Source: a bacterium (lineage in GTDB: Bacteria > UBA8248). Taken from it: DNA of 64,000 bases. The stretch covers positions 1,344,001 through 1,408,000 of the forward strand of contig OZ241875.1 in the NCBI GenBank assembly GCA_965203325.1, given 5' to 3'. Made by a program: the position numbers and the translations under genes. Positions 1-64,000 of the stretch are shown one piece after another. Each line of letters begins with the position of its first letter. The stretch's first letter is position 1. Below the pieces are notes generated by a model, which was not told where the DNA came from, did no database searches, and saw nothing but the letters and a program-made list of their open reading frames with translations.

Positions 1-2
1 TC

Positions 3-596
3 CTCTACGAGAGGCCCGTCAAGAAGTACGACGAAGCGGAATTCGCAGAAATCGAAAACGCCTACCAGGCGGAGGAAAGAAGAGGGGGTGAGAAGCGCCG
101 CTTCGCGGACGTATCCGTCGGCGATGAACTCCCGCCCATGCTCCGCGGCCCCCTCACCATCGGCGACATGGTGGCCTGGAACGCGGGCAACGGGCCCTCC
201 TACAAGGCGGGCAGGCGCGGCTATCTCGACCTCAAAAAAGCGCCGCACAACGCCGTGCTTATCCCCCAGATCGGGATCCAGGTGAAAAACTCCCAGCAGC
301 ACGAGGACTTCAACCTCGCTTCGGGGCGCGGGATGCCCGGACCGTTCGACAACGGCGTCATGCGCTTCGCCTGGGTGAGCCCCTTCATCACGAACTGGAT
401 GGGAGACGACGCGTTCCTGAAGAATCTCTACGTCCAGGTGCGCCGCCCCATGATCTACGGCGACACCATCTGGCATAAGGGGGAGGTGGTCGAAAAAAAC
501 GAGGCCGAGCGCACCGTGAAAGTGGAGATCACCGGAACCAACCAGGAGGGCGAGCTGGCGACGGCGGGCTCGGCCGTGGTCCGCCTGCCGGAGTAA
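3..596 (+). CDS. MaoC/hotdog-fold dehydratase-like protein, 5'-truncated by window edge
   Basis: Frame of ORF 138..596 is open from base 3 (LYERPVKKYDE...VSVGDELPPML); C-terminal hotdog-type motifs (ITNWMGDDAFL, RRPMIYGDT..KGEVVEK). Confidence 0.7.
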   Translation, partial: LYERPVKKYDEAEFAEIENAYQAEERRGGEKRRFADVSVGDELPPMLRGPLTIGDMVAWNAGNGPSYKAGRRGYLDLKKAPHNAVLIPQIGIQVKNSQQHEDFNLASGRGMPGPFDNGVMRFAWVSPFITNWMGDDAFLKNLYVQVRRPMIYGDTIWHKGEVVEKNEAERTVKVEITGTNQEGELATAGSAVVRLPE

Positions 597-609
597 GTCG
601 CGAGAGCCT

Positions 610-1488
610 GTGAAGAAAAAATGGCTCGAACTCATCATCGAGGTTTCTGAGACCCTGGCCGAGGACGCCGCCGCCGGGATACTGGCGGCGGGCGCTTCCG
701 CCGTGGAGGAGCGAGAAGGCGCTGCGGGCGCATCCGTGCTCATCACGCACATCGCTTTTAAGGACGGCGCGACCAAAAAACTCCGCGCGATAGAGTCGCT
801 CCTCGCCAACCTGGGCGTCGAGAAAAGCGCCATCACGTTAAAAAACATCGAAGATCAGGACTGGGTCGCCCGGTCGCGCGGTCATTTCAAGGGCGAAGCC
901 TACGGGGAGAAACTCTGGGTGAGGCCGCCCTGGGATGAAGGCGAGACGCCGGACGGACGCGTCGAGTTGACACTGGAACCCGGCCTCGCCTTCGGCACGG
1001 GCAGACACCCTTCCACCCGCCTGGCTCTCCTCGCAATTGAGCGCCAATTCGCACGAAAACCTCCCGAGCGTATGGTGGACTTGGGCTGCGGTTCCGGCAT
1101 CCTGGGCGTCGCCGCCCTTCTCTATGGCGCAAACCACGTAACGGGGTTCGACCTCGACCCCAAAGCCGTGGAGGAGACCATCGCCCTAGCGGAGCGAAAC
1201 GGAGTGGGAGACCGCATGACGGCGCTGGGCACAACACTTGCGCCAACTGCGCTTGGAGAATGGTGGGGCCGGGTCGATTTCATCGCGGCGAACATTTTTC
1301 TGGATGCTCTCAGGGAACTCGCGTCGCCTATCCACGGAGCGCTCGCTCCTCGGGGCCGGGCCGTTCTCTCGGGAATCGGCTACGAGCAGGCCGAGTCTCT
1401 CGCCCGTATTTACGAAGAAGCCGGTTTCAAGGCCGAGAAAACGAACCGGATCGAGGAATGGGCGAGCATCGAGGTAATGAAACCATGA
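610..1488 (+). CDS. prmA: 50S ribosomal protein L11 methyltransferase
   Basis: EPGLAFGTGRHPST and DLGCGSGIL motifs; adjacent to rsmE as is usual. Confidence 0.93.
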   Translation: MKKKWLELIIEVSETLAEDAAAGILAAGASAVEEREGAAGASVLITHIAFKDGATKKLRAIESLLANLGVEKSAITLKNIEDQDWVARSRGHFKGEAYGEKLWVRPPWDEGETPDGRVELTLEPGLAFGTGRHPSTRLALLAIERQFARKPPERMVDLGCGSGILGVAALLYGANHVTGFDLDPKAVEETIALAERNGVGDRMTALGTTLAPTALGEWWGRVDFIAANIFLDALRELASPIHGALAPRGRAVLSGIGYEQAESLARIYEEAGFKAEKTNRIEEWASIEVMKP

Positions 1489-2255
1489 CGCGCGACGGAC
1501 TGCGGCTTTTCTACATCGCTCCAGAGGCGGTTCAGGATGAGCAGGTCATCCTCGGAGCGGAGGAATCCGCGCACATACGCCGCGTGCTCAAGATGGGGGC
1601 GGGGGCGATCTGTCGCGCCGCGACCGAGGATGGCCAGGAATACAAGGTGGAACTTACCGAAATCTCCGCAAGCGAAACCACCGCCCGAATCATCGAGCGA
1701 CTGCCCGGAAGACCGCCCTCTCCCCTTTCGGTCGCCTTGGGCCTTCCCCTCCTCAAAGGAGAGCGCTTCGAGTGGGTACTCCAGAAAGGCTGCGAGCTGG
1801 GCGCCGATGCGTTCCATCCGCTCGCGCTCGAACGCTGTGAAGTCAGGATTCAGGAGAAAAGGCGTGCGGAGCGCCACAGGCGTTGGCGGCGCATCGTCCT
1901 GGAAGCCGCCAAGCAGTGCGACCGCGTGCCCCCGCCTGCTGCGCATCCACTCGGAGGGCTGGGAGGGTTTCTCGCCGCGACGGAGGATTTCGACCTCAAA
2001 CTAATGGGCTACCTGGGAGAAAATGCGCTTCCGGTCAAAGAGGCTTTATCACGCGAGACTGGAGGCAAAACCACCGGGCCCCTTCGCATCGCCATCCTGA
2101 CGGGTCCCGAGGGCGACCTCACGGACGAGGAAGCGGAAGGAGCGATGGATTGCGGTTTCCTGCCGGTATCCTTGGGTCCCCGGATCCTGCGCGCGGACAC
2201 AGCGCCTGTCTCGCTCCTCACCATTGTGCAGCACGCCCTGGGCGACATGGGCTGA
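1485..2255 (+). CDS. rsmE: 16S rRNA m3U1498 methyltransferase
   Basis: HIRRVLKM, QKGCELG, GPEGDL, SLGPRILRADTA; ATG at 1485 overlaps prmA stop (ATGA). Confidence 0.93.
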   Translation: MTRDGLRLFYIAPEAVQDEQVILGAEESAHIRRVLKMGAGAICRAATEDGQEYKVELTEISASETTARIIERLPGRPPSPLSVALGLPLLKGERFEWVLQKGCELGADAFHPLALERCEVRIQEKRRAERHRRWRRIVLEAAKQCDRVPPPAAHPLGGLGGFLAATEDFDLKLMGYLGENALPVKEALSRETGGKTTGPLRIAILTGPEGDLTDEEAEGAMDCGFLPVSLGPRILRADTAPVSLLTIVQHALGDMG

Positions 2256-2331
2256 TGCGTCCAGATCGTTTGACACCTTTTTCGCGCCGCCTTAGGTTGT
2301 GGGCATCACTATTTTCTCACGGGAACATCCG

Positions 2332-3612
2332 ATGAAGGTCATCATTGTCGGCGGGGGCGGGCGCGAGCACACCCTGGCCTGGAAGCTCAGCCAAAGCCCG
2401 GACGTGGAGACGATAGTCTGCGCGCCCGGTAACGCGGGCACCGCGCGGGTCGGGCGGAATGTATCCGTCGGCGCGGAGGATATCGCTGGTCTCCTCTCGC
2501 TGGCGAAAGAAGAATCTCCGGGCCTGGTCGTCGTCGGCCCGGAAGCCCCTCTCGCCCTGGGGCTGGTGGATGAACTCGAAGCGCTCGGGGTTCCGGCGTT
2601 CGGTCCATCCGCCAAGGCCGCCCGCATCGAGGCGAGCAAGGCGTTCTCCAAGGCCCTGATGGACGAGGCGGGAATCCCCACCGCCGCCTACGGCGTCTTC
2701 GAGGATGCAGGCGCAGCCAGAGATTTCGTATCAGAGCGCGGCGGCGCGTGGGCGGTGAAAGCCGACGGTCTCGCCGCGGGCAAGGGCGTGCTCCTTTGCC
2801 CCGACGCCTCGAGCGCGCACGCGGCCATCGCGCAAATCATGGAGGAAAGAGCGTTCGGTGAGGCGGGCGCCACTTGCGTGGTCGAGGAATTCCTGGAAGG
2901 CGAGGAGGCGAGTTTTCTCGCGTTCGCGGACGGAGAAACCGCGCTCCCGATGGCTTCGGCGCAGGATCACAAGGCTATCGGCGAGGGCGACACCGGCCCC
3001 AACACGGGCGGCATGGGTGCTTATTCGCCTGCGCCCGTGCTCTCGGGCGCGTTAGAGGAACGCGCGCTCGAAACCGTGGTCAAGCCCGCCATCCGCGTCA
3101 TGGCGAAGCGGGGTACCCCCTACCGGGGGATTCTCTACGCCGGCCTCATGGTGCAGGGCGATGATTTGAAGGTGCTGGAATTCAACTGTCGCTTCGGCGA
3201 CCCCGAATGCCAGCCCCTGCTCACGCGCATGGAGGGGGACTTGCTGCCCGTCCTCATGGCGTGCGTCGAGGGGCGGCTGCATGAGACGAGCATCCGCTAT
3301 ACGCAAGACGCCGCCGTGTGCGTCGTCATGGCGGCGGGCGGCTACCCGGACGCCTACCGAAGGGGCGACGCGATACAGGGAATCGAGGATGCAGATGATC
3401 TTCCCGGCGTTCACGTCTTTCATGCCGGTACTGCCCTGAACGACTCGGGCGGCGTCGTGACCGCAGGCGGCCGCGTCCTGGGCGTCACGGCGCGCGGGCT
3501 GGACATCCGCGCCGCCATCGCGCGCGCCTATGAGGCGTGCGACCAGATTTACTGGGAAGACGTTTATTTCCGAAAAGACATCGGCGCCAAGGCTTTAAGG
3601 CGTCTCGGCTGA
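2332..3612 (+). CDS. purD: phosphoribosylamine--glycine ligase
   Basis: MKVIIVGGGGREH, KADGLAAGKGV, QDHK, GPNTGGMGAY, EFNCRFGDPE. Confidence 0.97.
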   Translation: MKVIIVGGGGREHTLAWKLSQSPDVETIVCAPGNAGTARVGRNVSVGAEDIAGLLSLAKEESPGLVVVGPEAPLALGLVDELEALGVPAFGPSAKAARIEASKAFSKALMDEAGIPTAAYGVFEDAGAARDFVSERGGAWAVKADGLAAGKGVLLCPDASSAHAAIAQIMEERAFGEAGATCVVEEFLEGEEASFLAFADGETALPMASAQDHKAIGEGDTGPNTGGMGAYSPAPVLSGALEERALETVVKPAIRVMAKRGTPYRGILYAGLMVQGDDLKVLEFNCRFGDPECQPLLTRMEGDLLPVLMACVEGRLHETSIRYTQDAAVCVVMAAGGYPDAYRRGDAIQGIEDADDLPGVHVFHAGTALNDSGGVVTAGGRVLGVTARGLDIRAAIARAYEACDQIYWEDVYFRKDIGAKALRRLG

Positions 3613-3634
3613 TCCGGCAGGCTCCCGGTTCCGC

Positions 3635-4741
3635 ATGCGCGCTCTCATCATCCTCATCGACGGGGGCGACCCCGCCTATTTCGAGGCCTCCCACACGCCG
3701 AACCTCGACAGAATCGAGAGCGAGGGGGCACGCTACACCGTCTCGTGCCAGATGCCCTCTGTCACCAACGTGAACAACGTCTCGATGATCTGCGGCGCGC
3801 CCCCCGCCGCGCACGGGATCACGGCCAACTATTTCCTGAACGCAGAGACGGGCGAGGAAGTCTATATGGAATCGGGGGATTTCGTTCTTGCGCCCACCCT
3901 CATGGAAACGGGCCGTAAGGCTGCGCGCAAGACCGCCGTCCTGGCGTCCAAGCAAAAGCTCTGCGACATGATCGGCAAGGGAGCGCGGACTGTCGTCACC
4001 GCGGAAGACCCGCCTGGGTGGCTCATCCAAAAAGCGGGCGCCCAGGAGAATATCTACAGTGGGGCCGTGAACCTCTGGCTCCTGCGGGCGGCGCGTGCGG
4101 TGCTCGAAGAGGAAAAACCGGACCTTCTCTACGTCACCACCACGGACTACATGCAGCACAAATACGGGCCTGAAAGCGAAGAGGCGCAGGCGCACCACGC
4201 CGCCCTCGATGCGGAAGTCGGAAGGCTCGTCGATAGCTGGCTTCGTATTCACAAGGACGGGGCGGTCTTCATCACCGCAGATCACGGGATGTGTGATAAG
4301 ACGCGGGCGCTCGACCCGGGCGTCATTTTGAGAGCTGGGGGCGTCGGCGCGGAAGCCGTTCCCATCATCAAGGACCGCTACGTCGTCCACCACGGAAACC
4401 AGGGCGGCGCGGCCTATGTCCACCTGGAAAACGAGAATTCACTTGCAGAGGCCGTCGCCATCCTCAAAGCGCATCCGGGAATTGACGATGCGCTTACGCG
4501 TCAGGAGGCCGCCGCGCGCTTCCAGTTGATGCCCGAGCGGGTGGGCGAGGTCATGGTGTTGGCGGACGCCGAGACCGTATTCGGCGTGATGGACGAGGCC
4601 GAACGCGAGGTCAGGCTCAGAAGCCACGGCTCGCTGCATGAGAGCATCGTGCCGCTATGGGCCCTGAACGCGCCTGGTTTCGCGCCGAACGAACCGCCCC
4701 GCCATTTCGACTGCGTCCGCTACCTGATGGAAAGACTGTAA
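3635..4741 (+). CDS. alkaline phosphatase superfamily protein, phosphonoacetate hydrolase-like
   Basis: IDG, MPSVTNVNN, TTTDYMQHKY, TADHG and LRSHGSLHE motifs resemble PhnA phosphonoacetate hydrolase. Confidence 0.75.
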   Translation: MRALIILIDGGDPAYFEASHTPNLDRIESEGARYTVSCQMPSVTNVNNVSMICGAPPAAHGITANYFLNAETGEEVYMESGDFVLAPTLMETGRKAARKTAVLASKQKLCDMIGKGARTVVTAEDPPGWLIQKAGAQENIYSGAVNLWLLRAARAVLEEEKPDLLYVTTTDYMQHKYGPESEEAQAHHAALDAEVGRLVDSWLRIHKDGAVFITADHGMCDKTRALDPGVILRAGGVGAEAVPIIKDRYVVHHGNQGGAAYVHLENENSLAEAVAILKAHPGIDDALTRQEAAARFQLMPERVGEVMVLADAETVFGVMDEAEREVRLRSHGSLHESIVPLWALNAPGFAPNEPPRHFDCVRYLMERL

Positions 4742-4778
4742 TACGGGACAGGTGAAGGCCGCGCGAATCGGACGCCCA

Positions 4779-5162
4779 TCACGGATTGCGCTTCACCCAC
4801 GGGAATTTCTCGTCGATGCCCGGCCAAATCTCGCGGATGGCGAAAAAACATATCGCTATCCAGATGGCGAGGCCGACGTCGAAGCCCTCGAGCACCCGCA
4901 CCATCCAGATGAAATCGAACACGCCCAGCACCAGGACCGAGAGATAACTACACCACGCAAACCCCCGCAGGGTCGCCAGCCCGAACAGGCCCAGGGCCGC
5001 TCCCGCCCCCAGCGTCGCCCAGCCGTAGCCCACCCTGCCCGGCTGGTTCGTATACATGGCGGACGCGGTGAAGACGATGAGCAACGCGCCGACCAGCAGC
5101 GTGGTCCTGGCCGCGCGCTGCGCGTCGAACACTCTCTCTTCACTTACGGGGGGTTCGTTCAT
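4779..5162 (-). CDS. small membrane protein (about 4 TM), unknown function
   Basis: 127-aa ORF with four hydrophobic segments, filling the gap between neighbouring genes. Confidence 0.55.
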   Translation of the reverse strand: MNEPPVSEERVFDAQRAARTTLLVGALLIVFTASAMYTNQPGRVGYGWATLGAGAALGLFGLATLRGFAWCSYLSVLVLGVFDFIWMVRVLEGFDVGLAIWIAICFFAIREIWPGIDEKFPWVKRNP

Positions 5163-5291
5163 CTTCTCTCGCTTTCCCTTCGGACGCCGCCCCGTGAGGT
5201 TACGCCATCCGCTCCTCGTTGCCTAGGCGCTCTCCCGTGTGTTGTAATCGCGTGGCTGAAATCCCATCCATTTATTTGAGGAGGACGCCCA

Positions 5292-6332
5292 TTGAAGGCG
5301 ATGGTGTTGAGAGGACCTGGAGAACCCTTTGTCGAGGAAGAATATCCGGACCCCGTGGTGGGGCCGGGGGAAGCGGTCGCGAAGGTACTGGCCTGCGGCG
5401 CCGGGCTGACCATCCACCACGCCCGCATGGGCCGGGTGCCCGATGTGACCTATCCCCTCATCATCGGCCATGAGATCACCGCCGTCATCACCGCCCTGGG
5501 CGAAGGCGTGGAGGGCCTCCAGGAGGGCGACGCGGTGACCGCGCACTTCTACGTCACCTGCGGGAGGTGCAAGTGGTGCCTCATCAACCGCGAAACGCTG
5601 TGCGAGAACTTCACGGGCTACATCGGCCGCCAGGTGCAGGGCGCCTATGCGGAATACATCAAGCTGCCCGCGCGGAATTTCATCAAAATCCCCGCCGGGC
5701 TGGATTACGAGAACAACGCGGCGGAGGTCTCCGTCATCTGCGACGCGATAGCCACCCCGTATAAAGTAACGAAGCGCGCGCGCATCGCGCCGCTCGAGAA
5801 CGTGGCCGTCATCGGCGCGGGCGGCGGCGTGGGCATCCACATGGTGATGATGGCCAAGTGGGCGCACGCGAGGGTCATCGCCGTGGACGCCGCGGCGAAC
5901 AAGCTGGGCAAGTGCCGCGACGTGGGCGCGGACGAGGTCGTCGACGCATCCCAGGGAGACGTGGCGGGCGCGCTCATGGACTTGACGAACGGGGAGGGCG
6001 TGGACGTGGTGGTCGACTTCGTCTCCTCCGCTTCCACGATGGAAGCGGGCGTTCAGGCCCTGGGAACCGGCGGGCGCCTCGTAACCTTGGGCGGCACGGG
6101 GCAGTCGTTCCAGGCCGCGGCGCGCGACATGGTGACGAAAGAACTCGAACTCTTGGGCAGCCGATACTGTTCGAAACAGGAAATCAAGGAATCGCTCGAC
6201 CTGGTGGCGCGGGGCGACGTCTGGCCCGTGGTGACGGAGACCTATTCGTTCAACGCCGAAGAAGTGGAAAAAGTGCACGAACGGCTGGAAGTCGCGGCCG
6301 TCACGGGCCGCGCGGTCATCATGATGGATTAG
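5292..6332 (+). CDS. zinc-binding alcohol dehydrogenase (MDR family)
   Basis: GHE, CGRCKWC...C structural Zn motif, GAGGGVG; GAGGAG RBS before TTG start. Confidence 0.9.
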   Translation: MKAMVLRGPGEPFVEEEYPDPVVGPGEAVAKVLACGAGLTIHHARMGRVPDVTYPLIIGHEITAVITALGEGVEGLQEGDAVTAHFYVTCGRCKWCLINRETLCENFTGYIGRQVQGAYAEYIKLPARNFIKIPAGLDYENNAAEVSVICDAIATPYKVTKRARIAPLENVAVIGAGGGVGIHMVMMAKWAHARVIAVDAAANKLGKCRDVGADEVVDASQGDVAGALMDLTNGEGVDVVVDFVSSASTMEAGVQALGTGGRLVTLGGTGQSFQAAARDMVTKELELLGSRYCSKQEIKESLDLVARGDVWPVVTETYSFNAEEVEKVHERLEVAAVTGRAVIMMD

Positions 6333-6350
6333 GCTGTAAGCGTCAGCGGG

Positions 6351-7112
6351 CTAGTTGGCGAGCTTCCACTGGCCGTCAGGCTGCCTGCAGGCGGTGCCGT
6401 AGGCGTTTTGCTTTTTGCCGTCTACGACGATCGTCTGCTGGAACTCCCGGCAGTACTGATCGAGTTCGTTTTTGAAGGCCGGCCTGGGAACGACGACGCC
6501 GCACACCCGCCTGTCGGGGTTGTCCCAAACGGTGCGCGTGCCGGAGCGCTGGTTCTCGAGCGCGTACTGCGTGGCGCTTGCGAGCCTGAGCCGCTCCGCT
6601 TCATCGAGGTCGCGACCGATCTGCCCGCCCACCACGCTGCCGAGAAGCACGCCCGCGAAGGTGGCCAGTCCGCGACCGCTTCCCTTGCCGACCTGATGGC
6701 CGATGACGCCGCCGCCGATCGCGCCGATGACCGAGCCGAGAACCTCGTTGTCGTTGTTCACATAATAGGCCGCGCAATCATCGCCCGTCGAATGATAGAC
6801 GTAACGCTCGCGCGGGTAGGGGCGATAAATGACGCGCGGGCCGGTCCAGACCGGATAGCCGTACCAGACGGGCGCGACGACGCTGGGGCCGAACCAGTAC
6901 CTGTGGCGAACGATCACACGGGGACGGCGATGATGACGATGATGGCGATGCCATTTGCGGTGCTGACGCGCTCTGTGGTGCCGGTGCGATTTATATTTAT
7001 GATGCCGCTTGATTCCGTGGCGCCTGCCTCGACGGTCATCCGCCGCCGCAGTATTGATCAGAAAAACAACCGCCAAAACGCTCAATGCAACGATGACCCC
7101 ATAGCGCTTCAT
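6351..7112 (-). CDS. glycine-zipper / 17-kDa surface antigen-like exported protein
   Basis: Signal peptide, His/Arg-rich linker, glycine zipper GSVIGAIGGGVIGHQVGKG, C-terminal YCREFQQT...AYGTACRQPDGQW. Confidence 0.8.
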   Translation of the reverse strand: MKRYGVIVALSVLAVVFLINTAAADDRRGRRHGIKRHHKYKSHRHHRARQHRKWHRHHRHHRRPRVIVRHRYWFGPSVVAPVWYGYPVWTGPRVIYRPYPRERYVYHSTGDDCAAYYVNNDNEVLGSVIGAIGGGVIGHQVGKGSGRGLATFAGVLLGSVVGGQIGRDLDEAERLRLASATQYALENQRSGTRTVWDNPDRRVCGVVVPRPAFKNELDQYCREFQQTIVVDGKKQNAYGTACRQPDGQWKLAN

Positions 7113-7261
7113 CTGTCCGTCTCCCCTGTAACTTTACCCGTTTGCCGGGAAAAGACGTGAACCAGCGACTTGCCTATTATACTATTCGACGCTGCCGGGT
7201 TCCATCTCATCTAACTTGTTGATATTTTGATGATTACCCTGTTTCACCCCAACGCGCCTCT

Positions 7262-7314
7262 CAGCGGCAGGGACAGGTCGCAACCTCGGACAGGCGCAGG
7301 GTCCTGTCCGCTAC
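7262..7314. repeat. GTAG-type REP-like palindrome
   Basis: Minus strand reads GTAG-CGGACAGG-accctgcg-CCTGTCCG, with a degenerate partner immediately adjacent. Confidence 0.5.
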
Positions 7315-7480
7315 AGACGAACGCCAACCATTCTCACGTCAAACCCCATCCGGCCGTAGAGGCTTTTTCAACTGCTCTCCCCCAGCGAAGAAAACCCCCG
7401 CGAACTTTGAAGATTTTCGCCCCCGCCTGTAGAATCGCCTCCCGCGGAATCACACCACCATTCAGGAGGTTTCAGGTTTC

Positions 7481-7936
7481 ATGAGCGAAGGCGTCGCGTT
7501 CGAAAAATGGGAAGTCGGGAGCAAATTCACCACCCGGGGCAGGACCATCACCGAGACCGACGTGGTGAACTACGTCAACCTCGTTGGCTATACGGAAAGC
7601 CTGTTTCTCGACATGGAGTTTTTAAGGGAAAAGGGCCACGAAAGGCGCATGGCGCCCGCCCTGTTCACCTGCGGCATCGCTGATACCCTCATCGTCCAGA
7701 CGGGCGTTTTGCACGATTACGCGATCGCGCTTTTGGGCGTGGACGGCCTCGTCGCGCGCGCGCCGGTCTACGTGGGCGATACACTCACGGTGGAAGTCGA
7801 GACGACCGACGTTCGCCCCTCCAGGAGCAGGCCCGATCGCGGCGTCGTCGCGACGCACCAGAGGGTCCTCAACCAGAACGGCGAGGTGGTGCTCGAATAC
7901 GACGTGAAGCGCATGCTGCTCAGAAGCGACGCGTAA
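7481..7936 (+). CDS. MaoC family dehydratase
   Basis: RTITETDV, APVYVGDTL, SRSRPDRGVV, NQNGEVV. Confidence 0.88.
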   Translation: MSEGVAFEKWEVGSKFTTRGRTITETDVVNYVNLVGYTESLFLDMEFLREKGHERRMAPALFTCGIADTLIVQTGVLHDYAIALLGVDGLVARAPVYVGDTLTVEVETTDVRPSRSRPDRGVVATHQRVLNQNGEVVLEYDVKRMLLRSDA

Positions 7937-7946
7937 GAAAAGCGCT

Positions 7947-8924
7947 CTACAAACCGAAAAACGCTTTCGCCGTGCCGCTCCAGATTCGCTCCGCGTCTTC
8001 CGCAGAAATATCCAGCGCGTCCATCATGTCGGCGTGGCGCTTCACGGGCACCCAGGGGGCGTCGCTCGCGAACATCATGCGCGATGCGCCCATCTCTTTG
8101 AGAGAAAATTCGAGCGCCGTCTGGGAGTGAACCACCGTGTCCGTGTAGAAGCGCGCGAAGTATTCGCTCGGGTCGCGTGTGATGAGGTCCTGATCCTCGC
8201 GGTAGCGCGAACTCAGGTTGTCCACCCGCCCGATGAACAGCGGAAGCGACGCGCCCCCGTGCGGCAGGAGCACCTTGAGATTCGGGTGGCGCTCCAGCAC
8301 GCCGCTCAGGATGAGCCGCAGCGCCGCCAGGCATTCATCGAACATGAAGCCTATCATCGGCCCCAGCCAGTGATCCTTATACTGCGGCCCCGATGGAGAA
8401 GGCCCCGGGTGCAGCACGAGCGGAACGCCGCGCTCCGCCAGAAGGCCCCACAAGGGCTCATGGGCCGCGTCGTCGATGTAGCGCCTGCCGCCGATGTAAG
8501 AGAACACCTGCAGGCCCACGAAACCGAGTTCGTCCACGCAGCGCTCGAGTTCGCGGCAGGTCGCGTCCATATCCCCGAAACCGAGCGACGCCAGCCCGCG
8601 GAAGCGCCCTGGATGAAGCGCCGCCGCCTCGGCGAGGCCGTCGTTCCCGATTCGCGCGAGTTCGTCCGCGTCCCCGGGGGTTTTGGCGAGGTCCGGGCCT
8701 GGAATGTTCATGCTGATTAGGGCAATATCGATTTCCTGCTCATCCATTTCGGCGAGCTTGATGGAGATGTCCAGCGCGGGAGAACGCATCGGGAGCTTTT
8801 CGTCCGGGCTCGCCCACGCCCACCAGAAATCCTCCGCTTTCTCGTAGTGCGGAAAATCGGAGCGGGCGGCGAGCGCTTTGACGTAGGCTTGTGGTACATG
8901 ATGGGTCTGAACATCGATGCGCAT
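7947..8924 (-). CDS. amidohydrolase 2 family protein (ACMSD-like decarboxylase/hydrolase)
   Basis: IDVQTH, LVLHP, LPHGGA, FYTDT, FASDAPW. Confidence 0.85.
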   Translation of the reverse strand: MRIDVQTHHVPQAYVKALAARSDFPHYEKAEDFWWAWASPDEKLPMRSPALDISIKLAEMDEQEIDIALISMNIPGPDLAKTPGDADELARIGNDGLAEAAALHPGRFRGLASLGFGDMDATCRELERCVDELGFVGLQVFSYIGGRRYIDDAAHEPLWGLLAERGVPLVLHPGPSPSGPQYKDHWLGPMIGFMFDECLAALRLILSGVLERHPNLKVLLPHGGASLPLFIGRVDNLSSRYREDQDLITRDPSEYFARFYTDTVVHSQTALEFSLKEMGASRMMFASDAPWVPVKRHADMMDALDISAEDAERIWSGTAKAFFGL

Positions 8925-9014
8925 GGAATTCTCCAGATATATGACGGGAACCTTGATATTGGACAGAGGGGATTATTCCCCCAGAATGAACCGGATGCAA
9001 ATTAAAGTGAGGAG

Positions 9015-10079
9015 ATGATTGTGAAAACGACAGGAGTAGCCGTCATCGGCGCGGGCGGCATCGGAACGCTCAGGGCGCATTCTTGCGCGCAAATCCCCCA
9101 GGTGGACTACCTCGCCGTGTGCGACATCGTGCCCGAGAAGCTCGACCGCCTCGCGGAGTCGGTTCGGGCCGACGTGGCGACTGAAGAATACGAGGTGGCG
9201 ATACGGGACGAGCGCGTGGGCGCCGTCATCGTCTCCTCGGACGAGGAGTACCACCACGGCCCGGCGGCCCTGGCGGCCGAACTCGGAAAGCCCGTGCTCA
9301 TCGAAAAGCCCTTCGTCCTCGATCTGGACGAGGCGGACGACATTCTAGCCAAGGCCGACGAATCGGGCGCCGAGATTTTCGTGGGCTACACCCAGCGCTA
9401 CAGGAGGCGCTTTCTGCTCGCGAAACAGGCGGCCTTCGCCGGACAGCTCGGCGACATCGTGATGGCGCTCGGCAAGATCTACGTCACCCGCGCCGTGGGC
9501 GAGGCGGTGGCGAGGCGCTCGCCCAACACCACGCCTTCCATCAACACCCTCACCTACATGGTCGACCTCATCCTCTGGTACATGGAGGGGAAAAAACCCG
9601 TCGAGGTCTACGCCCGCGCGGCGAGCTTCGTGTTCAAGAAATACAACCGCGACGATTTCCAGTGGATGATCGTCACCTTCGACGACGGGAGCGTGGCCAC
9701 GCTCGGCACGAGTTGGCTCCCGCCCCACCACTGGCCCGCCTATACGGCGACGATGGAGATCGACCTCCAAGGCACGAAAGGATCGCTGAACGTGGACGAC
9801 GCCCACCGCGACGTCATCCTCGCGCCTGAGGATCCGATTCCCTGCCCCTACACGCCCGAACACCAGGTGAACGTGGCTTTCCTCGGCTCCGCCATGCCGG
9901 GGGATTTCGTGATGGGCGAGTTCTTCGGCCCCATGAAGGAAGAAACCGACGCCTTCGTGCGCCACATATTGGGAATCGGAGGCGTGGGACTCGCCACGGG
10001 CGCGCACGCGAGAGAGGTGCTCGCCCTCACCATGGCGGCGGACCGTTCGTGCAAGGAGGGACAGCCCGTTACGCTTTAG
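9015..10079 (+). CDS. Gfo/Idh/MocA family oxidoreductase
   Basis: GAGGIG Rossmann motif, LIEKPF, GYTQRY. Confidence 0.88.
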   Translation: MIVKTTGVAVIGAGGIGTLRAHSCAQIPQVDYLAVCDIVPEKLDRLAESVRADVATEEYEVAIRDERVGAVIVSSDEEYHHGPAALAAELGKPVLIEKPFVLDLDEADDILAKADESGAEIFVGYTQRYRRRFLLAKQAAFAGQLGDIVMALGKIYVTRAVGEAVARRSPNTTPSINTLTYMVDLILWYMEGKKPVEVYARAASFVFKKYNRDDFQWMIVTFDDGSVATLGTSWLPPHHWPAYTATMEIDLQGTKGSLNVDDAHRDVILAPEDPIPCPYTPEHQVNVAFLGSAMPGDFVMGEFFGPMKEETDAFVRHILGIGGVGLATGAHAREVLALTMAADRSCKEGQPVTL

Positions 10080-10137
10080 GGCCCGGGTCGATAACGAATA
10101 GGTTTTCCTGGGTGGGTAGTTCTTGCCCGCATTCCCG

Positions 10138-11640
10138 CTAGCGCGGCATGAGGTTCCTGATCTGCGCCTCGAGCGGTTCGGTGGTGAGCCGCCGGTAGCC
10201 GAGGTGGCGGGAGAGGGAATCGCCGTCGTGGCGCTGGCCGTCGCGCCAGATTTCCGCCAGGAATCCGCCGCTCTTTTGATTGGCCCACCACTTTTTGCCG
10301 AACCTGGTCTTCAGGACTTCGGCCATCTGCGCCTGCAGCATCCACGCCCGAAGATAATTCGCGCAGTAGAAAAACGGGTCCACGTCGTCGAGATAGGAGA
10401 CGCCAGGGTATTCCACACCCGTCGCCGCGCTCAGCTTCTCCTTATAAGCGGCATCCTTGCCTTCCAGACCTGCGCCCTGATGGAGCGTCAACTCATAGTC
10501 GATTTTCGCCGCATAGCGCCTGAGCATATAGAGTTCGAAAAGCGCGTGATGCGCCAGAAACGCCGCGTAGTCCGACGCCTCCCCGCCCAGGGCGTCTTCC
10601 AGCCAGAGCGGTTCGAATAGAAGGTGATCGAAGAGCATGGCGAACCCCTCCGTCACGGAGTTGTCCCCCAGGCGCTTCCACTCGAAAGGCGCATCCGCCG
10701 CCACGCCCGCGAAATGAAGCGCGTGGCCGAGTTCGTGCCAGAACGCGCGGTAATCGTCATAACCGCCCCGGGGCCTGATGACGAGATAGACCTCATCCGG
10801 CACGTTCAAGGAAGCGCAAAACGCGCGGGGGCTCTTCAGCGGGCGGTCCTCGATGTCGAGGCGCACCCTGCCCTCCGCCGAGAGATCGAGGCCCATCGAC
10901 GCGCAAATCTCCCGCGCAGAAGTTTCGATCTTCTCCGCCGGGAAAAGAGCGTCATACTCCGCACCCCGAAAACAGTACTGCGCGTCGTGTCGCTGCGCGG
11001 ACGCCGGGGGAACCCCCGTCTGGCTCAGTTCCTCTCCCATCGCCTCGGCGTAAAGCGCTTCGGTGCGTTCGAGAAAGTGCTGCATCTCTTCACGAACAGG
11101 CTCAAGCGGGTAGCGTTTGAGCGCCGCCATCATCCCCAGGTAGCCATTGAACCCCAAATCATCGGCCATCTCGTGGGTCGTGCGATGAATTTGCTCCAGA
11201 AATTCGTTCTTATCCCCTAAGGCCTCACAGCGGGCGTTTTCCAGAAAACGCCGCTTCTCTCGGTCCGATTCGTTCAGGAGCGCGACGGCGCTTTGCCGGT
11301 AGGGGATGGATTCGCCCTCGGACGTTTTCACGGTGGTTTTGGTTTCGAAGAGAAGCGCCTGCTCGCTCAACTCCCTCGTCGCGTCGCGTATGTGGCCCAG
11401 GGTCAGAAACCCGCGCAACTCGGCCAATTTCAGGGCTTCGCCCGCATCTTCCTCCGGTCCGGCGAGGGAAGCGAACGCCTCGACGTTCTCGCGCGTGAAG
11501 AGATCGGCGTATTCGGCGAAAATCTCGCTTATGCGCACTTCTTCCTTGAGACCGGCGCCGACCTCGTACCACTCTTTTCGCGATTCGCCGAGAAAAGCCT
11601 CGGCGCGGGTCCTGATTTCCGATATTTCCATTGAATTCAT
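10138..11640 (-). CDS. M3-like (gluzincin) metallopeptidase
   Basis: KSPRAFC, HELGHALH zinc motif, downstream VTEGFAMLF third ligand. Confidence 0.72.
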   Translation of the reverse strand: MNSMEISEIRTRAEAFLGESRKEWYEVGAGLKEEVRISEIFAEYADLFTRENVEAFASLAGPEEDAGEALKLAELRGFLTLGHIRDATRELSEQALLFETKTTVKTSEGESIPYRQSAVALLNESDREKRRFLENARCEALGDKNEFLEQIHRTTHEMADDLGFNGYLGMMAALKRYPLEPVREEMQHFLERTEALYAEAMGEELSQTGVPPASAQRHDAQYCFRGAEYDALFPAEKIETSAREICASMGLDLSAEGRVRLDIEDRPLKSPRAFCASLNVPDEVYLVIRPRGGYDDYRAFWHELGHALHFAGVAADAPFEWKRLGDNSVTEGFAMLFDHLLFEPLWLEDALGGEASDYAAFLAHHALFELYMLRRYAAKIDYELTLHQGAGLEGKDAAYKEKLSAATGVEYPGVSYLDDVDPFFYCANYLRAWMLQAQMAEVLKTRFGKKWWANQKSGGFLAEIWRDGQRHDGDSLSRHLGYRRLTTEPLEAQIRNLMPR

Positions 11641-12866
11641 ATGACGGGCCGGGTGAACCCGCGCGGCAGGACGATGATGCCGGAAGGGTCGGAGACGGCG
11701 CCGGGGAAGGAATCGGCCCTTTCAATCGCCACCGAAGCGCCCGCTTCTATCTGGTTGAACCTGTCGACAATCGCTTTTTGCAGATGCGCCCCCGCCCCGA
11801 TGTGGGTGTGATCCATGACGATGGAATCGACGATCTCCGCCCCTTTTTCGATTACCACGCCGCGGCCGATGACGGAGCGCTCGATTCGCGCCCCCACAAT
11901 CTGGCATCCCTCTCCGATCAAGGCGTCTTCCACCTGCGTGGACACGATGCGGCTGCCCGGCCCCGGATAGGCGCTGGTGTGAATCGGCCAGTCGGGGTTG
12001 CTCAAGTCAAGGAGCGGCGTCTCCCCCAAAAGGTCCATCTGCGTCTCCCAGTAGCTCTTGATGGTGCCCACGTCGCGCCAGTAGCCCCTCTCCTCGGTGG
12101 GCCGAACCCCTGGAATCTCGTTTTTCATGAAATCGTAGGCGTAGAGTTTTTTACGCTCGCCGAGAAGAGCGGGGATGATCGTTCGCCCGAAGTCGTGCTC
12201 CCCCTCACGCGCCGCATCGCTGATGAGCGCATCCATCAGCACCTGGGAGGAAAACACGTAGTTTCCCATCGAGCACAGCGCGCGCGAGGGATCGCCCGGC
12301 ATGGGGCGGGGGCGGGCGGGCTTTTCGTCAAAACGCTCCACTCGTCCCTCCTCGTTCACGGCCAGCACGCCGAATTCCCGGGCGTCTTCGACCGGCGCTG
12401 GCAGGGCCGATATCGTCGCGTCCGCCCCGCTTTCGAGGTGAAAGCGAACCAACTGGCTCACGTCCATGCGGTAGATGTGGTCCGCCCCGAACACCAGCAC
12501 GATATCGGGCGCATTGTCGGTCACCAGGTTCCTGTTCTGATGGATGGAATCGGCCGTGCCCTTGAACCAGAACTCGCCTGCGCGCTGCTGGGGCGGAACG
12601 GCCGTCACGAAATTCTTGCCGAGCGTTCCGCTGATGTTCCACGAGCGCCTCAAATGCTCGATCAGCGATTGCGCCAGGTACTGCACCAGCACGTAGATGG
12701 ACTGATAGCCCGAGTTCACCAGGTTGCTCAGCACGAAGTCGATGATGCGGTATTTCGAACCGAACGGAACGGCCGGCTTGCCGCGCGCGACCGTGAGGGG
12801 GCGGAGCCTGTTTCCGGCGCCGCCCGCCATGACGAAAGATATGACTCTGGGATCACGCGAATCCAA
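11637..12866 (-). CDS. glgC: glucose-1-phosphate adenylyltransferase
   Basis: MAGGAGNRLRPLT..RGKPAVPFG, GTADS, ADHIYRMD, YWRDVGT; TTG start at 12866 behind AGAGGAG. Confidence 0.95.
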   Translation of the reverse strand: MDSRDPRVISFVMAGGAGNRLRPLTVARGKPAVPFGSKYRIIDFVLSNLVNSGYQSIYVLVQYLAQSLIEHLRRSWNISGTLGKNFVTAVPPQQRAGEFWFKGTADSIHQNRNLVTDNAPDIVLVFGADHIYRMDVSQLVRFHLESGADATISALPAPVEDAREFGVLAVNEEGRVERFDEKPARPRPMPGDPSRALCSMGNYVFSSQVLMDALISDAAREGEHDFGRTIIPALLGERKKLYAYDFMKNEIPGVRPTEERGYWRDVGTIKSYWETQMDLLGETPLLDLSNPDWPIHTSAYPGPGSRIVSTQVEDALIGEGCQIVGARIERSVIGRGVVIEKGAEIVDSIVMDHTHIGAGAHLQKAIVDRFNQIEAGASVAIERADSFPGAVSDPSGIIVLPRGFTRPVI

Positions 12867-12892
12867 TATCCGGCTCCTCTGTTCGATTCGTC

Positions 12893-14353
12893 TCAACGCG
12901 GCTGCGGGCGCATCGCCTTTTCGTACAAATCGACGTAGCGCGGCGCGACGCCGTCCCAACCGGAGTCCTTCTCCATCGCGTTGCGCATCATCATACGCCA
13001 AAGGCCCTGATCCAAAAACACCCGGCAAATCCTCTCCATCCCGGTGAGGAAATCAGCCGGGGCGAACGCGTCGAAATGGAAGCCGGTGTCGACATCCGGG
13101 TCGGGCGTGGGCGATGAGGAAACGGAATCCGCCAATCCGCCGACCCGCCGCACGTAAGGCAGGGTTCCGTAGCGCATGGCGTACAGCTGGTTCAGGCCCG
13201 AAGGCTCATAGCGTGAGGGCATGAGCAGGACGTCGCCGCCTGCGTACATGCGGTGGGAGAGCGCCTCGTCATAGGCGGGCACGAAGGCCACCCGGCCCGG
13301 ATGGGTCGAAGCGGCCTCGGTGAGGCCATCTTCCAACGCCTCCTCGCCGGTTCCCAGAACGGCCAGGCTAACGCCCAGCCTCATCCATTCATCCATCGTT
13401 TCGAGGATCAGGTCGATTCCCTTCTGATGCGCCAGCCGCGAGACGACGACGCACAATGCCCCCCCCGCGCCTGCGTCCAGCCCCAGTTCCTCCAGAAGCG
13501 CCGCCTTGCACTTCGCCTTGCCCTCCGGGCGCGCGATCGAGAACGGAGCCGGAACGTGGGGGTCGGTCTCCGGGTTCCAGACCGCATCGTCGATGCCGTT
13601 CATGATGCCGAACAAAGAATCCCTTCTGAGAGCGACCACTCCTTCGAGCCCTTCTCCCTGCTCTTCCGTCAGCATCTCCTGCGCATAACGCTCGCTCACG
13701 GTGGAGACCGCGCCGCTGAACAGGATGCCGCCCTTCATGAAGTTGACGTCGCCGTGAAACTCAAGCCCCTCCATGCCCATCGCCTCATCGGGCAGACAAG
13801 TGTGCGCGAAATCATCCGGCTGGAACCGGCCCTGGTACGCCAGGTTGTGAACCGTGAAAACACTGGAGACCCCGCGCCATTTCGCATCGTCAGCGCGGCG
13901 ATACTGCAGCAAGGGCGGTATCAGGGCGCTTTGCCAGTCATGGCAGTGGATGATGAACGGATACGCTTTTTCGCTCTCCATGTGGGAGAGCGCGCCCCGG
14001 GCGAAACGGGCGAAGCGCTCCGCGTTGTCGGGAAACGCTCCGCGCGCATCTCCGTAGAATCCATCCCGATCGAACAGATCGTCAGCGGCGACGAGTCTGA
14101 CCGAAACCCCCTCGTGTTCGAGCGAGAAGACATCGTAGGGCGCTTCGGCAAAGACGTCTGCGACCTGCGCGGGAGAACCGGGGTCATATTCATTGAGAAC
14201 AGCACGGTACGCGGGCAGGTAGACGCAAACCCGGTGGCCCATCCTCGCCAGGGCCAAAGGCAGCGCGCCGATGACGTCGCCCAGCCCGCCAGATTTGGCG
14301 AAGGGAAACATCTCGCTCGCCACCATGGTGATCTCGATCGGTTTGTCCGTCAT
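12893..14353 (-). CDS. glgA: glycogen synthase
   Basis: ASEMFPFAKSGGLGDV, HCHDWQ, TVHNLAYQG, MPSRYEPSGLNQL; start taken at ATG 14353. Confidence 0.95.
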   Translation of the reverse strand: MTDKPIEITMVASEMFPFAKSGGLGDVIGALPLALARMGHRVCVYLPAYRAVLNEYDPGSPAQVADVFAEAPYDVFSLEHEGVSVRLVAADDLFDRDGFYGDARGAFPDNAERFARFARGALSHMESEKAYPFIIHCHDWQSALIPPLLQYRRADDAKWRGVSSVFTVHNLAYQGRFQPDDFAHTCLPDEAMGMEGLEFHGDVNFMKGGILFSGAVSTVSERYAQEMLTEEQGEGLEGVVALRRDSLFGIMNGIDDAVWNPETDPHVPAPFSIARPEGKAKCKAALLEELGLDAGAGGALCVVVSRLAHQKGIDLILETMDEWMRLGVSLAVLGTGEEALEDGLTEAASTHPGRVAFVPAYDEALSHRMYAGGDVLLMPSRYEPSGLNQLYAMRYGTLPYVRRVGGLADSVSSSPTPDPDVDTGFHFDAFAPADFLTGMERICRVFLDQGLWRMMMRNAMEKDSGWDGVAPRYVDLYEKAMRPQPR

Positions 14354-14495
14354 CCCGCCTATTCCAGGGTTTATGGGCTCCTCGCCCTGCCGCCTTACGC
14401 CCTCGACAATCCGAAGCATTCGGCAATCTATACATGAATCATATCGTGTATGTTACAATCGAATGAAGGGTTTATGAAAAAGGCGTGGAGGTTCC

Positions 14496-14903
14496 ATGCG
14501 TTATCTGGTGCGCGGAAAAGTCATCGAGGGCAAGAGCGCCGCCCTGCTCGAAGCCATCGAATCGGGCGAACTCGGGCGAGGCTCCATCGCGCACCGGACG
14601 TTTCTCAAGTGCATGAAAGAGGCGAGGCTCACCGAGAAAGGCCAGGTTCGCTGGCTTGAGGTCTGCTACTGCCGCGAGGCGTTCGGGCCGGGTTATGAGC
14701 TGTATGAGGAACTACCCTACTGGGAGGCGTATTTCGAGGAGATCGACGTGCGCTTCGCCCGCAAACTTGAAGATTGCGAAGGCTATCCCGTCTGCGGCGA
14801 TTGCGACTGCACGGAAAAGCTCGAGGCGAAACTCGAAAAACTGGGAATTCCCTTCTTCAAGCATCTGAAAGAAACCGCATCCTCCCCTGAAGCTTCAACT
14901 TGA
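14496..14903 (+). CDS. hypothetical Cys-rich protein
   Basis: 135 aa, GGAGG RBS, CYC and CxxxxxCxxCxC clusters. Confidence 0.7.
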   Translation: MRYLVRGKVIEGKSAALLEAIESGELGRGSIAHRTFLKCMKEARLTEKGQVRWLEVCYCREAFGPGYELYEELPYWEAYFEEIDVRFARKLEDCEGYPVCGDCDCTEKLEAKLEKLGIPFFKHLKETASSPEAST

Positions 14904-15881
14904 ATCGGCCCACCGGGACGGTCCCTGGCTCTTGGTGAGCTTCCACCTGTCATGGATCCATAAATACTGCTCCGGTCCTTTTCGGACTAATTTTTCCGTC
15001 TCCTCGTTCACCAACTTTGTAAGCCTCTCCATCTCTTGCTTCGCACTTTTTGCGTTCATATCGGGCGCTATCGGCTCGCTCAGCAATATCTCATAGCGCC
15101 GGGCGTCGCCTTTCCTCAGGCACGAGATGAGAACGAGGGGCCGGTTGTACAAAACCGCGAGTGCTGCGGGAGCGGGCGTCGTCCTGGCGGGCCTGCCGAA
15201 AAACGGCGCGTCAATCCCCTCGCCTCCCGCGTTCTGATCCGCCAGAATCGCCACCGAGCGGCCCTTGCGCAGCGCCTCGCGCAGGTGGAAGAAGGCGTTT
15301 TTCTTCGAAAGAATCTCCTGCCCCGACGATGCGCGCATTTCATACAGCGAGGCTTCGAGCTTTCGGTTGTCCAGGGGACGCACGGGGACGGTGAGCGGAA
15401 TCCCCGCCAGCGCGCCGGCATGGGCGAGAAATTCCCAGTTCCCCAGATGCGGCACGACGAACACGCAGCCGCCCGCATCTTCGTGAATCGCGCGCACCTT
15501 ATCTATCGTATCCTCCGCGTCGTCCACTATCTCGCGCACCGTTTTCTCCGCGCGTCGCAAGTCGAAGCGGGTGAGAAATTTCGCTCCCTCCAGACAGGTG
15601 AGGATGAACGAACGGCAACTGCGCCTCGCAAGATTCAGGCGCTGCGCCTCGTCGAGTTCGGGGAACGCGATGCGCAGGTTGGCGCGCGCGATGCGCCTTC
15701 TCCTGGGAGCGAACCGGAAAATCGCCTCTCCCGCGGCGGCGGCGACCGCGCGGCAGACACCGTAGGGCAGCAGGCGGATCAACCTCAGAAACGAAGCGAT
15801 CACGGCGTATTCCACCCATTGGTGAAGCGCGCCCTTGTCCTTGCTGCGCTTTCTCCCGGGGCGCTTCGCGGATTCGTTCAC
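14895..15881 (-). CDS. lipid A late acyltransferase family (LpxL/HtrB-like)
   Basis: HLGNWE, ILADQ, PFFGRPA, PEQYLWIHDRWK; GTG start overlaps upstream stop (GTGA). Confidence 0.88.
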   Translation of the reverse strand: MNESAKRPGRKRSKDKGALHQWVEYAVIASFLRLIRLLPYGVCRAVAAAAGEAIFRFAPRRRRIARANLRIAFPELDEAQRLNLARRSCRSFILTCLEGAKFLTRFDLRRAEKTVREIVDDAEDTIDKVRAIHEDAGGCVFVVPHLGNWEFLAHAGALAGIPLTVPVRPLDNRKLEASLYEMRASSGQEILSKKNAFFHLREALRKGRSVAILADQNAGGEGIDAPFFGRPARTTPAPAALAVLYNRPLVLISCLRKGDARRYEILLSEPIAPDMNAKSAKQEMERLTKLVNEETEKLVRKGPEQYLWIHDRWKLTKSQGPSRWADSS

Positions 15882-17176
15882 TGCGCGGCGACGATGGTCG
15901 CGGAGGATTGCCCGCCGATGCCGTGACTCAGGGACAGGAACGCGGCCCCGGCGACGGCGCATTCTTCGGTGGGGATGTGGAGGGCCTCGAAGGCATCGTC
16001 TTTTTGCTCAAAGCCCGGCGTGGGCGGAAGGCGGCCCTCTTTGAGGGCGGAGAGTCCCAGCACGATCTCGGCCAAATCGCTGGCGGAGCCCATGTGTCCC
16101 GTATAGGGCTTCCAGCCAGCAAGCGGAACCGGGTCCTTCGCCATATCGCCGTATTCCAGCAAGGCGGAGAGTTCGCCCGCGTCTCCCAGGGGCGTCGCAC
16201 TCCCGTGGGGAAGAACGAAGGCCAGATCATCGCTCGTGACGCCCGCCTCGGCCACCGCCGATTCCACCGAATGGCGCACCGCGCCGGTGGGAACGGGAAT
16301 ATAGCGCTCAGAGGAGTATTCCTGGCAGTTCGCCGTCCCCAGAACGCGGCCCAGGGGCTTCGCGCCCCGCGCACGGGCGGATTCGGCGCTCTCGAGCACC
16401 AGGGCGGCGGCGCCCTCTCCGGGGAAGAATCCATCGCGTCTTTTATCGAAGGGCCGGAACGACGCGGCCCCATCTTTCGCCCGGGAGAGAATGCCCAGCC
16501 CGTCGAGTTCCAGGAGCACCATGGGGTGCGCCCAACTCCCGCAGCCCACGACGAGGCCGACGTCGGCCTCGCCGAAGCGAAGCACGCGATCGCAATTCTC
16601 GAGCGCCTGCGCGCCGCAGGATGAAAGGCTGGAAAAACTGCCGTTCGGCCCCATGAACTCGTAGATGCCCGAGAGATAGCTGAAAAGATTGTTGGGCAAT
16701 CCCTCGAGCAGGAAAAAAGGGCTTACCCTGTGGAGCGACGCCTCGTTGAGGGAGGCGGGTTCGGGCGCGTCCCACGTCTCGCCGGCCGTTTGTTTGAGAG
16801 CGGCATAGAAATCCACATAGCCCACCCTCGTAAAATCACCCGAACCGACGTAGAGGGACTTTCTCTCGGGCGCCACCTCTCCCATGTCGAGACCAGAGCA
16901 GGCCACCGCCTCGGCGGCGGCGTAAAGCCCCAGGATGGAGCTCCTGTTCAGGAATTTGCGCTGGCTCGCGAGTTTGGGCGGCACCTCGGGCGGGTCTTCA
17001 TGGCCGGGGATGGCGCCATGGTAGGCGAAATTATCCGGAAGAGAACCGTTATCCTCGCTTGGATGACAGGCGACCCCGCATTTTCCGGCGCAAAGCGACT
17101 CCCAGTTTTCCCCGGCATTCTCGCCTATGGAAGTCAGCAACCCCACGCCCGTAATCCAGACTTCCTCGCCTCGCAT
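15878..17176 (-). CDS. beta-ketoacyl synthase-like protein, catalytic Cys apparently replaced by Ser
   Basis: KS motifs (ITGVG, RPFDKRRDGF, HGSAT, GH); active-site loop SFSSLSSCGAQA versus TITSACAAAGQA in the intact paralog. Confidence 0.8.
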   Translation of the reverse strand: MRGEEVWITGVGLLTSIGENAGENWESLCAGKCGVACHPSEDNGSLPDNFAYHGAIPGHEDPPEVPPKLASQRKFLNRSSILGLYAAAEAVACSGLDMGEVAPERKSLYVGSGDFTRVGYVDFYAALKQTAGETWDAPEPASLNEASLHRVSPFFLLEGLPNNLFSYLSGIYEFMGPNGSFSSLSSCGAQALENCDRVLRFGEADVGLVVGCGSWAHPMVLLELDGLGILSRAKDGAASFRPFDKRRDGFFPGEGAAALVLESAESARARGAKPLGRVLGTANCQEYSSERYIPVPTGAVRHSVESAVAEAGVTSDDLAFVLPHGSATPLGDAGELSALLEYGDMAKDPVPLAGWKPYTGHMGSASDLAEIVLGLSALKEGRLPPTPGFEQKDDAFEALHIPTEECAVAGAAFLSLSHGIGGQSSATIVAAQ

Positions 17177-17179
17177 CGC

Positions 17180-17641
17180 TCATCCCGCCTGGCTCAACCG
17201 AATCTCGCGTCCGAGAACGCGAAAATGATGGCGCTGCTCCTCGGGATCCTCATAATCCGCGAGCGGCACCGCCTTTCCGCCAAAATCGGCGACCACCCGA
17301 CGCTCGCCCTCCACGGTGGCAACGCCCCGGAAGTTCTTGAGACCGTCTTCCTCTCCCCGCGCCTCCACGTTCAGGAGGACCTGATCCCCCGGAAAGGCGA
17401 ATCCATAGTACCTGACGCTTCGAACCTTTTCCAAAAGAATCCACCGGGTGAAATCGGATTCCGCCGCTTCGAGCCAGCCTGCCAGCTGCACCAGGCCTTC
17501 GAATATCAGCGCGCCCGGCATGACGGGAAACCGGGGAAAGTGAAACTCAAGAAAATCCTCGCTCATCGTAATGTTCTTCACCCCTTCGATGGAGGCCCCC
17601 GCCTCCCACGCCGTTACCCTGTCCACAAGCATATATCTCAA
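17180..17641 (-). CDS. FabZ-like 3-hydroxyacyl-ACP dehydratase
   Basis: MRYMLVDRV, HFPRFPVMPGALIFE. Confidence 0.88.
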   Translation of the reverse strand: MRYMLVDRVTAWEAGASIEGVKNITMSEDFLEFHFPRFPVMPGALIFEGLVQLAGWLEAAESDFTRWILLEKVRSVRYYGFAFPGDQVLLNVEARGEEDGLKNFRGVATVEGERRVVADFGGKAVPLADYEDPEEQRHHFRVLGREIRLSQAG

Positions 17642-17650
17642 AACAAACTC

Positions 17651-18067
17651 CTAGCCGGCTTCTTCCGGCGCGTCTTCGCCCAGGAGAATCACCTGTGCCA
17701 CCGCCAACTCCAGCGTATGGCTCATCGAAATCGTTAGCTGATTGATCTTCTTTCGTGCGCTCATGCGCTCCATCGAACCGCTAAGCTTGAGGCTGGGCTT
17801 TCCCGATGCCGCCGATTCCACTTCGATCTCGCGCAGCCGGCCCCTGCCGCCCAGTCCTCCCGGTTCGGATATCCCGAGGCCGAAGGCCTTGAGGCAGGCT
17901 TCTTTCGCCGCGAAGCGGGCAGCAAAGTGGGGATAGGGATTCCGGCGCTTCAGGCAATACGCCCGCTCGGCTTCGGTGAACACGTCCTCGCCGAACGCTT
18001 CGTGGCGTTCGTAGGCCTCCTTCAAGCGCGCAACCTCCACTAAATCCACCCCCTGGTACAGACGCAT
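17651..18067 (-). CDS. acpS: holo-ACP synthase (phosphopantetheinyl transferase)
   Basis: GVDLVE, FTEAE, ARFAAKEACLKA, GKP, ISMSH. Confidence 0.92.
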   Translation of the reverse strand: MRLYQGVDLVEVARLKEAYERHEAFGEDVFTEAERAYCLKRRNPYPHFAARFAAKEACLKAFGLGISEPGGLGGRGRLREIEVESAASGKPSLKLSGSMERMSARKKINQLTISMSHTLELAVAQVILLGEDAPEEAG

Positions 18068-18085
18068 CCCGAATATCCCCCGCAC

Positions 18086-18838
18086 TCAGCCGGTGAGCAG
18101 ACCGCCGTCCACGGCTATCGCCTGTCCGTTGATGTAATCCGACTCCGCCGAAGCCAGGAAGACCACGAGCCTGGCCACGTCCTCTGGTTCGCCGAAGCGG
18201 CCCGCCGGTATGCGTCCCATAATCACGTCGCCGCCCTTCTCGCGCACGCGCTCGCTCATGTCGGTGACAATCATGCCCGGCAAGATGGTGTTGAACTGGA
18301 TGCCCCTCTTTCCCATCTCGGCGGCGCAGGCGCGCATGAAAGCGATGATGCCCGCCTTGGCGGAGGCGTAGTTCGTCTGTCCGGCCCCGCCCGAAACCCC
18401 CATGACGGAGGAGATGCTGATCACCTTGCCGGAGCGCTTCCGGAGCATGATCTCGCCGGCCGCCTTCGTGCAGTGGTAAGCGCCGTCCAGGCTCACGCCG
18501 AGCACCTTGCGCCAGCCTGCGGGCTTCATGGTGAGCAGCAAGCCGTCCTGTATCACGCCCGCGTTGTTGACGAGAATATCGAGCGTGCCGAAATCCTCTT
18601 TTACCTGCTCGAACATCGCCGATACGTCCTCGAAAGAGGAGACGTCGGCCTGGTAGGTATTCGCCTGCCCGCCGGCCGCCTCGATCTCCCCCCTCAACTC
18701 CTCGGCGGCCTCCGCCGAGCGGCTGTAGTTGATCGCCACCGAAGCGCCCGCCTCGGCCAGGGCCGTACAGCAGGCGCGCCCGATGCCCCGCCCGCCTCCG
18801 GTCACCAGCGCGATTTTTCCGCTCAAATCGATTTTCAT
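18086..18838 (-). CDS. fabG: 3-oxoacyl-ACP reductase (SDR)
   Basis: TGGGRGIG, NNAG, GQTNYASAKAG, IPAGRFG. Confidence 0.9.
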   Translation of the reverse strand: MKIDLSGKIALVTGGGRGIGRACCTALAEAGASVAINYSRSAEAAEELRGEIEAAGGQANTYQADVSSFEDVSAMFEQVKEDFGTLDILVNNAGVIQDGLLLTMKPAGWRKVLGVSLDGAYHCTKAAGEIMLRKRSGKVISISSVMGVSGGAGQTNYASAKAGIIAFMRACAAEMGKRGIQFNTILPGMIVTDMSERVREKGGDVIMGRIPAGRFGEPEDVARLVVFLASAESDYINGQAIAVDGGLLTG

Positions 18839-18855
18839 TCCGTATCACCTCTCAT

Positions 18856-20121
18856 CTAGGCCGCCTTTCTCACGAGCAAGGTGGCGTTTTGCCCGCCGAA
18901 ACCAAAGGAATTCGTGATGGCGGCGGGCACGGGCATCTCCCTCGCCCCCCCGGCCACATAGTCGAGATCGCACTTCGGGTCCGGGTTCTCAAGGCACGTC
19001 GTAGGATGCACGATATCGCGCGCGACGCTCAAGGCCGTGAAGATGAACTCGGGCGCGCCGCAGGCGGCGATGAGATGCCCGATCATGGATTTGGACGAAC
19101 TCACCGCCAGCGCATCCGCCCGCGCGCCGAACACCTCGCGAATCGCCCTGGTCTCGACCGGATCGTTGAGCTTCGTGCCCGTGCCGTGCGCGTTGACGTA
19201 GGCGACATCATCAGGAGCCAGGCCCGCATCCTCCATCGCTTCGCTCATCGACCGAACGGCGCCCCGCCCTGCCGGGTGCGGCGCCGTCACCTGATGGGCG
19301 TCCATGCTCGCGCCGTAGCCCGATAGAACAGCGTAGGGCGCAGCGCCCCGCGCGCGCGCATGGTCTTGCGATTCCAAAACCACCACGCCCGCCCCTTCGC
19401 CCACGGCGAGACCGGAGCGTCTTCTGTCGAAAGGACGGCAGATGGGGTCTTTCGATTTGGAGGCCGCGCCCAGCAGGAGGAATATGGCCATCCCGACGGG
19501 ATGGATCATCGAATCGGCCCCGCCGCAAAGAACCACCTCCGCCTCGCCCCTGCGGATCATGCGCATCCCGATGCCAATCGCCTGCCCCGCCGCTGCGCAG
19601 GCGGAGGTGATGGTGCCTGTGGGACCGGCGAGTTCGAACCACTCCGCCATCAGGGAGGTCGCACGCTCGGGCGGGTTGTTGAAGTAACCGGAGGCTTGCG
19701 TCATCTCAAGCTCTTCAGCGAAGCGGGCGGCGTCGAAGCCGTTTTCAGGGTCCGCCCAGGCGGCGAAATCCTCCAGCCGGTAGCTGCTCAGCCCGGTTCC
19801 CATCACCACGCCCGCGCGCTCGGGGGCATAATCGCCGGGGCGCATTCCGGCGTCCGTCATCGCGTTCTGCGCTGCGTCGAGCGCGAACAACACCCTGCGC
19901 TCCCCCTCTCCCGCATATTCCTCGGGAAGCCTCTCCCTGATGGCGCGGAGCGTCTCCTCTGAAACCTCGCCCGCTCCGGCGACGGGCAGCGCTTTCGCAT
20001 CGAAAGACGTTATCGGCGCGAGGCCCGATTCGCCGGCCAGCGCCCGCCGCCAGCAAGTCTCCACGTCGGCGCCGAGGGAGGTCACCATGCCGAGTCCGGT
20101 GATGAATACCTGTGCGCTCAT
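18856..20121 (-). CDS. beta-ketoacyl-ACP synthase II-like, intact Cys-His-His
   Basis: TSACAAAG, NAHGTGT, KSMIGH, NSFGFGGQN; ATG at 20121 overlaps upstream stop. Confidence 0.9.
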   Translation of the reverse strand: MSAQVFITGLGMVTSLGADVETCWRRALAGESGLAPITSFDAKALPVAGAGEVSEETLRAIRERLPEEYAGEGERRVLFALDAAQNAMTDAGMRPGDYAPERAGVVMGTGLSSYRLEDFAAWADPENGFDAARFAEELEMTQASGYFNNPPERATSLMAEWFELAGPTGTITSACAAAGQAIGIGMRMIRRGEAEVVLCGGADSMIHPVGMAIFLLLGAASKSKDPICRPFDRRRSGLAVGEGAGVVVLESQDHARARGAAPYAVLSGYGASMDAHQVTAPHPAGRGAVRSMSEAMEDAGLAPDDVAYVNAHGTGTKLNDPVETRAIREVFGARADALAVSSSKSMIGHLIAACGAPEFIFTALSVARDIVHPTTCLENPDPKCDLDYVAGGAREMPVPAAITNSFGFGGQNATLLVRKAA

Positions 20122-20570
20122 GCCGTCTCCTCGAACGCCAGCCAGCCGTAGTTCCTGAAGCGCTCCTTGAGGCCTTCGGGATCGTCGTTGGGAAAGTGGG
20201 GATACACGAACCGCTCGGCCCTGGCCACCGCGACGCCGTCTTTTTCGATACGCGCGCGGCACAGGCTCGCCCGTTCGTTCGTATCGATAATCTCGCCATG
20301 AACCTCCACGGTTACGCCCGGACGCAGGTCGCTCGCCACCTCCACGTCGTCTATGAGCGATATGACGCACGAGGTCTTGAAATCATACGTGTAGATCACG
20401 AGCCACCCCGTGATCTGCGCCATCGCCTCGATGAGGATCGATCCGGGCACGCGGGGGGCGCGCCGGAAATGGGCGTTCAAATATGCTTCCGAAAGCGGAA
20501 ACGTCTTGACGCCCACGATGCGCTCGCCGCGCACCATCTCCTTGATCTGATCGAAAAAGAGAAACCGCAA
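20118..20570 (-). CDS. FabZ/FabA-like dehydratase
   Basis: RFLFFDQI, HFRRAPRVPGSILIEAMAQ. Confidence 0.85.
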   Translation of the reverse strand: MRFLFFDQIKEMVRGERIVGVKTFPLSEAYLNAHFRRAPRVPGSILIEAMAQITGWLVIYTYDFKTSCVISLIDDVEVASDLRPGVTVEVHGEIIDTNERASLCRARIEKDGVAVARAERFVYPHFPNDDPEGLKERFRNYGWLAFEETA

Positions 20571-20585
20571 TTTCCCGTTCCCCCG

Positions 20586-21776
20586 TCAAGCGCCTTTTCC
20601 CACCACCAGCCCCGAGCATACGCCGTCGAAACCCTGGAGAAGCACGAGCGCGTTTTGGAGTTCATCGCGCCCGGAGACATCCGCCGCATCCCGGAATAAT
20701 TCCTTCTCCGATGCGGGAGATGGCGGCGGCGCGCCTTCGGCCAGGGCTTTCATCGCCATAATCAGGTCCAGCGCAGGGCTTCCCCCCCAAAGGTGGCCGA
20801 ATACGCCCTTCGTCGCAAGCCCCCAAGGTTTATGATCCCCGAAAACGGCGGAAATCGCTTCCGCCTCCGCGCCATCCACCCGAGATTCCCCTTCCCCATG
20901 AATCACGAGAAGGTCGACCCCCTCGGGCTTGATCCCGGCACACGCGAGCGCGCCCTGGGCCGAATCTTGAATTGCCCGGACGAGGCCGCCTCTTTTTTCA
21001 AGGGCGCGCACGGAAGAATATCCTTTGAGCCAACCTAGTACTTTAGATGTGTCGGCATCCTCAGGACTATTGAGGCGAATCACGCCCGCTCCCTCGCCCA
21101 GCCCCCCCGCAGCGGGCCATGCGCCCCGCCGCTTCGCGCGGGCCAGCATTCTTGCGGAAACCACCCCGCTCACGCCGGCGCAGAGAGCGAGTCTCGACTT
21201 GCCTGATCCGACCGAGTCCGCCGCCTCGCAGAGGGCGCGCGCCGTCGCCTCCGGGCCCGCGCTGAAAACGGCGTTCTCGCCCCGCCACCTGTGCTGAATC
21301 GCCGCCTGGCTGAAGCCTATCGCGTTCAACAGACCCAGCGGCCAAAGCGGGGGGATGGTGTCCATCCCCTCGCTGAAGAAATGCCCCAAATCCACCCGAC
21401 CTCCCGATTCCCTCACTGAGCCCACCAAATCGTCTTTATCCGGATCGACAGAGTCCATGCCAGCGAAAAAGGCGATTTCCTCTTCCGTCATCTCCGGGTC
21501 GGCGGGGGCGTCGGCCATCATATCTTGAGCCGCCGCCAGGAGCATGTGGGTGTGGTGGCCCATGATTCTCGCGCTGCGGCGATCCGCGCCGACCGATTCG
21601 GGGTCGATTCGCGCGCACCGCGCCGTTTCGATGGGGGGAAAACCGGCGAGTTCGGGGTCAGCGTCCGGAGCAAGGAGGGAGCGGCCCGCGCAAAGGGCCT
21701 TCCAGGCGGGTTCGACGCCTCGACCCGCCGCCGTTACCAGGCCGACGCCGGTGATCGGAATGGGCGGAAAATTCAC
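20586..21776 (-). CDS. degenerate ketosynthase-like protein (chain-length-factor-like)
   Basis: ITGVG N-terminus, HGEG, KGVFGH; active-site loop FSAGPEATARA has no Cys; GTG start overlaps upstream stop. Confidence 0.75.
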   Translation of the reverse strand: MNFPPIPITGVGLVTAAGRGVEPAWKALCAGRSLLAPDADPELAGFPPIETARCARIDPESVGADRRSARIMGHHTHMLLAAAQDMMADAPADPEMTEEEIAFFAGMDSVDPDKDDLVGSVRESGGRVDLGHFFSEGMDTIPPLWPLGLLNAIGFSQAAIQHRWRGENAVFSAGPEATARALCEAADSVGSGKSRLALCAGVSGVVSARMLARAKRRGAWPAAGGLGEGAGVIRLNSPEDADTSKVLGWLKGYSSVRALEKRGGLVRAIQDSAQGALACAGIKPEGVDLLVIHGEGESRVDGAEAEAISAVFGDHKPWGLATKGVFGHLWGGSPALDLIMAMKALAEGAPPPSPASEKELFRDAADVSGRDELQNALVLLQGFDGVCSGLVVGKGA

Positions 21777-23083
21777 GCGATCTCGGGACCACCCAGGCAA
21801 AGACAGGCGTTCTGCCCGCCGAAACCGAAGCTGTTGGAGAGAGCCACGCGATGGGCCTGCGTCCTCGTCTCGTTGGGCACGTAGTCGAGGTCGCACTTGG
21901 GGTCGCGGTTCTGGTAGTTGATGGTCGGCAGTATCTCCGAGCGGCGCATCCCTTCCACGGCCAGAATCGCCTCGACGGCCCCCGCCCCGCCGATGGTGTG
22001 GCCGATCATGGACTTATTGGAGCTGACGGGCATCTTCTCCGCGTGGACGCCGAACACCTCCTTGATGGCCCTGGTTTCGGTGGAATCGTTCTTGGGCGTC
22101 GATGTGCCGTGCGCGTTGATGTATTCGACGGCATCGGGCGTGAGCCGCGCGTCCTCGATCGCCTTTTTCATGGCGAACACCGCGCCGAGACCCTTCGGGT
22201 GCATGTCGGTGATGCGAAACGCATCCGAGGAATCGCCGTAGCCGAGCACTTCGCCGAGGACCTCGGCGCCTCGCGCACGCGCGTGTTCGTAGCTCTCGAG
22301 TATCATCGCGCCCGCGCCTTCGGACATCACGAAGCCATTCCGCCTCCTGTCGAAGGGCCGAGACGCGCTCTGCGGGGTTTCGTATCTCTCCACGAGCGCG
22401 GTGAGCAGGACGAACCCGAGAAACCCCACGTACGTGATGGGCGCCTCGCAGCCTCCCGCCACCATGACGTCCGCCTTCGCGTCGCGGATGAGGCGCACCG
22501 ACTCGCCTATCGCCTGCGCCCCCGCCGCACAAGCCGAGCATATGGAAACCATGGGACCCCGGCAGTCGAAATCCAAGGCGACGACCGAAGTCGCCACGTC
22601 GGACTTTCTTCTGAAAAACGTCATCAGATCATAGGCGCCGCGGCTTTTGAGGCCTTCGATGTCCCACCCGCCCTGTAAGGGATCGCTGCCTTCCGGCTTC
22701 CAGTAGGGAAAGATACGGAGCAACTCTTCGACATCGGGGTGATCGCCGTGGGAGCCGAGCGCGACGCCGATTCGCTTTCTCTCGGGAACTTCGTCCAAGC
22801 GCGCCGTCTGCGCCGCCTGGGATACGGCCACGCGCATCATCCGCACGCCCCGGGTGGAGAATTTATCGAGCCTGCGCGCAGCACCGTTTTCCTGCGAGGC
22901 TATCCACTCGTCGTCCACCTCGCCGGCAATGCGGCAGGGAAGCTTTTCGGGGTCGAAGCGGCGGACCACGTCGATTCCCGAGCGTCCCTCACGAGCGGCG
23001 TCGAACGTGGAGGCGACGTCCCTGCCCAGGGGCGTCATCGCCCCGTATCCGGTGATCACGACCCGCCTGTCGTTACCGGCCAT
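21773..23083 (-). CDS. beta-ketoacyl-ACP synthase II-like, intact Cys-His-His
   Basis: RRVVITGYG, CSACAAG, NAHGTST, KSMIGH, SNSFGFGGQN. Confidence 0.92.
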   Translation of the reverse strand: MAGNDRRVVITGYGAMTPLGRDVASTFDAAREGRSGIDVVRRFDPEKLPCRIAGEVDDEWIASQENGAARRLDKFSTRGVRMMRVAVSQAAQTARLDEVPERKRIGVALGSHGDHPDVEELLRIFPYWKPEGSDPLQGGWDIEGLKSRGAYDLMTFFRRKSDVATSVVALDFDCRGPMVSICSACAAGAQAIGESVRLIRDAKADVMVAGGCEAPITYVGFLGFVLLTALVERYETPQSASRPFDRRRNGFVMSEGAGAMILESYEHARARGAEVLGEVLGYGDSSDAFRITDMHPKGLGAVFAMKKAIEDARLTPDAVEYINAHGTSTPKNDSTETRAIKEVFGVHAEKMPVSSNKSMIGHTIGGAGAVEAILAVEGMRRSEILPTINYQNRDPKCDLDYVPNETRTQAHRVALSNSFGFGGQNACLCLGGPEIA

Positions 23084-23127
23084 TCACATGTTCTCCCGGT
23101 AAAACGGCTTGAATGAAGCCTGCGGCC

Positions 23128-23691
23128 TCAGGAGGAGAAGAGGCCCCTTTCCTCCTGCACCCGGTTCAGCCAGTTCTGGACCACTTCATCCCCGCTGGGC
23201 AAAGAGGCGGGTTCGTTCGTCTGCGCGCATACGATGCGCGTTCCATCCTCGGCCTTCCAGTCCGCCCCCGCCGGGCTCTTCTCGGGCAGGCAGTTCAGTA
23301 CGTCGCGCACCGCGCCCGCCAGCGTCTTCGGCGTAACGAGGGCCGGCAGCTCATCCACGGGGATGCCGGGCTCGAGATCCGCAGCGGCTTCGTTCAAGCG
23401 CAGCCTCAAGACCTCGACCCCGGTTTCCGTCACCTCGCTCTCCTCGTTGATGGCCACACCCTCGCCGAACATCTCCTCCACGTGCTCCAGAACGAAATTG
23501 CGCGCCATCTTGATGCCGAACACCTGCTCGAGGCGAAAGTTCACGTCCAGAAAATCGAGCGACAAGACGCCCAGGTCGTCCACCAGGGAGCTGTCCGGCT
23601 CGATGGTTTCCTCGTCGATTCCCGTGGTGTGGGCGATCGCCTTTTTCACCTCTTCCAAAATCGTATCGTCTGATACCAGGTTTTGCGACAT
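23128..23691 (-). CDS. atypical long acyl carrier protein (187 aa)
   Basis: N-terminal ACP signature DDLGVLSLDFLDVNFRLEQVFGI followed by about 100 extra residues. Confidence 0.8.
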   Translation of the reverse strand: MSQNLVSDDTILEEVKKAIAHTTGIDEETIEPDSSLVDDLGVLSLDFLDVNFRLEQVFGIKMARNFVLEHVEEMFGEGVAINEESEVTETGVEVLRLRLNEAAADLEPGIPVDELPALVTPKTLAGAVRDVLNCLPEKSPAGADWKAEDGTRIVCAQTNEPASLPSGDEVVQNWLNRVQEERGLFSS

Positions 23692-23826
23692 GGTTGTCCT
23701 CTGTAACGATCAAGCGCGGCCCGTCCTCGTGTAGGGACGCATGCAAACCTCCCCCACGCATCCAAGCGTATACAACCAAGGAGGGGAACGAAAATCAACC
23801 TTCTCCGAGGAATCTCCCCCGCTCCA

Positions 23827-24609
23827 TCACCCCGGGGGGCGGTTCAGGCGGTTGCTGAGTCCCCTGTCGACCACGAGGATCTGCCCGCGTATGGAAGCCG
23901 CGCCGGCGCCCGCGAGAAAATAGACGGATTCCGCCACTTCTTCCGGCGTCACGAAATAACGCTCCGGCAACTCTTCCAGCTCCGGCTGAACCATGCGCAG
24001 CGTCTTGAACGAATCGGTCTTCACCAGCCCCGCGCAGACGGCGTTGACCGATACGCCTCTCTCCTCGAAACTTTCCGCCCAGTGCCTGACCGCCGCCTCC
24101 ATGGCCGCCTTCATGGGCCCCAGCGGGTATTCGGGGTGATAAAAGCGGCCCCCCAGACTCGATATGAACACGACGGCCCCGCCCTGGCGCGAGAGCAGCG
24201 GAAGCGCCCCCTGCAGGCAGAAGACGTTGCCCAGAAAATTCGTCTCCACCAAGAGCTTGAGGTCGCGCTCCAGGAGCTTCTCCCACGGCTTGAAGGGCGC
24301 GCGCGCCGCGTTCAGGACGAGCACGTCGAGTCGCCCGAACTCCTCTTCCACCTGCGCGAACATGGCCTTTACGGCGTCTTTTTTCGAAATATCCGCAGGG
24401 ATGGCGACCGCCCGTCCTCCGGCGGCCTCAAACTCGCGGCAAAGTTCGTCCGCCATCTGGACGGACCTGCCCTTCCCGTCCCTGTGGTTCAAGGCCAGAT
24501 GCGCGCCCTCGCGCGCGAATCGCCACGCAATGGCCGCGCCGATGCCGCGCGAGCCGCCGGTCACCAGAACGACCTTATCCTTCATATCCGCCGATTCAGG
24601 GGCGTTCAT
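23827..24609 (-). CDS. SDR oxidoreductase, FabL-like enoyl-ACP reductase
   Basis: TGGSRGIG, LNAA, SSLGG...YPLGPMKAAMEA, GQILVVDRG; first gene of the FAS cluster; start codon uncertain. Confidence 0.7.
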   Translation of the reverse strand: MNAPESADMKDKVVLVTGGSRGIGAAIAWRFAREGAHLALNHRDGKGRSVQMADELCREFEAAGGRAVAIPADISKKDAVKAMFAQVEEEFGRLDVLVLNAARAPFKPWEKLLERDLKLLVETNFLGNVFCLQGALPLLSRQGGAVVFISSLGGRFYHPEYPLGPMKAAMEAAVRHWAESFEERGVSVNAVCAGLVKTDSFKTLRMVQPELEELPERYFVTPEEVAESVYFLAGAGAASIRGQILVVDRGLSNRLNRPPG

Positions 24610-24886
24610 AACCGATCCCTCACGTTCCACCCGCATTCGGCCCGCTCCTCTACATCTCTGCCCCGGAAGAAGGAAGATCGCCTCCCCCCGCCGGAAAACG
24701 CCGCAGGCTCACGGGCTGAAAATTTATATCCCACCGGCGCGCCTCCATCAAACGCCGCACGAGAATCCCCGAAATAAAGGATTGAATCCCCTCCCGAGAC
24801 CTCATACAATGGTTTTCTTTCTTTTCTCCTTGAACCGATAAAGTCTTTGTTCTTGGATTCATAAGGCGGACTGGGGGGACAAACAA

Positions 24887-25774
24887 ATGGAACATCTCGA
24901 CATCAAGGAAACGCCGAAGCTCAGAGACCCCGCTTTACTCATGGCTTTCGCGGGCTGGAACGACGCCAGCAGCGCCGCCACGACCGCCGCCAGTTTCATC
25001 ACCGAGAAAATGGGGGGGTCGGAATTCGCCCGGATCGATTCCGACCCGTTCTACAATTTTCAGGACATGCGGCCCCACGTCAGCCTCGATGAGGACAGCC
25101 GCCGGAAAATCACCTGGCCCTCGAACACGTTCTACGCATGCGAGACGCCGAACCTCGAACACGACGTGGTGGTGTTCCTGGGCGTAGAACCTCATCTGCA
25201 ATGGGAGCGCTTTTCGAAAATCATATTGTCCATGGTGCGCGAATGCCGGGTGCGGATGGCCGTGACGGTGGGCGCCCTGCTCGCCGACGTCTACCACCGA
25301 AACAGGGTCCGGATTACCGGCACCTCCACGAACCCCGATCTCGCCTCTCAACTGGGCCTCAAACCCTCGCGCTATGAGGGACCCACCGGAATCGTCGGCG
25401 TGCTGAACAATCTGTTCCGCGACGAAAACCTCCCCGCCGTCAGCGTATGGGCGAACGTGCCCCACTACGTGAACGTGACGCCCAACCCGAAGGCGGCGCT
25501 CGCTCTGGTGGAGCGGCTCAGCGAGTTTCTCTCCTATCCCCTCAATCTCTCCGAGCTCGAGGCGGGTGCGCATGAATTCGAAGAGAAAGTCGACGAGGCG
25601 CTCGACAAGAACAAATCGGTGAGAGACTACGTGGAGCAGCTAAAACTCAGAGACGACGGCTTCGATGAAGAAACCCAGCCGGGCGAGCTTCCCTCGGGAG
25701 ATGAACTGGCCAGGGAACTGGAGCGCTTCCTGAGAAACCGGGGCGCCGATGAGGATGCGCCCGAGGAGAACTAG
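24887..25774 (+). CDS. PAC2 / proteasome assembly chaperone family protein
   Basis: AFAGWNDA, GVEPHLQW, YEGPTGIVGV, WANVPHY, PNPKAALAL, ELERFLR. Confidence 0.85.
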   Translation: MEHLDIKETPKLRDPALLMAFAGWNDASSAATTAASFITEKMGGSEFARIDSDPFYNFQDMRPHVSLDEDSRRKITWPSNTFYACETPNLEHDVVVFLGVEPHLQWERFSKIILSMVRECRVRMAVTVGALLADVYHRNRVRITGTSTNPDLASQLGLKPSRYEGPTGIVGVLNNLFRDENLPAVSVWANVPHYVNVTPNPKAALALVERLSEFLSYPLNLSELEAGAHEFEEKVDEALDKNKSVRDYVEQLKLRDDGFDEETQPGELPSGDELARELERFLRNRGADEDAPEEN

Positions 25775-25866
25775 CAACACATTTCAGCCCGACACGGGCG
25801 TGACCACAAGCCACCGCCATGAAAATCACGGGGCTGCGCCGATTTGGCTCCCGATGCCGAACGCGC

Positions 25867-26469
25867 CTAAGGGGACCTCCAGCGATTCAGGACGGCCTCT
25901 TTCACCAGATTCCTGAGACCCACGGAGTCCACCGGCTTGGGGAGGCAATGCGCCGCGCCCATATCGAGAATGCGCTTGCGTTCGTCCCCATCGACGCCGC
26001 CGAGCGCCACGACGCACGTTTCGCCGCCGGCCTCGCTCTGTTTTATCTGGCGGCACACCTCGCAACCATCCACGCTGGAATGATTCAGATCGAGTATCAC
26101 CACATCCGGATGCGAGCTGGAATAGAGGACACCGGCCCGGAACCCGTCGTGCGCCACCTGAATTTCATAGCCCGGCTCATCGAACGAGAGCGCTTCTTTG
26201 AGAGAGTCGGCAAGGCCCTGGTCGCCGTTCACGATCAGCACCCGGGGAACACCCCCCTTTTCCCGAAAGGGATGGGGCATGTCGCGTGATTCCAGGAAAG
26301 AGAGAAGCGCCTCTTTCCTCACCCTTCTATGGCCTCCCGGCGTTCGGTATGCGAGCAGCCAGCCCTTGTCTATCCAGTTTTGAATCGTGACCGGCGTGAC
26401 GTCGCAAATTTCCGCGACTTCGAACGTGGTGAACACTTTTTTTCTGGACAATTTTTCCGCGCTGGACAA
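25867..26469 (-). CDS. response regulator with N-terminal excisionase-like HTH
   Basis: FTTFEVAEICDV...WIDKG.L.AYRTPGGHRR, then receiver domain (PDVVILDL, KP). Confidence 0.85.
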   Translation of the reverse strand: MSSAEKLSRKKVFTTFEVAEICDVTPVTIQNWIDKGWLLAYRTPGGHRRVRKEALLSFLESRDMPHPFREKGGVPRVLIVNGDQGLADSLKEALSFDEPGYEIQVAHDGFRAGVLYSSSHPDVVILDLNHSSVDGCEVCRQIKQSEAGGETCVVALGGVDGDERKRILDMGAAHCLPKPVDSVGLRNLVKEAVLNRWRSP

Positions 26470-26746
26470 TGGCCGCCCCGATTGTGGCTAGGATATGATG
26501 CCGCATTCGCTATATGTGAATGAGTGGTGCGAAAAATTCGCAAATGATTTCTCGCACATTGCTCCCCGCATTTCAACCAAGGAAAACGACAAAGCGAACT
26601 TGAAAACGCCGCGCGGGCGGGGCGATGTTTCAAGGCGTTGAATTTCAAGAGACTCGCCGTATATTCTGGACCCATCGCCGACATACGGTGGAACAGAGAT
26701 AGCGGCGGCCCGGAGATAATAAAATGACCCCGCGGGACAAGCGAAC

Positions 26747-27196
26747 ATGAGAGCCGTCGTTCAGCGCGTGAGCAAGGCCTGTGTCCGGGTGGATTCCGAG
26801 GTGGTTGGAGAAATCCGGGGCGGACTCCTTGTTTTCCTGGGGGTCGGACGCGAGGATACTGAAAAAGACGTCGATTTCCTCGCCGATAAAACCACCAACT
26901 TGAGGATATTCCCCGATGAGGCGCAGAAAATGAACCTCTCGCTTCTCGACACAGGCGGAGCGTTGCTCGTCGTCAGCCAGTTCACCCTGCACGGCGATTG
27001 CCGAAAGGGGAGGCGTCCCGCCTTCATCGCCGCGGCCCCGCCCGAGCAGGCGGAACCTCTGTATGAGCGATTCGTGGTGCGGGTCGAAAATCTCGGGGTT
27101 CGCGTCGCGACGGGCCGCTTCGGCGCGATGATGGAGGTCGAACTCGTGAACGACGGCCCCGTCACCCTGCTGCTGGATTCCAGGGGCGCGTTCTAG
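26747..27196 (+). CDS. dtd: D-aminoacyl-tRNA deacylase
   Basis: [24 protein letters not shown]...NDGPVT. Confidence 0.97.
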
Positions 27197-28113
27197 TGCC
27201 TCTGAGGGCGGGAGACGTGCCGCTTCTCAAGGAAAAACTCGACGCGCTCGCCCGCGCGTATCACGACGGCTATCTGGCCACCGACCCGCTCGGCCTGGCG
27301 CACGCCTACCGGGGCGCGCGGGATCGCGAGGTCGCGGCGTTTCTGAGCGCATCGCTGGCCTTCGGCAACGCCGCCGCGATACGGATGAGCGTAAAGCGCA
27401 TCATGGAGCGCCTCGGCCCCCGGCCCGCCGACGCGCTGCGCAGTCATCTTCCCGAGCAGAGCGCCCGCCTCTTCGAGGGTCTCTACCACCGCTGGGTGGG
27501 TCCCGAGGCCATCGGCGTTTTCGCCCAGGCGATCGGGGCCGCGCTCAGGAACGAGGGATCGCTCGAAGCGCTTTTTCTCAAAGGCTACCGCGCCGAGGAG
27601 GAGACGCTCCAGGGGGCGCTCAAAAGATTCAGGGAGCGCCTGTTCCGCTCCCTCCCGGCGGCGCCAGCGGACGCGAAAATCGAGCGCGGCATTCACTATC
27701 TCCTGCCCGATCCTGCGAGCGGCAGCGCGTGCAAGCGTCTCCACCTGTTTCTCAGGTGGATGGTGCGGCCCGACGACGGCCTGGACCTGGGTCTCTGGAA
27801 GACGCCGAAAACCCATCAACTCATCATACCGCTCGACACCCACATCGCGCGCATCGGGCGTCTTTTGGGGCTCACCGACAGGAAGACGCCCGACCTCAAG
27901 ATGGCGCTCGATATCACGAGAAACTTGAAGCGCATCGACCCCGACGACCCGGTGCGCTACGATTTCGCCATCTCGCGGATGGGCATCTTGAAGCATTGTC
28001 CGAGCAAAAGAGACATCAAACTCTGCGCGGGCTGCCCCCTGCAGGATGCCTGCCGCTACTGGCGGCGTCTGCCCCGGCGAAGAAAAGACGCCGCGATTCA
28101 GGCGCGCGGGTGA
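27196..28113 (+). CDS. TIGR02757/DUF2400 family protein (HhH-like, C-terminal Cys cluster)
   Basis: DP, SACKRLHLFLRWMVR, IPLDTH, DPVRYDFA, C...CAGCPLQDAC. Confidence 0.85.
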   Translation: MPLRAGDVPLLKEKLDALARAYHDGYLATDPLGLAHAYRGARDREVAAFLSASLAFGNAAAIRMSVKRIMERLGPRPADALRSHLPEQSARLFEGLYHRWVGPEAIGVFAQAIGAALRNEGSLEALFLKGYRAEEETLQGALKRFRERLFRSLPAAPADAKIERGIHYLLPDPASGSACKRLHLFLRWMVRPDDGLDLGLWKTPKTHQLIIPLDTHIARIGRLLGLTDRKTPDLKMALDITRNLKRIDPDDPVRYDFAISRMGILKHCPSKRDIKLCAGCPLQDACRYWRRLPRRRKDAAIQARG

Positions 28114-28186
28114 ACGGCGGGCGCGGTTGCCGGGGCGCAGACCCTGGGATACCTTGCCACCGAGGCTGATTCGGGAGATTCATCAC

Positions 28187-29092
28187 GTGGCGACGAACAT
28201 TGAGCGCATCGCACTGACCGCATGGGCGGAGGCGCAAAAAAGCCCGCTCGACTTCACCGGCCTTACCGCGTGGCTGAAGGAGAGAGGCTTCGAGGTCCAT
28301 CTCGATTTGGACACGGCCCGGATGGCGGGAGAGGAAACGGGCGCAGCGCGCGAGGAGGTCGTCAAGCGCGCCGACCTGGTCATCGTCTTCGGCGGCGACG
28401 GCTCCATGCTGCGCACCGCGCACAACATCGGGGCGGAATGCCCGCTCCTGTTAGGCATCAACACCGGGCACCTGGGCTTTCTGGCGGACATCCCCCAAGC
28501 CGAACTCTACCCGGCGCTCGAGCGGATACTGATAAAAAAAGAATTCTCTATCGAATCGCGCATGCGGCTCGGCGCGGAGGTTCAAATCAACGGGGGCGCG
28601 GCGCCTGCGCTGTCCGATACGCTGAACGATATCGTGCTCACCACCGGGCCTCTGGCGCGCATGGTCGAATACGAGGTTCAGATGGAAGGCAGGCATCTGG
28701 GCTATTTCCGCGCGGACGGCCTCATCGTCGCCACGCCCACGGGCTCCACGGCCTACTCCCTCTCCGCGGGCGGGCCGCTCGTGCTGCCCGATCTGAACGT
28801 AATGCTCATCAACCCGATATGCCCGCACACGCTCAGCAACCGGCCCATCGTCGTTCCCGCCGAGACGGAACTGGAAATCACGATCTTCCCGGATACCGAA
28901 GCGGAAGGCCGAGAGGTTCTCCTCACGCTCGACGGCTTCCCGGGTTGCGAACTCGAAGCGGGCGATTCGGTGAGAATCCGCAAAAGCCGCACCCCCGTGC
29001 GGATCATCCGGCCCAAGGGTGCGGATTTTTTTCAGACCTTGAGAGAAAAGCTCTTGTGGGAGACCCACCCGCGCGGCGGGCGGAAGATGTAA
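28187..29092 (+). CDS. nadK: NAD kinase
   Basis: GGDGSML, GINTGHLGFL, LND, ADGLIVATPTGSTAYSLSAGGP. Confidence 0.95.
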   Translation: MATNIERIALTAWAEAQKSPLDFTGLTAWLKERGFEVHLDLDTARMAGEETGAAREEVVKRADLVIVFGGDGSMLRTAHNIGAECPLLLGINTGHLGFLADIPQAELYPALERILIKKEFSIESRMRLGAEVQINGGAAPALSDTLNDIVLTTGPLARMVEYEVQMEGRHLGYFRADGLIVATPTGSTAYSLSAGGPLVLPDLNVMLINPICPHTLSNRPIVVPAETELEITIFPDTEAEGREVLLTLDGFPGCELEAGDSVRIRKSRTPVRIIRPKGADFFQTLREKLLWETHPRGGRKM

Positions 29093-29097
29093 CCCCC

Positions 29098-30813
29098 ATG
29101 CTCCGCCTCCTCAAGATCACGAATTTCGCCATCATCGACGACCTGGAAATCGCCTTCGGCTCTGGCCTGAACGTCCTGACGGGCGAGACGGGCGCCGGGA
29201 AATCCATCATCTTCGACGCCCTGAACCTCACTCTGGGCGCCCGCGCAGGGGGAGACCTCGTTCGCGGTGGCGCAAAAGAAGCGATCGTCGAATCGCTCTT
29301 CGAGATACCCGACACCGCGGGCGGCAGTGCGGCCCGCTCCCTGCTCGAAGAAGCGGGCGTGGAAATGGAAGATGGCGGCGAACTCATCGTGCGGCGCCGG
29401 GTCGCGGAGGCGGGCAGAAGCCGCATCTATCTGAACGGCGTCCTCGGCACGGCCTCGCTGCTCTCCCGGGTGGGCGAGCGCCTCGTGAACATCCACGGCC
29501 AGCACGCGCACCAAAGCCTCCTGCGCCCCGCCTCCCACCTGGGCCTTCTGGACGACTTTGCGGACACTAGCGGAGAAAGAGCCGCCCTGGGCGGGATGGT
29601 GCGCGAACTCAAATCCGCCGAGGAAAAACTGAACGCGCACCGCGAAGGCGTGCGCGAACGCGCCCAGAGGGCGGACCTCCTGCGCTTCCAGGTGGAGGAA
29701 CTGGAGAAAGCAGCCCTGCGCGCAGGTGAACTCTCGGAGATCGAGACCGAACTGCCGAGGCTCAGGAACGCGGGCCGTCTGATAGAAGGCGCGGCGGCGC
29801 TTTATGAGCGACTCTACGAGGCGGATGGGTCGGTCGTCGAAAAAACGGGAGAAATCGCGCGCGAACTCGAAGGCATGGCCGCCCTTGACCAATCCCTGGC
29901 TTCCCTTGCGGAGGAAGCCGCATCCGCACAAGCGCAGCTTGAAAGCCTTGCCGATTCGCTCCGCGATTACACAGATGGAATCGAGCACGACCCCGAACGC
30001 CTCGAAGCCCTGGAAGCCAGACGCGCGCTGATAAGAGAGATGATCAGGAAATACGGGAGCGACGAGGCGGAATGCCTGGCCTTTCTCGATGAATGCCGGG
30101 ATCAGCTCGCCGCGATTTCGGATGAGGAGGGGACCGAGGCGCGCCTCGTGGACGCGCGCGACGCGCTCAGGGCCGAACTCGCAAAAGCCGCCTTCGCTCT
30201 TTCCGAGAAAAGAATACGCGCCGCAGAAAGCCTCGATGCCCGCATGGAAGAGGCGTTGGGTGAACTGGGCCTCACGGGCGCGAAGTTCCAGACGCTCATT
30301 ACGCATCAGGAAGACCCCGAGGGCTTCATCCATGTGGAAGGACGCCCCGTGGCCGTTCGCGCCGACGGGGTAGACCGCGCCCAGTTCCACTTCTCGCCCA
30401 ACCCCGGCGAGCCGCCGCGCTCTTTAAGCCGCGTCGCCTCGGGCGGGGAACTATCGCGGCTGATGCTGGCCCTGGAATCCGTCCTGAGGCGCGCCGACTT
30501 GATCCCCACCCTCATTTTCGACGAGGTGGACGCAGGGATCGGCGGAGCGGTGGCCGAGGTCGTGGGCAGAAAACTGAAAGGTGTATCGGCGAACCATCAG
30601 GTGTTCGTCGTCACTCACCTGCCGCAGGTCGCGAGCCTGGGTGATCGCCATTTCCGGGTGGAAAAGCACGTCGCGGGGGAGCGCACGCAGACGCGCGTCG
30701 AGGTGCTGGATGACGATGAGCGCGTGGAGGAGATCGCCCGCATGGGAACGGGCCTCGAAATCACCGACGCCGCCCGCGAACACGCGAGAGAGATGTTGGG
30801 GAAGGCTGTGTGA
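29098..30813 (+). CDS. recN: DNA repair protein RecN
   Basis: MLRLLKITNFAII, LTGETGAGKS, HGQH, ASGGELSR, FDEVDAG, THLPQVA. Confidence 0.97.
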   Translation: MLRLLKITNFAIIDDLEIAFGSGLNVLTGETGAGKSIIFDALNLTLGARAGGDLVRGGAKEAIVESLFEIPDTAGGSAARSLLEEAGVEMEDGGELIVRRRVAEAGRSRIYLNGVLGTASLLSRVGERLVNIHGQHAHQSLLRPASHLGLLDDFADTSGERAALGGMVRELKSAEEKLNAHREGVRERAQRADLLRFQVEELEKAALRAGELSEIETELPRLRNAGRLIEGAAALYERLYEADGSVVEKTGEIARELEGMAALDQSLASLAEEAASAQAQLESLADSLRDYTDGIEHDPERLEALEARRALIREMIRKYGSDEAECLAFLDECRDQLAAISDEEGTEARLVDARDALRAELAKAAFALSEKRIRAAESLDARMEEALGELGLTGAKFQTLITHQEDPEGFIHVEGRPVAVRADGVDRAQFHFSPNPGEPPRSLSRVASGGELSRLMLALESVLRRADLIPTLIFDEVDAGIGGAVAEVVGRKLKGVSANHQVFVVTHLPQVASLGDRHFRVEKHVAGERTQTRVEVLDDDERVEEIARMGTGLEITDAAREHAREMLGKAV

Positions 30814-30864
30814 GAAGGGCGGGCGACGTAATACGCCTCGAAATCACTTCCCCTTGCGGATCGA

Positions 30865-31176
30865 TTACTCGATCCCGTTTCCGGTGCGGCGGATGAGCTC
30901 TTTCAGCGCGGCCATGTTTTCGGCATGTTGCCTTTCCATAGCCGCCATCGTTTCCGCGTGAGACGCCATGGTTTCTTCGTGAGCCGCCATAGTTTGCGCG
31001 TGACGCGATTCCATAGCCGCCATGGTTTCTGCGTGCAACTGCTCCCGCGCGCGCGAGGCCTCCCGCATCTGCCGGAGTCCGCTGAAGATCAGCAGGCATT
31101 GCGCGCCGCCGACGGCGAGCGCCACGAGGGGACCGGCGGCCGTGGCCAGCAACATGTAGAACTGGTAATCCGTCAT
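30865..31176 (-). CDS. small membrane-anchored coiled-coil protein with HAETMAA-type repeats
   Basis: N-terminal hydrophobic helix, then five imperfect HxxxMAx repeats. Confidence 0.6.
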   Translation of the reverse strand: MTDYQFYMLLATAAGPLVALAVGGAQCLLIFSGLRQMREASRAREQLHAETMAAMESRHAQTMAAHEETMASHAETMAAMERQHAENMAALKELIRRTGNGIE

Positions 31177-31404
31177 CTCTCGCCCCACCTTTCAGAATAA
31201 AGTCAGAATGAAGATTCAGATGGGTCGTTGAACGTCCTCGCGCACAGCCACGATACCATGTCCTCACATTCGCTGCCAAATTCCGGGAATCCCGGAGGAA
31301 CCCTCTCCCGGTGGACGGGAGAGCGTTTCCCCTCGAAAACGCACGGCCTTTGAACTCCGGGATCGGTGGCGGAAAAACGATTCGCCTCGTTCACCCGCAC
31401 TCGT

Positions 31405-31758
31405 TCATTCGCGGAATTTCCTGCACTTTTTCCGCCGAGTATCCCACCCCGAACCGGCGGGGCAAGCAGGACAGCCGGGCGGACACGCGCGGGGGACGGC
31501 GGTCTGGACGACGACGCACGTCGGGCAAATCTCTCTCAACTCCTCGAGCAATTGCAGCGTCTTGTTCTCGATGGATTGCGCAGCGCCCTTGGCCGCCGGT
31601 TTGGTTCTGGTCTGAGCCAGCCGCCGGCCCTGCTCCGGCGGATGCCCTGCTTTCACGGCTCCCACGGGGCGGAGGGAACCACCGGGCTCGTGCGCGAAGG
31701 CGGCCGCCACCGAGGCGGAAAGGATAAGAAAAACCAGGAAGCTCCACCTCGTTTTCAT
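31405..31758 (-). CDS. small exported Cys-rich protein
   Basis: Signal peptide (MKTRWSFLVFLILSASVAAAFA), GGGAGA RBS, C-terminal CPTC and CPPGCPACP...C. Confidence 0.55.
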   Translation of the reverse strand: MKTRWSFLVFLILSASVAAAFAHEPGGSLRPVGAVKAGHPPEQGRRLAQTRTKPAAKGAAQSIENKTLQLLEELREICPTCVVVQTAVPRACPPGCPACPAGSGWDTRRKKCRKFRE

Positions 31759-31843
31759 CGTATTCTCCCCTTGCGGCAGGCTATGGAGTGGGTCGGCATC
31801 GACGCTGAACTCCCCGCCAGATTCCTTTCAGGATTCGCGGGCG

Positions 31844-32959
31844 TCAGCGTTCAATCAATTTCAATTCGGAACCGAATTTCACGCCCGCGACTTCACAGGC
31901 GATTTTAATGTGTTCCTTTATCTCCTTCGTTGTAGAACGTGTTCCCTTCTGCAACCACCACCCGTTCTCCAAATCCTCTTTATGTTTTTCCCTATTAGGG
32001 AAAGAATAGAGTTCATAGGGGGTTTTCGCCACCAACGGCCACTTTCCCATCGTTTGCTCCGCGAAACGTGTCATAAATCCTGAATCCAAGCGGTCAAACA
32101 CCTTCAATACTTCGGCCAAGGCGCGATAAGCAGCTTTGGTTTCAAAACGCTCGCCATTAAAAACAAACCCGATAACAGTAGACTGCGGCTTGCCTACCCA
32201 TTTCGACGAATCGAAAGTTGATTTCTTCGACTTTGATGCAGAGGTAGTTGTTGACTGACTCGACCGACGGGGAGTGGTCGTTGACGCGGTCTCGTAAAGA
32301 CGCTCCTTCAAGAACGCCTCTACATCTTCCAATCTAGGCCGGGTTCCGCAGGCTCTCGCCACCTCTTCCGCAAGCAGGTCGCGAAGCATGTCATCGGGAG
32401 TCTCAAGCAGGGTTCGCCAGACGCCCGGTATAGCCTTACGCGCTTCCCCCCGTTCCCGGTTGCTCTTGAGTCTTCGTTCCGCTTCTTGTCGAGCCTCCTC
32501 GGAAACAACACGACTTTTCAAAAGAAATTTCTCGAAAGAATCAACGTATTCTGTAATTCGCTCCTCGCGTGTCAATTCGGCTCGATAAAACCGCCGCTCG
32601 TCGGGAACGCCTTCCGCCATGCTGAGGTAGAAATCCCATAGATTGCCGTCTGTCAAAAGCAGAAAAGGCACGCCCTTGTGAGCGGCATATCGAAACACCT
32701 GCTCTTCACCCTTAATGTCCACACCGCCGAGTCCTTTGGCTTCGATGAAAACCAGCGGGCTAGTGCTTCCCAATAGCGCGTAGTCAACTCATCTGTTATT
32801 AACGGAAAATTCCGGCACGAACTCGGCGGGATTACTATCATCCCAACCTAATTCACGCAGAATCGGCAGGATGACCGCCTGCTTGACTTGCGCCTCATTG
32901 GTCAGCGAGCCGGAGTTGATGTGCTCGACTGCTTTTCTTAAGACTTCTTCCAGGCTCAT
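31844..32959 (-). pseudogene. HsdR-N-like PD-(D/E)xK restriction endonuclease with premature in-frame TGA
   Basis: ORFs 32789..32959 and 31844..32773 are in one frame, reading NEAQVKQAVILPILRELGW...NNR*VDYALL...FIEAK...QVFRYA...LTDG; visibly more AT-rich than the flanks. Confidence 0.75.
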
Positions 32960-32990
32960 TCTTTCGGAAACCTCTTCACCAAAGGCAAAT

Positions 32991-33140
32991 GCGGGAGAAC
33001 ACGCAGGTTCTCCCCTACAAAACCATCGCAACCCCTAATGTCGGTCAGGTTCGACTCGTAGGGGCGGACCCGCGTGTCCGCCCGTATTTATATGCGTCGC
33101 CTCCCGGTGGCTTCGGACAACCACGGAGGGTTGTCCCTAC
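32991..33140. repeat. cluster of three GTAG-type REP palindromes
   Basis: GGGAGAAC...GTTCTCCC-CTAC (32991-33018), GTAG-GGGCGGAC...GTCCGCCC (33058-33084), GGACAACC...GGTTGTCC-CTAC (33114-33140). Confidence 0.7.
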
Positions 33141-33152
33141 AAAACCATCCCC

Positions 33153-35108
<1,956 letters not shown>

Positions 35109-35221
35109 GAGAATACCTCCCGGCTCGGTCAGGTGAAATCATATCGATGGCGATTTTCCGCTATTGTTGGATATTCGCGCGGATTTCTCAAGTAGGTGTA
35201 CGCGGATACGGGCAGGACGAA

Positions 35222-35848
35222 TCAAATAGTAAGAGCAGCGCGCACCTCCCGCGCCGCGCGGGCGGGTTCGTCTGCGCCTAATATCGCGCCGATGAGGGCG
35301 ACGCCGCGCGCGCCTCTTGCGAGACACGTTGCCGCGTTCTCCGCCCCCACGCCGCCCAGGGCGTAGACGGGGCCACCCGCGAGAGTAACTTCACGCTCGA
35401 ATTTATCGAGCCCCAGGAGGGGGCCGGATGAGAATTTGCTTTTGGTGGGGAATACGGGACTGAGCGTAGCGAAATCAGCCCCTTGGGCGAACGCAACCGC
35501 CGCTTCTTCTCCCGAATGGGCGGAGTAGCCGATGAGGCCGGCATATCCTCCCGCGCGCATTGCGGAAACGGATACCGTGCCCTTGCCGAGGTGTACGCCG
35601 TCCGCGTCCAGGGCTTCAGCCAGTTCCGGGTCGGCGTTCACGATCAGGCGCGCGCCGTGTTCAAACGCGCGGGAGGCGACCTCCCGCCCCAGGTTAAGCC
35701 TTTCTGTATAGGGCATATCCTTTTCCCGGTACTGAATGAAGCGCACGCCGCCCAATAAGGCCGCCTCCAGCGCGCCCGGGAGATCGCCCGATGGGGGAGC
35801 GTTCCTGTCCGTGATGAGGTAGAGCGGGTCGAGCGATGATGATTCCAA
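35222..35848 (-). CDS. thiE: thiamine-phosphate synthase
   Basis: LYLITD, QYREK, DGVHLG, SAHS, SPVFPT.SK, ALGGV; downstream of thiG. Confidence 0.88.
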   Translation of the reverse strand: MESSSLDPLYLITDRNAPPSGDLPGALEAALLGGVRFIQYREKDMPYTERLNLGREVASRAFEHGARLIVNADPELAEALDADGVHLGKGTVSVSAMRAGGYAGLIGYSAHSGEEAAVAFAQGADFATLSPVFPTKSKFSSGPLLGLDKFEREVTLAGGPVYALGGVGAENAATCLARGARGVALIGAILGADEPARAAREVRAALTI

Positions 35849-35867
35849 AATCTCGCCGGTATCGGCC

Positions 35868-36641
35868 CTAAGAGCCGATGACGCCCGCCAGCGGACTCGA
35901 CGCCGTGGCGTAGAGCTTCATGGGGATGCGCCCGGCCTCGTGCGCGAGCCTGCCCGCCTCGACGGCGAGGTTCATGGCGCGCGCCATCTTCACCGGATCG
36001 TCGGCCCCCGCGATGGCGGTCTGCATCAGGACGGCGGCGGCGCCGAGTTCCATGGCCACCGCGGCGTCAGAAGCCGTGCCCACGCCCGCGTCCACGATGA
36101 CGGGAACCGATACCTGCTCCAGGATGATCTTGAGGTTGTAGGGATTCCGGATGCCAAGGCCCGAGCCGATGGGTGCTGCCAGCGGCATGACGGCGTGGCA
36201 GCCCAGTTGTTCCAGCTTCTTGCAGATGACGGGATCGTCGATGCAGTAGGGCAGCACGATGAAACCGTCATCCAGCAGAATCCGGCACGCCTCGAGCAGA
36301 CCCTCGTTATCCGGGAAGAGCGTGTCCTCGTCTCCGATGACCTCGACCTTCACGAAATCGGAGCCTGTGGCCTCACGCGCGAGTCGCGCCGTCGTCACCG
36401 CGCTCTTCACGTCGTAGCAGCCCGCCGTGTTGGGCAGCATCGTATACCTGTCCTTATCGAAATGCGCCCAGAAGCCCTCGGAGGAATCGTCTTCCAGGTC
36501 CACGCGGCGCACCGCGACGGTGACGATTTCCGTCCCGCTCGCCTCGAGCGAATCGCGCATCACGGCGAAACTCGGATATTTGCCCGACCCCACCAAAAGG
36601 CGGGAAGTGAACGTCCTGCCCCCAATCTCGTACGTGCTCAT
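35868..36641 (-). CDS. thiG: thiazole synthase
   Basis: [44 protein letters not shown]. Confidence 0.97.
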
Positions 36642-36692
36642 CGCACCCCCTCCCGGCGCAGGCTCGGTGGCCGCGCCCGTTTTCACGTATGA

Positions 36693-36893
36693 TCAGCCCC
36701 CGCCCACGGCGCGGACGATCTCGACCTCATCTCCGTCTGATAACTGCGTGTCCCCGTATTCGCCCCGGCGGACGATCTCCATGTTGAGCGCCACGGCGAT
36801 GCCGTTCACTTCGAGCGACATCGAATCGAGAAGAGCGGCGACGCTCACGCCCTCTGCCAGTTCCCTGTCCTCTCCGTTCACCCGGACACGCAA
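36693..36893 (-). CDS. thiS: sulfur carrier protein ThiS
   Basis: 66 aa from TTG: RVRVNGE...AVALN.EIV...DEVEIVRAVGGG with C-terminal GG. Confidence 0.92.
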   Translation of the reverse strand: MRVRVNGEDRELAEGVSVAALLDSMSLEVNGIAVALNMEIVRRGEYGDTQLSDGDEVEIVRAVGGG

Positions 36894-36921
36894 GAATTGA
36901 TCTCCCCGGAAACTTCCCATC

Positions 36922-36951
36922 AAAAAAGCCGCCCCGCGATTCGGGAGCGGC
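36922..36951 (-). terminator. intrinsic terminator forming the riboswitch expression platform
   Basis: Minus strand GCCGCTCC...GGGGCGGC followed by TTTTTT, between the aptamer and thiS. Confidence 0.7.
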
Positions 36952-36972
36952 CAGAAACACCCGGATTCTTCG

Positions 36973-37060
36973 GCCCGCTTCCCTTCGCTGGAATTACCCA
37001 GTGCAGGTTCCAAGGGTTGCCCGCGATTCCAGGCTCTCAGTACATACACCCCTAGCAGGG
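36973..37060 (-). promoter_or_regulatory. TPP riboswitch
   Basis: Minus strand CTAGGGGTG...CTGAGA...ACCCTTGGAACCTG...GGTAAT.CCAGCGAAGGGAAG upstream of thiS-thiG-thiE. Confidence 0.92.
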
Positions 37061-37221
37061 ACTTCCTCCAAAGAGCATATACGGATGCGGCCCGACTTGC
37101 AATGCCCGAAGAGAACCGGCGTGTGCAATTCGCGCCTTTTTCGGGTAAGAATACGAAAAACCATACGATATCGCCGGGTTCAATGAGCCTCGCGCATCCC
37201 CATCGACCGAGGAGCAGCCCC

Positions 37222-38322
37222 ATGAAAGCAGCCATCTTCCACGAAGTCGGCAAACCGATGACCATCGAACCCATCGAGGTGGAACCGCCCAAAGAAGGCG
37301 AGGTGCTGGTGCACTACCGCGCGGGCGGCGTCTGCCACAGCGACCACCACGCCATCGCGGGCCTGTTCCCGGTGCCCACGCCCATCATCATGGGGCATGA
37401 GGGCGCAGGCGTCGTGGAAGAGGTGGGACCCGGCGTGACGTCGGTGAAGCCCGGTGACCACGTGGTCACCGTCTGGCGCTACAGCTGCGGCGTGTGCGAT
37501 CTCTGCCTCGCGGGCCGGCCCGCCATCTGCGGCGAGGGCATCCGCATGCGGGCCGACGGCACGCTCTCGGACGGCACGACGCGCTTTTCCATCAACGGCC
37601 AGAAAGTGCACCACTTCCTCGGCGTCTCCACGTTCAGCTCCCACTCGGTGATGTCCGAGAAATCGGTGCTCAAGATTCGGGAGGACATGTCCCTCGAAAA
37701 AGCGGCGGTGGTGAGCTGCGCCGTCATCACGGGCGTGGGCGCCGTGGTGAACGGCGCGCAGGTGCGTCCGGGCGAGAGCGTGGCCGTGTTCGGCGCGGGC
37801 GGTGTGGGGCTGAACGCGGTGCAGGGGGCGGCCCTCATCGGGGCGGAGCCCATCATCGCGGTCGACCTGATGCAGAACAAGCTCGAGATGGCGAAAAAAT
37901 TCGGCGCGACGCACACCGTGAACTCCTCCGATGAAGACGCGGTGGAGGCCATCCGCGCGCTCACCGACGGCAAGGGCGCGCACTACGCCTTCGAGCTCAT
38001 CGGCGTGCCCGAGGTGATGTCCACGGCCTTCGAGAGCGTGCGCACGGGCGGCACGGCGGTCATCGTGGGCATCGCGGACGTGAAATCGAGGGTCTCGATA
38101 CCCCCCGTCTCCCTGGTGACGGAGGAAAAGCGCCTCATCGGCTCCCTGTACGGCTCATCCAACCCGCGCATCTTCGTGCCCCGGCTCATCGACCTCTACA
38201 TGGCCGGAAAGCTCAACCTCGACGACCTGCTCACCAAGGTGTGGCCCATCGAGCAGATCAACGAGGCGTACGATGCGCTCTTAAACGGCGAGGTGGCCCG
38301 CAGCGTCGTCGTGCACGAGTAG
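37222..38322 (+). CDS. Zn-dependent alcohol dehydrogenase (class III-like MDR)
   Basis: GVCHSDHH, GHEGAG, CGVCDLC...C, CAVITGVGA, GAGGVG; GAGGAG RBS. Confidence 0.92.
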   Translation: MKAAIFHEVGKPMTIEPIEVEPPKEGEVLVHYRAGGVCHSDHHAIAGLFPVPTPIIMGHEGAGVVEEVGPGVTSVKPGDHVVTVWRYSCGVCDLCLAGRPAICGEGIRMRADGTLSDGTTRFSINGQKVHHFLGVSTFSSHSVMSEKSVLKIREDMSLEKAAVVSCAVITGVGAVVNGAQVRPGESVAVFGAGGVGLNAVQGAALIGAEPIIAVDLMQNKLEMAKKFGATHTVNSSDEDAVEAIRALTDGKGAHYAFELIGVPEVMSTAFESVRTGGTAVIVGIADVKSRVSIPPVSLVTEEKRLIGSLYGSSNPRIFVPRLIDLYMAGKLNLDDLLTKVWPIEQINEAYDALLNGEVARSVVVHE

Positions 38323-38528
38323 GGGTTTACCGAGCGCCCTTGGACTGCGCTTGAGTGATCGCCGTCCGGTTCGTCTTCCGAAAAAAATGGGCAATGGAGG
38401 CGAACATACGACGATACCATTTGATATCACCCTGATTGCCAGTGCAATATATCTTCACCGCCCAAGTGCAGAGCGACCATGGCAGGCGTCTGGCTATCAC
38501 GCCCGCCGGTGATACACTTATCAGGGGA

Positions 38529-38882
38529 ATGTCGATGGACGATGAAACGAGGCAAGCCTTCGCCGGCATTCAGGAATCGCTTGATGAAATGCGGGAAACG
38601 ATTGCCGGTACTCAGGAATCGACGAATGAGATGCGTGAAACGATCGCCGGCGCTCAGGAATCGCTCGACGGAATGCGAGAAACGATTGCAGGCGCCCAGG
38701 AATCAATGAATGAGATGCGATATGAAATGAATCAGAATCTCAAAAACGTCGACGACCGATTCGAGACCATCGAGAAAAAGATGGATGATGGATTCGATAG
38801 AATCGAGAAATCCATGGACTATGGATTCGGCAAACTCCTGGCCCCTGATGAATGGCCGCCGTCAAGACCTACGGCGATTTAG
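38529..38882 (+). CDS. small coiled-coil protein with 14-aa tandem repeats
   Basis: AGxQESxxxMRETI repeated about 3.8 times; AGGGGA RBS. Confidence 0.65.
   Translation: MSMDDETRQAFAGIQESLDEMRETIAGTQESTNEMRETIAGAQESLDGMRETIAGAQESMNEMRYEMNQNLKNVDDRFETIEKKMDDGFDRIEKSMDYGFGKLLAPDEWPPSRPTAI
38562..38720 (+). repeat. 42-bp coding tandem repeat (about 3.8 units)
   Basis: Units start at 38562, 38604, 38646 and 38688 (GC.GG....CAGGAATC......GA.ATGCG.GAAACGAT.). Confidence 0.85.
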
Positions 38883-39057
38883 GGAAGAACCAAGATACGA
38901 CCACCCGTCCTTCATCCGTAACGAGCGAGTCGCGGCCTTCCTTGAGATCGCGCCATCGCTTCGCCGCTATCTCGAAATCAATCGCATCCTCGGCGGTTTC
39001 TTCCGTTTCGCTCGCCTGTTTATCCTTGCGCCGGTTTTTCACAGGATGGGCGCCCAT
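38869..39057 (-). CDS. possible small protein, weakly resembling an antitoxin C-terminus
   Basis: 62-aa ORF with GGAAGG upstream; EDAIDFEIAAKRW segment. Confidence 0.25.
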   Translation of the reverse strand: MGAHPVKNRRKDKQASETEETAEDAIDFEIAAKRWRDLKEGRDSLVTDEGRVVVSWFFPKSP

Positions 39058-39292
39058 CGCGTCTTCCTTCCCGTTTTCGCTTCGTCAAGAATTTCTCCAG
39101 GATACGTCTGCTTCGCACGTATAAGATTACCACACACAATCAACTATCTTTATACGATTCAAAAGGACCTCGTTTTCCGTTCGTTACCCTCCCCTTTGTC
39201 CTCTCCTCTCGAAATCCCCCGTTTGGACACCTGCCGCCGCTTTCTGGTAATCTGCTCCCGCCTGTCCCACCCCATCCCGCCGGAGGAGAGCC

Positions 39293-39922
39293 ATGGCCAT
39301 CATCGACATATCCGTTCCCGTAGTGGAAGGCGAAATGCCCATCTACCCCGGAAATCCCGGGCTTTCGATGCGCTTTCACAAATCCTTTGACGCAGGCGAC
39401 GACGTCTGCCTCACCGAAGTCACATTCGGCGTGCACGCCGGCACGCATCTCGACGCGCCCATGCACTACCTGCACGATGCGGGCGGCATCGAGACGCTGA
39501 ACCTCGAAACCCTCATGGGTCCCGCCCGGGTCATCGCGGTCGAAAACCACGAGTGCATCACGGCGGAAGAACTAGCGACCAAGAACCTCGAAGGCGCGAC
39601 ACGCTTTTTGATCAAGACGCGAAACTCCGACGAGGGATGGTGGTCGAAGCCCTACAGCCCCGACTACTGCCACATGACGGCAGATGCCGGGCAACTCCTC
39701 TACGACCACGGCATGACGCTTCTGGGCGTGGACTATCTCGGCGTGGACGCGCCCGACCCGAACGTGCCCGTCCACTCGCTGCTGCTGCCGCTGGGCGTCG
39801 TCCTGCTCGAAGGGCTGAACCTGAGCGATGCGCCCGAGGGGGATTACGAGCTCATCGCCCTGCCCGCCCTGTTCCCGGGGCGAGACGGTGCGCCCGCGCG
39901 CGCGGTTTTGAGGCCGCTCTAG
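39293..39922 (+). CDS. cyclase family (kynurenine formamidase-like) metal hydrolase
   Basis: IIDIS, YPGNP, HAGTHLDAPMH, LLEGL, DGAPARAVL. Confidence 0.9.
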   Translation: MAIIDISVPVVEGEMPIYPGNPGLSMRFHKSFDAGDDVCLTEVTFGVHAGTHLDAPMHYLHDAGGIETLNLETLMGPARVIAVENHECITAEELATKNLEGATRFLIKTRNSDEGWWSKPYSPDYCHMTADAGQLLYDHGMTLLGVDYLGVDAPDPNVPVHSLLLPLGVVLLEGLNLSDAPEGDYELIALPALFPGRDGAPARAVLRPL

Positions 39923-40047
39923 CCCTTTCTCGAATCCGGTTTCTCATTCCTGACGCGGACCGGCTCACGCGGAGAGTCCGCCTGGGCGCAGAGCACCCCC
40001 GCATCCGGGAGCTTTGAAAATCCCCAAAACATCGGTGAAAAATCTTC

Positions 40048-41010
40048 TTACTCCAGATTCAGGTGCGGGAGCACCTCCTCTGTGAATCGTTCCAACTGGC
40101 CCATTTGATCCCGGTGGGTGAAGCGCAGGGAGATGTGCGCAGCCCCTGCTTCGATGAAGGCGTTGATGCGCTCTATCAGGTCTTCCGCGGGGCCATACGT
40201 GCCCCACTTCTCGATGGAATCACCCCAGAAGGGGGTGTAGTAGTAATCGAGCAAAAATTCCTCGCCGTTTTTCATCGCCGATTCCTTGTCGTCGTCGATG
40301 CAGGTGGTCATGTACCACGCGGGCGTACCGGGGTCGCGTCCGTTCTCACAGGCCAAGCGGACGATTTTTTTCCAGGTGTCGCGGAACTCCTCGGGCGTCA
40401 CGCGGTTGGGGAACCAGCCGTCTCCAAATTTCGCCACCCTCTGCCACGCGGTGTCCACTGTGGCTGAGGCGATCCACATGGGCACGGTCTTCTGGATGGG
40501 CTTGTGCGCCAAGGTGACGTTTTCCACCTGGTAATACCTGCCCTCAAAGGTCACGTCCTCCTCCGTCCAGAGCCTGCGCATGAGCGTCATGTGCTCCTGC
40601 ATGTAGAACATGCGCTTTCTGAACGGCACGCCCAGGGTCTCGAACTCATGCACGCACTCCTGGGGCTTCGGCGGACCGATGCCGACGCCGAGGATGACGC
40701 GACCGCCCGAGATGACGTCGAGCGTCGCGACCTGATAGGCGAGGAATACGGGGTCCCTGAGGCAGGGCAGAAAAACGGCGGTGCCGAGCTTCACGCGCTC
40801 GGTTCTCACGGCCACGGCGGAGAGCACGCTGAGCGCCTCGAGTCTCGGTTTGGCGAGAACGGAATCCCCCACGAACACGGAATCGTAGCCGAGTTCCTCC
40901 GCACGCACGGCCAGGTCGATGACGGGTCCCACCTCCGGGACACCTGTGTTCCAGAGCAGCACCCCGCGCGTGGGGAGAAGCACGCCGAGTTTTACTTTTC
41001 TATCCGCCAC
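40048..41010 (-). CDS. LLM-class flavin-dependent oxidoreductase
   Basis: AEELGYDSVFVGDS, TERVKLGTAV, ATLDVISGGRVILGVG, GDGW. Confidence 0.9.
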   Translation of the reverse strand: MADRKVKLGVLLPTRGVLLWNTGVPEVGPVIDLAVRAEELGYDSVFVGDSVLAKPRLEALSVLSAVAVRTERVKLGTAVFLPCLRDPVFLAYQVATLDVISGGRVILGVGIGPPKPQECVHEFETLGVPFRKRMFYMQEHMTLMRRLWTEEDVTFEGRYYQVENVTLAHKPIQKTVPMWIASATVDTAWQRVAKFGDGWFPNRVTPEEFRDTWKKIVRLACENGRDPGTPAWYMTTCIDDDKESAMKNGEEFLLDYYYTPFWGDSIEKWGTYGPAEDLIERINAFIEAGAAHISLRFTHRDQMGQLERFTEEVLPHLNLE

Positions 41011-41018
41011 TTCAAGGC

Positions 41019-42401
41019 CTAAAGGTGGATGCCCGCGCTCGCGAGAATCCCGCGCACGCGCTCTCGCTGCTCGTCTGGAATATGCAGCCGTTCCGCAAAG
41101 TCGCGCCCGGCGGGTTTGGTGGCGTCGACCCCCACCTTCGTGAGGGTGTGAGTCTCGGGGTCCGAAGTCGGGTCCAGGATGGCGCCCATCGCCCCGTGGA
41201 TGAAGTTGATGTCCTTATCCGCCCGCGTCCTCGTGATGACCGCCCAAGCAACGTCTGAGAGATTGAAGATGTCCACGTCCTCATCGACCACGACCACGCA
41301 CTTGCAGTAAAACTCGGTTCCGAGCGCCGCCATGATGGCCTGCTGCGGCTGGCCCTCTGCCGTCTTTTTCATCCGGACGATCGCCAGAAGCGCGCCCGCC
41401 GTGTTCGAGGGCACATGCACGGCGGATACGCCCGGCAGGTTGCGCCTGAGCGTATTGAGGATTTCCGCTTCGCGGCTCACGCATGAGATGAGGATGTGAT
41501 CCGCCGACATGCCCGAGGCCACGCTGTGGAGCATGGCGTCGCCCCTCATCTGCACGCGCTTCACGACGAACACGTTCTGCGTGCTGCGGTAGGACGCGTA
41601 GCCGGTGAACTCGCCGAAGGGACCCTCCTCCTCGCGGACCTCGTTCAGAATCTCTCCTTCGAGCACGATCTCCGCCCCCTCGGGCGCTTCCAGGTCCGCC
41701 GTGCCGCACCGGGCGACGCGATACGGCTCACCGAACAGGGCGCCGATGATCTCGTACTTCCGCACTCCCGGCGGGTAGTGATAGGCCATGGAACCCATGT
41801 AGTGGACGGGGTGAATCCCGATGACGACCGCCGCCGGCAGGGGCTCGCCAGCGTCTTCGGCCTTTTTGTGAAAGTGGTACATCCGCCGGCGCGAATGCAG
41901 GGAGACGCCCAACCTGTTCTTTCCCTTGAGCTGCAAGCGGTGGAAGCCCGTCGTGTCCACGCCCGTCTCGGGGTCTCGCGCCACGATCTGGCCCGCCGTG
42001 ATGTAGGGGGCGGCATCTACGGGAAAATGGAAGGGGATGGGCAGTTTGTTCAGGTCCACTTCGTCTTCTTCGATGACGACTTCGCGCCAGGGAGCGTCCT
42101 CGACCACTTCTACGGGCAGGTAATTCTGGCAGCGGTCCTTGTAGGCCGTCGGCAGATCGCCCGGCGCCACGTCGAGACACGCCGCCAGGAGGTTCCGGTT
42201 GCCCGCGATGTTGGTAACGACCGAACCCTCGAAGCCCTCCACGCGCTCGAAGATGATGACGGGGTATCTGCCCGCGCGCTCGAACTCGAACACCGTGGGC
42301 GTGATGTCCTCCCTCCCGACGGGTTCTGCGATGCGCACGAGTTCTTCGGGGTGGTCTCGCTCCACCATCTCCAGGAAGCCGCGCAGGCTTTGATCGACCA
42401 T
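41019..42401 (-). CDS. UbiD family (prFMN-dependent) decarboxylase
   Basis: LRGFLE, LPIP.HF..DAAPYIT, HR, AEIVLEG, EGPFGEFTGY, VVDEDVD, GVDATKP. Confidence 0.92.
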   Translation of the reverse strand: MVDQSLRGFLEMVERDHPEELVRIAEPVGREDITPTVFEFERAGRYPVIIFERVEGFEGSVVTNIAGNRNLLAACLDVAPGDLPTAYKDRCQNYLPVEVVEDAPWREVVIEEDEVDLNKLPIPFHFPVDAAPYITAGQIVARDPETGVDTTGFHRLQLKGKNRLGVSLHSRRRMYHFHKKAEDAGEPLPAAVVIGIHPVHYMGSMAYHYPPGVRKYEIIGALFGEPYRVARCGTADLEAPEGAEIVLEGEILNEVREEEGPFGEFTGYASYRSTQNVFVVKRVQMRGDAMLHSVASGMSADHILISCVSREAEILNTLRRNLPGVSAVHVPSNTAGALLAIVRMKKTAEGQPQQAIMAALGTEFYCKCVVVVDEDVDIFNLSDVAWAVITRTRADKDINFIHGAMGAILDPTSDPETHTLTKVGVDATKPAGRDFAERLHIPDEQRERVRGILASAGIHL

Positions 42402-42411
42402 CTCGCGCGCC

Positions 42412-43203
42412 TTATTCGGCCCAGGAGCCGCGATCCGTATAGGGATTTTCGAGGGGCGGCAGGGGGGGACCGCCATCGCGGGGCGGCTCCTCGTCCCAGA
42501 ATTCGACCGCGATGACGCGCGCGGGCGCGCCCTCGGTGTCCTTGAGCTTCACCGCGCCCGTCACCAGCAGGACGCGCTCTTTCTGGATGGCGCCCATGTT
42601 CGTGCACCACTCGATGAGGCATATCCCGCGCTCCAGGAACTTGATGTGGTTGGGGCTCCAGTCAGGCGCCGGCCACTTGCGCTCCTCGGGGGGATGGAGC
42701 GGCGAGTCGCACGTCATGAAATCCTGGACGAGCGCCTTGATGCCCCTCTCGATGAGCCAGTCGGCCGCGTCGGTCGAGAGATACACCATGTGCTCCCAGA
42801 AATCGCGCGAGCCCCACATGCGGTCGGTCCATTCGGTGCTGACGATGGCGATGTCGCCGGGGCGCACCTCCACGCCTGTGGCTTCCAGGTCCTCGGCCGT
42901 CACGGACTCGGAATTGCCCTTGCCCGGCACCTTGAGCACGCAGGCGTCGCCGCATACGTGATCGAGCGGCAACTCGTCGTTCTTCAGCCCGTCGTGGAAG
43001 AAATGATAGGGCGCGTCGTAATGCGTGTAGCTCTGCGTGGTGGTGGTGAAGCCGAAGTTGCAGATGTGGTCCACGTCCAGCGTCGCGATGGGGGTGATGG
43101 TCGTGCCCGGAGCCGGCTTGTCGTAAATCTCATCGCGCGGAAACTGAACGTAGGTGTCCTCCGGGTCGACGGTGAGCGAGAGATCGACGAAGCGGTACGG
43201 CAT
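42412..43203 (-). CDS. cyclase family protein (variant motif)
   Basis: FVDLS, QSYTHYDAPYH, LIEW, EGAPARVIA. Confidence 0.8.
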   Translation of the reverse strand: MPYRFVDLSLTVDPEDTYVQFPRDEIYDKPAPGTTITPIATLDVDHICNFGFTTTTQSYTHYDAPYHFFHDGLKNDELPLDHVCGDACVLKVPGKGNSESVTAEDLEATGVEVRPGDIAIVSTEWTDRMWGSRDFWEHMVYLSTDAADWLIERGIKALVQDFMTCDSPLHPPEERKWPAPDWSPNHIKFLERGICLIEWCTNMGAIQKERVLLVTGAVKLKDTEGAPARVIAVEFWDEEPPRDGGPPLPPLENPYTDRGSWAE

Positions 43204-43364
43204 GGCTTTCCCCTTGTTGGAGCAAACGGTTTTTGAAATGGAAGCTCCCGCCGCCCATCCCCGGACGAACGGCGGGAGTCGAACCCTAGTTCATGAAGCG
43301 ATATCTGAACTCGTTACCAGCCTGTAAAGGCGGCGGCGCACCTCCCCGCCGCTTGAACCATCAA

Positions 43365-44339
43365 CTAATTCCAGCCCTTCTCCTTGCAGTAGCGGGCCGC
43401 GCCATCGTGGAACGGAATGCCCATCTGCGCTTCCTTGCAACCCGTCTTGGCCGGGTCGAAGTTCCTGAGGCCCTTGTGTCCCGCCCGCAGGTCCTTCACG
43501 TTGTCGAGCAGGGACTTCACGATATTGTACGCATCCTTGTTGCTGAGCGCCGTGGAGGCGAGGACCGCGGTGGTGAAGCCGAACGTGTTCTTGGGCTTAT
43601 CCTGTCCCGGGAACGTCTTGGCCGGCATGGTGGCTTTCAGGAAGCCGATTCCCAGAAGCTTGTTCCGGAACTCATCGGCGATACCCAAAAACTTCAGCTT
43701 CTTCTGGATCGCTATCGAGGTGAGCGCCGGGTGGCCCGCGTTCACGGTGTGGCTCAGCATGTCGGCCTGGCCGTCCTTCATCCGGCTCTTGATGGCGCCG
43801 AAGCCGGTGTGCGTCACCGAACCGCCCATCTTCTTGATGCCGTCATAGGTGATCCCGTGCGCTCCGAGCATGGCGCGCGTGGCCCACTGGCCCAGCCCGC
43901 CGCGCGGAACCGTCACGTAGTTCACGGGCACTTTCTTGAGGTCGAGAATGCCGTTCACCTTGGGGTTCGTGGTGACAATGCCCAGGAAGTACTGGTCCAG
44001 GCCGCCAACCAGCCCGCGCAGGTTCTTGTAGGGCTTCTTGTAGGCCACCTTGCCCTGATACGCCCAGGCCGCCGCCACGCTGAAGGTGAGGCCCATGCTG
44101 AACTTGCCGGTGCCGACGAGCTTGGGGTTGCCCACGCCGCCGCCTTTCGAGAGGGCGTCTATCTGAACGCCCACTTTCGCGTTGTTCACGATGTTCGCCA
44201 TGGTGGCCGAGTACACGTGCCAGCCGCTGCCTTTTTTCCAGCTTCCCATGGTGAGGCGGGCCGCTTCGGCCTGGACGGCCAGGAAGGCGCCGATGACCAC
44301 CGCGAGAACAAAAACCATTTTCCAGGATGTGCGCTTCAT
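43365..44339 (-). CDS. TAXI family TRAP transporter solute-binding protein
   Basis: Signal peptide, GSGWH, GGGVGN, PFHDGAARY; adjacent to fused permease. Confidence 0.88.
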   Translation of the reverse strand: MKRTSWKMVFVLAVVIGAFLAVQAEAARLTMGSWKKGSGWHVYSATMANIVNNAKVGVQIDALSKGGGVGNPKLVGTGKFSMGLTFSVAAAWAYQGKVAYKKPYKNLRGLVGGLDQYFLGIVTTNPKVNGILDLKKVPVNYVTVPRGGLGQWATRAMLGAHGITYDGIKKMGGSVTHTGFGAIKSRMKDGQADMLSHTVNAGHPALTSIAIQKKLKFLGIADEFRNKLLGIGFLKATMPAKTFPGQDKPKNTFGFTTAVLASTALSNKDAYNIVKSLLDNVKDLRAGHKGLRNFDPAKTGCKEAQMGIPFHDGAARYCKEKGWN

Positions 44340-44399
44340 GTCGAAAACTCCTCTGTTGGAAATAACACGAATATGCTTCCGTCTATGATGCGTTTTTCG

Positions 44400-46304
44400 C
44401 TAAGACACAGGACCCGCCGAATCCACGGCGAGGGCGCTTTTCTTCGCGCGCACCAGATGACGCCAGAAAACAACCACCAGCAAAACGGAGCCGATGACGT
44501 CCGTCATCTTCTCGGGAACGATCAGCCCCAGACAACAGATGAAGAAAACAGCCCGCTCCCAACCCGCCAGGGGGAGCGATACGTGCCCGGTGATCGCCGC
44601 CGCCAGGGCCGCCACACCGATAATGCAGGTGATCGTTACCCAGAGCGTCTCACCGAGCGGACCGATAAACAGCATGGACGGATTATATACGAACGCGAAG
44701 GGAATAAGAAATCCCGCCAAAGAGAGCTGAAACGCCTTCCAGCCCGTGGCGGTCAGGTCCGACTCGGCCACGCCCGAGGCGACGTAGGCCGACAGCGCCA
44801 CCGGCGGCGTGAGCATCGAGAGAATGGCGAAGTAGTAGATGAACATGTGCGCCGCCAGAACGGGGAGGCCGAGCTTGAAAAGCGCCGGACCCAGAAGCGT
44901 TCCCGCCATGATGTAGGCGGCGGCAGTCGGCATTCCCATACCCATGATGACGCAGCCGATGAGCGTCAGCCCCAGCGCGGGCAGGATCATCCCGCCCGAG
45001 ATGTTGACGATGAGGCCCGAGAACTTGAGGCCGATGCCCGTATCGTCCACCACGCCGACCACGACGCCGGCGATGGCGCAGGGAACCGCGACGGGGACCG
45101 TCATGCGCCCGGCCTTCTCAAGCGCTTCGATTATCTTCTCGAACCCCATGCGGGTCCCCCGGCGCACCCAACTGAGCACCACCACGCCGATGGCCGCCGA
45201 GGTGGCCGACCACATCAAAGTGAAACCGGCGATCATGTAGCCCAGGAGCAGGATGATCGGAAAGAGCAGAAGACCGCGCTCCAGGAGGATGCTCTTGAGT
45301 TCCGGCATCTCCTCTTTACTCAGACCCTTCAGGTTCAGCTTCTTCGCCTCGAGGTCGACCATGAAGAACAGCGAGACGTAGTAGATGATGGCCGGAATGG
45401 CCGCCGCGCCCGCCACCCTCAAATACGGGGTGCCCGTCATGTCGGCCAGGATGAAGGCCCCGGCCCCCATGATGGGCGGCATGAGTTGCCCGCCCGTGGA
45501 AGCCACCGCCTCCACCGCGCCCGCGTAATGGGGGGCGAAGCCCAGGCGCTTCATCAGCGGGATGGTGAAGATGCCGGTTCCCACGACGTTCGCCGTCGCG
45601 CTCCCGCTGATGGTCCCCATGAGGCTGCTGCTCACGATCGCCGCCTTGGCCGGACCGCCCCGGAACGAGCCGGTGAGCCGGATGGCCAGGTCGATGAACA
45701 TGCGCCCGCCGCCCGAGACTTCGAGCGCCGCCGAGAAGAGCACGAAATAGAACACCACCTCCGCGCTCACGCCCAGCGGAACGCCCAGCAGGCCCTCGAC
45801 GCCCAGGATCTGGAACTCGATGAACTCGGTCAGCAGGATGAAGCGATGCCCCAGGGCGCCCGGGATCAGGTGGCCGAGAAAATTATAGGCCAGCGCCACG
45901 ACGGCCACCGAGGTGACGCCCCAGCCGAGATAACGGCGCGACGCCTCGACGGTCAGGAGGATATAGGCGAGCCCCAGGTAGACATAGCGCGTGGGCACTT
46001 CGTCCACGTCGCGGATGCGCTCGTTCAGGAAGTTCCACTCCCACAGATAGAGCACCGCGATAAACATGGCGATGACGGTCAGGACGTAATCGACGGGGCC
46101 GACGCGGCCTTCCTTGCGAAACGGTTTGGTGAGAAAGACGATGCCCAGCGCGAAGCTCAAATGGAGCGGCCTGGAGGTGAAGACATGGAGCATCCCGAAA
46201 AAAGCCCAATACAACTGGATGACCGACCAGACGATGGCCAGCAGCGCGACCGGATTCAGGAATCGCTTCATGGAAATTCCGTCCCCTTGGTGATGCATTT
46301 TCAC
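44400..46304 (-). CDS. TRAP transporter fused (DctQM) permease
   Basis: GGPAKAAIVSSSLMGTISGS, EAVASTGGQLMPPIMGAGAF, GMGMPT, TPPVAL. Confidence 0.93.
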   Translation of the reverse strand: MKMHHQGDGISMKRFLNPVALLAIVWSVIQLYWAFFGMLHVFTSRPLHLSFALGIVFLTKPFRKEGRVGPVDYVLTVIAMFIAVLYLWEWNFLNERIRDVDEVPTRYVYLGLAYILLTVEASRRYLGWGVTSVAVVALAYNFLGHLIPGALGHRFILLTEFIEFQILGVEGLLGVPLGVSAEVVFYFVLFSAALEVSGGGRMFIDLAIRLTGSFRGGPAKAAIVSSSLMGTISGSATANVVGTGIFTIPLMKRLGFAPHYAGAVEAVASTGGQLMPPIMGAGAFILADMTGTPYLRVAGAAAIPAIIYYVSLFFMVDLEAKKLNLKGLSKEEMPELKSILLERGLLLFPIILLLGYMIAGFTLMWSATSAAIGVVVLSWVRRGTRMGFEKIIEALEKAGRMTVPVAVPCAIAGVVVGVVDDTGIGLKFSGLIVNISGGMILPALGLTLIGCVIMGMGMPTAAAYIMAGTLLGPALFKLGLPVLAAHMFIYYFAILSMLTPPVALSAYVASGVAESDLTATGWKAFQLSLAGFLIPFAFVYNPSMLFIGPLGETLWVTITCIIGVAALAAAITGHVSLPLAGWERAVFFICCLGLIVPEKMTDVIGSVLLVVVFWRHLVRAKKSALAVDSAGPVS

Positions 46305-46423
46305 GAATAAACGCCAGACGCATCAGGCAGCGTCTCACATGAAAATTACAAGCATATTACGAGCGCATCGAAACTCATTCCCGCTTATCCGGCAGTCTCA
46401 TTCCCGGACATGCAGCGCCCATG

Positions 46424-47608
46424 TTATTCCGCCCACGGGCGCGTGGTGGTCGTCGTGAGGAGTTCGCATCCATCATCCGTCACGAGCACCATCTGCTCGA
46501 TGTTGGTGCCCCCCACCTCGGGCAGCACGAACTGCGGCTCCACGCAGAGCACCATGTTGCGCTCGAGCACCATCTCGTTATCGGGCCGGATGATGGGCGC
46601 CTCCACGGTTTCGAGACCGATGCCGTGCCCCGCCATCGGGAAGAGATACTGCCCCGCCCCGTTCGCGTTCTCGTCCAGGAACCGGCTCGCCGCCGCATGA
46701 ACGTCTGAAGCCCTGGCGCCCGCGCGAACCGCGTCCATCGAAACCTCCGAGGTCGCGACGGTCAACTCCAGCATCTCCTCCACGTTTTTCTCGAGTTTCT
46801 TGCCGGGGACCACGGCGGTGCGGTTGACGTCGAACCCGTAGCCTTCCACCGCGCCCACGTAGTCGAAGCGGATCAGGTCGCCCGCCTCCAGCTTTCTCTG
46901 CGTCGCCTGCGGCCAGCGCGAACCCCAACTCGCCCACGGGCCGCTGTGGACGCGGACGTAGCGCACGAAATCAGCCCCCGCCCGCATCCCCGCCGCGTGG
47001 CCCTCGGCGCACAAGTCGCTCTCGCTCACGCCGGGGCGGATTGCCTCGAAAATGGCGGCGTAGCCCGCCTCGACGATCTCCGCCGCGCGCTTGAGATACG
47101 CGACCTCGGTTTCGCTCTTCCTGGCGCGAAGCTGCTCCACCAGGGCGTTCGCGTTCGAGAATTGCGCCTCGGGCAGCGCCGTGGTCAAGTCGATGTACAT
47201 CGTGGCCGGCATGATGTCCTCACCGGCGACACCCACCCGCGCGCTCCCGGCTCCCAGTCGCTTGAGTTGACCCACCAGGCCCGCGGAGATGTTCGCCTCC
47301 ACCCGGACGTTCTCGACGTGCACCATCTCTGCGCGATAGTTTCTGTGATCCACGAAGAGAAGCGGCTCCTCCTCGATCGGCAGGACGAGCACCCCGTGGC
47401 CCATGCCGCGAACGGTATCGCTGAACGCGCCCGGCGGAAACGGCGGGAAATGGTTGGTGAGGTAAGTCAGGCTCCCCATGCGGTCATAAAAAGAACGCCC
47501 GATGACGAGGAGAACGTCGAGTTCCGCCTCGCCCATGAGGCCGCGCGCATCCGAAGTTCTCTCCTTGATCTCTTCTCTGGAAGCGCCCGTGCCGTTCTCG
47601 ATGACCAT
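46424..47608 (-). CDS. M24 family (Xaa-Pro peptidase/creatinase-like) hydrolase
   Basis: LRARKSETE, D...GYGFDVNRT, GHGIGL...E, VEP, IE. Confidence 0.88.
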   Translation of the reverse strand: MVIENGTGASREEIKERTSDARGLMGEAELDVLLVIGRSFYDRMGSLTYLTNHFPPFPPGAFSDTVRGMGHGVLVLPIEEEPLLFVDHRNYRAEMVHVENVRVEANISAGLVGQLKRLGAGSARVGVAGEDIMPATMYIDLTTALPEAQFSNANALVEQLRARKSETEVAYLKRAAEIVEAGYAAIFEAIRPGVSESDLCAEGHAAGMRAGADFVRYVRVHSGPWASWGSRWPQATQRKLEAGDLIRFDYVGAVEGYGFDVNRTAVVPGKKLEKNVEEMLELTVATSEVSMDAVRAGARASDVHAAASRFLDENANGAGQYLFPMAGHGIGLETVEAPIIRPDNEMVLERNMVLCVEPQFVLPEVGGTNIEQMVLVTDDGCELLTTTTTRPWAE

Positions 47609-48577
47609 CTACTTGAACCTCGGCAAGAGTTCTGAGACGAAATTCTCGAGTTGCTCTTCCTGGACGCCGCCCGCGAAGCGAACGACGAAGACGCGCGCTC
47701 CTTCCGCCGCGTATTCCCTGAGCTGCTCTTCCACGCGGTCGCCATCCCCGGCGATGACGAGGAGTTGCTCCCGCACCTCATCGAAGGTCTTGTGATAGTA
47801 CTTGGAGAGAAATTCCCCGCACTGCGCCTCGGCCTTCGCGCCGTCGGGGTTGATGTTCATCGTGACGTAGAGGCACTGGGGAATTTTTTCGATTTCTTCG
47901 GTGCGGCCAAACTCGTCGGAATACGAGAGAATCTTCTCCCAGCACTGCCGGTAGAGGTCCGCCGTGATCGAGTTCGTTATCCAGCCGTCGGCGAAGCGCG
48001 CCACGCGCTTAAGGCCTGAATCCACCAGGTTGCTCGATAGCCAGACCGGGGGGCCGCCGGGGGTTTTGGGCCTCGGCTCGAGCGCCACGCCCTCGAAGGC
48101 GAAATGTTTTCCCGCATAATCCGCCCGGGATTCCCGCATGAGCAGCTTGAGTATCTCCACGGTCTCAGAAAAGCGGCGCGCGCGCTCGTTGATGGGAACA
48201 CCGATGGTCTCGAACTCGAACTTGAGGTCGGTGCGCCCCACGCCCAGGCCGGGGAGGACGCGACCGGGGAACATGCAGTCGAGCGTGCTCATCGACTGGG
48301 CGAGCATCACCGGATGCCGGAGCGCCGCGAGCATCACCGCCGTGCCCACCTGAACGCGCTCGGTCGAGGCGAGAACCGCCGCCCAGGTGGTGAAGCTCTC
48401 CATGCGCGGCTTGGCCAGCACGCTGTCGCCGAGCCAGACGGAATCGAGACCAAGATTCTCGGCCTTTTTCGCCAAAGAAAAAATGGGATCCGTCTCCGGC
48501 GCTTCGCCCCCCGCCGCCACGACGACGCCGCGCGTGGGCAGCAGATAGCCGAAATGAAAACCTCCTGCATGATTCAT
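47609..48577 (-). CDS. LLM-class flavin-dependent oxidoreductase
   Basis: LLPTRG, DSVWLGDSVLAKPR, VGTAV, ADGW; paralog of 40048..41010. Confidence 0.9.
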   Translation of the reverse strand: MNHAGGFHFGYLLPTRGVVVAAGGEAPETDPIFSLAKKAENLGLDSVWLGDSVLAKPRMESFTTWAAVLASTERVQVGTAVMLAALRHPVMLAQSMSTLDCMFPGRVLPGLGVGRTDLKFEFETIGVPINERARRFSETVEILKLLMRESRADYAGKHFAFEGVALEPRPKTPGGPPVWLSSNLVDSGLKRVARFADGWITNSITADLYRQCWEKILSYSDEFGRTEEIEKIPQCLYVTMNINPDGAKAEAQCGEFLSKYYHKTFDEVREQLLVIAGDGDRVEEQLREYAAEGARVFVVRFAGGVQEEQLENFVSELLPRFK

Positions 48578-48813
48578 AGAATGAAATCCTTACTTACCAA
48601 TGGAAAAGATGTTCTCGCAAATCAGAACGAACAAATTGTCAGATTGAATACATTAGTAACACTTTTGGCTTTCGCCCGCAAAAACTCAAGGATACGAGGC
48701 GTCAATCGCCGGGGTTCCGCCTCACCCGGCGAGGAGGGCGCGGCAACAAGCGTTGACACCTCCCGGCGCATTTTTTCTTGACACCTCTTGGCGCATATTT
48801 TATTAAGGTTCGC

Positions 48814-49845
48814 ATGAAACGCTTCATACTGATTCTCCTATTACTTTTGCTGACGGCGGGTTGTGTTGGCGGCGGCTCCGGTGGCGGCTCCGTTGACAGT
48901 TCCCCGCCGCCTCCCATCCCGACACCCACGCTTACGCCCGTCCCCCAGCCGTTTCGCACGGGGACGACCTTCGTCGACAACGTCCTCAGCGTCGACGTGC
49001 GCTACCACGGCGGCCACACCCGCACCCTCGATACCGACCGACACCGGGACGGGTCGTGGGCGCGTTTCCTCCCCCGGCCCTTGCAACCCGGCCATTCCAG
49101 CCGCGAATGGCTGCTCACGGAAAACCACTACGACGGCAGGATTCTGCTCTACGCCGTCGTCTCGTGGAACGACGCCGACCCTGCCGATTACCTGGCGGCC
49201 GGATGGTGGCTCGTATACCCGCCAGACGTGCCCTTTTGGGAATTCGAATCCGCCACGCGCGGCGTCTTTATCGATGGGCCGGAACTCGACCCTTCTAATC
49301 CGCCCGACCTCCCCCTGACCGGCACGGCCACCTACGTCGGCGGCGCCGGCGGCGCGTACACGTACAACTACGGCCACAACTGGGGCGAGTTCGCCGGTTC
49401 CTCCGAGTACACGGAATTCGTGGGGTCTATCTCGTTGACCGCCGACTTCGGCAGCAAGCGCCTCACCGGTTGCATGGGGTGCCTCGAGCCGACCGAGATC
49501 GATCCCGGCCGCCACCTCTATCCGATCGTGACCTGGCGGAACCCCGGTCCCGAGGCGTCGCCGGCCGACTACGATCTGCACTTTTCCGCATCTTTCGACG
49601 CGAAGGGCGCATTCAAGGATACCGAGATCACCGTCACCCATCCCGAACGCACCATCACCCAAACCGCCGGGACGTGGCGCGGCCAGTTCTCGAACGTGCC
49701 GGACGCCGACGGCAACCCCCGCCGCCTGGTCGGATCGAGCGATGTTCACTTCGCCGAAGAAGACGGATCGAGCGGCCGCTTTACGGGCATCTTCGATGCG
49801 CTTACGCCCGCTGCGCTCAAGCCCGACGACGGCAACGCGAACTGA
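48814..49845 (+). CDS. lipoprotein with transferrin-binding-protein-like beta-barrel C-terminus
   Basis: Lipobox LTAGC, Gly/Pro linker, LPLTGTATYVGGAGG, ISLTADF, GTWRGQFS. Confidence 0.6.
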   Translation: MKRFILILLLLLLTAGCVGGGSGGGSVDSSPPPPIPTPTLTPVPQPFRTGTTFVDNVLSVDVRYHGGHTRTLDTDRHRDGSWARFLPRPLQPGHSSREWLLTENHYDGRILLYAVVSWNDADPADYLAAGWWLVYPPDVPFWEFESATRGVFIDGPELDPSNPPDLPLTGTATYVGGAGGAYTYNYGHNWGEFAGSSEYTEFVGSISLTADFGSKRLTGCMGCLEPTEIDPGRHLYPIVTWRNPGPEASPADYDLHFSASFDAKGAFKDTEITVTHPERTITQTAGTWRGQFSNVPDADGNPRRLVGSSDVHFAEEDGSSGRFTGIFDALTPAALKPDDGNAN

Positions 49846-49877
49846 ATTACGCCCCCCACGGCTAAAACGTACCTTCC

Positions 49878-50069
49878 CCCTTCCTGAGTAGCGGCCCCTC
49901 GACTTCGCTCGGGACAGGATCCGCCGTTCTCCGATACCCCTCATCCTGAGTAGGCGCGTAAGCGCCGTATCGAAGGATGCCCTCTTGCCACGGCGCGAGC
50001 CCCTCGCCCTTCGATACAAACACTCCTTTCTCAGTCGCGTTTGACCTTCGGCGGCTACTCAGGGTGAGG
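49878..50069. repeat. intergenic palindromic repeat element
   Basis: CCTCATCCTGAGTAG...GTATCGAAGG paired with inverted CCTTCGATAC...CTACTCAGGGTGAGG, plus a second CCTGAGTAG copy near 49884. Confidence 0.6.
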
Positions 50070-50421
50070 AAAGAGGCGTCGGCGGTCTCCAGGGGACACA
50101 TACAGTGCTTTATCAACAACCCCGATGACCAGGGGCGCAAGCGGATGCGCCCTGCCATCTTCCATATCGGCGCAAGCGTCGCGCCGGACCAGCGCATGGC
50201 GAAGGAAAACCCGGTACCTCATCAAAGGAATTTTGATTTGGAACGGCCAGATGCTAAGATGTTTCCATTCAAGTTCCAAAATGAAATAGTCAAGTGACGT
50301 GTAATGGTGCGACGTGTTTTTAGTACCCATTCGAACCCGGTACACTTCATGCTCGGAGTGCGCCCGGAATCCTCTATAGAACCGCTGGCTAAAACAGGCG
50401 GACCGGAAAGGAGGCAAGGCC

Positions 50422-51705
50422 ATGCGAAGGTTTCTCATGACTCAGCTACTGGTCGGTATGGTAACAGCGCTTCTCTGGAATCCAGCTTTTGCCCAGCAAA
50501 GGATCACCTGGTGGGAACACAGCAACCCGCCGCACAACAACTACTCGAAGGATTTGGTGGCGGAGTGGAACAAGAAGAACCCCAAAACTCCCGTACAGTA
50601 TGATTTTTTCGCGATGACCCCCTATTTCCAGAAACTCACGGCCGCGCTTTCCACGCGCTCGGCGGCCGACATGTTCACGCTCATCGACTTCCTGCTGCCC
50701 GGCTTCACCGCAAAGAAAGTCCTCGCTCCCATTCGTCCCGAGTGGCTGGGCTACAAAGACCTCGAGGACATGAAGAAGACCTACATACCGGGGGCGTTGG
50801 ACGGCTACATCCATGAGGGGAAGCTATACGCCATTCCTCCCATCGCTTCGGGCTTCAGCCTCTTCATCAACAGGAAGCACTTCAAGGAGGCGGGCCTGGA
50901 CCCGGACAAGGATTACCCGCGCACCTGGGAAGACGTTGGCCGCATCGGCAAAAAGCTGGTGAAAATGAGAGGCAGCAGGATGGTGCGCGAAGGCTTCGAT
51001 TTTGCCATGCACTCCTCCACCTGGACGATGTGGTATTTCAACACGACGATTCGGCAATACGGGGGAGAAGTCCTCGACGCCTCCGGGAAAAAGTGCACGG
51101 CCAACAGCGAGGCGGGCGTGAAGGCCATGAACGTCCGGGCCAGGATTGCGCACCACTACAAGGCTTCGGACCCCACCGTCAGTTTCGGCACCAACGCCCT
51201 TCCGGCCGACGATATACCCAAGGGGCGCGTCTCCATGTTCATCACCCACGCGGGAAGCGTGGCGCAATTCGGCCCCAAGATGATGAAGGACTTGAAAGTG
51301 GTGCCCTTCCCGCAGGTAGACCCCAAAAATCCCGTGACGCCGATTTACGGCTTCGCCCTCGCGGTGAATCCCCATATTTCCGAGGCGAAACAGAAGATAG
51401 TGCACGCCGTGCTGAAACACGTCGTCAATGACTCCAAAACGTGGTACGAGAGGACGTCCTATCCCCATCCCGACAAGAATTTCCTGAACCTTCCCGGGAT
51501 GGAGGATGCGCGCACGAAACGCTACCTGGGCGTGTTCGTAAAGGACATCTCGAACGGGCGATTTCTGCAGCGATCCGACAAGATACTCGAGCTCAACCAG
51601 GCCATTCACCGGGCGATGGAGCGCGTGGTCTTGAAGAAGGAAGACTCCAAGAAGTCGCTCGACAGGGCGTGTAAGGAGATCGACGCGGCGCTGGCCAAGA
51701 AGTAG
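50422..51705 (+). CDS. carbohydrate ABC transporter substrate-binding protein
   Basis: Signal peptide, GKLYAIP, FINRKHFKEAGLDP..YPRTWED. Confidence 0.88.
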   Translation: MRRFLMTQLLVGMVTALLWNPAFAQQRITWWEHSNPPHNNYSKDLVAEWNKKNPKTPVQYDFFAMTPYFQKLTAALSTRSAADMFTLIDFLLPGFTAKKVLAPIRPEWLGYKDLEDMKKTYIPGALDGYIHEGKLYAIPPIASGFSLFINRKHFKEAGLDPDKDYPRTWEDVGRIGKKLVKMRGSRMVREGFDFAMHSSTWTMWYFNTTIRQYGGEVLDASGKKCTANSEAGVKAMNVRARIAHHYKASDPTVSFGTNALPADDIPKGRVSMFITHAGSVAQFGPKMMKDLKVVPFPQVDPKNPVTPIYGFALAVNPHISEAKQKIVHAVLKHVVNDSKTWYERTSYPHPDKNFLNLPGMEDARTKRYLGVFVKDISNGRFLQRSDKILELNQAIHRAMERVVLKKEDSKKSLDRACKEIDAALAKK

Positions 51706-51716
51706 GCGGAGAATCG

Positions 51717-52679
51717 ATGGATCGTGAGATCGGAGTCGGTCGGACTTCACCTTCGATGATCCGAAGATCCGCTTCCCTGCTCTGGCGGTGGGGGGCTGGC
51801 GGGGGGAAATCCTCCCTCCACAGCCACCTCCGCTGGGCGGGGTTCTTCTTCGTTCTGCCTGCGCTCATTCATCTCGTGATCTTCAAGTTCTACCCCATGC
51901 TCCAGGCCTTCTGGCTGAGTTTTTTCCGCTACGACCTCATGAGCCCGCCCGTTTTCACCGGGCTTGAGAACTATAAACTCCTCTGGGAAAACCCGCTCTT
52001 CCACCAGTCCTTCTGGGTTTCCGTCAAGTACATGTTCGGGGTCTCCATCCCGGAGTGGTTCTTCGCGCTGGGTCTGGCCCTCCTCCTGAACCGGCGGATG
52101 CCGGGGAGAGCGGTCATCCGCCTGGCGTATTTCTTCCCCATCGCGATGTCGCAGATCGTCGTGGCCATGGTGTGGAAGTTCATGTACCACCCCTTCGGCC
52201 TGGTGAATACGATTCTGGAGACTTTCGGCGTCGGCCGCATCAATTGGCTCTCGATGGAGGAATCGGCGCTGCCCGCCCTCATCGCCATCGGCATCTGGCG
52301 GGGCATCCCGCTTTTCGGCGTGATTTACCTGGCGGGCCTCCAGGCCATCCCGAAGGAATACCACGAGGCGGCCGTCATCGACGGCGCAGGCGTGTTCCAG
52401 CGCTTCTTTTACGTGACGATCCCCCTGCTTCTCCCCACGATAATGTTCGTCATGGTCTTGTCTCTCCTCTCGGCCGTAAAAGTGTTCCTGAATCCTCTGG
52501 TCATGACCGAAGGCGGCCCCAACGGGACGACCCGGGTGCTTCCGTACTTCATCTACGAGACGGGTTTCGCTTTCTTCCGAATGGGGGAGGCCGCCGCGGC
52601 TTCGATGGTGCTGTTCGTCTTTCTCTTCGGCCTGACCCTGATTCAGTTGCGGCTATTGCGCAGGGGAGGTGTGGAATGA
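51717..52679 (+). CDS. carbohydrate ABC transporter permease
   Basis: FTGLENY, LAGLQAIP.EYHEAA.IDGA EAA motif, MTEGGP. Confidence 0.92.
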   Translation: MDREIGVGRTSPSMIRRSASLLWRWGAGGGKSSLHSHLRWAGFFFVLPALIHLVIFKFYPMLQAFWLSFFRYDLMSPPVFTGLENYKLLWENPLFHQSFWVSVKYMFGVSIPEWFFALGLALLLNRRMPGRAVIRLAYFFPIAMSQIVVAMVWKFMYHPFGLVNTILETFGVGRINWLSMEESALPALIAIGIWRGIPLFGVIYLAGLQAIPKEYHEAAVIDGAGVFQRFFYVTIPLLLPTIMFVMVLSLLSAVKVFLNPLVMTEGGPNGTTRVLPYFIYETGFAFFRMGEAAAASMVLFVFLFGLTLIQLRLLRRGGVE

Positions 52680-53509
52680 GCCGGAAGACGATGCTCCGCT
52701 GTGGGGGTGCGCTCATATCCGTGCTTACAGTTGGAGGAGTCATAGTGATGCTCCTCCCCTACTTCTGGATGGTCTCCTCCTCCATCAAGACGGGAATCGA
52801 AGTCTTCGATCTCCCCATCAAATGGATACCGGATGAGATCCAGTGGGTGAACTACCCCAACGCCCTGTCCAAAGGGGCTTTCGGGGTCTATTTCTACAAC
52901 AGCTTCGTCGTGGCTTTCGCGGTCATGGCGGGGAACCTCGTTTTCTGCACGCTCGCGGGCTACGGCCTGGCCAAGTTCCGCTTTCCGCACCGCGAGTTGT
53001 GCTTCCGCCTGATTCTGAGCACGCTGATGCTCCCGCTGGAGATCGTGCTGGTGCCCACCTTCCTGGTGGTGCGGGATTTAGGCCTCGTCAACACCTACGG
53101 CGGTCTGATTGCTCCACTGGCGGTGGACGCTTTCGGCGTCTTCCTCATGCGCCAGTCCATCCGGGACATTCCCGACTCCCTCATCGAGGCGGCGCGGATG
53201 GACGGATGCAGCGAGTTCGGCATCTTCTGGCGCATCATCCTACCCAACTGCAAGCCCGCACTGGGCGCGCTGGCGCTGCTCGCCTTCCGTGACAACTGGG
53301 ATCAGTTCCTCTGGCCGTTCATCGTGGCGACGACCGACAACCTGAAGACCTTCCCGCTCGGCCTCGCCCAGATGGAGGGCATCGATTCGGCCGCCTACCA
53401 TGAAATCATGGCGCTCGCAGTTTTGGGGATGATCCCGGCGGCGTTCATCTTCCTGTTCTTCCAGCGCGCCTTCGTCCGAGGGATTACGCTCACAGGGCTT
53501 AAGGAGTGA
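52676..53509 (+). CDS. carbohydrate ABC transporter permease
   Basis: ATG at 52676 overlaps upstream stop; IPDSLIEAARMDGC, WDQFLWP, FQRAFVRGI. Confidence 0.92.
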   Translation: MSRKTMLRCGGALISVLTVGGVIVMLLPYFWMVSSSIKTGIEVFDLPIKWIPDEIQWVNYPNALSKGAFGVYFYNSFVVAFAVMAGNLVFCTLAGYGLAKFRFPHRELCFRLILSTLMLPLEIVLVPTFLVVRDLGLVNTYGGLIAPLAVDAFGVFLMRQSIRDIPDSLIEAARMDGCSEFGIFWRIILPNCKPALGALALLAFRDNWDQFLWPFIVATTDNLKTFPLGLAQMEGIDSAAYHEIMALAVLGMIPAAFIFLFFQRAFVRGITLTGLKE

Positions 53510-53641
53510 AGAATATGAAAGCGCCTTTGCTAAACTTGTTTTCAGCCATCAAGCCCTTGAAGACCCGCCTTCCGGCCCCATGGAGGGGGGAAGGTTCCAC
53601 GCGAGTGTCCATCGTGCTTCTCGCAGATAGGGGAATCTGAG

Positions 53642-54721
53642 ATGGGGGAAGTGTTGCTTGAAGACCTCACCAAGGATTTCGGCGAGGTGGTCGCGGTCAA
53701 GGAGGTGAACCTCACAATCCACGACGGGGAGTTCGTCGTGCTCCTAGGGCCATCGGGGTGCGGCAAGACCACCACGCTGCGGATGATCGCAGGACTCGAG
53801 GAGATCACGAGCGGGCGCATCCTCCTCGACGACCGCGTGCTGAACGACGTGCACCCGCGCGATCGCGACATCGCCATGGTGTTTCAGAACTACGCGCTCT
53901 ACCCCCACATGAGCGTCTACAAGAACATGGCCTTCGGCCTCAAGATGCGCAAGGTCGCCAAGGACGAGATCGACCGCAAGGTGAAGAGCGCCGCCGGCAT
54001 CCTGGGCATCGAAACCCTGCTCAGGCGCTACCCGGGCAAACTCTCCGGCGGCCAGCGCCAGCGGGTCGCGCTCGGGCGCGCCATCGTCCGAGACCCGCGC
54101 GTCTTCCTCTTCGACGAGCCGCTCTCGAACCTCGACGCCAAGCTGCGGGTCCAGACCCGGGTGGAACTCCTCAAGCTCCACCAGCACCTCGCCGCCACCT
54201 CGATCTACGTCACCCACGATCAGGTCGAGGCCATGACCATGGGGGACAGGATCGTGGTCATGCACGAGGGGGTCATCCAGCAGGTCGGGCCCCCGATGGA
54301 GGTCTACCAGAACCCGGCGAACCAGTTCGTGGCGGGCTTCATCGGCAGCCCTGCGATGAACTTCCTGCCCGCCACGGTGCGTTTCGAGGCGGGCCGGACG
54401 TTCCTCGAAGGCGCTGGCTTCCGGGTTCCCCTGCCGGCGGAGCGCGCGGGCGGACTCCAGGGGCGCGAGGGCGGTGAGGTCGTATTCGGCATTCGGCCAG
54501 AAGACATGCGCTTGGGCGCGGAGGGCGAGATTGAGGGGGCGGTCGAGATCATAGAGCCGGTGGGTTCGGACATCTTCCTCGACCTGAACGTGGGGGGCGC
54601 CTCCCTCACCGCGCGGGTGGAGTCCAGCGTCCGGATGAGCCAGGGCGAGCGCGTCCGCCTCCGCCCCGACCCGGAACGCCTCCACGCCTTCGACCCAGAA
54701 TCCGGCGAGACGCTAGTTTGA
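53642..54721 (+). CDS. MalK/UgpC-type ABC ATPase
   Basis: GPSGCGKTT, LSGGQRQR, FDEPLSNLDAKLR, THDQ, FIGSPAMN. Confidence 0.95.
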   Translation: MGEVLLEDLTKDFGEVVAVKEVNLTIHDGEFVVLLGPSGCGKTTTLRMIAGLEEITSGRILLDDRVLNDVHPRDRDIAMVFQNYALYPHMSVYKNMAFGLKMRKVAKDEIDRKVKSAAGILGIETLLRRYPGKLSGGQRQRVALGRAIVRDPRVFLFDEPLSNLDAKLRVQTRVELLKLHQHLAATSIYVTHDQVEAMTMGDRIVVMHEGVIQQVGPPMEVYQNPANQFVAGFIGSPAMNFLPATVRFEAGRTFLEGAGFRVPLPAERAGGLQGREGGEVVFGIRPEDMRLGAEGEIEGAVEIIEPVGSDIFLDLNVGGASLTARVESSVRMSQGERVRLRPDPERLHAFDPESGETLV

Positions 54722-54870
54722 GGCAAACTCCCGCGAACCGGGACAATGAGATCCCCGTAGGAATCCCGGCGCCAATCGCCAAACTGTCATTGTCTATTGA
54801 TGTAACAGGGATGAAAACGGACGTCGAGAAATCCGCCCGACGGCCAAATCCTCTATGTCATTGATTTATT

Positions 54871-54946
54871 TGGTGGAGCTGAGGGGGATCGAACCCCTGA
54901 CCTCATGACTGCCAGTCATGCGCTCTCCCAGCTGAGCTACAGCCCC
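54871..54946 (-). tRNA. tRNA-Ala (GGC)
   Basis: Minus strand GGGGCTGTAGCTCAGCTGGGAGAGCGCATGACTGGCAGTCATGAGGTCAGGGGTTCGATCCCCCTCAGCTCCACCA, 76 nt with G3:U70 and encoded CCA. Confidence 0.97.
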
Positions 54947-55043
54947 ATACAGGTGGAATTTCCTGACCCCCTGAGGGGTGCGATGGAATGTAGCGGAAAC
55001 CGCGCTTCCGCGTCAACGCGGGAAGGAGCGGGACAAAACTTCC

Positions 55044-56165
55044 TCAACTTCCCGGATCCGGCTCCCCTGCGAACGCGTGTACCTGATCGGAAAGCTCCGT
55101 GAAACCGGCGCCGCCCGTCGTGTCCTCGGCGAGGATTTCGACTTCTCCGGGTCCGCTCGCGCCGAGGCCGAGTTCGACCGCACGCCTGATCTGCCGGTGC
55201 GACCATATGGGATAATCGCGCAGGAGTTCGGACCCCATCGCGCGCACCACGGATGCCCCCACGACGTCCACGGCGATCCGATCGTCGCCCGCGATTATCA
55301 CGTTCGGCGCACGCTCCTCCCCGGTGTAGGGGCCGCCCGAGATCCAGCACTTCGTCCCGTCGAGAACGATGAGGGAAGGAGAATACAGCAGGTTCGTCTC
55401 CATGATCATCTCCGCCATCTGGGAGACGAAATGCGCGCGGACGCGGTCCCTCGGGTGCACGAACCCGTATACGTTCTTGAGCGAGAGGCTGAAGCGCGGC
55501 CCGCCGCCGTGGCTCTTCATCGTGGGCAGGTTGATGACGTGCTGGCCGGGCGTCATCAGGCGCTCGATGCAGTGCACCCATCCGCCCCAGCGGATCGCCC
55601 CAGGAACACGGGCCTTCACCCAGGGTTCCTCGTCGAAGCGCAGGAGGCCCACGCCCGTTCGTTCCTGGAAATCGTTCATCCCCCAGCGCTCGAAATTCCC
55701 GCGCGCGGGCAGGGAGAGGAGACCGCCCATCTCGCCCACGGCCAGATCGTCGCAACCCGCTTCTTTCAGCAGCGCGACGACGGTCTCGAGCGTATCGGGA
55801 TGCGTCGAGGCCGGGAACGGATCGGCGGAATTGAAGTTGGGTTTCAAGAGCGCGGGCGCGGGCGAATCGATGATATGCCGGACCCCGCCCAGTTTTTCCA
55901 CCGCCAGGCGGATGGCCTCATCGCGCGTCTCCCCGCGCACCATGGCGACAAGGCTCCTGCCCTCTTTCCTGAGCCTGGGGCTGCGAAGGGGCGGGACTTC
56001 CACTTCGGGGTAAACTTGCTTCGTCTCCTGGAGCGCGCGGTAGGCTGCCGATTCATCGAAATCGAGGACTTTCCTGAAATTCTCGGCCCGCGTCGCCACC
56101 GGCGTATCGAGTGGAACGATCATTCTCACATCCTCCCGAAGAAGGTGGTTATTTATCCCGAACAA
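55044..56165 (-). CDS. DUF362 domain protein
   Basis: [40 protein letters not shown]; start uncertain. Confidence 0.8.
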
Positions 56166-56225
56166 TCCATTCTACCCCGAAGGGCGGTTTTGCGAAACTG
56201 CCAGGGTCTCTCTCACTCCTCCCTT

Positions 56226-56492
56226 GAGGGGGCTGTTGAAAAAGCCATCCTTGGTCGGAATTGTCCACCGCCGTCATTCCGGCGAAAGCCGGAATCCATT
56301 TTGACTTTTTATCGGGCGGGGCGGCCACGGCCTTGTTGTCGCGTGGCGTCCCGATGCGAAATTCAGAGGATTCCCCTTTCGTTTTTGTGTTCGATTCCGA
56401 TCCTCCCCGCTTGGGAGTAAAGACGGCCAAACGAGGAAGCGAAAAGGCAAAGGCGAAAATGGATTCCGGCTTTCGCCGGAATGACGAGCAAA
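56226..56492. repeat. REP/MITE-like element with 31-bp inverted repeats
   Basis: CGTCATTCCGGCGAAAGCCGGAATCCATTTT (56272-56302) and its exact reverse complement (56456-56486); preceded by GGGGGCTGTTGAAAAA. Confidence 0.8.
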
Positions 56493-56660
56493 ATTCCAAG
56501 CCGAGAGGACGAATCCCGAGCGCAAGGAGATACTCGCCGCATGAAATTGTCTTTCGCCCGTATCCTGTAATAGACTCTGGCCCCATCAGCGCAAGGCAGG
56601 ACAAGCGAGTCCCAAAGACGCATCGCCTCCCGAAGCCTCCCGAAGCGCCTCGACGACGAT

Positions 56661-57521
56661 ATGGCACCCGAAGAAAGGTTTTTCATGCTTTTTTTCATTC
56701 AGTTCCTGGCGATGGGCCTGGGCGTTGGCCTGCTGGGCACGCTGGTCGGCGCGGGCGGCGGCTTCATCCTCACGCCCCTGCTCCTGCTGATCTTCACCGA
56801 CCAGCCGTCCGAGGTCATCGCCGCCACCTCGCTCAGCGTGGTCTGCCTGAACGCCCTTTCGGGCTCGGTCGCCTATTACCGCCAGAAGCGGATCGACATC
56901 AAGACGAGCGTCTCTTTCGCGCTGGCCGGCTCGGTCGGGGCGGTAATCGGCGTCTTCGCCACGAGCGAGGTCGCGCGGGGGCCGTTCGACTTCCTGCTGG
57001 GCCTGGCCCTGCTGATCCTGTGCATCTCCATCATCAACCCGCCGCCTCCCTTCGAGGCGACGCGCGAGAGCCCGGGCGGCATCGGCGCGCTCGCGCACCG
57101 GCGCATCGTGGACAGTCAGGGCAAAGTCTACGAATACGCCTTCCGCTTCCGGCTCGGGGCCTTCCTGAGCTCCATCGTGGGTTTTCTGGCGACCTTTCTG
57201 GGCATCGGGGGCGGCCCCATGCACGTGCCGCTGATGATACGGATTCTCCGGATTCCGCCCCACATCGCCACCGCCACCTCGCAGTGCGAGCTTCTCTTCA
57301 CCACCGCCCTCGCCGTGGCGTTTCATTTCATCCTCGGCAACCTCCACGCGATGAAGAGCGTGATTCTTCCCCTCGCGATGGGGATAATCGTGGGCGCGCA
57401 GGCGGGCGCCGCGATCTCGCACCGGGTGAAATCCTTGACCCTCACGCGTATCCTGGCGGTGCTGATGACGCTCGTCTCCCTGCAGCTTCTCTACAAGGGG
57501 GCGAGCGAGTGGTTCTGGTAG
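56661..57521 (+). CDS. TauE/SafE family membrane protein (sulfite-exporter-like)
   Basis: GTLVGAGGGFILTP, AATSL, LGIGGG...VP, ATATS. Confidence 0.88.
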   Translation: MAPEERFFMLFFIQFLAMGLGVGLLGTLVGAGGGFILTPLLLLIFTDQPSEVIAATSLSVVCLNALSGSVAYYRQKRIDIKTSVSFALAGSVGAVIGVFATSEVARGPFDFLLGLALLILCISIINPPPPFEATRESPGGIGALAHRRIVDSQGKVYEYAFRFRLGAFLSSIVGFLATFLGIGGGPMHVPLMIRILRIPPHIATATSQCELLFTTALAVAFHFILGNLHAMKSVILPLAMGIIVGAQAGAAISHRVKSLTLTRILAVLMTLVSLQLLYKGASEWFW

Positions 57522-57663
57522 ACCCCGCGGCGGTCTGGCAAAACGACGCGGCGTGTGTGAGAATGCGGCCTCTGGTGAAAGACCACAAGGACAATTCCAT
57601 TCATTCCATTCAACACGGCGTCCGCCCGGAGCGGCGGGCGAAGACGAGAAGGAGAGTTTGAAC

Positions 57664-58446
57664 ATGTCGGACAGAGTAACCGTCGTAGAGGTGAAAGACA
57701 GAACCCTCTGGGTGGGGCTCAACCGCCCCAAAACGCTGAACGCGATGAATTTCCAGATGATCAACGAAGTCATCGAAGCCTTCACCCAGCTCGATGAGGA
57801 CCCCGACATCGGCGTGGGCGTCCTGTACGGCCTGAACGGGAACTTCTCCTCGGGCGGCGACATGGACATGATGCTGGGGCTGAACTACCAGACGGGCCAC
57901 GTCTGGAACAACAAGATGCGGCGCCTGTGCATGACGCTCAGAAACTCAGGCAAGCCCACCATCGCCATGGTGCGCGGCTGGTGCATCGGCGGCGGCAACG
58001 AGTGGCAGCTCTACTGCGACCTCTGCATCGCGAGCGAGAACGCGACGTTCGGCCAATCGGGCGCACGGGTGGGCGCGCTGCCCGTGGTGGGCGCCACGCA
58101 GTACCTCCCGCTTCTGATGGGCGACCGCAGGGCGCGCGAGATGCTGTTCCTGGCGAAGCGCTACCCCGCCAAGGAGGCCAAGGAAGTCGGCCTCATCAAC
58201 GAAGTCGTGCCGGATGACGAGCTCGAGAAGACGACCGAGGAGTGGTGCGCCACCATCAACTCCCACGCCCCGGCCACCCTGCGCTACATGAAGACGAACC
58301 TGAACTTCCTGGGCGACCTCCACTACCCCTCCTGGATGCACGGCAGCGAACTGCTGAACGCCGTGTGGAACAACGAGCAATCCGTCGAGGGGATGAACGC
58401 GTTCAAGGAGAAGAGACCGCCCGACTTCAGCCGCTTCCCGAGGTAG
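57664..58446 (+). CDS. crotonase superfamily enzyme, MenB/BadI-like
   Basis: LNRP..LNA, FSSGGD, KPTIAMVRGWCIGGG, FGQSGARVG, EGMNAFKEKRPPDF. Confidence 0.8.
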   Translation: MSDRVTVVEVKDRTLWVGLNRPKTLNAMNFQMINEVIEAFTQLDEDPDIGVGVLYGLNGNFSSGGDMDMMLGLNYQTGHVWNNKMRRLCMTLRNSGKPTIAMVRGWCIGGGNEWQLYCDLCIASENATFGQSGARVGALPVVGATQYLPLLMGDRRAREMLFLAKRYPAKEAKEVGLINEVVPDDELEKTTEEWCATINSHAPATLRYMKTNLNFLGDLHYPSWMHGSELLNAVWNNEQSVEGMNAFKEKRPPDFSRFPR

Positions 58447-58800
58447 GGGAGGTTGTTGCAAAAGCCCCCGAACGGGAGTTTGATGCGACCGACGAAAGAG
58501 CAAGATTCACTCCCCCCTTGAGGGGGAGTCGGTGAAGCCGAGCGGTTTGTGCGAAGGCTGATGCGGTGGGGGGAGCTTTTCCGTGGCATGTCCCCCCACC
58601 GGCGCGCCTTCGGGCTTCGCCCTCGTCTTGCCGACTCCCCCTCAAGGGGGGAGTTGATCCATTTTTATCGGATGAGAAATACCCCCCCCCTCAAGGGGGG
58701 AGTGGTTGTTGAGCACTCTGCAAAAGGGAAGTGGTTCGGCCCGACCCACAAGAGATTTTTCAACAGGCACCCGTAGGGGCGGTTCGCGAATCGCCCCTAG
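58447..58800. repeat. composite intergenic palindromic element
   Basis: 24-bp exact inverted pair ACTCCCCCCTTGAGGGGGAGTCGG (58509-58532 / 58631-58654), third copy near 58682; bounded by GGTTGTTGCAAAAG and TTTTTCAACAGG; GTAG-REP at 58773. Confidence 0.75.
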
Positions 58801-59462
58801 CGCGCGTAGCCCCTGCGCTTGTAGACGCCGGGGGAGCCGGGCTCCTGGCGGTAGTAGCTCCGCACGCGCGCCGTCCACTCCGAAGCGTTCATGTGCTTCC
58901 ACTCGGGCGTCTCGCGCACGGATTCGCCTTCCATCTCGTAGAGGACGATCATGAGCCTCGGCCCCTCGACGGTGTTGTAGCGGCGCAGGCGCCTCACCCC
59001 CGGCACCTTTTCGCAGAGGGGGCCGCGGTCGCAGGCGTACCAGCCGTTGAAATCGGCGAGATTCTCCTCGGGCACGTTGATCCTGCCGAACTGAACGACG
59101 GGGGCGAGACCCGCCGCGTCCACCGTGGGGAATTCGGGCGGCCGGGCCGGCAGGCCGGGATAGACCTGCGCGCATACGAGGCGAATGTGGGCTTGGGGCG
59201 AGGCGGGAGAGCGCATCCCGGCTGAGTCCAGGAGCGCGGTGAACTCCCCGCCGTAGAAGGCGTGGACGTTCTCCGCTTCCACGAGGTTCAGAAAGCGCGG
59301 CGCGCCGTCTACCGCCTCATAGCACGCGCCTCCGTTCACGCCCGGAACTTCGAGCATCCGTGACAAGCGGACCTCGTCGAGCCACGCGCGCGCCTCGTCT
59401 TCCCCGCCTTCTGCGAAGTCGAACAACTCGGCGAGCAAACCCATGCCGTGTGTGCGTACCAA
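58797..59462 (-). CDS. hypothetical protein with two EthD/DUF4286-like halves
   Basis: Repeated W(Y/L)...VPGV...Y pattern, FNGWY, LYE; start uncertain. Confidence 0.6.
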   Translation of the reverse strand: MVRTHGMGLLAELFDFAEGGEDEARAWLDEVRLSRMLEVPGVNGGACYEAVDGAPRFLNLVEAENVHAFYGGEFTALLDSAGMRSPASPQAHIRLVCAQVYPGLPARPPEFPTVDAAGLAPVVQFGRINVPEENLADFNGWYACDRGPLCEKVPGVRRLRRYNTVEGPRLMIVLYEMEGESVRETPEWKHMNASEWTARVRSYYRQEPGSPGVYKRRGYAR

Positions 59463-59510
59463 ACCGTCTTGCCTCTTTGGCGCCGGGAAAAAGAATAGGG
59501 AGAGTCTACA

Positions 59511-59804
59511 CTATTTCTTCTGGAGAGCCACCCGTATCGTCCCCCCGTACTGCGCGGCCACGAGATGATGGGGGCGATACCCTTCCTTGACGATCTCGAC
59601 CGTGAACGTATCCGCGTAATGATCCTTTATCATCTTCCAGGGGATGAGGACCGGCGATTTGCCTATCTTCTCCTTGCCGAGCTTCACCGTGGCGCCCGGA
59701 GGATCGGTGATCACCTCCACGCCGCGCGGCACCATGTCGCCGCATCCGCTCAAAACGAGAAAGGCGGCGAGAAGCGCCAATCCCATGCCGAGGGTCTTGC
59801 GCAT
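59511..59804 (-). CDS. PEGA-domain lipoprotein
   Basis: Lipobox LSGC, ITDPPGATV...IGKSP, KEGY; AAGGAG RBS. Confidence 0.7.
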   Translation of the reverse strand: MRKTLGMGLALLAAFLVLSGCGDMVPRGVEVITDPPGATVKLGKEKIGKSPVLIPWKMIKDHYADTFTVEIVKEGYRPHHLVAAQYGGTIRVALQKK

Positions 59805-59971
59805 TCTTCGTTTCTCCTTCATTGCTTTGCTCATCGAACACCGTATATGCGAAGCGGGCGCGGCCGGAAACTCCCCGCCCTGGCTTTCGGGGGATTATGA
59901 ACCCATCTCTTGACAAAATCCAGCGCGAAACACACCCTCGGACCGGATAATCGAGAGGGGAGGAATTCCGC

Positions 59972-60445
59972 TTGCGCCGGCACCGCTATTATTTCGACCT
60001 CATACTTGAGGGGATGGACAAATACAACCTCGCCGACTGCATCGTGGACGAATACCTGCCCCTCACCGCGCAGATGCCCATCTGGGAGATCGCGGAAAAA
60101 ATCCGCGAGGGACACCTCCACTTCGAGCACGAAGACGTCGAGCCTCTCGAGGAATTCCCGAAAAACCTCGAAGCCTTCAGCGCCTATCTCCACCAGGTGG
60201 TCAAGGGCTTTCACGCAGTAGAGGAGGCGGAAGAGGACGCTGTCCGCCTCGTCGAGGCCCGGAAAATCCTCGCGCTCAGAGGCGAGGTCGTCACGCTCCC
60301 CTTGCGGCTTCCCCCCACGCTCCTGCTCAACGACCTCGACCCCGACGCGGAGGACCTCGACCATATCGAGGCCCGCTGGCCGGAGTACCCGCGCTGGTTC
60401 CAGGACGGGATGCGGCGAAAACATCCCTGGCTGAGGCGTCTGTAA
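59972..60445 (+). CDS. hypothetical protein
   Basis: 157-aa ORF with GGGGAGG RBS and typical GC-ending codons. Confidence 0.65.
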   Translation: MRRHRYYFDLILEGMDKYNLADCIVDEYLPLTAQMPIWEIAEKIREGHLHFEHEDVEPLEEFPKNLEAFSAYLHQVVKGFHAVEEAEEDAVRLVEARKILALRGEVVTLPLRLPPTLLLNDLDPDAEDLDHIEARWPEYPRWFQDGMRRKHPWLRRL

Positions 60446-60463
60446 GTGACTCGGTGAAGCGAA

Positions 60464-62005
60464 TCAGGGACTGATTTTCAGGAAGTTCGGATCGCTCTCA
60501 TCCCCATAGGTTTCGAGCGGCTCGTCCGGCTCTTTCGCATCTTCCGCGCGCGAGATTCCCTCTGCTGCAGGCGTACGCCCGCTCTCTTCCCGCTCGCTCG
60601 CCTCGCCCGCTTCGAGTTCCTCCGGGGGGTTCTCCGCAGAGAAGAGTTTCGCACCGTCTTCTTCCGTCTCGCGCGCCTCAAGCGCGCGCGGGGTTCTCTC
60701 CAGGGGCGATATCTGTTCGAGATCGCCTTCGCTTTCCGATACGCCCGAGACGGCGCCCAGGTCCTTGAACTTTCTCGCCGACACCAGCACGCGCGACTCA
60801 TACGAGCCCACCGCCTTGTTGTACGCCTCGACCGCCCTGTCCAGCCCCCGGCCCATGGCGTCGAAGTGCTTCGCCAGCGTCCTGAGGCGCCCATAGAGCG
60901 TCTGGCCGAGTTCACTCACGGACTGGGCGCTCTCGGCCACCTTCTCCTGCCGCCAGCCGTAGGCCACCGCGCGCAAGAGGGCGATGAGCGTCGTGGGCGT
61001 CGCCAGTATCACCTGGCGGCTCACGCCCTCCTCTATCAGGCCGGGGTCCTGTTCGAGCGCCGCGCTGAAGAAACTCTCGCCGGGCAGGAACATCGCCACG
61101 AACTCGGGCGTGGACTCGCACTGGTCCCAATACGCCTTCGAACTCAGGCGGTTCATGTGGTCGCGAATCTGGCGCGCGTGCTCTCCCAAAAAGGTCCGGC
61201 GCGCCTCCTCATCCTCCGCCTCGAGCGAGTTGAGGTAGGCTTCGAGCGGCGCCTTGGCGTCGACCACCACGTTCTTCCCGCCGGGCAGCTTCACGATGAG
61301 GTCGGGGCGCAGGCGCGCCTCCTCGCCCTCGAGCGTCTGCTGCTCCACGAAGTCGCAATGCGCCACCATGCCGGCCATCTCCACCACGCGCCTGAGCTGC
61401 ATCTCCCCCCAGCGGCCGCGCACGTTGGGCGCGCGCAGGGCCTTCACGAGATTCCCCGTCTCCGATTGAAGCTCCTTCTGGCTGCTCGCGAGGGATTTGA
61501 CCTGCTCGGTGAGCGAGCCGTAAGCCTCCCGCCTGGCCCGTTCGAGGTCCTCGACCTGCGTGCCCACCTTGTCGAGCGACTCCCGGATGGGAGCGACGAG
61601 GGTCTCCACCGCCTTCTGGCGCGCTTCGAGGTCGCCTTTGGCCTCGCTCTGGAATTTCTCGAGGGTCGACTTGGCCAGGTCGAGGAACGAGGCGTTGTTG
61701 CTCTTGAGCGCGTCTGCGCTCAGCGCGCCGAAGCTCTCGCGCATCTCTTCGGTCGCGCGGCGAAGCAGGTCGATCTTCTCCTGCGCCGATTTCCGCTCGT
61801 GCGCCAGGTCGGATTCCAGGCGCGCCACGTCCGACCGCAAACCCGCGTTCTCCTTCTGCTCCGCTGCATGGGCCGCCTGCGCGTCCGCCTTTTCCATCTC
61901 GGCGCTGCGCAGCATCGTGGACAGGGCGGATATCCGCGTCCTCACGGCGATCCAGAAGCACAAGGCGAGAGCGGCGGCTCCCAAGGCGACGTGCCAGAGT
62001 TCCAT
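60464..62005 (-). CDS. rmuC: DNA recombination protein RmuC
   Basis: N-terminal TM, coiled coil, [36 protein letters not shown]. Confidence 0.93.
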
Positions 62006-62122
62006 GCGGGGATTCTCCCGGGGCGATGATCTCTCGTGGCGGGCGATGGATATTGCAGGAACTATTGTATCAGGGTTCGCGCGAAAATGCGCGACGGGGG
62101 GAAGCGCAGCGCATCCGGGACG

Positions 62123-62534
62123 CGAGGGGTTGTTGAGAAAGGCCTCGTTGCTCGGAATTGACCACCGCCGTCATTCCGGCGAAAGCCGGAATCCATTTTT
62201 ACGCCTTTTGCCTTTCGTCCAGGCACCCGCGCATCGGCGGGGAATAAAACGCCGCCGTGTGTTCACCCGCACCCGCAAATGGATTCCGGCTTTCGCCGGA
62301 ATGACGAGCAAAACCCCACGCCGAGAAATCGCTCCCTCCCTCGACTCGAAAACCAACCCCCCCCTACCCCCCCTTGTCAGGGGTCAAACGCGAGTGATGA
62401 ACGAGCGTTTGCATGAGCCATTGACAAGAAACACATCGTCTTGCAAAACCTCCCTCTTCGGTCGGTTTTGACCCCTGTTAAGGGGGGGTAGGGGGGGTTA
62501 TCCCTTTGAGAAAGGCTTTTTCAACAACCCCTCG
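62123..62534. mobile_element. MITE-like non-autonomous element with terminal inverted repeats and two internal REP pairs
   Basis: Ends CGAGGGGTTGTTGA / TCAACAACCCCTCG (14 bp exact); internal GTCATTCCGGCGAAAGCCGGAATCCA pair (62169-62306) and CCCCCTACCCCCCCTT pair (62355-62499). Confidence 0.6.
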
Positions 62535-62568
62535 GCGGAGCGCGGCCCTTCTCCCCGCCCCCGGGAAA

Positions 62569-62844
62569 TCATTCTTCTTCGAGGCGGACGGCGGTGTCGA
62601 TCAGGATGCGGTAGATCTGCCTGAGGACATCGGGCGGGCACGGACCCTCGTTGCCGTCCAGCACCCTGGCGATCACCTCGCCCTCGCGCGATTCGTCCTT
62701 GACGGCGATGCCGCGCACGCTCTTGTATTCACCGACTTCGAGGCAGATTTTGAGCCGATCGTTGACGAGGCGGACGATCTGCGCATCGCACGCGTCGATT
62801 CGCTCCCTGAAACCGGACAACCCGTCCGCCATGCCGCACTCCAT
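62569..62844 (-). CDS. stand-alone chorismate mutase (AroQ type II)
   Basis: RERIDACDAQIVRLVNDR...VGEYK...DESRE...IYRILI. Confidence 0.85.
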   Translation of the reverse strand: MECGMADGLSGFRERIDACDAQIVRLVNDRLKICLEVGEYKSVRGIAVKDESREGEVIARVLDGNEGPCPPDVLRQIYRILIDTAVRLEEE

Positions 62845-63082
62845 TTTAAGGACGTAACCGAAACGGAAACGTCATTATACCACGATTCGCGGCGGTTTCA
62901 TTCCCGCAGGCCCGAATCCCGCGAAACGCCGCAGGAGAGCGTTTCCCGATGCGCAAAGCGTTTATGAGCGGCGCGTTTTTGATTGCCGCAGGCGCCGTGA
63001 ATTTGGTATGTTGCCCCCATGCGACGCGCGAGTCTTTTCGCTACATCGACGTAAATTCTCTCCCGAAAAAGGAGTCCTTCAC

Positions 63083-64000
63083 ATGCCGCATCGTTTTCGT
63101 CTGCTCCTCGTCATCGTTTTCGTTCTCACCTTGGGATTCGCCGGGAGCGCCCCGGCGCAGAGTTTCTCCGACTTCGTCGTGTTCGGCGACAGCCTGAGCG
63201 ACTCGGGCAACGCGGCCCAGGCGTACGGGCTGCCCGCCGGCAACAGCTTCACCACGAACCCCGACCCCGTCTGGGCCGAGATCGTCGCAGAGGCCTTCGG
63301 CGCGTCGGGGCGCAACTCGCTCGCCGGCGGGCCGAACTACGCCTTCGCCGGAGCGTGCATGAACCCGGCGACGCCCTGCGAAGTCGACGACGCGCCGACG
63401 GTGACGGAGCAGATCGGCCTGCATCTCGCCGCCAGTGGCGGAAGCCTCGACCCGGGCGCGCTCTATACCATCTGGGGCGGTTTGAACGACATCGCCGATT
63501 CCGCGCTGGCCAATCCAGCCACTGCGCTGGGCCACGTCCTCGCGGCAGCGGACGTGAACGCCGCGCAGATACGCCGCCTCCGCGAAGCCGGCGCCCGCCG
63601 CGTCGTGGTGTTCAACATGCCCGACGCCTCCCTGGCTCCTTTCGCCGTCGTCCAGGGTCCCGCCGCCCAAGCGGGGCTCTCCGCGCTCGTCGGCCAATAC
63701 AACCAGAAGCTCCACGCCGGCATCAGCGAGCGCGAAGACGGCGTCGTCCCCATCAACGCCTACGCCTTGCTGGGCGAAATCGCCGCCGCCCCCGGGCGGT
63801 ACGGCTTCACCAACCTTACCGGCACGGCCTGTCGAGCGCCGGTCGCGGCGGGCGCGGTATCCATCCAGTGCGGGCCCGAGGGTTCTCCCTTACCCGTAAC
63901 CTATGCGCCAGAAACCAAAGATACATACCTGTTCGCGGACCGCAGCCACCCGAGCGGCGCCGTCCACGCGATGCTCGCGAGCCTCGTAACCGCCACGCTC
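63083..64000 (+). CDS. exported GDSL/SGNH esterase (possibly autotransporter passenger), 3'-truncated
   Basis: Not in the ORF track. ATG 63083 after AAGGAG: signal peptide, VVFGDSLSDSGN, NYAFAGA, WGGLND, LFADRSHPS; open to window end. Confidence 0.88.
   Translation, partial: MPHRFRLLLVIVFVLTLGFAGSAPAQSFSDFVVFGDSLSDSGNAAQAYGLPAGNSFTTNPDPVWAEIVAEAFGASGRNSLAGGPNYAFAGACMNPATPCEVDDAPTVTEQIGLHLAASGGSLDPGALYTIWGGLNDIADSALANPATALGHVLAAADVNAAQIRRLREAGARRVVVFNMPDASLAPFAVVQGPAAQAGLSALVGQYNQKLHAGISEREDGVVPINAYALLGEIAAAPGRYGFTNLTGTACRAPVAAGAVSIQCGPEGSPLPVTYAPETKDTYLFADRSHPSGAVHAMLASLVTATL

Follow-up and report, generated by a model that had tools for sequence, protein, structure and literature searches.

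A conserved operon predicted to encode a dedicated accessory type II fatty-acid synthase with an extended carrier protein and an LpxL-family acyltransferase

The stretch of DNA analysed here (the window: 64,000 nucleotides, positions 1,344,001 to 1,408,000 of contig OZ241875.1, assembly GCA_965203325.1, from an uncultured, Nitrospinota-like bacterium of the UBA8248 lineage) contains a run of fatty-acid synthase-type genes ending in an acyltransferase, which raises the question of what kind of acyl chain is made here and to which acceptor it would be delivered. An earlier note, made from the letters of the window, had named the locus its best candidate for an undescribed pathway, analogous to but more elaborate than the rhizobial system, that builds an unusual acyl chain for lipid A or another glycolipid. 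Our analysis favors, with moderate confidence, a dedicated accessory type II fatty-acid synthase with its own extended carrier, whose product would be transferred by an LpxL-family enzyme to a membrane acceptor, most likely lipid A.

Results

Operon organization

Eleven intact genes, all on the minus strand, span positions 14895-24609 of the window (as established by ORF, Pfam and NCBIfam analysis), in exactly the order originally described: an SDR, a long ACP, a ketoacyl-ACP synthase (KS1), a KS-fold protein (KSL1), a dehydratase (DH1), a second synthase (KS2), FabG, AcpS, a second dehydratase (DH2), a second KS-fold protein (KSL2) and an LpxL-family acyltransferase. Three of the junctions are indeed the claimed 4-bp stop/start overlaps (GTGA for KS1/KSL1, ATGA for DH1/KS2 and GTGA for KSL2/LpxL), and the FabG and AcpS genes abut with zero gap. 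The start codons of KSL1 and the acyltransferase were assigned from the overlap junctions combined with the onsets of the Pfam matches, and that of the SDR was taken as the ATG at 24609 (an alternative ATG is at 24636). By predicted domains, the operon encodes all four elongation activities, a phosphopantetheinyl transferase (PPTase) and a carrier of its own; the four KS-fold proteins, two dehydratases, own PPTase and own reductases listed in the earlier note are all present. The reported lack of fabD, fabH and plsX was upheld for the window, as tblastn with the E. coli PlsX, FabH and FabD queries gave no match (E<=1e-3) and Pfam detected no domain of these types in 49 further ORFs of the window.

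Elongation enzymes

KS1 (21773-23083; Pfam ketoacyl-synt 7.3e-37, C-terminal domain 2.8e-33) is a FabF-type synthase, 43% identical to E. coli FabF, with a cysteine aligned to FabF Cys164 in 77/77 sequences and both histidines and the lysine retained. KS2 (18856-20121; Pfam KS domains 1e-38 and 2.7e-35) has the catalytic cysteine in 47 of 48 orthologues, and both synthases are predicted to be active. The two remaining KS-fold proteins lack this cysteine. At the nucleophile site of KSL1 (20586-21776; Pfam KS domains 1.2e-09 and 7.1e-14; best PDB match only 60 bits), the 49 sequences compared have proline (13, including the window), alanine (31), glycine (2) or serine (3), and never cysteine. 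KSL2 (15878-17176; Pfam 8.4e-25 and 4.4e-14) has serine in place of the catalytic cysteine in 43/43, with His304, Lys336 and His341 each present in 43/43.

In the KS phylogeny, which the earlier note had suggested as a check, the window proteins form four separate clades of their own, apart from the rhizobial XL proteins, and by BLAST the KS proteins score better against E. coli FabF than against FabF1XL. The KS-like proteins do join the chain length factor of the aryl-polyene (APE) cluster in this tree, but the tree tool flagged this grouping as long-branch attachment. The stretch corresponding to FabF residues 104-140 measures 46-54 aa in all four window proteins, 49-56 aa in the rhizobial FabF2XL and FabF1XL, and 35-38 aa in FabF, FabB, ApeO and ApeR. 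The rhizobial FabF2XL likewise lacks the catalytic cysteine and pairs with a cysteine-bearing KS.

The SDR (23827-24609; Pfam adh_short_C2 2.2e-48) is a probable enoyl-ACP reductase. Its description as FabL-like holds in that FabL is the top NCBIfam match, although the score (185 bits) falls short of the cut-off (328). Its best PDB match is the NADPH enoyl-ACP reductase 3oic (127 bits), and a Tyr-x5-Lys motif, whose spacing presumably fits neither FabG nor FabI/FabL, is invariant in 77/77 aligned orthologues. With only 121 bits on the FabG model TIGR01830 (cut-off 297.75), this protein is not a FabG. The in-cluster FabG-type 3-oxoacyl-ACP reductase (18086-18838; Pfam adh_short_C2 4.6e-64; 41% identity to E. 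coli FabG) scores 281.6 bits on the same model, also below its cut-off, passes the subfamily model NF009466 (239 vs 222) and keeps the Ser/Tyr/Lys triad in 47/47. Both 3-hydroxyacyl-ACP dehydratases are FabZ-like: DH1 (20118-20570; FabA domain 7.5e-12) retains FabZ His54 and Glu68 in 53/53, and DH2 (17180-17641; FabA domain 4.2e-18) the catalytic His and Glu in 52/52. The AcpS-type PPTase (17651-18085; Pfam ACPS 1.6e-15) passes the acpS model TIGR00516 (67.7 vs 59.8).

The carrier protein

The extended ACP (23128-23691; 187 aa) consists of a carrier domain (Pfam PP-binding 1.6e-07, residues 14-70), with the phosphopantetheine serine kept in 81/81 aligned orthologues, and a C-terminal domain of ~115 aa; its AlphaFold2 model has a pLDDT of 91.3. 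The C-terminal domain is conserved, and relatives carry in it a CxxC...CxxC four-cysteine zinc ribbon, of which the extension in the window's clade is a degenerate form. Both Foldseek and phmmer returned the specialised ACP 3lmo/2kw2 as the best PDB match. Shinella AcpXL matches the same entry at 4.6e-44, and this specialised ACP is an AcpXL orthologue. The best NCBIfam model is NF005079 (AcpXL; 50.8 bits, below the cut-off of 83), and Shinella AcpXL outscores E. coli AcpP in 80/80 orthologues (BLAST).

Distribution and genome context

The long-ACP family was found in 232 of 185,579 species-representative genomes scanned, the hosts among the titles listed being uncultured Nitrospinota, Nitrospirota, NC10, Tectomicrobia and Syntrophobacteraceae. 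One full cluster (locus L039) lies in a record titled Chloroflexota.

Synteny was assessed in the best 80 of the 232 relatives, 62 of which extended 8.6 kb or more downstream of the ACP. At least eight of the nine downstream genes are present, with their order kept, in 40/62 loci, a recurrence far beyond chance. The acyltransferase belongs to 37 of these 40 full clusters, and two of the three exceptions stop at the locus edge (37/38 informative); its synteny, on which the earlier note had staked its reading, thus holds. The SDR-ACP-KS1 triad alone is kept in 16/62 loci, and the eight downstream genes vary in presence among related genomes. The block from the SDR to the acyltransferase stays intact while flanking genes vary between lineages, which bears out its description as a self-contained cluster.

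The acyltransferase and its acceptor

The operon closes with an LpxL-family (PF03279) acyltransferase (14895-15881; Pfam Lip_A_acyltrans 2.7e-52), with His-x4-Glu kept in 42/42 orthologues. Its best NCBIfam model is NF005120 (LpxXL; 140 bits, below the cut-off of 273), and LpxXL outscores E. coli LpxL in 40/41 orthologues (BLAST). The acceptor is probably lipid A, modified by secondary acylation. In line with this, the carrier is closest to AcpXL, nearly all of the loci carry record titles of diderm phyla, and gnnA/gnnB are located 2-4 kb upstream in 12/80 loci, five of which also contain lpxD-lpxA-lpxI.

On the other hand, these 12 loci all represent one Nitrospirota lineage, an opposite-strand gene separates the lpx genes from the cluster, no lpx genes were found within the window, and both the ACP and acyltransferase scores are below the curated XL cut-offs. 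The same dedicated synthase could serve a different acceptor (a lysophospholipid, a glycolipid other than lipid A, or the precursor of an amino-lipid or lipopeptide), an alternative that we consider possible but rather doubtful. PF03279 includes PIM acyltransferases, and among PDB matches a PatA-type PIM acyltransferase (40 bits) comes close to the lipid A acyltransferase (45.6 bits); a match to the NCBIfam "lysophospholipid acyltransferase family" (126 bits) was also obtained. Six related loci have a free-standing condensation-domain protein and/or a ~360-aa unknown protein after the acyltransferase, additions found in some non-Nitrospinota loci, and locus L063 has these proteins and no acyltransferase, so that other acceptors are possible. 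The ranking of LpxXL as the best named subfamily nevertheless argues for lipid A.

Comparison with polyene and housekeeping systems

A cluster for an aryl-polyene-like or other polyene pigment (with type II PKS-like KS/CLF), its product lipid-anchored by the acyltransferase, appears very unlikely. Like the APE cluster of E. coli CFT073, the operon does combine KS and Cys-less, chain-length-factor-like partners with two dehydratases, a FabG-like ketoreductase, ACP and an acyltransferase. However, the window lacks the acyl-CoA synthetase (CoA ligase), thioesterase, LolA-like protein, MMPL transporter, glycosyltransferase, methyltransferase and second ACP; KS1 scores 262 bits against FabF versus 185 and 155 against the APE KS proteins (BLAST); the acyltransferase is from another family, with no BLAST match to the APE acyltransferase at 1e-3; and an enoyl-reductase-like SDR belongs to the conserved core. 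The grouping of the KS-like proteins with the APE chain length factor is unreliable for the reason given above.

It is equally improbable that the operon is the housekeeping synthase, or its SDR-ACP-KS1 triad a divergent fabG-acpP-fabF, even though this order parallels that of E. coli (plsX-fabH-fabD-fabG-acpP-fabF), the enzyme folds are the same, KS1 clears the cut-off of the FabF subfamily model NF005589 (435 bits vs 387), the triad can stand alone, and fabD lies ~2.7 kb upstream of one triad locus: fabD, fabH and plsX are absent from the window and from 79 of the 80 fetched loci, the long ACP fails the AcpP equivalog (35.7 vs 70.45), the SDR fails the FabG model, two Cys-less KS-fold proteins, a PPTase and an acyltransferase are added, the family is rare among species representatives, and the eight downstream genes come and go among related genomes. 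Moreover, since the record titles or source names listed are all of MAGs or uncultured isolates, named cultured members of those phyla are without long-ACP matches among those listed.

Discussion

The known system closest to a dedicated accessory synthase of this kind is the rhizobial acpXL-lpxXL cluster, which has a role in VLCFA-lipid A (PMC5613085). Its Sinorhizobium locus is represented by the models NF005079, NF005084, NF005076 and NF005120 (AcpXL, FabF2XL, FabF1XL and LpxXL); the first and last were verified against the Sinorhizobium/Shinella acpXL-lpxXL locus. The proposed analogy is supported by the nearest named families of the carrier (AcpXL, by NCBIfam, BLAST, PDB sequence and fold searches) and of the operon-terminal acyltransferase (LpxXL), the occurrence of a Cys-bearing KS alongside a Cys-less KS-like protein, a FabZ-like dehydratase in both, and the insert at the same position of the KS fold. 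The two systems also differ. Scores of the ACP and acyltransferase are all below the curated cut-offs of the XL models, and the window KS proteins are not orthologues of the XL ones. The operon described here has two each of KS, KS-like proteins and dehydratases, adds its own FabG, FabL-like SDR and AcpS (hence "more elaborate", as the earlier note put it), lacks the Zn-ADH, and has an ACP of twice the length with a C-terminal domain derived from a zinc ribbon. Instead of Alphaproteobacteria, its hosts belong to uncultured Nitrospinota, Nitrospirota, NC10 and Syntrophobacteraceae.

Another comparison is offered by mycobacterial FAS-II, which elongates meromycolate with AcpM, KasA/KasB, MabA, HadAB/BC and InhA. 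It too combines a C-terminally extended ACP with two KS, paired dehydratase subunits and an enoyl reductase of the SDR type, and serves as a functional parallel for the building of very long chains. However, the AcpM (26.5 bits vs 146) and KasA/KasB (264 vs 560) models of NCBIfam are far short of their cut-offs here, the window dehydratases are FabZ-like, and its operon is closed by an LpxL-type acyltransferase. No gene-for-gene match to a characterised cluster emerged from the literature searched or the curated NCBIfam models, in agreement with the earlier view of an undescribed pathway.

From the observed gene content and conserved gene order, the intact catalytic residues and the nearest named families, we infer the following enzymatic steps, pairings, chain length and acceptor. 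The in-cluster AcpS would activate the 187-aa ACP to the holo form, and housekeeping FabD is invoked for malonate loading because the cluster encodes none. KSL2 (Ser-His-His-Lys) may decarboxylate malonyl-ACP for priming or act as a non-condensing partner of a KS. Condensation would be carried out by KS1 and KS2 (both Cys-His-His), with KSL1, which has no nucleophile, as a putative chain-length-factor-like partner. Reduction by FabG, dehydration by DH1/DH2 and enoyl reduction by the FabL-like SDR would follow, and the LpxL-like enzyme would transfer the finished chain. By analogy with the rhizobial pathway, the extended carrier and the KS-fold insert positioned as in FabF1XL/FabF2XL hint that the chain is long or very long. 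Overall, the cluster is best read as an uncharacterised and enlarged counterpart of the AcpXL/LpxXL pathway, probably serving to acylate lipid A.

Gene content and organization of the cluster

Eleven intact open reading frames on the minus strand (14895–24609), in a window with a G+C content of ~63%, make up the cluster. In reading order, all on this strand, they encode an SDR (23827–24609), a long ACP of 187 aa whose PP-binding domain is confined to residues 14–70 (23128–23691), a Cys-bearing KS (KS1, 21773–23083), a Cys-less KS-like protein (KSL1, 20586–21776), a FabZ-like dehydratase (DH1, 20118–20570), a second Cys-bearing KS (KS2, 18856–20121), FabG (18086–18838), AcpS (17651–18085), a second FabZ-like dehydratase (DH2, 17180–17641), a second Cys-less KS-like protein (KSL2, 15878–17176) and an LpxL-family acyltransferase (PF03279, 14895–15881). 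The Pfam and NCBIfam assignments agree one for one with the list and order proposed in the earlier note. Its claim of 4-bp stop/start overlaps also holds, at three junctions (GTGA, ATGA and GTGA), and the FabG and AcpS genes abut. The asserted absence of fabD, fabH and plsX was borne out as well, E. coli FabD, FabH and PlsX queries having no tblastn match in the window at 1e-3.

Pfam assigned only unrelated functions to 49 other open reading frames of the window; GlgA and GlgC are encoded on the downstream side of the cluster, and upstream of it are PAC2, Dtd, DUF2400, NAD kinase and RecN. A promoter and terminator scan gave counts at or near the shuffled expectation (1 site versus 1.6, and 11 versus 9.3), and an Rfam search returned no match inside the cluster.

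Several further features of the window were recorded. A Cys-rich 135-aa open reading frame on the plus strand (14496–14903), convergent with the end of the cluster and free of Pfam or NCBIfam matches, contains a CYC motif and a CEGYPVCGDCDC stretch; its position is kept, at 68–97% identity, in Nitrospinota-type loci. A 500-aa protein (10138–11640, minus) follows glgA-glgC on the same strand and resembles M3 oligoendopeptidases only weakly (35.5 bits vs a cut-off of 442). A TPP riboswitch (RF00059, 58.6 bits; 36963–37063, minus) lies upstream of thiG (35868–36692, minus), and a single tRNA-Ala (GGC) is encoded at 54871–54946 (minus). The gene block at 39251–49845 (a UbiD-family decarboxylase, two luciferase-like monooxygenases, two "putative cyclase" proteins, an M24 peptidase/creatinase-like protein, a TRAP-type DctM and an NMT1-like binding protein) suggests aromatic or heterocyclic acid catabolism.

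Distribution and conserved synteny

When 185,579 species were scanned, each through a single genome, 232 genomes proved to encode a relative of the long ACP, and the best 80 of these were fetched as loci. The record titles of these best 80 name Nitrospinota/Nitrospinaceae, Ca. Tectomicrobia, Nitrospirae/Thermodesulfovibrionia, NC10 and Syntrophobacteraceae, together with a "delta proteobacterium" and one Chloroflexota MAG; the closest three among them (97–98% ACP identity) include Nitrospinota MAGs. All source names among the long-ACP matches listed are likewise MAGs, and the cluster is known so far from uncultured lineages only.

The loci were classed by BLAST against the window proteins, with at least 8.6 kb available downstream of the ACP in 62 of the 80 (the other 18 being shorter). 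Within these 62, at least eight of the nine downstream genes are present in conserved order in 40, the SDR-ACP-KS1 triad occurs by itself in 16, and six carry partial clusters. Of the 40 full clusters, 37 include the acyltransferase, whose synteny the earlier note had made one of its test points; L071 and L078, which lack it, end at the locus edge, and in L063 its position is taken by other genes. Among the 80 loci a single one has a FabD homologue, which, combined with the lack of fabD, fabH and plsX in the window, makes a housekeeping FAS operon unlikely.

In three Syntrophobacteraceae loci (L038, L048 and L059) exactly KSL1 and KS2 are missing while all other genes are kept. This joint absence suggests that the two proteins work together, albeit with weak support, as a joint loss amounts to one evolutionary event. 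The flanking genes show no conservation between lineages and thus provide no functional clue; the fact that they vary by lineage implies that the block from SDR to acyltransferase behaves as a unit, in keeping with the original description of a self-contained cluster. Three Thermodesulfovibrio-type loci carry, upstream of the cluster and co-oriented with it, NMO-family genes with a weak likeness to FabK (95 bits vs a cut-off of 453; L057 6360–7691, L044 and L072 4155–5267).

Relationship to the rhizobial XL system

A tblastn search of PLSDB with the acyltransferase led to Sinorhizobium and Shinella replicons, which carry the gene order acpXL-fabZXL-fabF2XL-fabF1XL-adh-lpxXL (FabF1XL and the adh gene being frameshift-split in the Sinorhizobium record). 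A published account (PMC5613085) assigns this rhizobial cluster to the VLCFA of lipid A. Annotation of the Sinorhizobium open reading frames with NCBIfam identified NF005079, NF005084, NF005076 and NF005120 as the models for AcpXL, FabF2XL, FabF1XL and LpxXL, respectively.

The nearest named families of the window ACP and acyltransferase are AcpXL and LpxXL, as the analogy drawn in the earlier note would lead one to expect, yet both proteins fall below the family cut-offs. NF005079 is the top NCBIfam match of the ACP at 50.8 bits vs a cut-off of 83 (189.5 for a genuine AcpXL), and NF005120 is that of the acyltransferase at 140 bits vs 273 (470 for Sinorhizobium LpxXL). The best scores of the four KS-fold proteins with the FabF1XL and FabF2XL models, 337 bits for KS1 (NF005076 cut-off 629) and 73.6 for KSL2 (NF005084 cut-off 320), are likewise too low for orthologues. 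When each protein was scored by BLAST against two references only, Shinella AcpXL outscored E. coli AcpP for all 80 ACP orthologues, and LpxXL outscored E. coli LpxL for 40 of 41 acyltransferases (with one tie). By the same kind of two-reference comparison, E. coli FabZ is the nearer reference for DH2 in 51/51 cases, and the DH1 proteins divide 25 to 27 between their two references. The pairing of a Cys-bearing KS with a Cys-less partner is a logic common to both systems; rhizobial FabF2XL has a Glu at the catalytic Cys position and has also lost the first His. Overall, the best-supported reading is that the cluster works like the AcpXL/LpxXL system while falling outside it.

The KS-fold proteins

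Active-site residues were scored by alignment to E. coli FabF (K-12 record) in 217 KS-fold open reading frames from the related loci (BLAST alignments over 300 aa). The window KS1 and KS2 retain the Cys/His/His/Lys set, and the catalytic Cys is present in 77/77 KS1 and 47/48 KS2 orthologues. At this position the window KSL1 has Pro and KSL2 has Ser. None of the 49 KSL1 orthologues has a Cys (P in 13, A in 31, G in 2 and S in 3), while all 43 KSL2 orthologues have Ser along with both His and the Lys, a conservation that shows KSL2 to be under constraint as a protein with a working His/His/Lys pocket. KS enzymes with a Cys-to-Ser or Cys-to-Gln change can decarboxylate malonyl-ACP. In the chain-length factor (CLF) of type II PKS this position is occupied by Gln; the P/A/G/S of KSL1 and the Ser of KSL2, along with the absence of cyclase domains by Pfam, argue against a type II PKS KS-alpha/CLF pair.

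The earlier note had proposed placing these proteins by phylogeny against FabF, FabFXL and aryl polyene (APE) sets. In a quick maximum-likelihood tree of 49 KS-fold proteins, comprising the four from the window, orthologues from 12 of the 80 loci picked for taxonomic spread, and references (E. coli FabF, FabB and ApeO/R/C, Shinella FabF1XL and FabF2XL), each of the four forms a clade of its own: KS1 with 13 rows (support 99), KS2 with 10 (100), KSL1 with 9 (95) and KSL2 with 10 (100). No reference is nested in any of them, although several references are long-branched and their placement was flagged by the tool as unsafe. Four separate clades argue that the paralogues are old and specific to this cluster type rather than XL or APE orthologues. 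By BLAST, the nearest of these references to KS1 is FabF (262 bits, vs 236 for FabF1XL and 185 and 155 for APE KS proteins), and among PDB entries a FabF (335 bits) ranks above the actinorhodin KS (231).

The segment aligned to FabF 104–140, a region that we take to cap the acyl pocket, spans 35–38 aa in FabF, FabB and two APE KS proteins, 46–54 aa in the four window proteins and 49–56 aa in FabF2XL and FabF1XL. The window and XL proteins have an insert at a common position, the likeness shown being one of position.

The extended carrier protein

Homologues of the long ACP (124 proteins at E≤0.001) are 180–192 aa in length, and the C-terminal 115 aa are conserved among them; the phosphopantetheine-site Ser is present in 81/81 orthologues. 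In more distant members this C-terminal region contains a CxxC...CxxC pattern, a four-Cys zinc-ribbon signature; in the clade of the window three of the four Cys are gone and the remainder of the domain is conserved (columns ~138–165 of the homologue alignment, residues ~135–160 of the window ACP). AlphaFold2 run on the homologue alignment produced a single compact model (pLDDT 91.3), the top Foldseek PDB match of which is the "specialized acyl carrier protein" 3lmo/2kw2 at a marginal E of 1.7e-3 over 122 aligned columns. By sequence, too, this entry ranks first in the PDB (43.3 bits vs ≤31.7 for ordinary ACPs); it represents an AcpXL orthologue, being matched by Shinella AcpXL at 4.6e-44. A housekeeping AcpP was rejected given the score of 35.7 bits vs 70.45 with TIGR00517 and the length of the protein.

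A family profile searched against a library of 1.84 billion proteins matched 484 representatives at E≤1e-10 (24 at E≤1e-30). Many of the matches are 180–205 aa long and aligned end to end; a further group of ~130–145 aa aligns only to positions ~7–133, and none of ten such shorter proteins, picked from 150 listed, reaches a curated ACP model. As a stand-alone protein, the C-terminal domain gave five short matches only, probably fragments, and an ESM Atlas search with the ACP returned only unnamed PP-binding clusters.

Reductases, dehydratases and acyltransferase

FabL is the top match of the SDR in NCBIfam and PDB alike. The SDR scores 127 bits to the NADPH enoyl-ACP reductase 3oic; it does not reach the FabL model NF005975 (185.4 bits vs 328) and has Tyr-x5-Lys (77/77, a one-residue gap relative to 3oic) instead of the Tyr-x6-Lys that is presumably the FabL spacing. 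Judged by its relationship to 3oic, yet with a motif one residue shorter, the SDR is a likely but unproven enoyl reductase. The residues corresponding to FabZ His54 and Glu68 are kept in DH1 (53/53) and DH2 (52/52), and so is the Ser/Tyr/Lys set of FabG (47/47). The acyltransferase passes the PF03279 gathering score (178.2 bits vs 22.3), and its His-x4-Glu, kept in 42/42 orthologues, aligns with E. coli LpxL H132 and E137, which we assume to be the catalytic dyad.

Product and acceptor

Two further identities were discarded. A ladderane-type cluster is contradicted by the absence of radical-SAM or anammox-type genes among the cluster and the 49 other open reading frames of the window, and an APE cluster by that of a CoA ligase, thioesterase, LolA/MMPL export and glycosyltransferase genes among the eleven genes or their flanks (many genes of the E. 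coli CFT073 APE cluster are missing here). No published description of the cluster was found in the literature on XL genes, Nitrospinota/Nitrospira lipids and ladderanes; nor did a gene-for-gene match to a characterised cluster, a finding that the earlier note had named as fatal to its claim, emerge from that literature or from the curated NCBIfam models.

We are fairly confident that the cluster encodes an accessory synthase coupled with acyl transfer to a membrane lipid. A self-contained type II synthase would operate on the specialised extended ACP, with the LpxL-family transfer as the last step, most likely to lipid A. That lipid A is the acceptor and the chain is long, taken together, is a reading we favor by a modest degree. 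The XL system furnishes lipid A with a very-long-chain, (omega-1)-hydroxy acyl group.

It is possible that the LpxL-family enzyme acylates an acceptor other than lipid A. In a PDB sequence search, lipid A and PIM acyltransferases are almost level and not separable (45.6 vs 40 bits), although the nearest named subfamily is LpxXL, which acts on lipid A. No lpx gene occurs within the 64-kb window. On the other hand, gnnA/gnnB are located 2–4 kb upstream of the triad in 12 of the 80 loci, all of one Nitrospirota lineage, and five of these 12 also have lpxD-(fabZ)-lpxA-lpxI upstream of it, even though an opposite-strand SLT/LysM gene separates the lpx/gnn genes from the triad. Six loci (L043, L063, L065, L069, L070 and L039) encode, co-oriented after the acyltransferase, a ~360-aa protein and/or a free-standing condensation-domain protein, and in L063 both are present and the acyltransferase is gone, which is consistent with another acceptor.

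These extra genes (L043 19224–20549, L063 18115–20456, L065 18695–20483, L070 18798–20550, L069 19099–20545 and L039 10803–11270) belong to non-Nitrospinota relatives and are absent from the window; the ~360-aa protein has no family match, and the condensation domain matches PF00668 at ~1e-10. In L052 (2020–7163), and also in L034, L041, L054 and L074, all of the Nitrospirota lineage, lpxD-fabZ-lpxA-lpxI is followed, just before the triad, by genes for a GFO-family oxidoreductase and a DegT aminotransferase. We read this pair as gnnA/gnnB-like; the lipid A would then be of the diaminoglucose type.

A bolder version of the lipid A reading, which we regard as unlikely, is an undescribed, self-priming VLCFA synthase. 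The strictly conserved Ser-type KS-like enzyme would stand in for FabH by decarboxylation of malonyl-ACP, the chain under construction would be sheltered by the extended ACP with its zinc ribbon, and each of the two KS/KS-like pairs would cover a part of the chain-length range. If true, lipid A of uncultured Nitrospinota, Nitrospirota and NC10 would carry a very long, possibly membrane-spanning chain, and the lineages adding a condensation-domain enzyme could have a new lipid class. The pathway would run alongside that of rhizobial AcpXL and might predate it, and the extended ACP would found a family of carriers several hundred clusters strong (the 484 representatives at E≤1e-10).

To our knowledge, dedicated carrier-protein pathways for unusual lipid A chains have been described mainly in rhizobia and a few intracellular pathogens, where such chains stiffen the outer membrane. 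Automatic labels such as "FabF" and "Kdo2-lipid IVA lauroyltransferase" mask what is a coherent, uncharacterised operon, offering new enzymology in its Ser-type KS-like protein, nucleophile-less KS partners and zinc-ribbon ACP. A distinct, larger version of such a pathway, conserved across several uncultured phyla that include relatives of nitrite oxidisers and sponge-associated lineages, would broaden the recorded range of outer-membrane lipids and provide candidate lipid biomarkers for the host groups.
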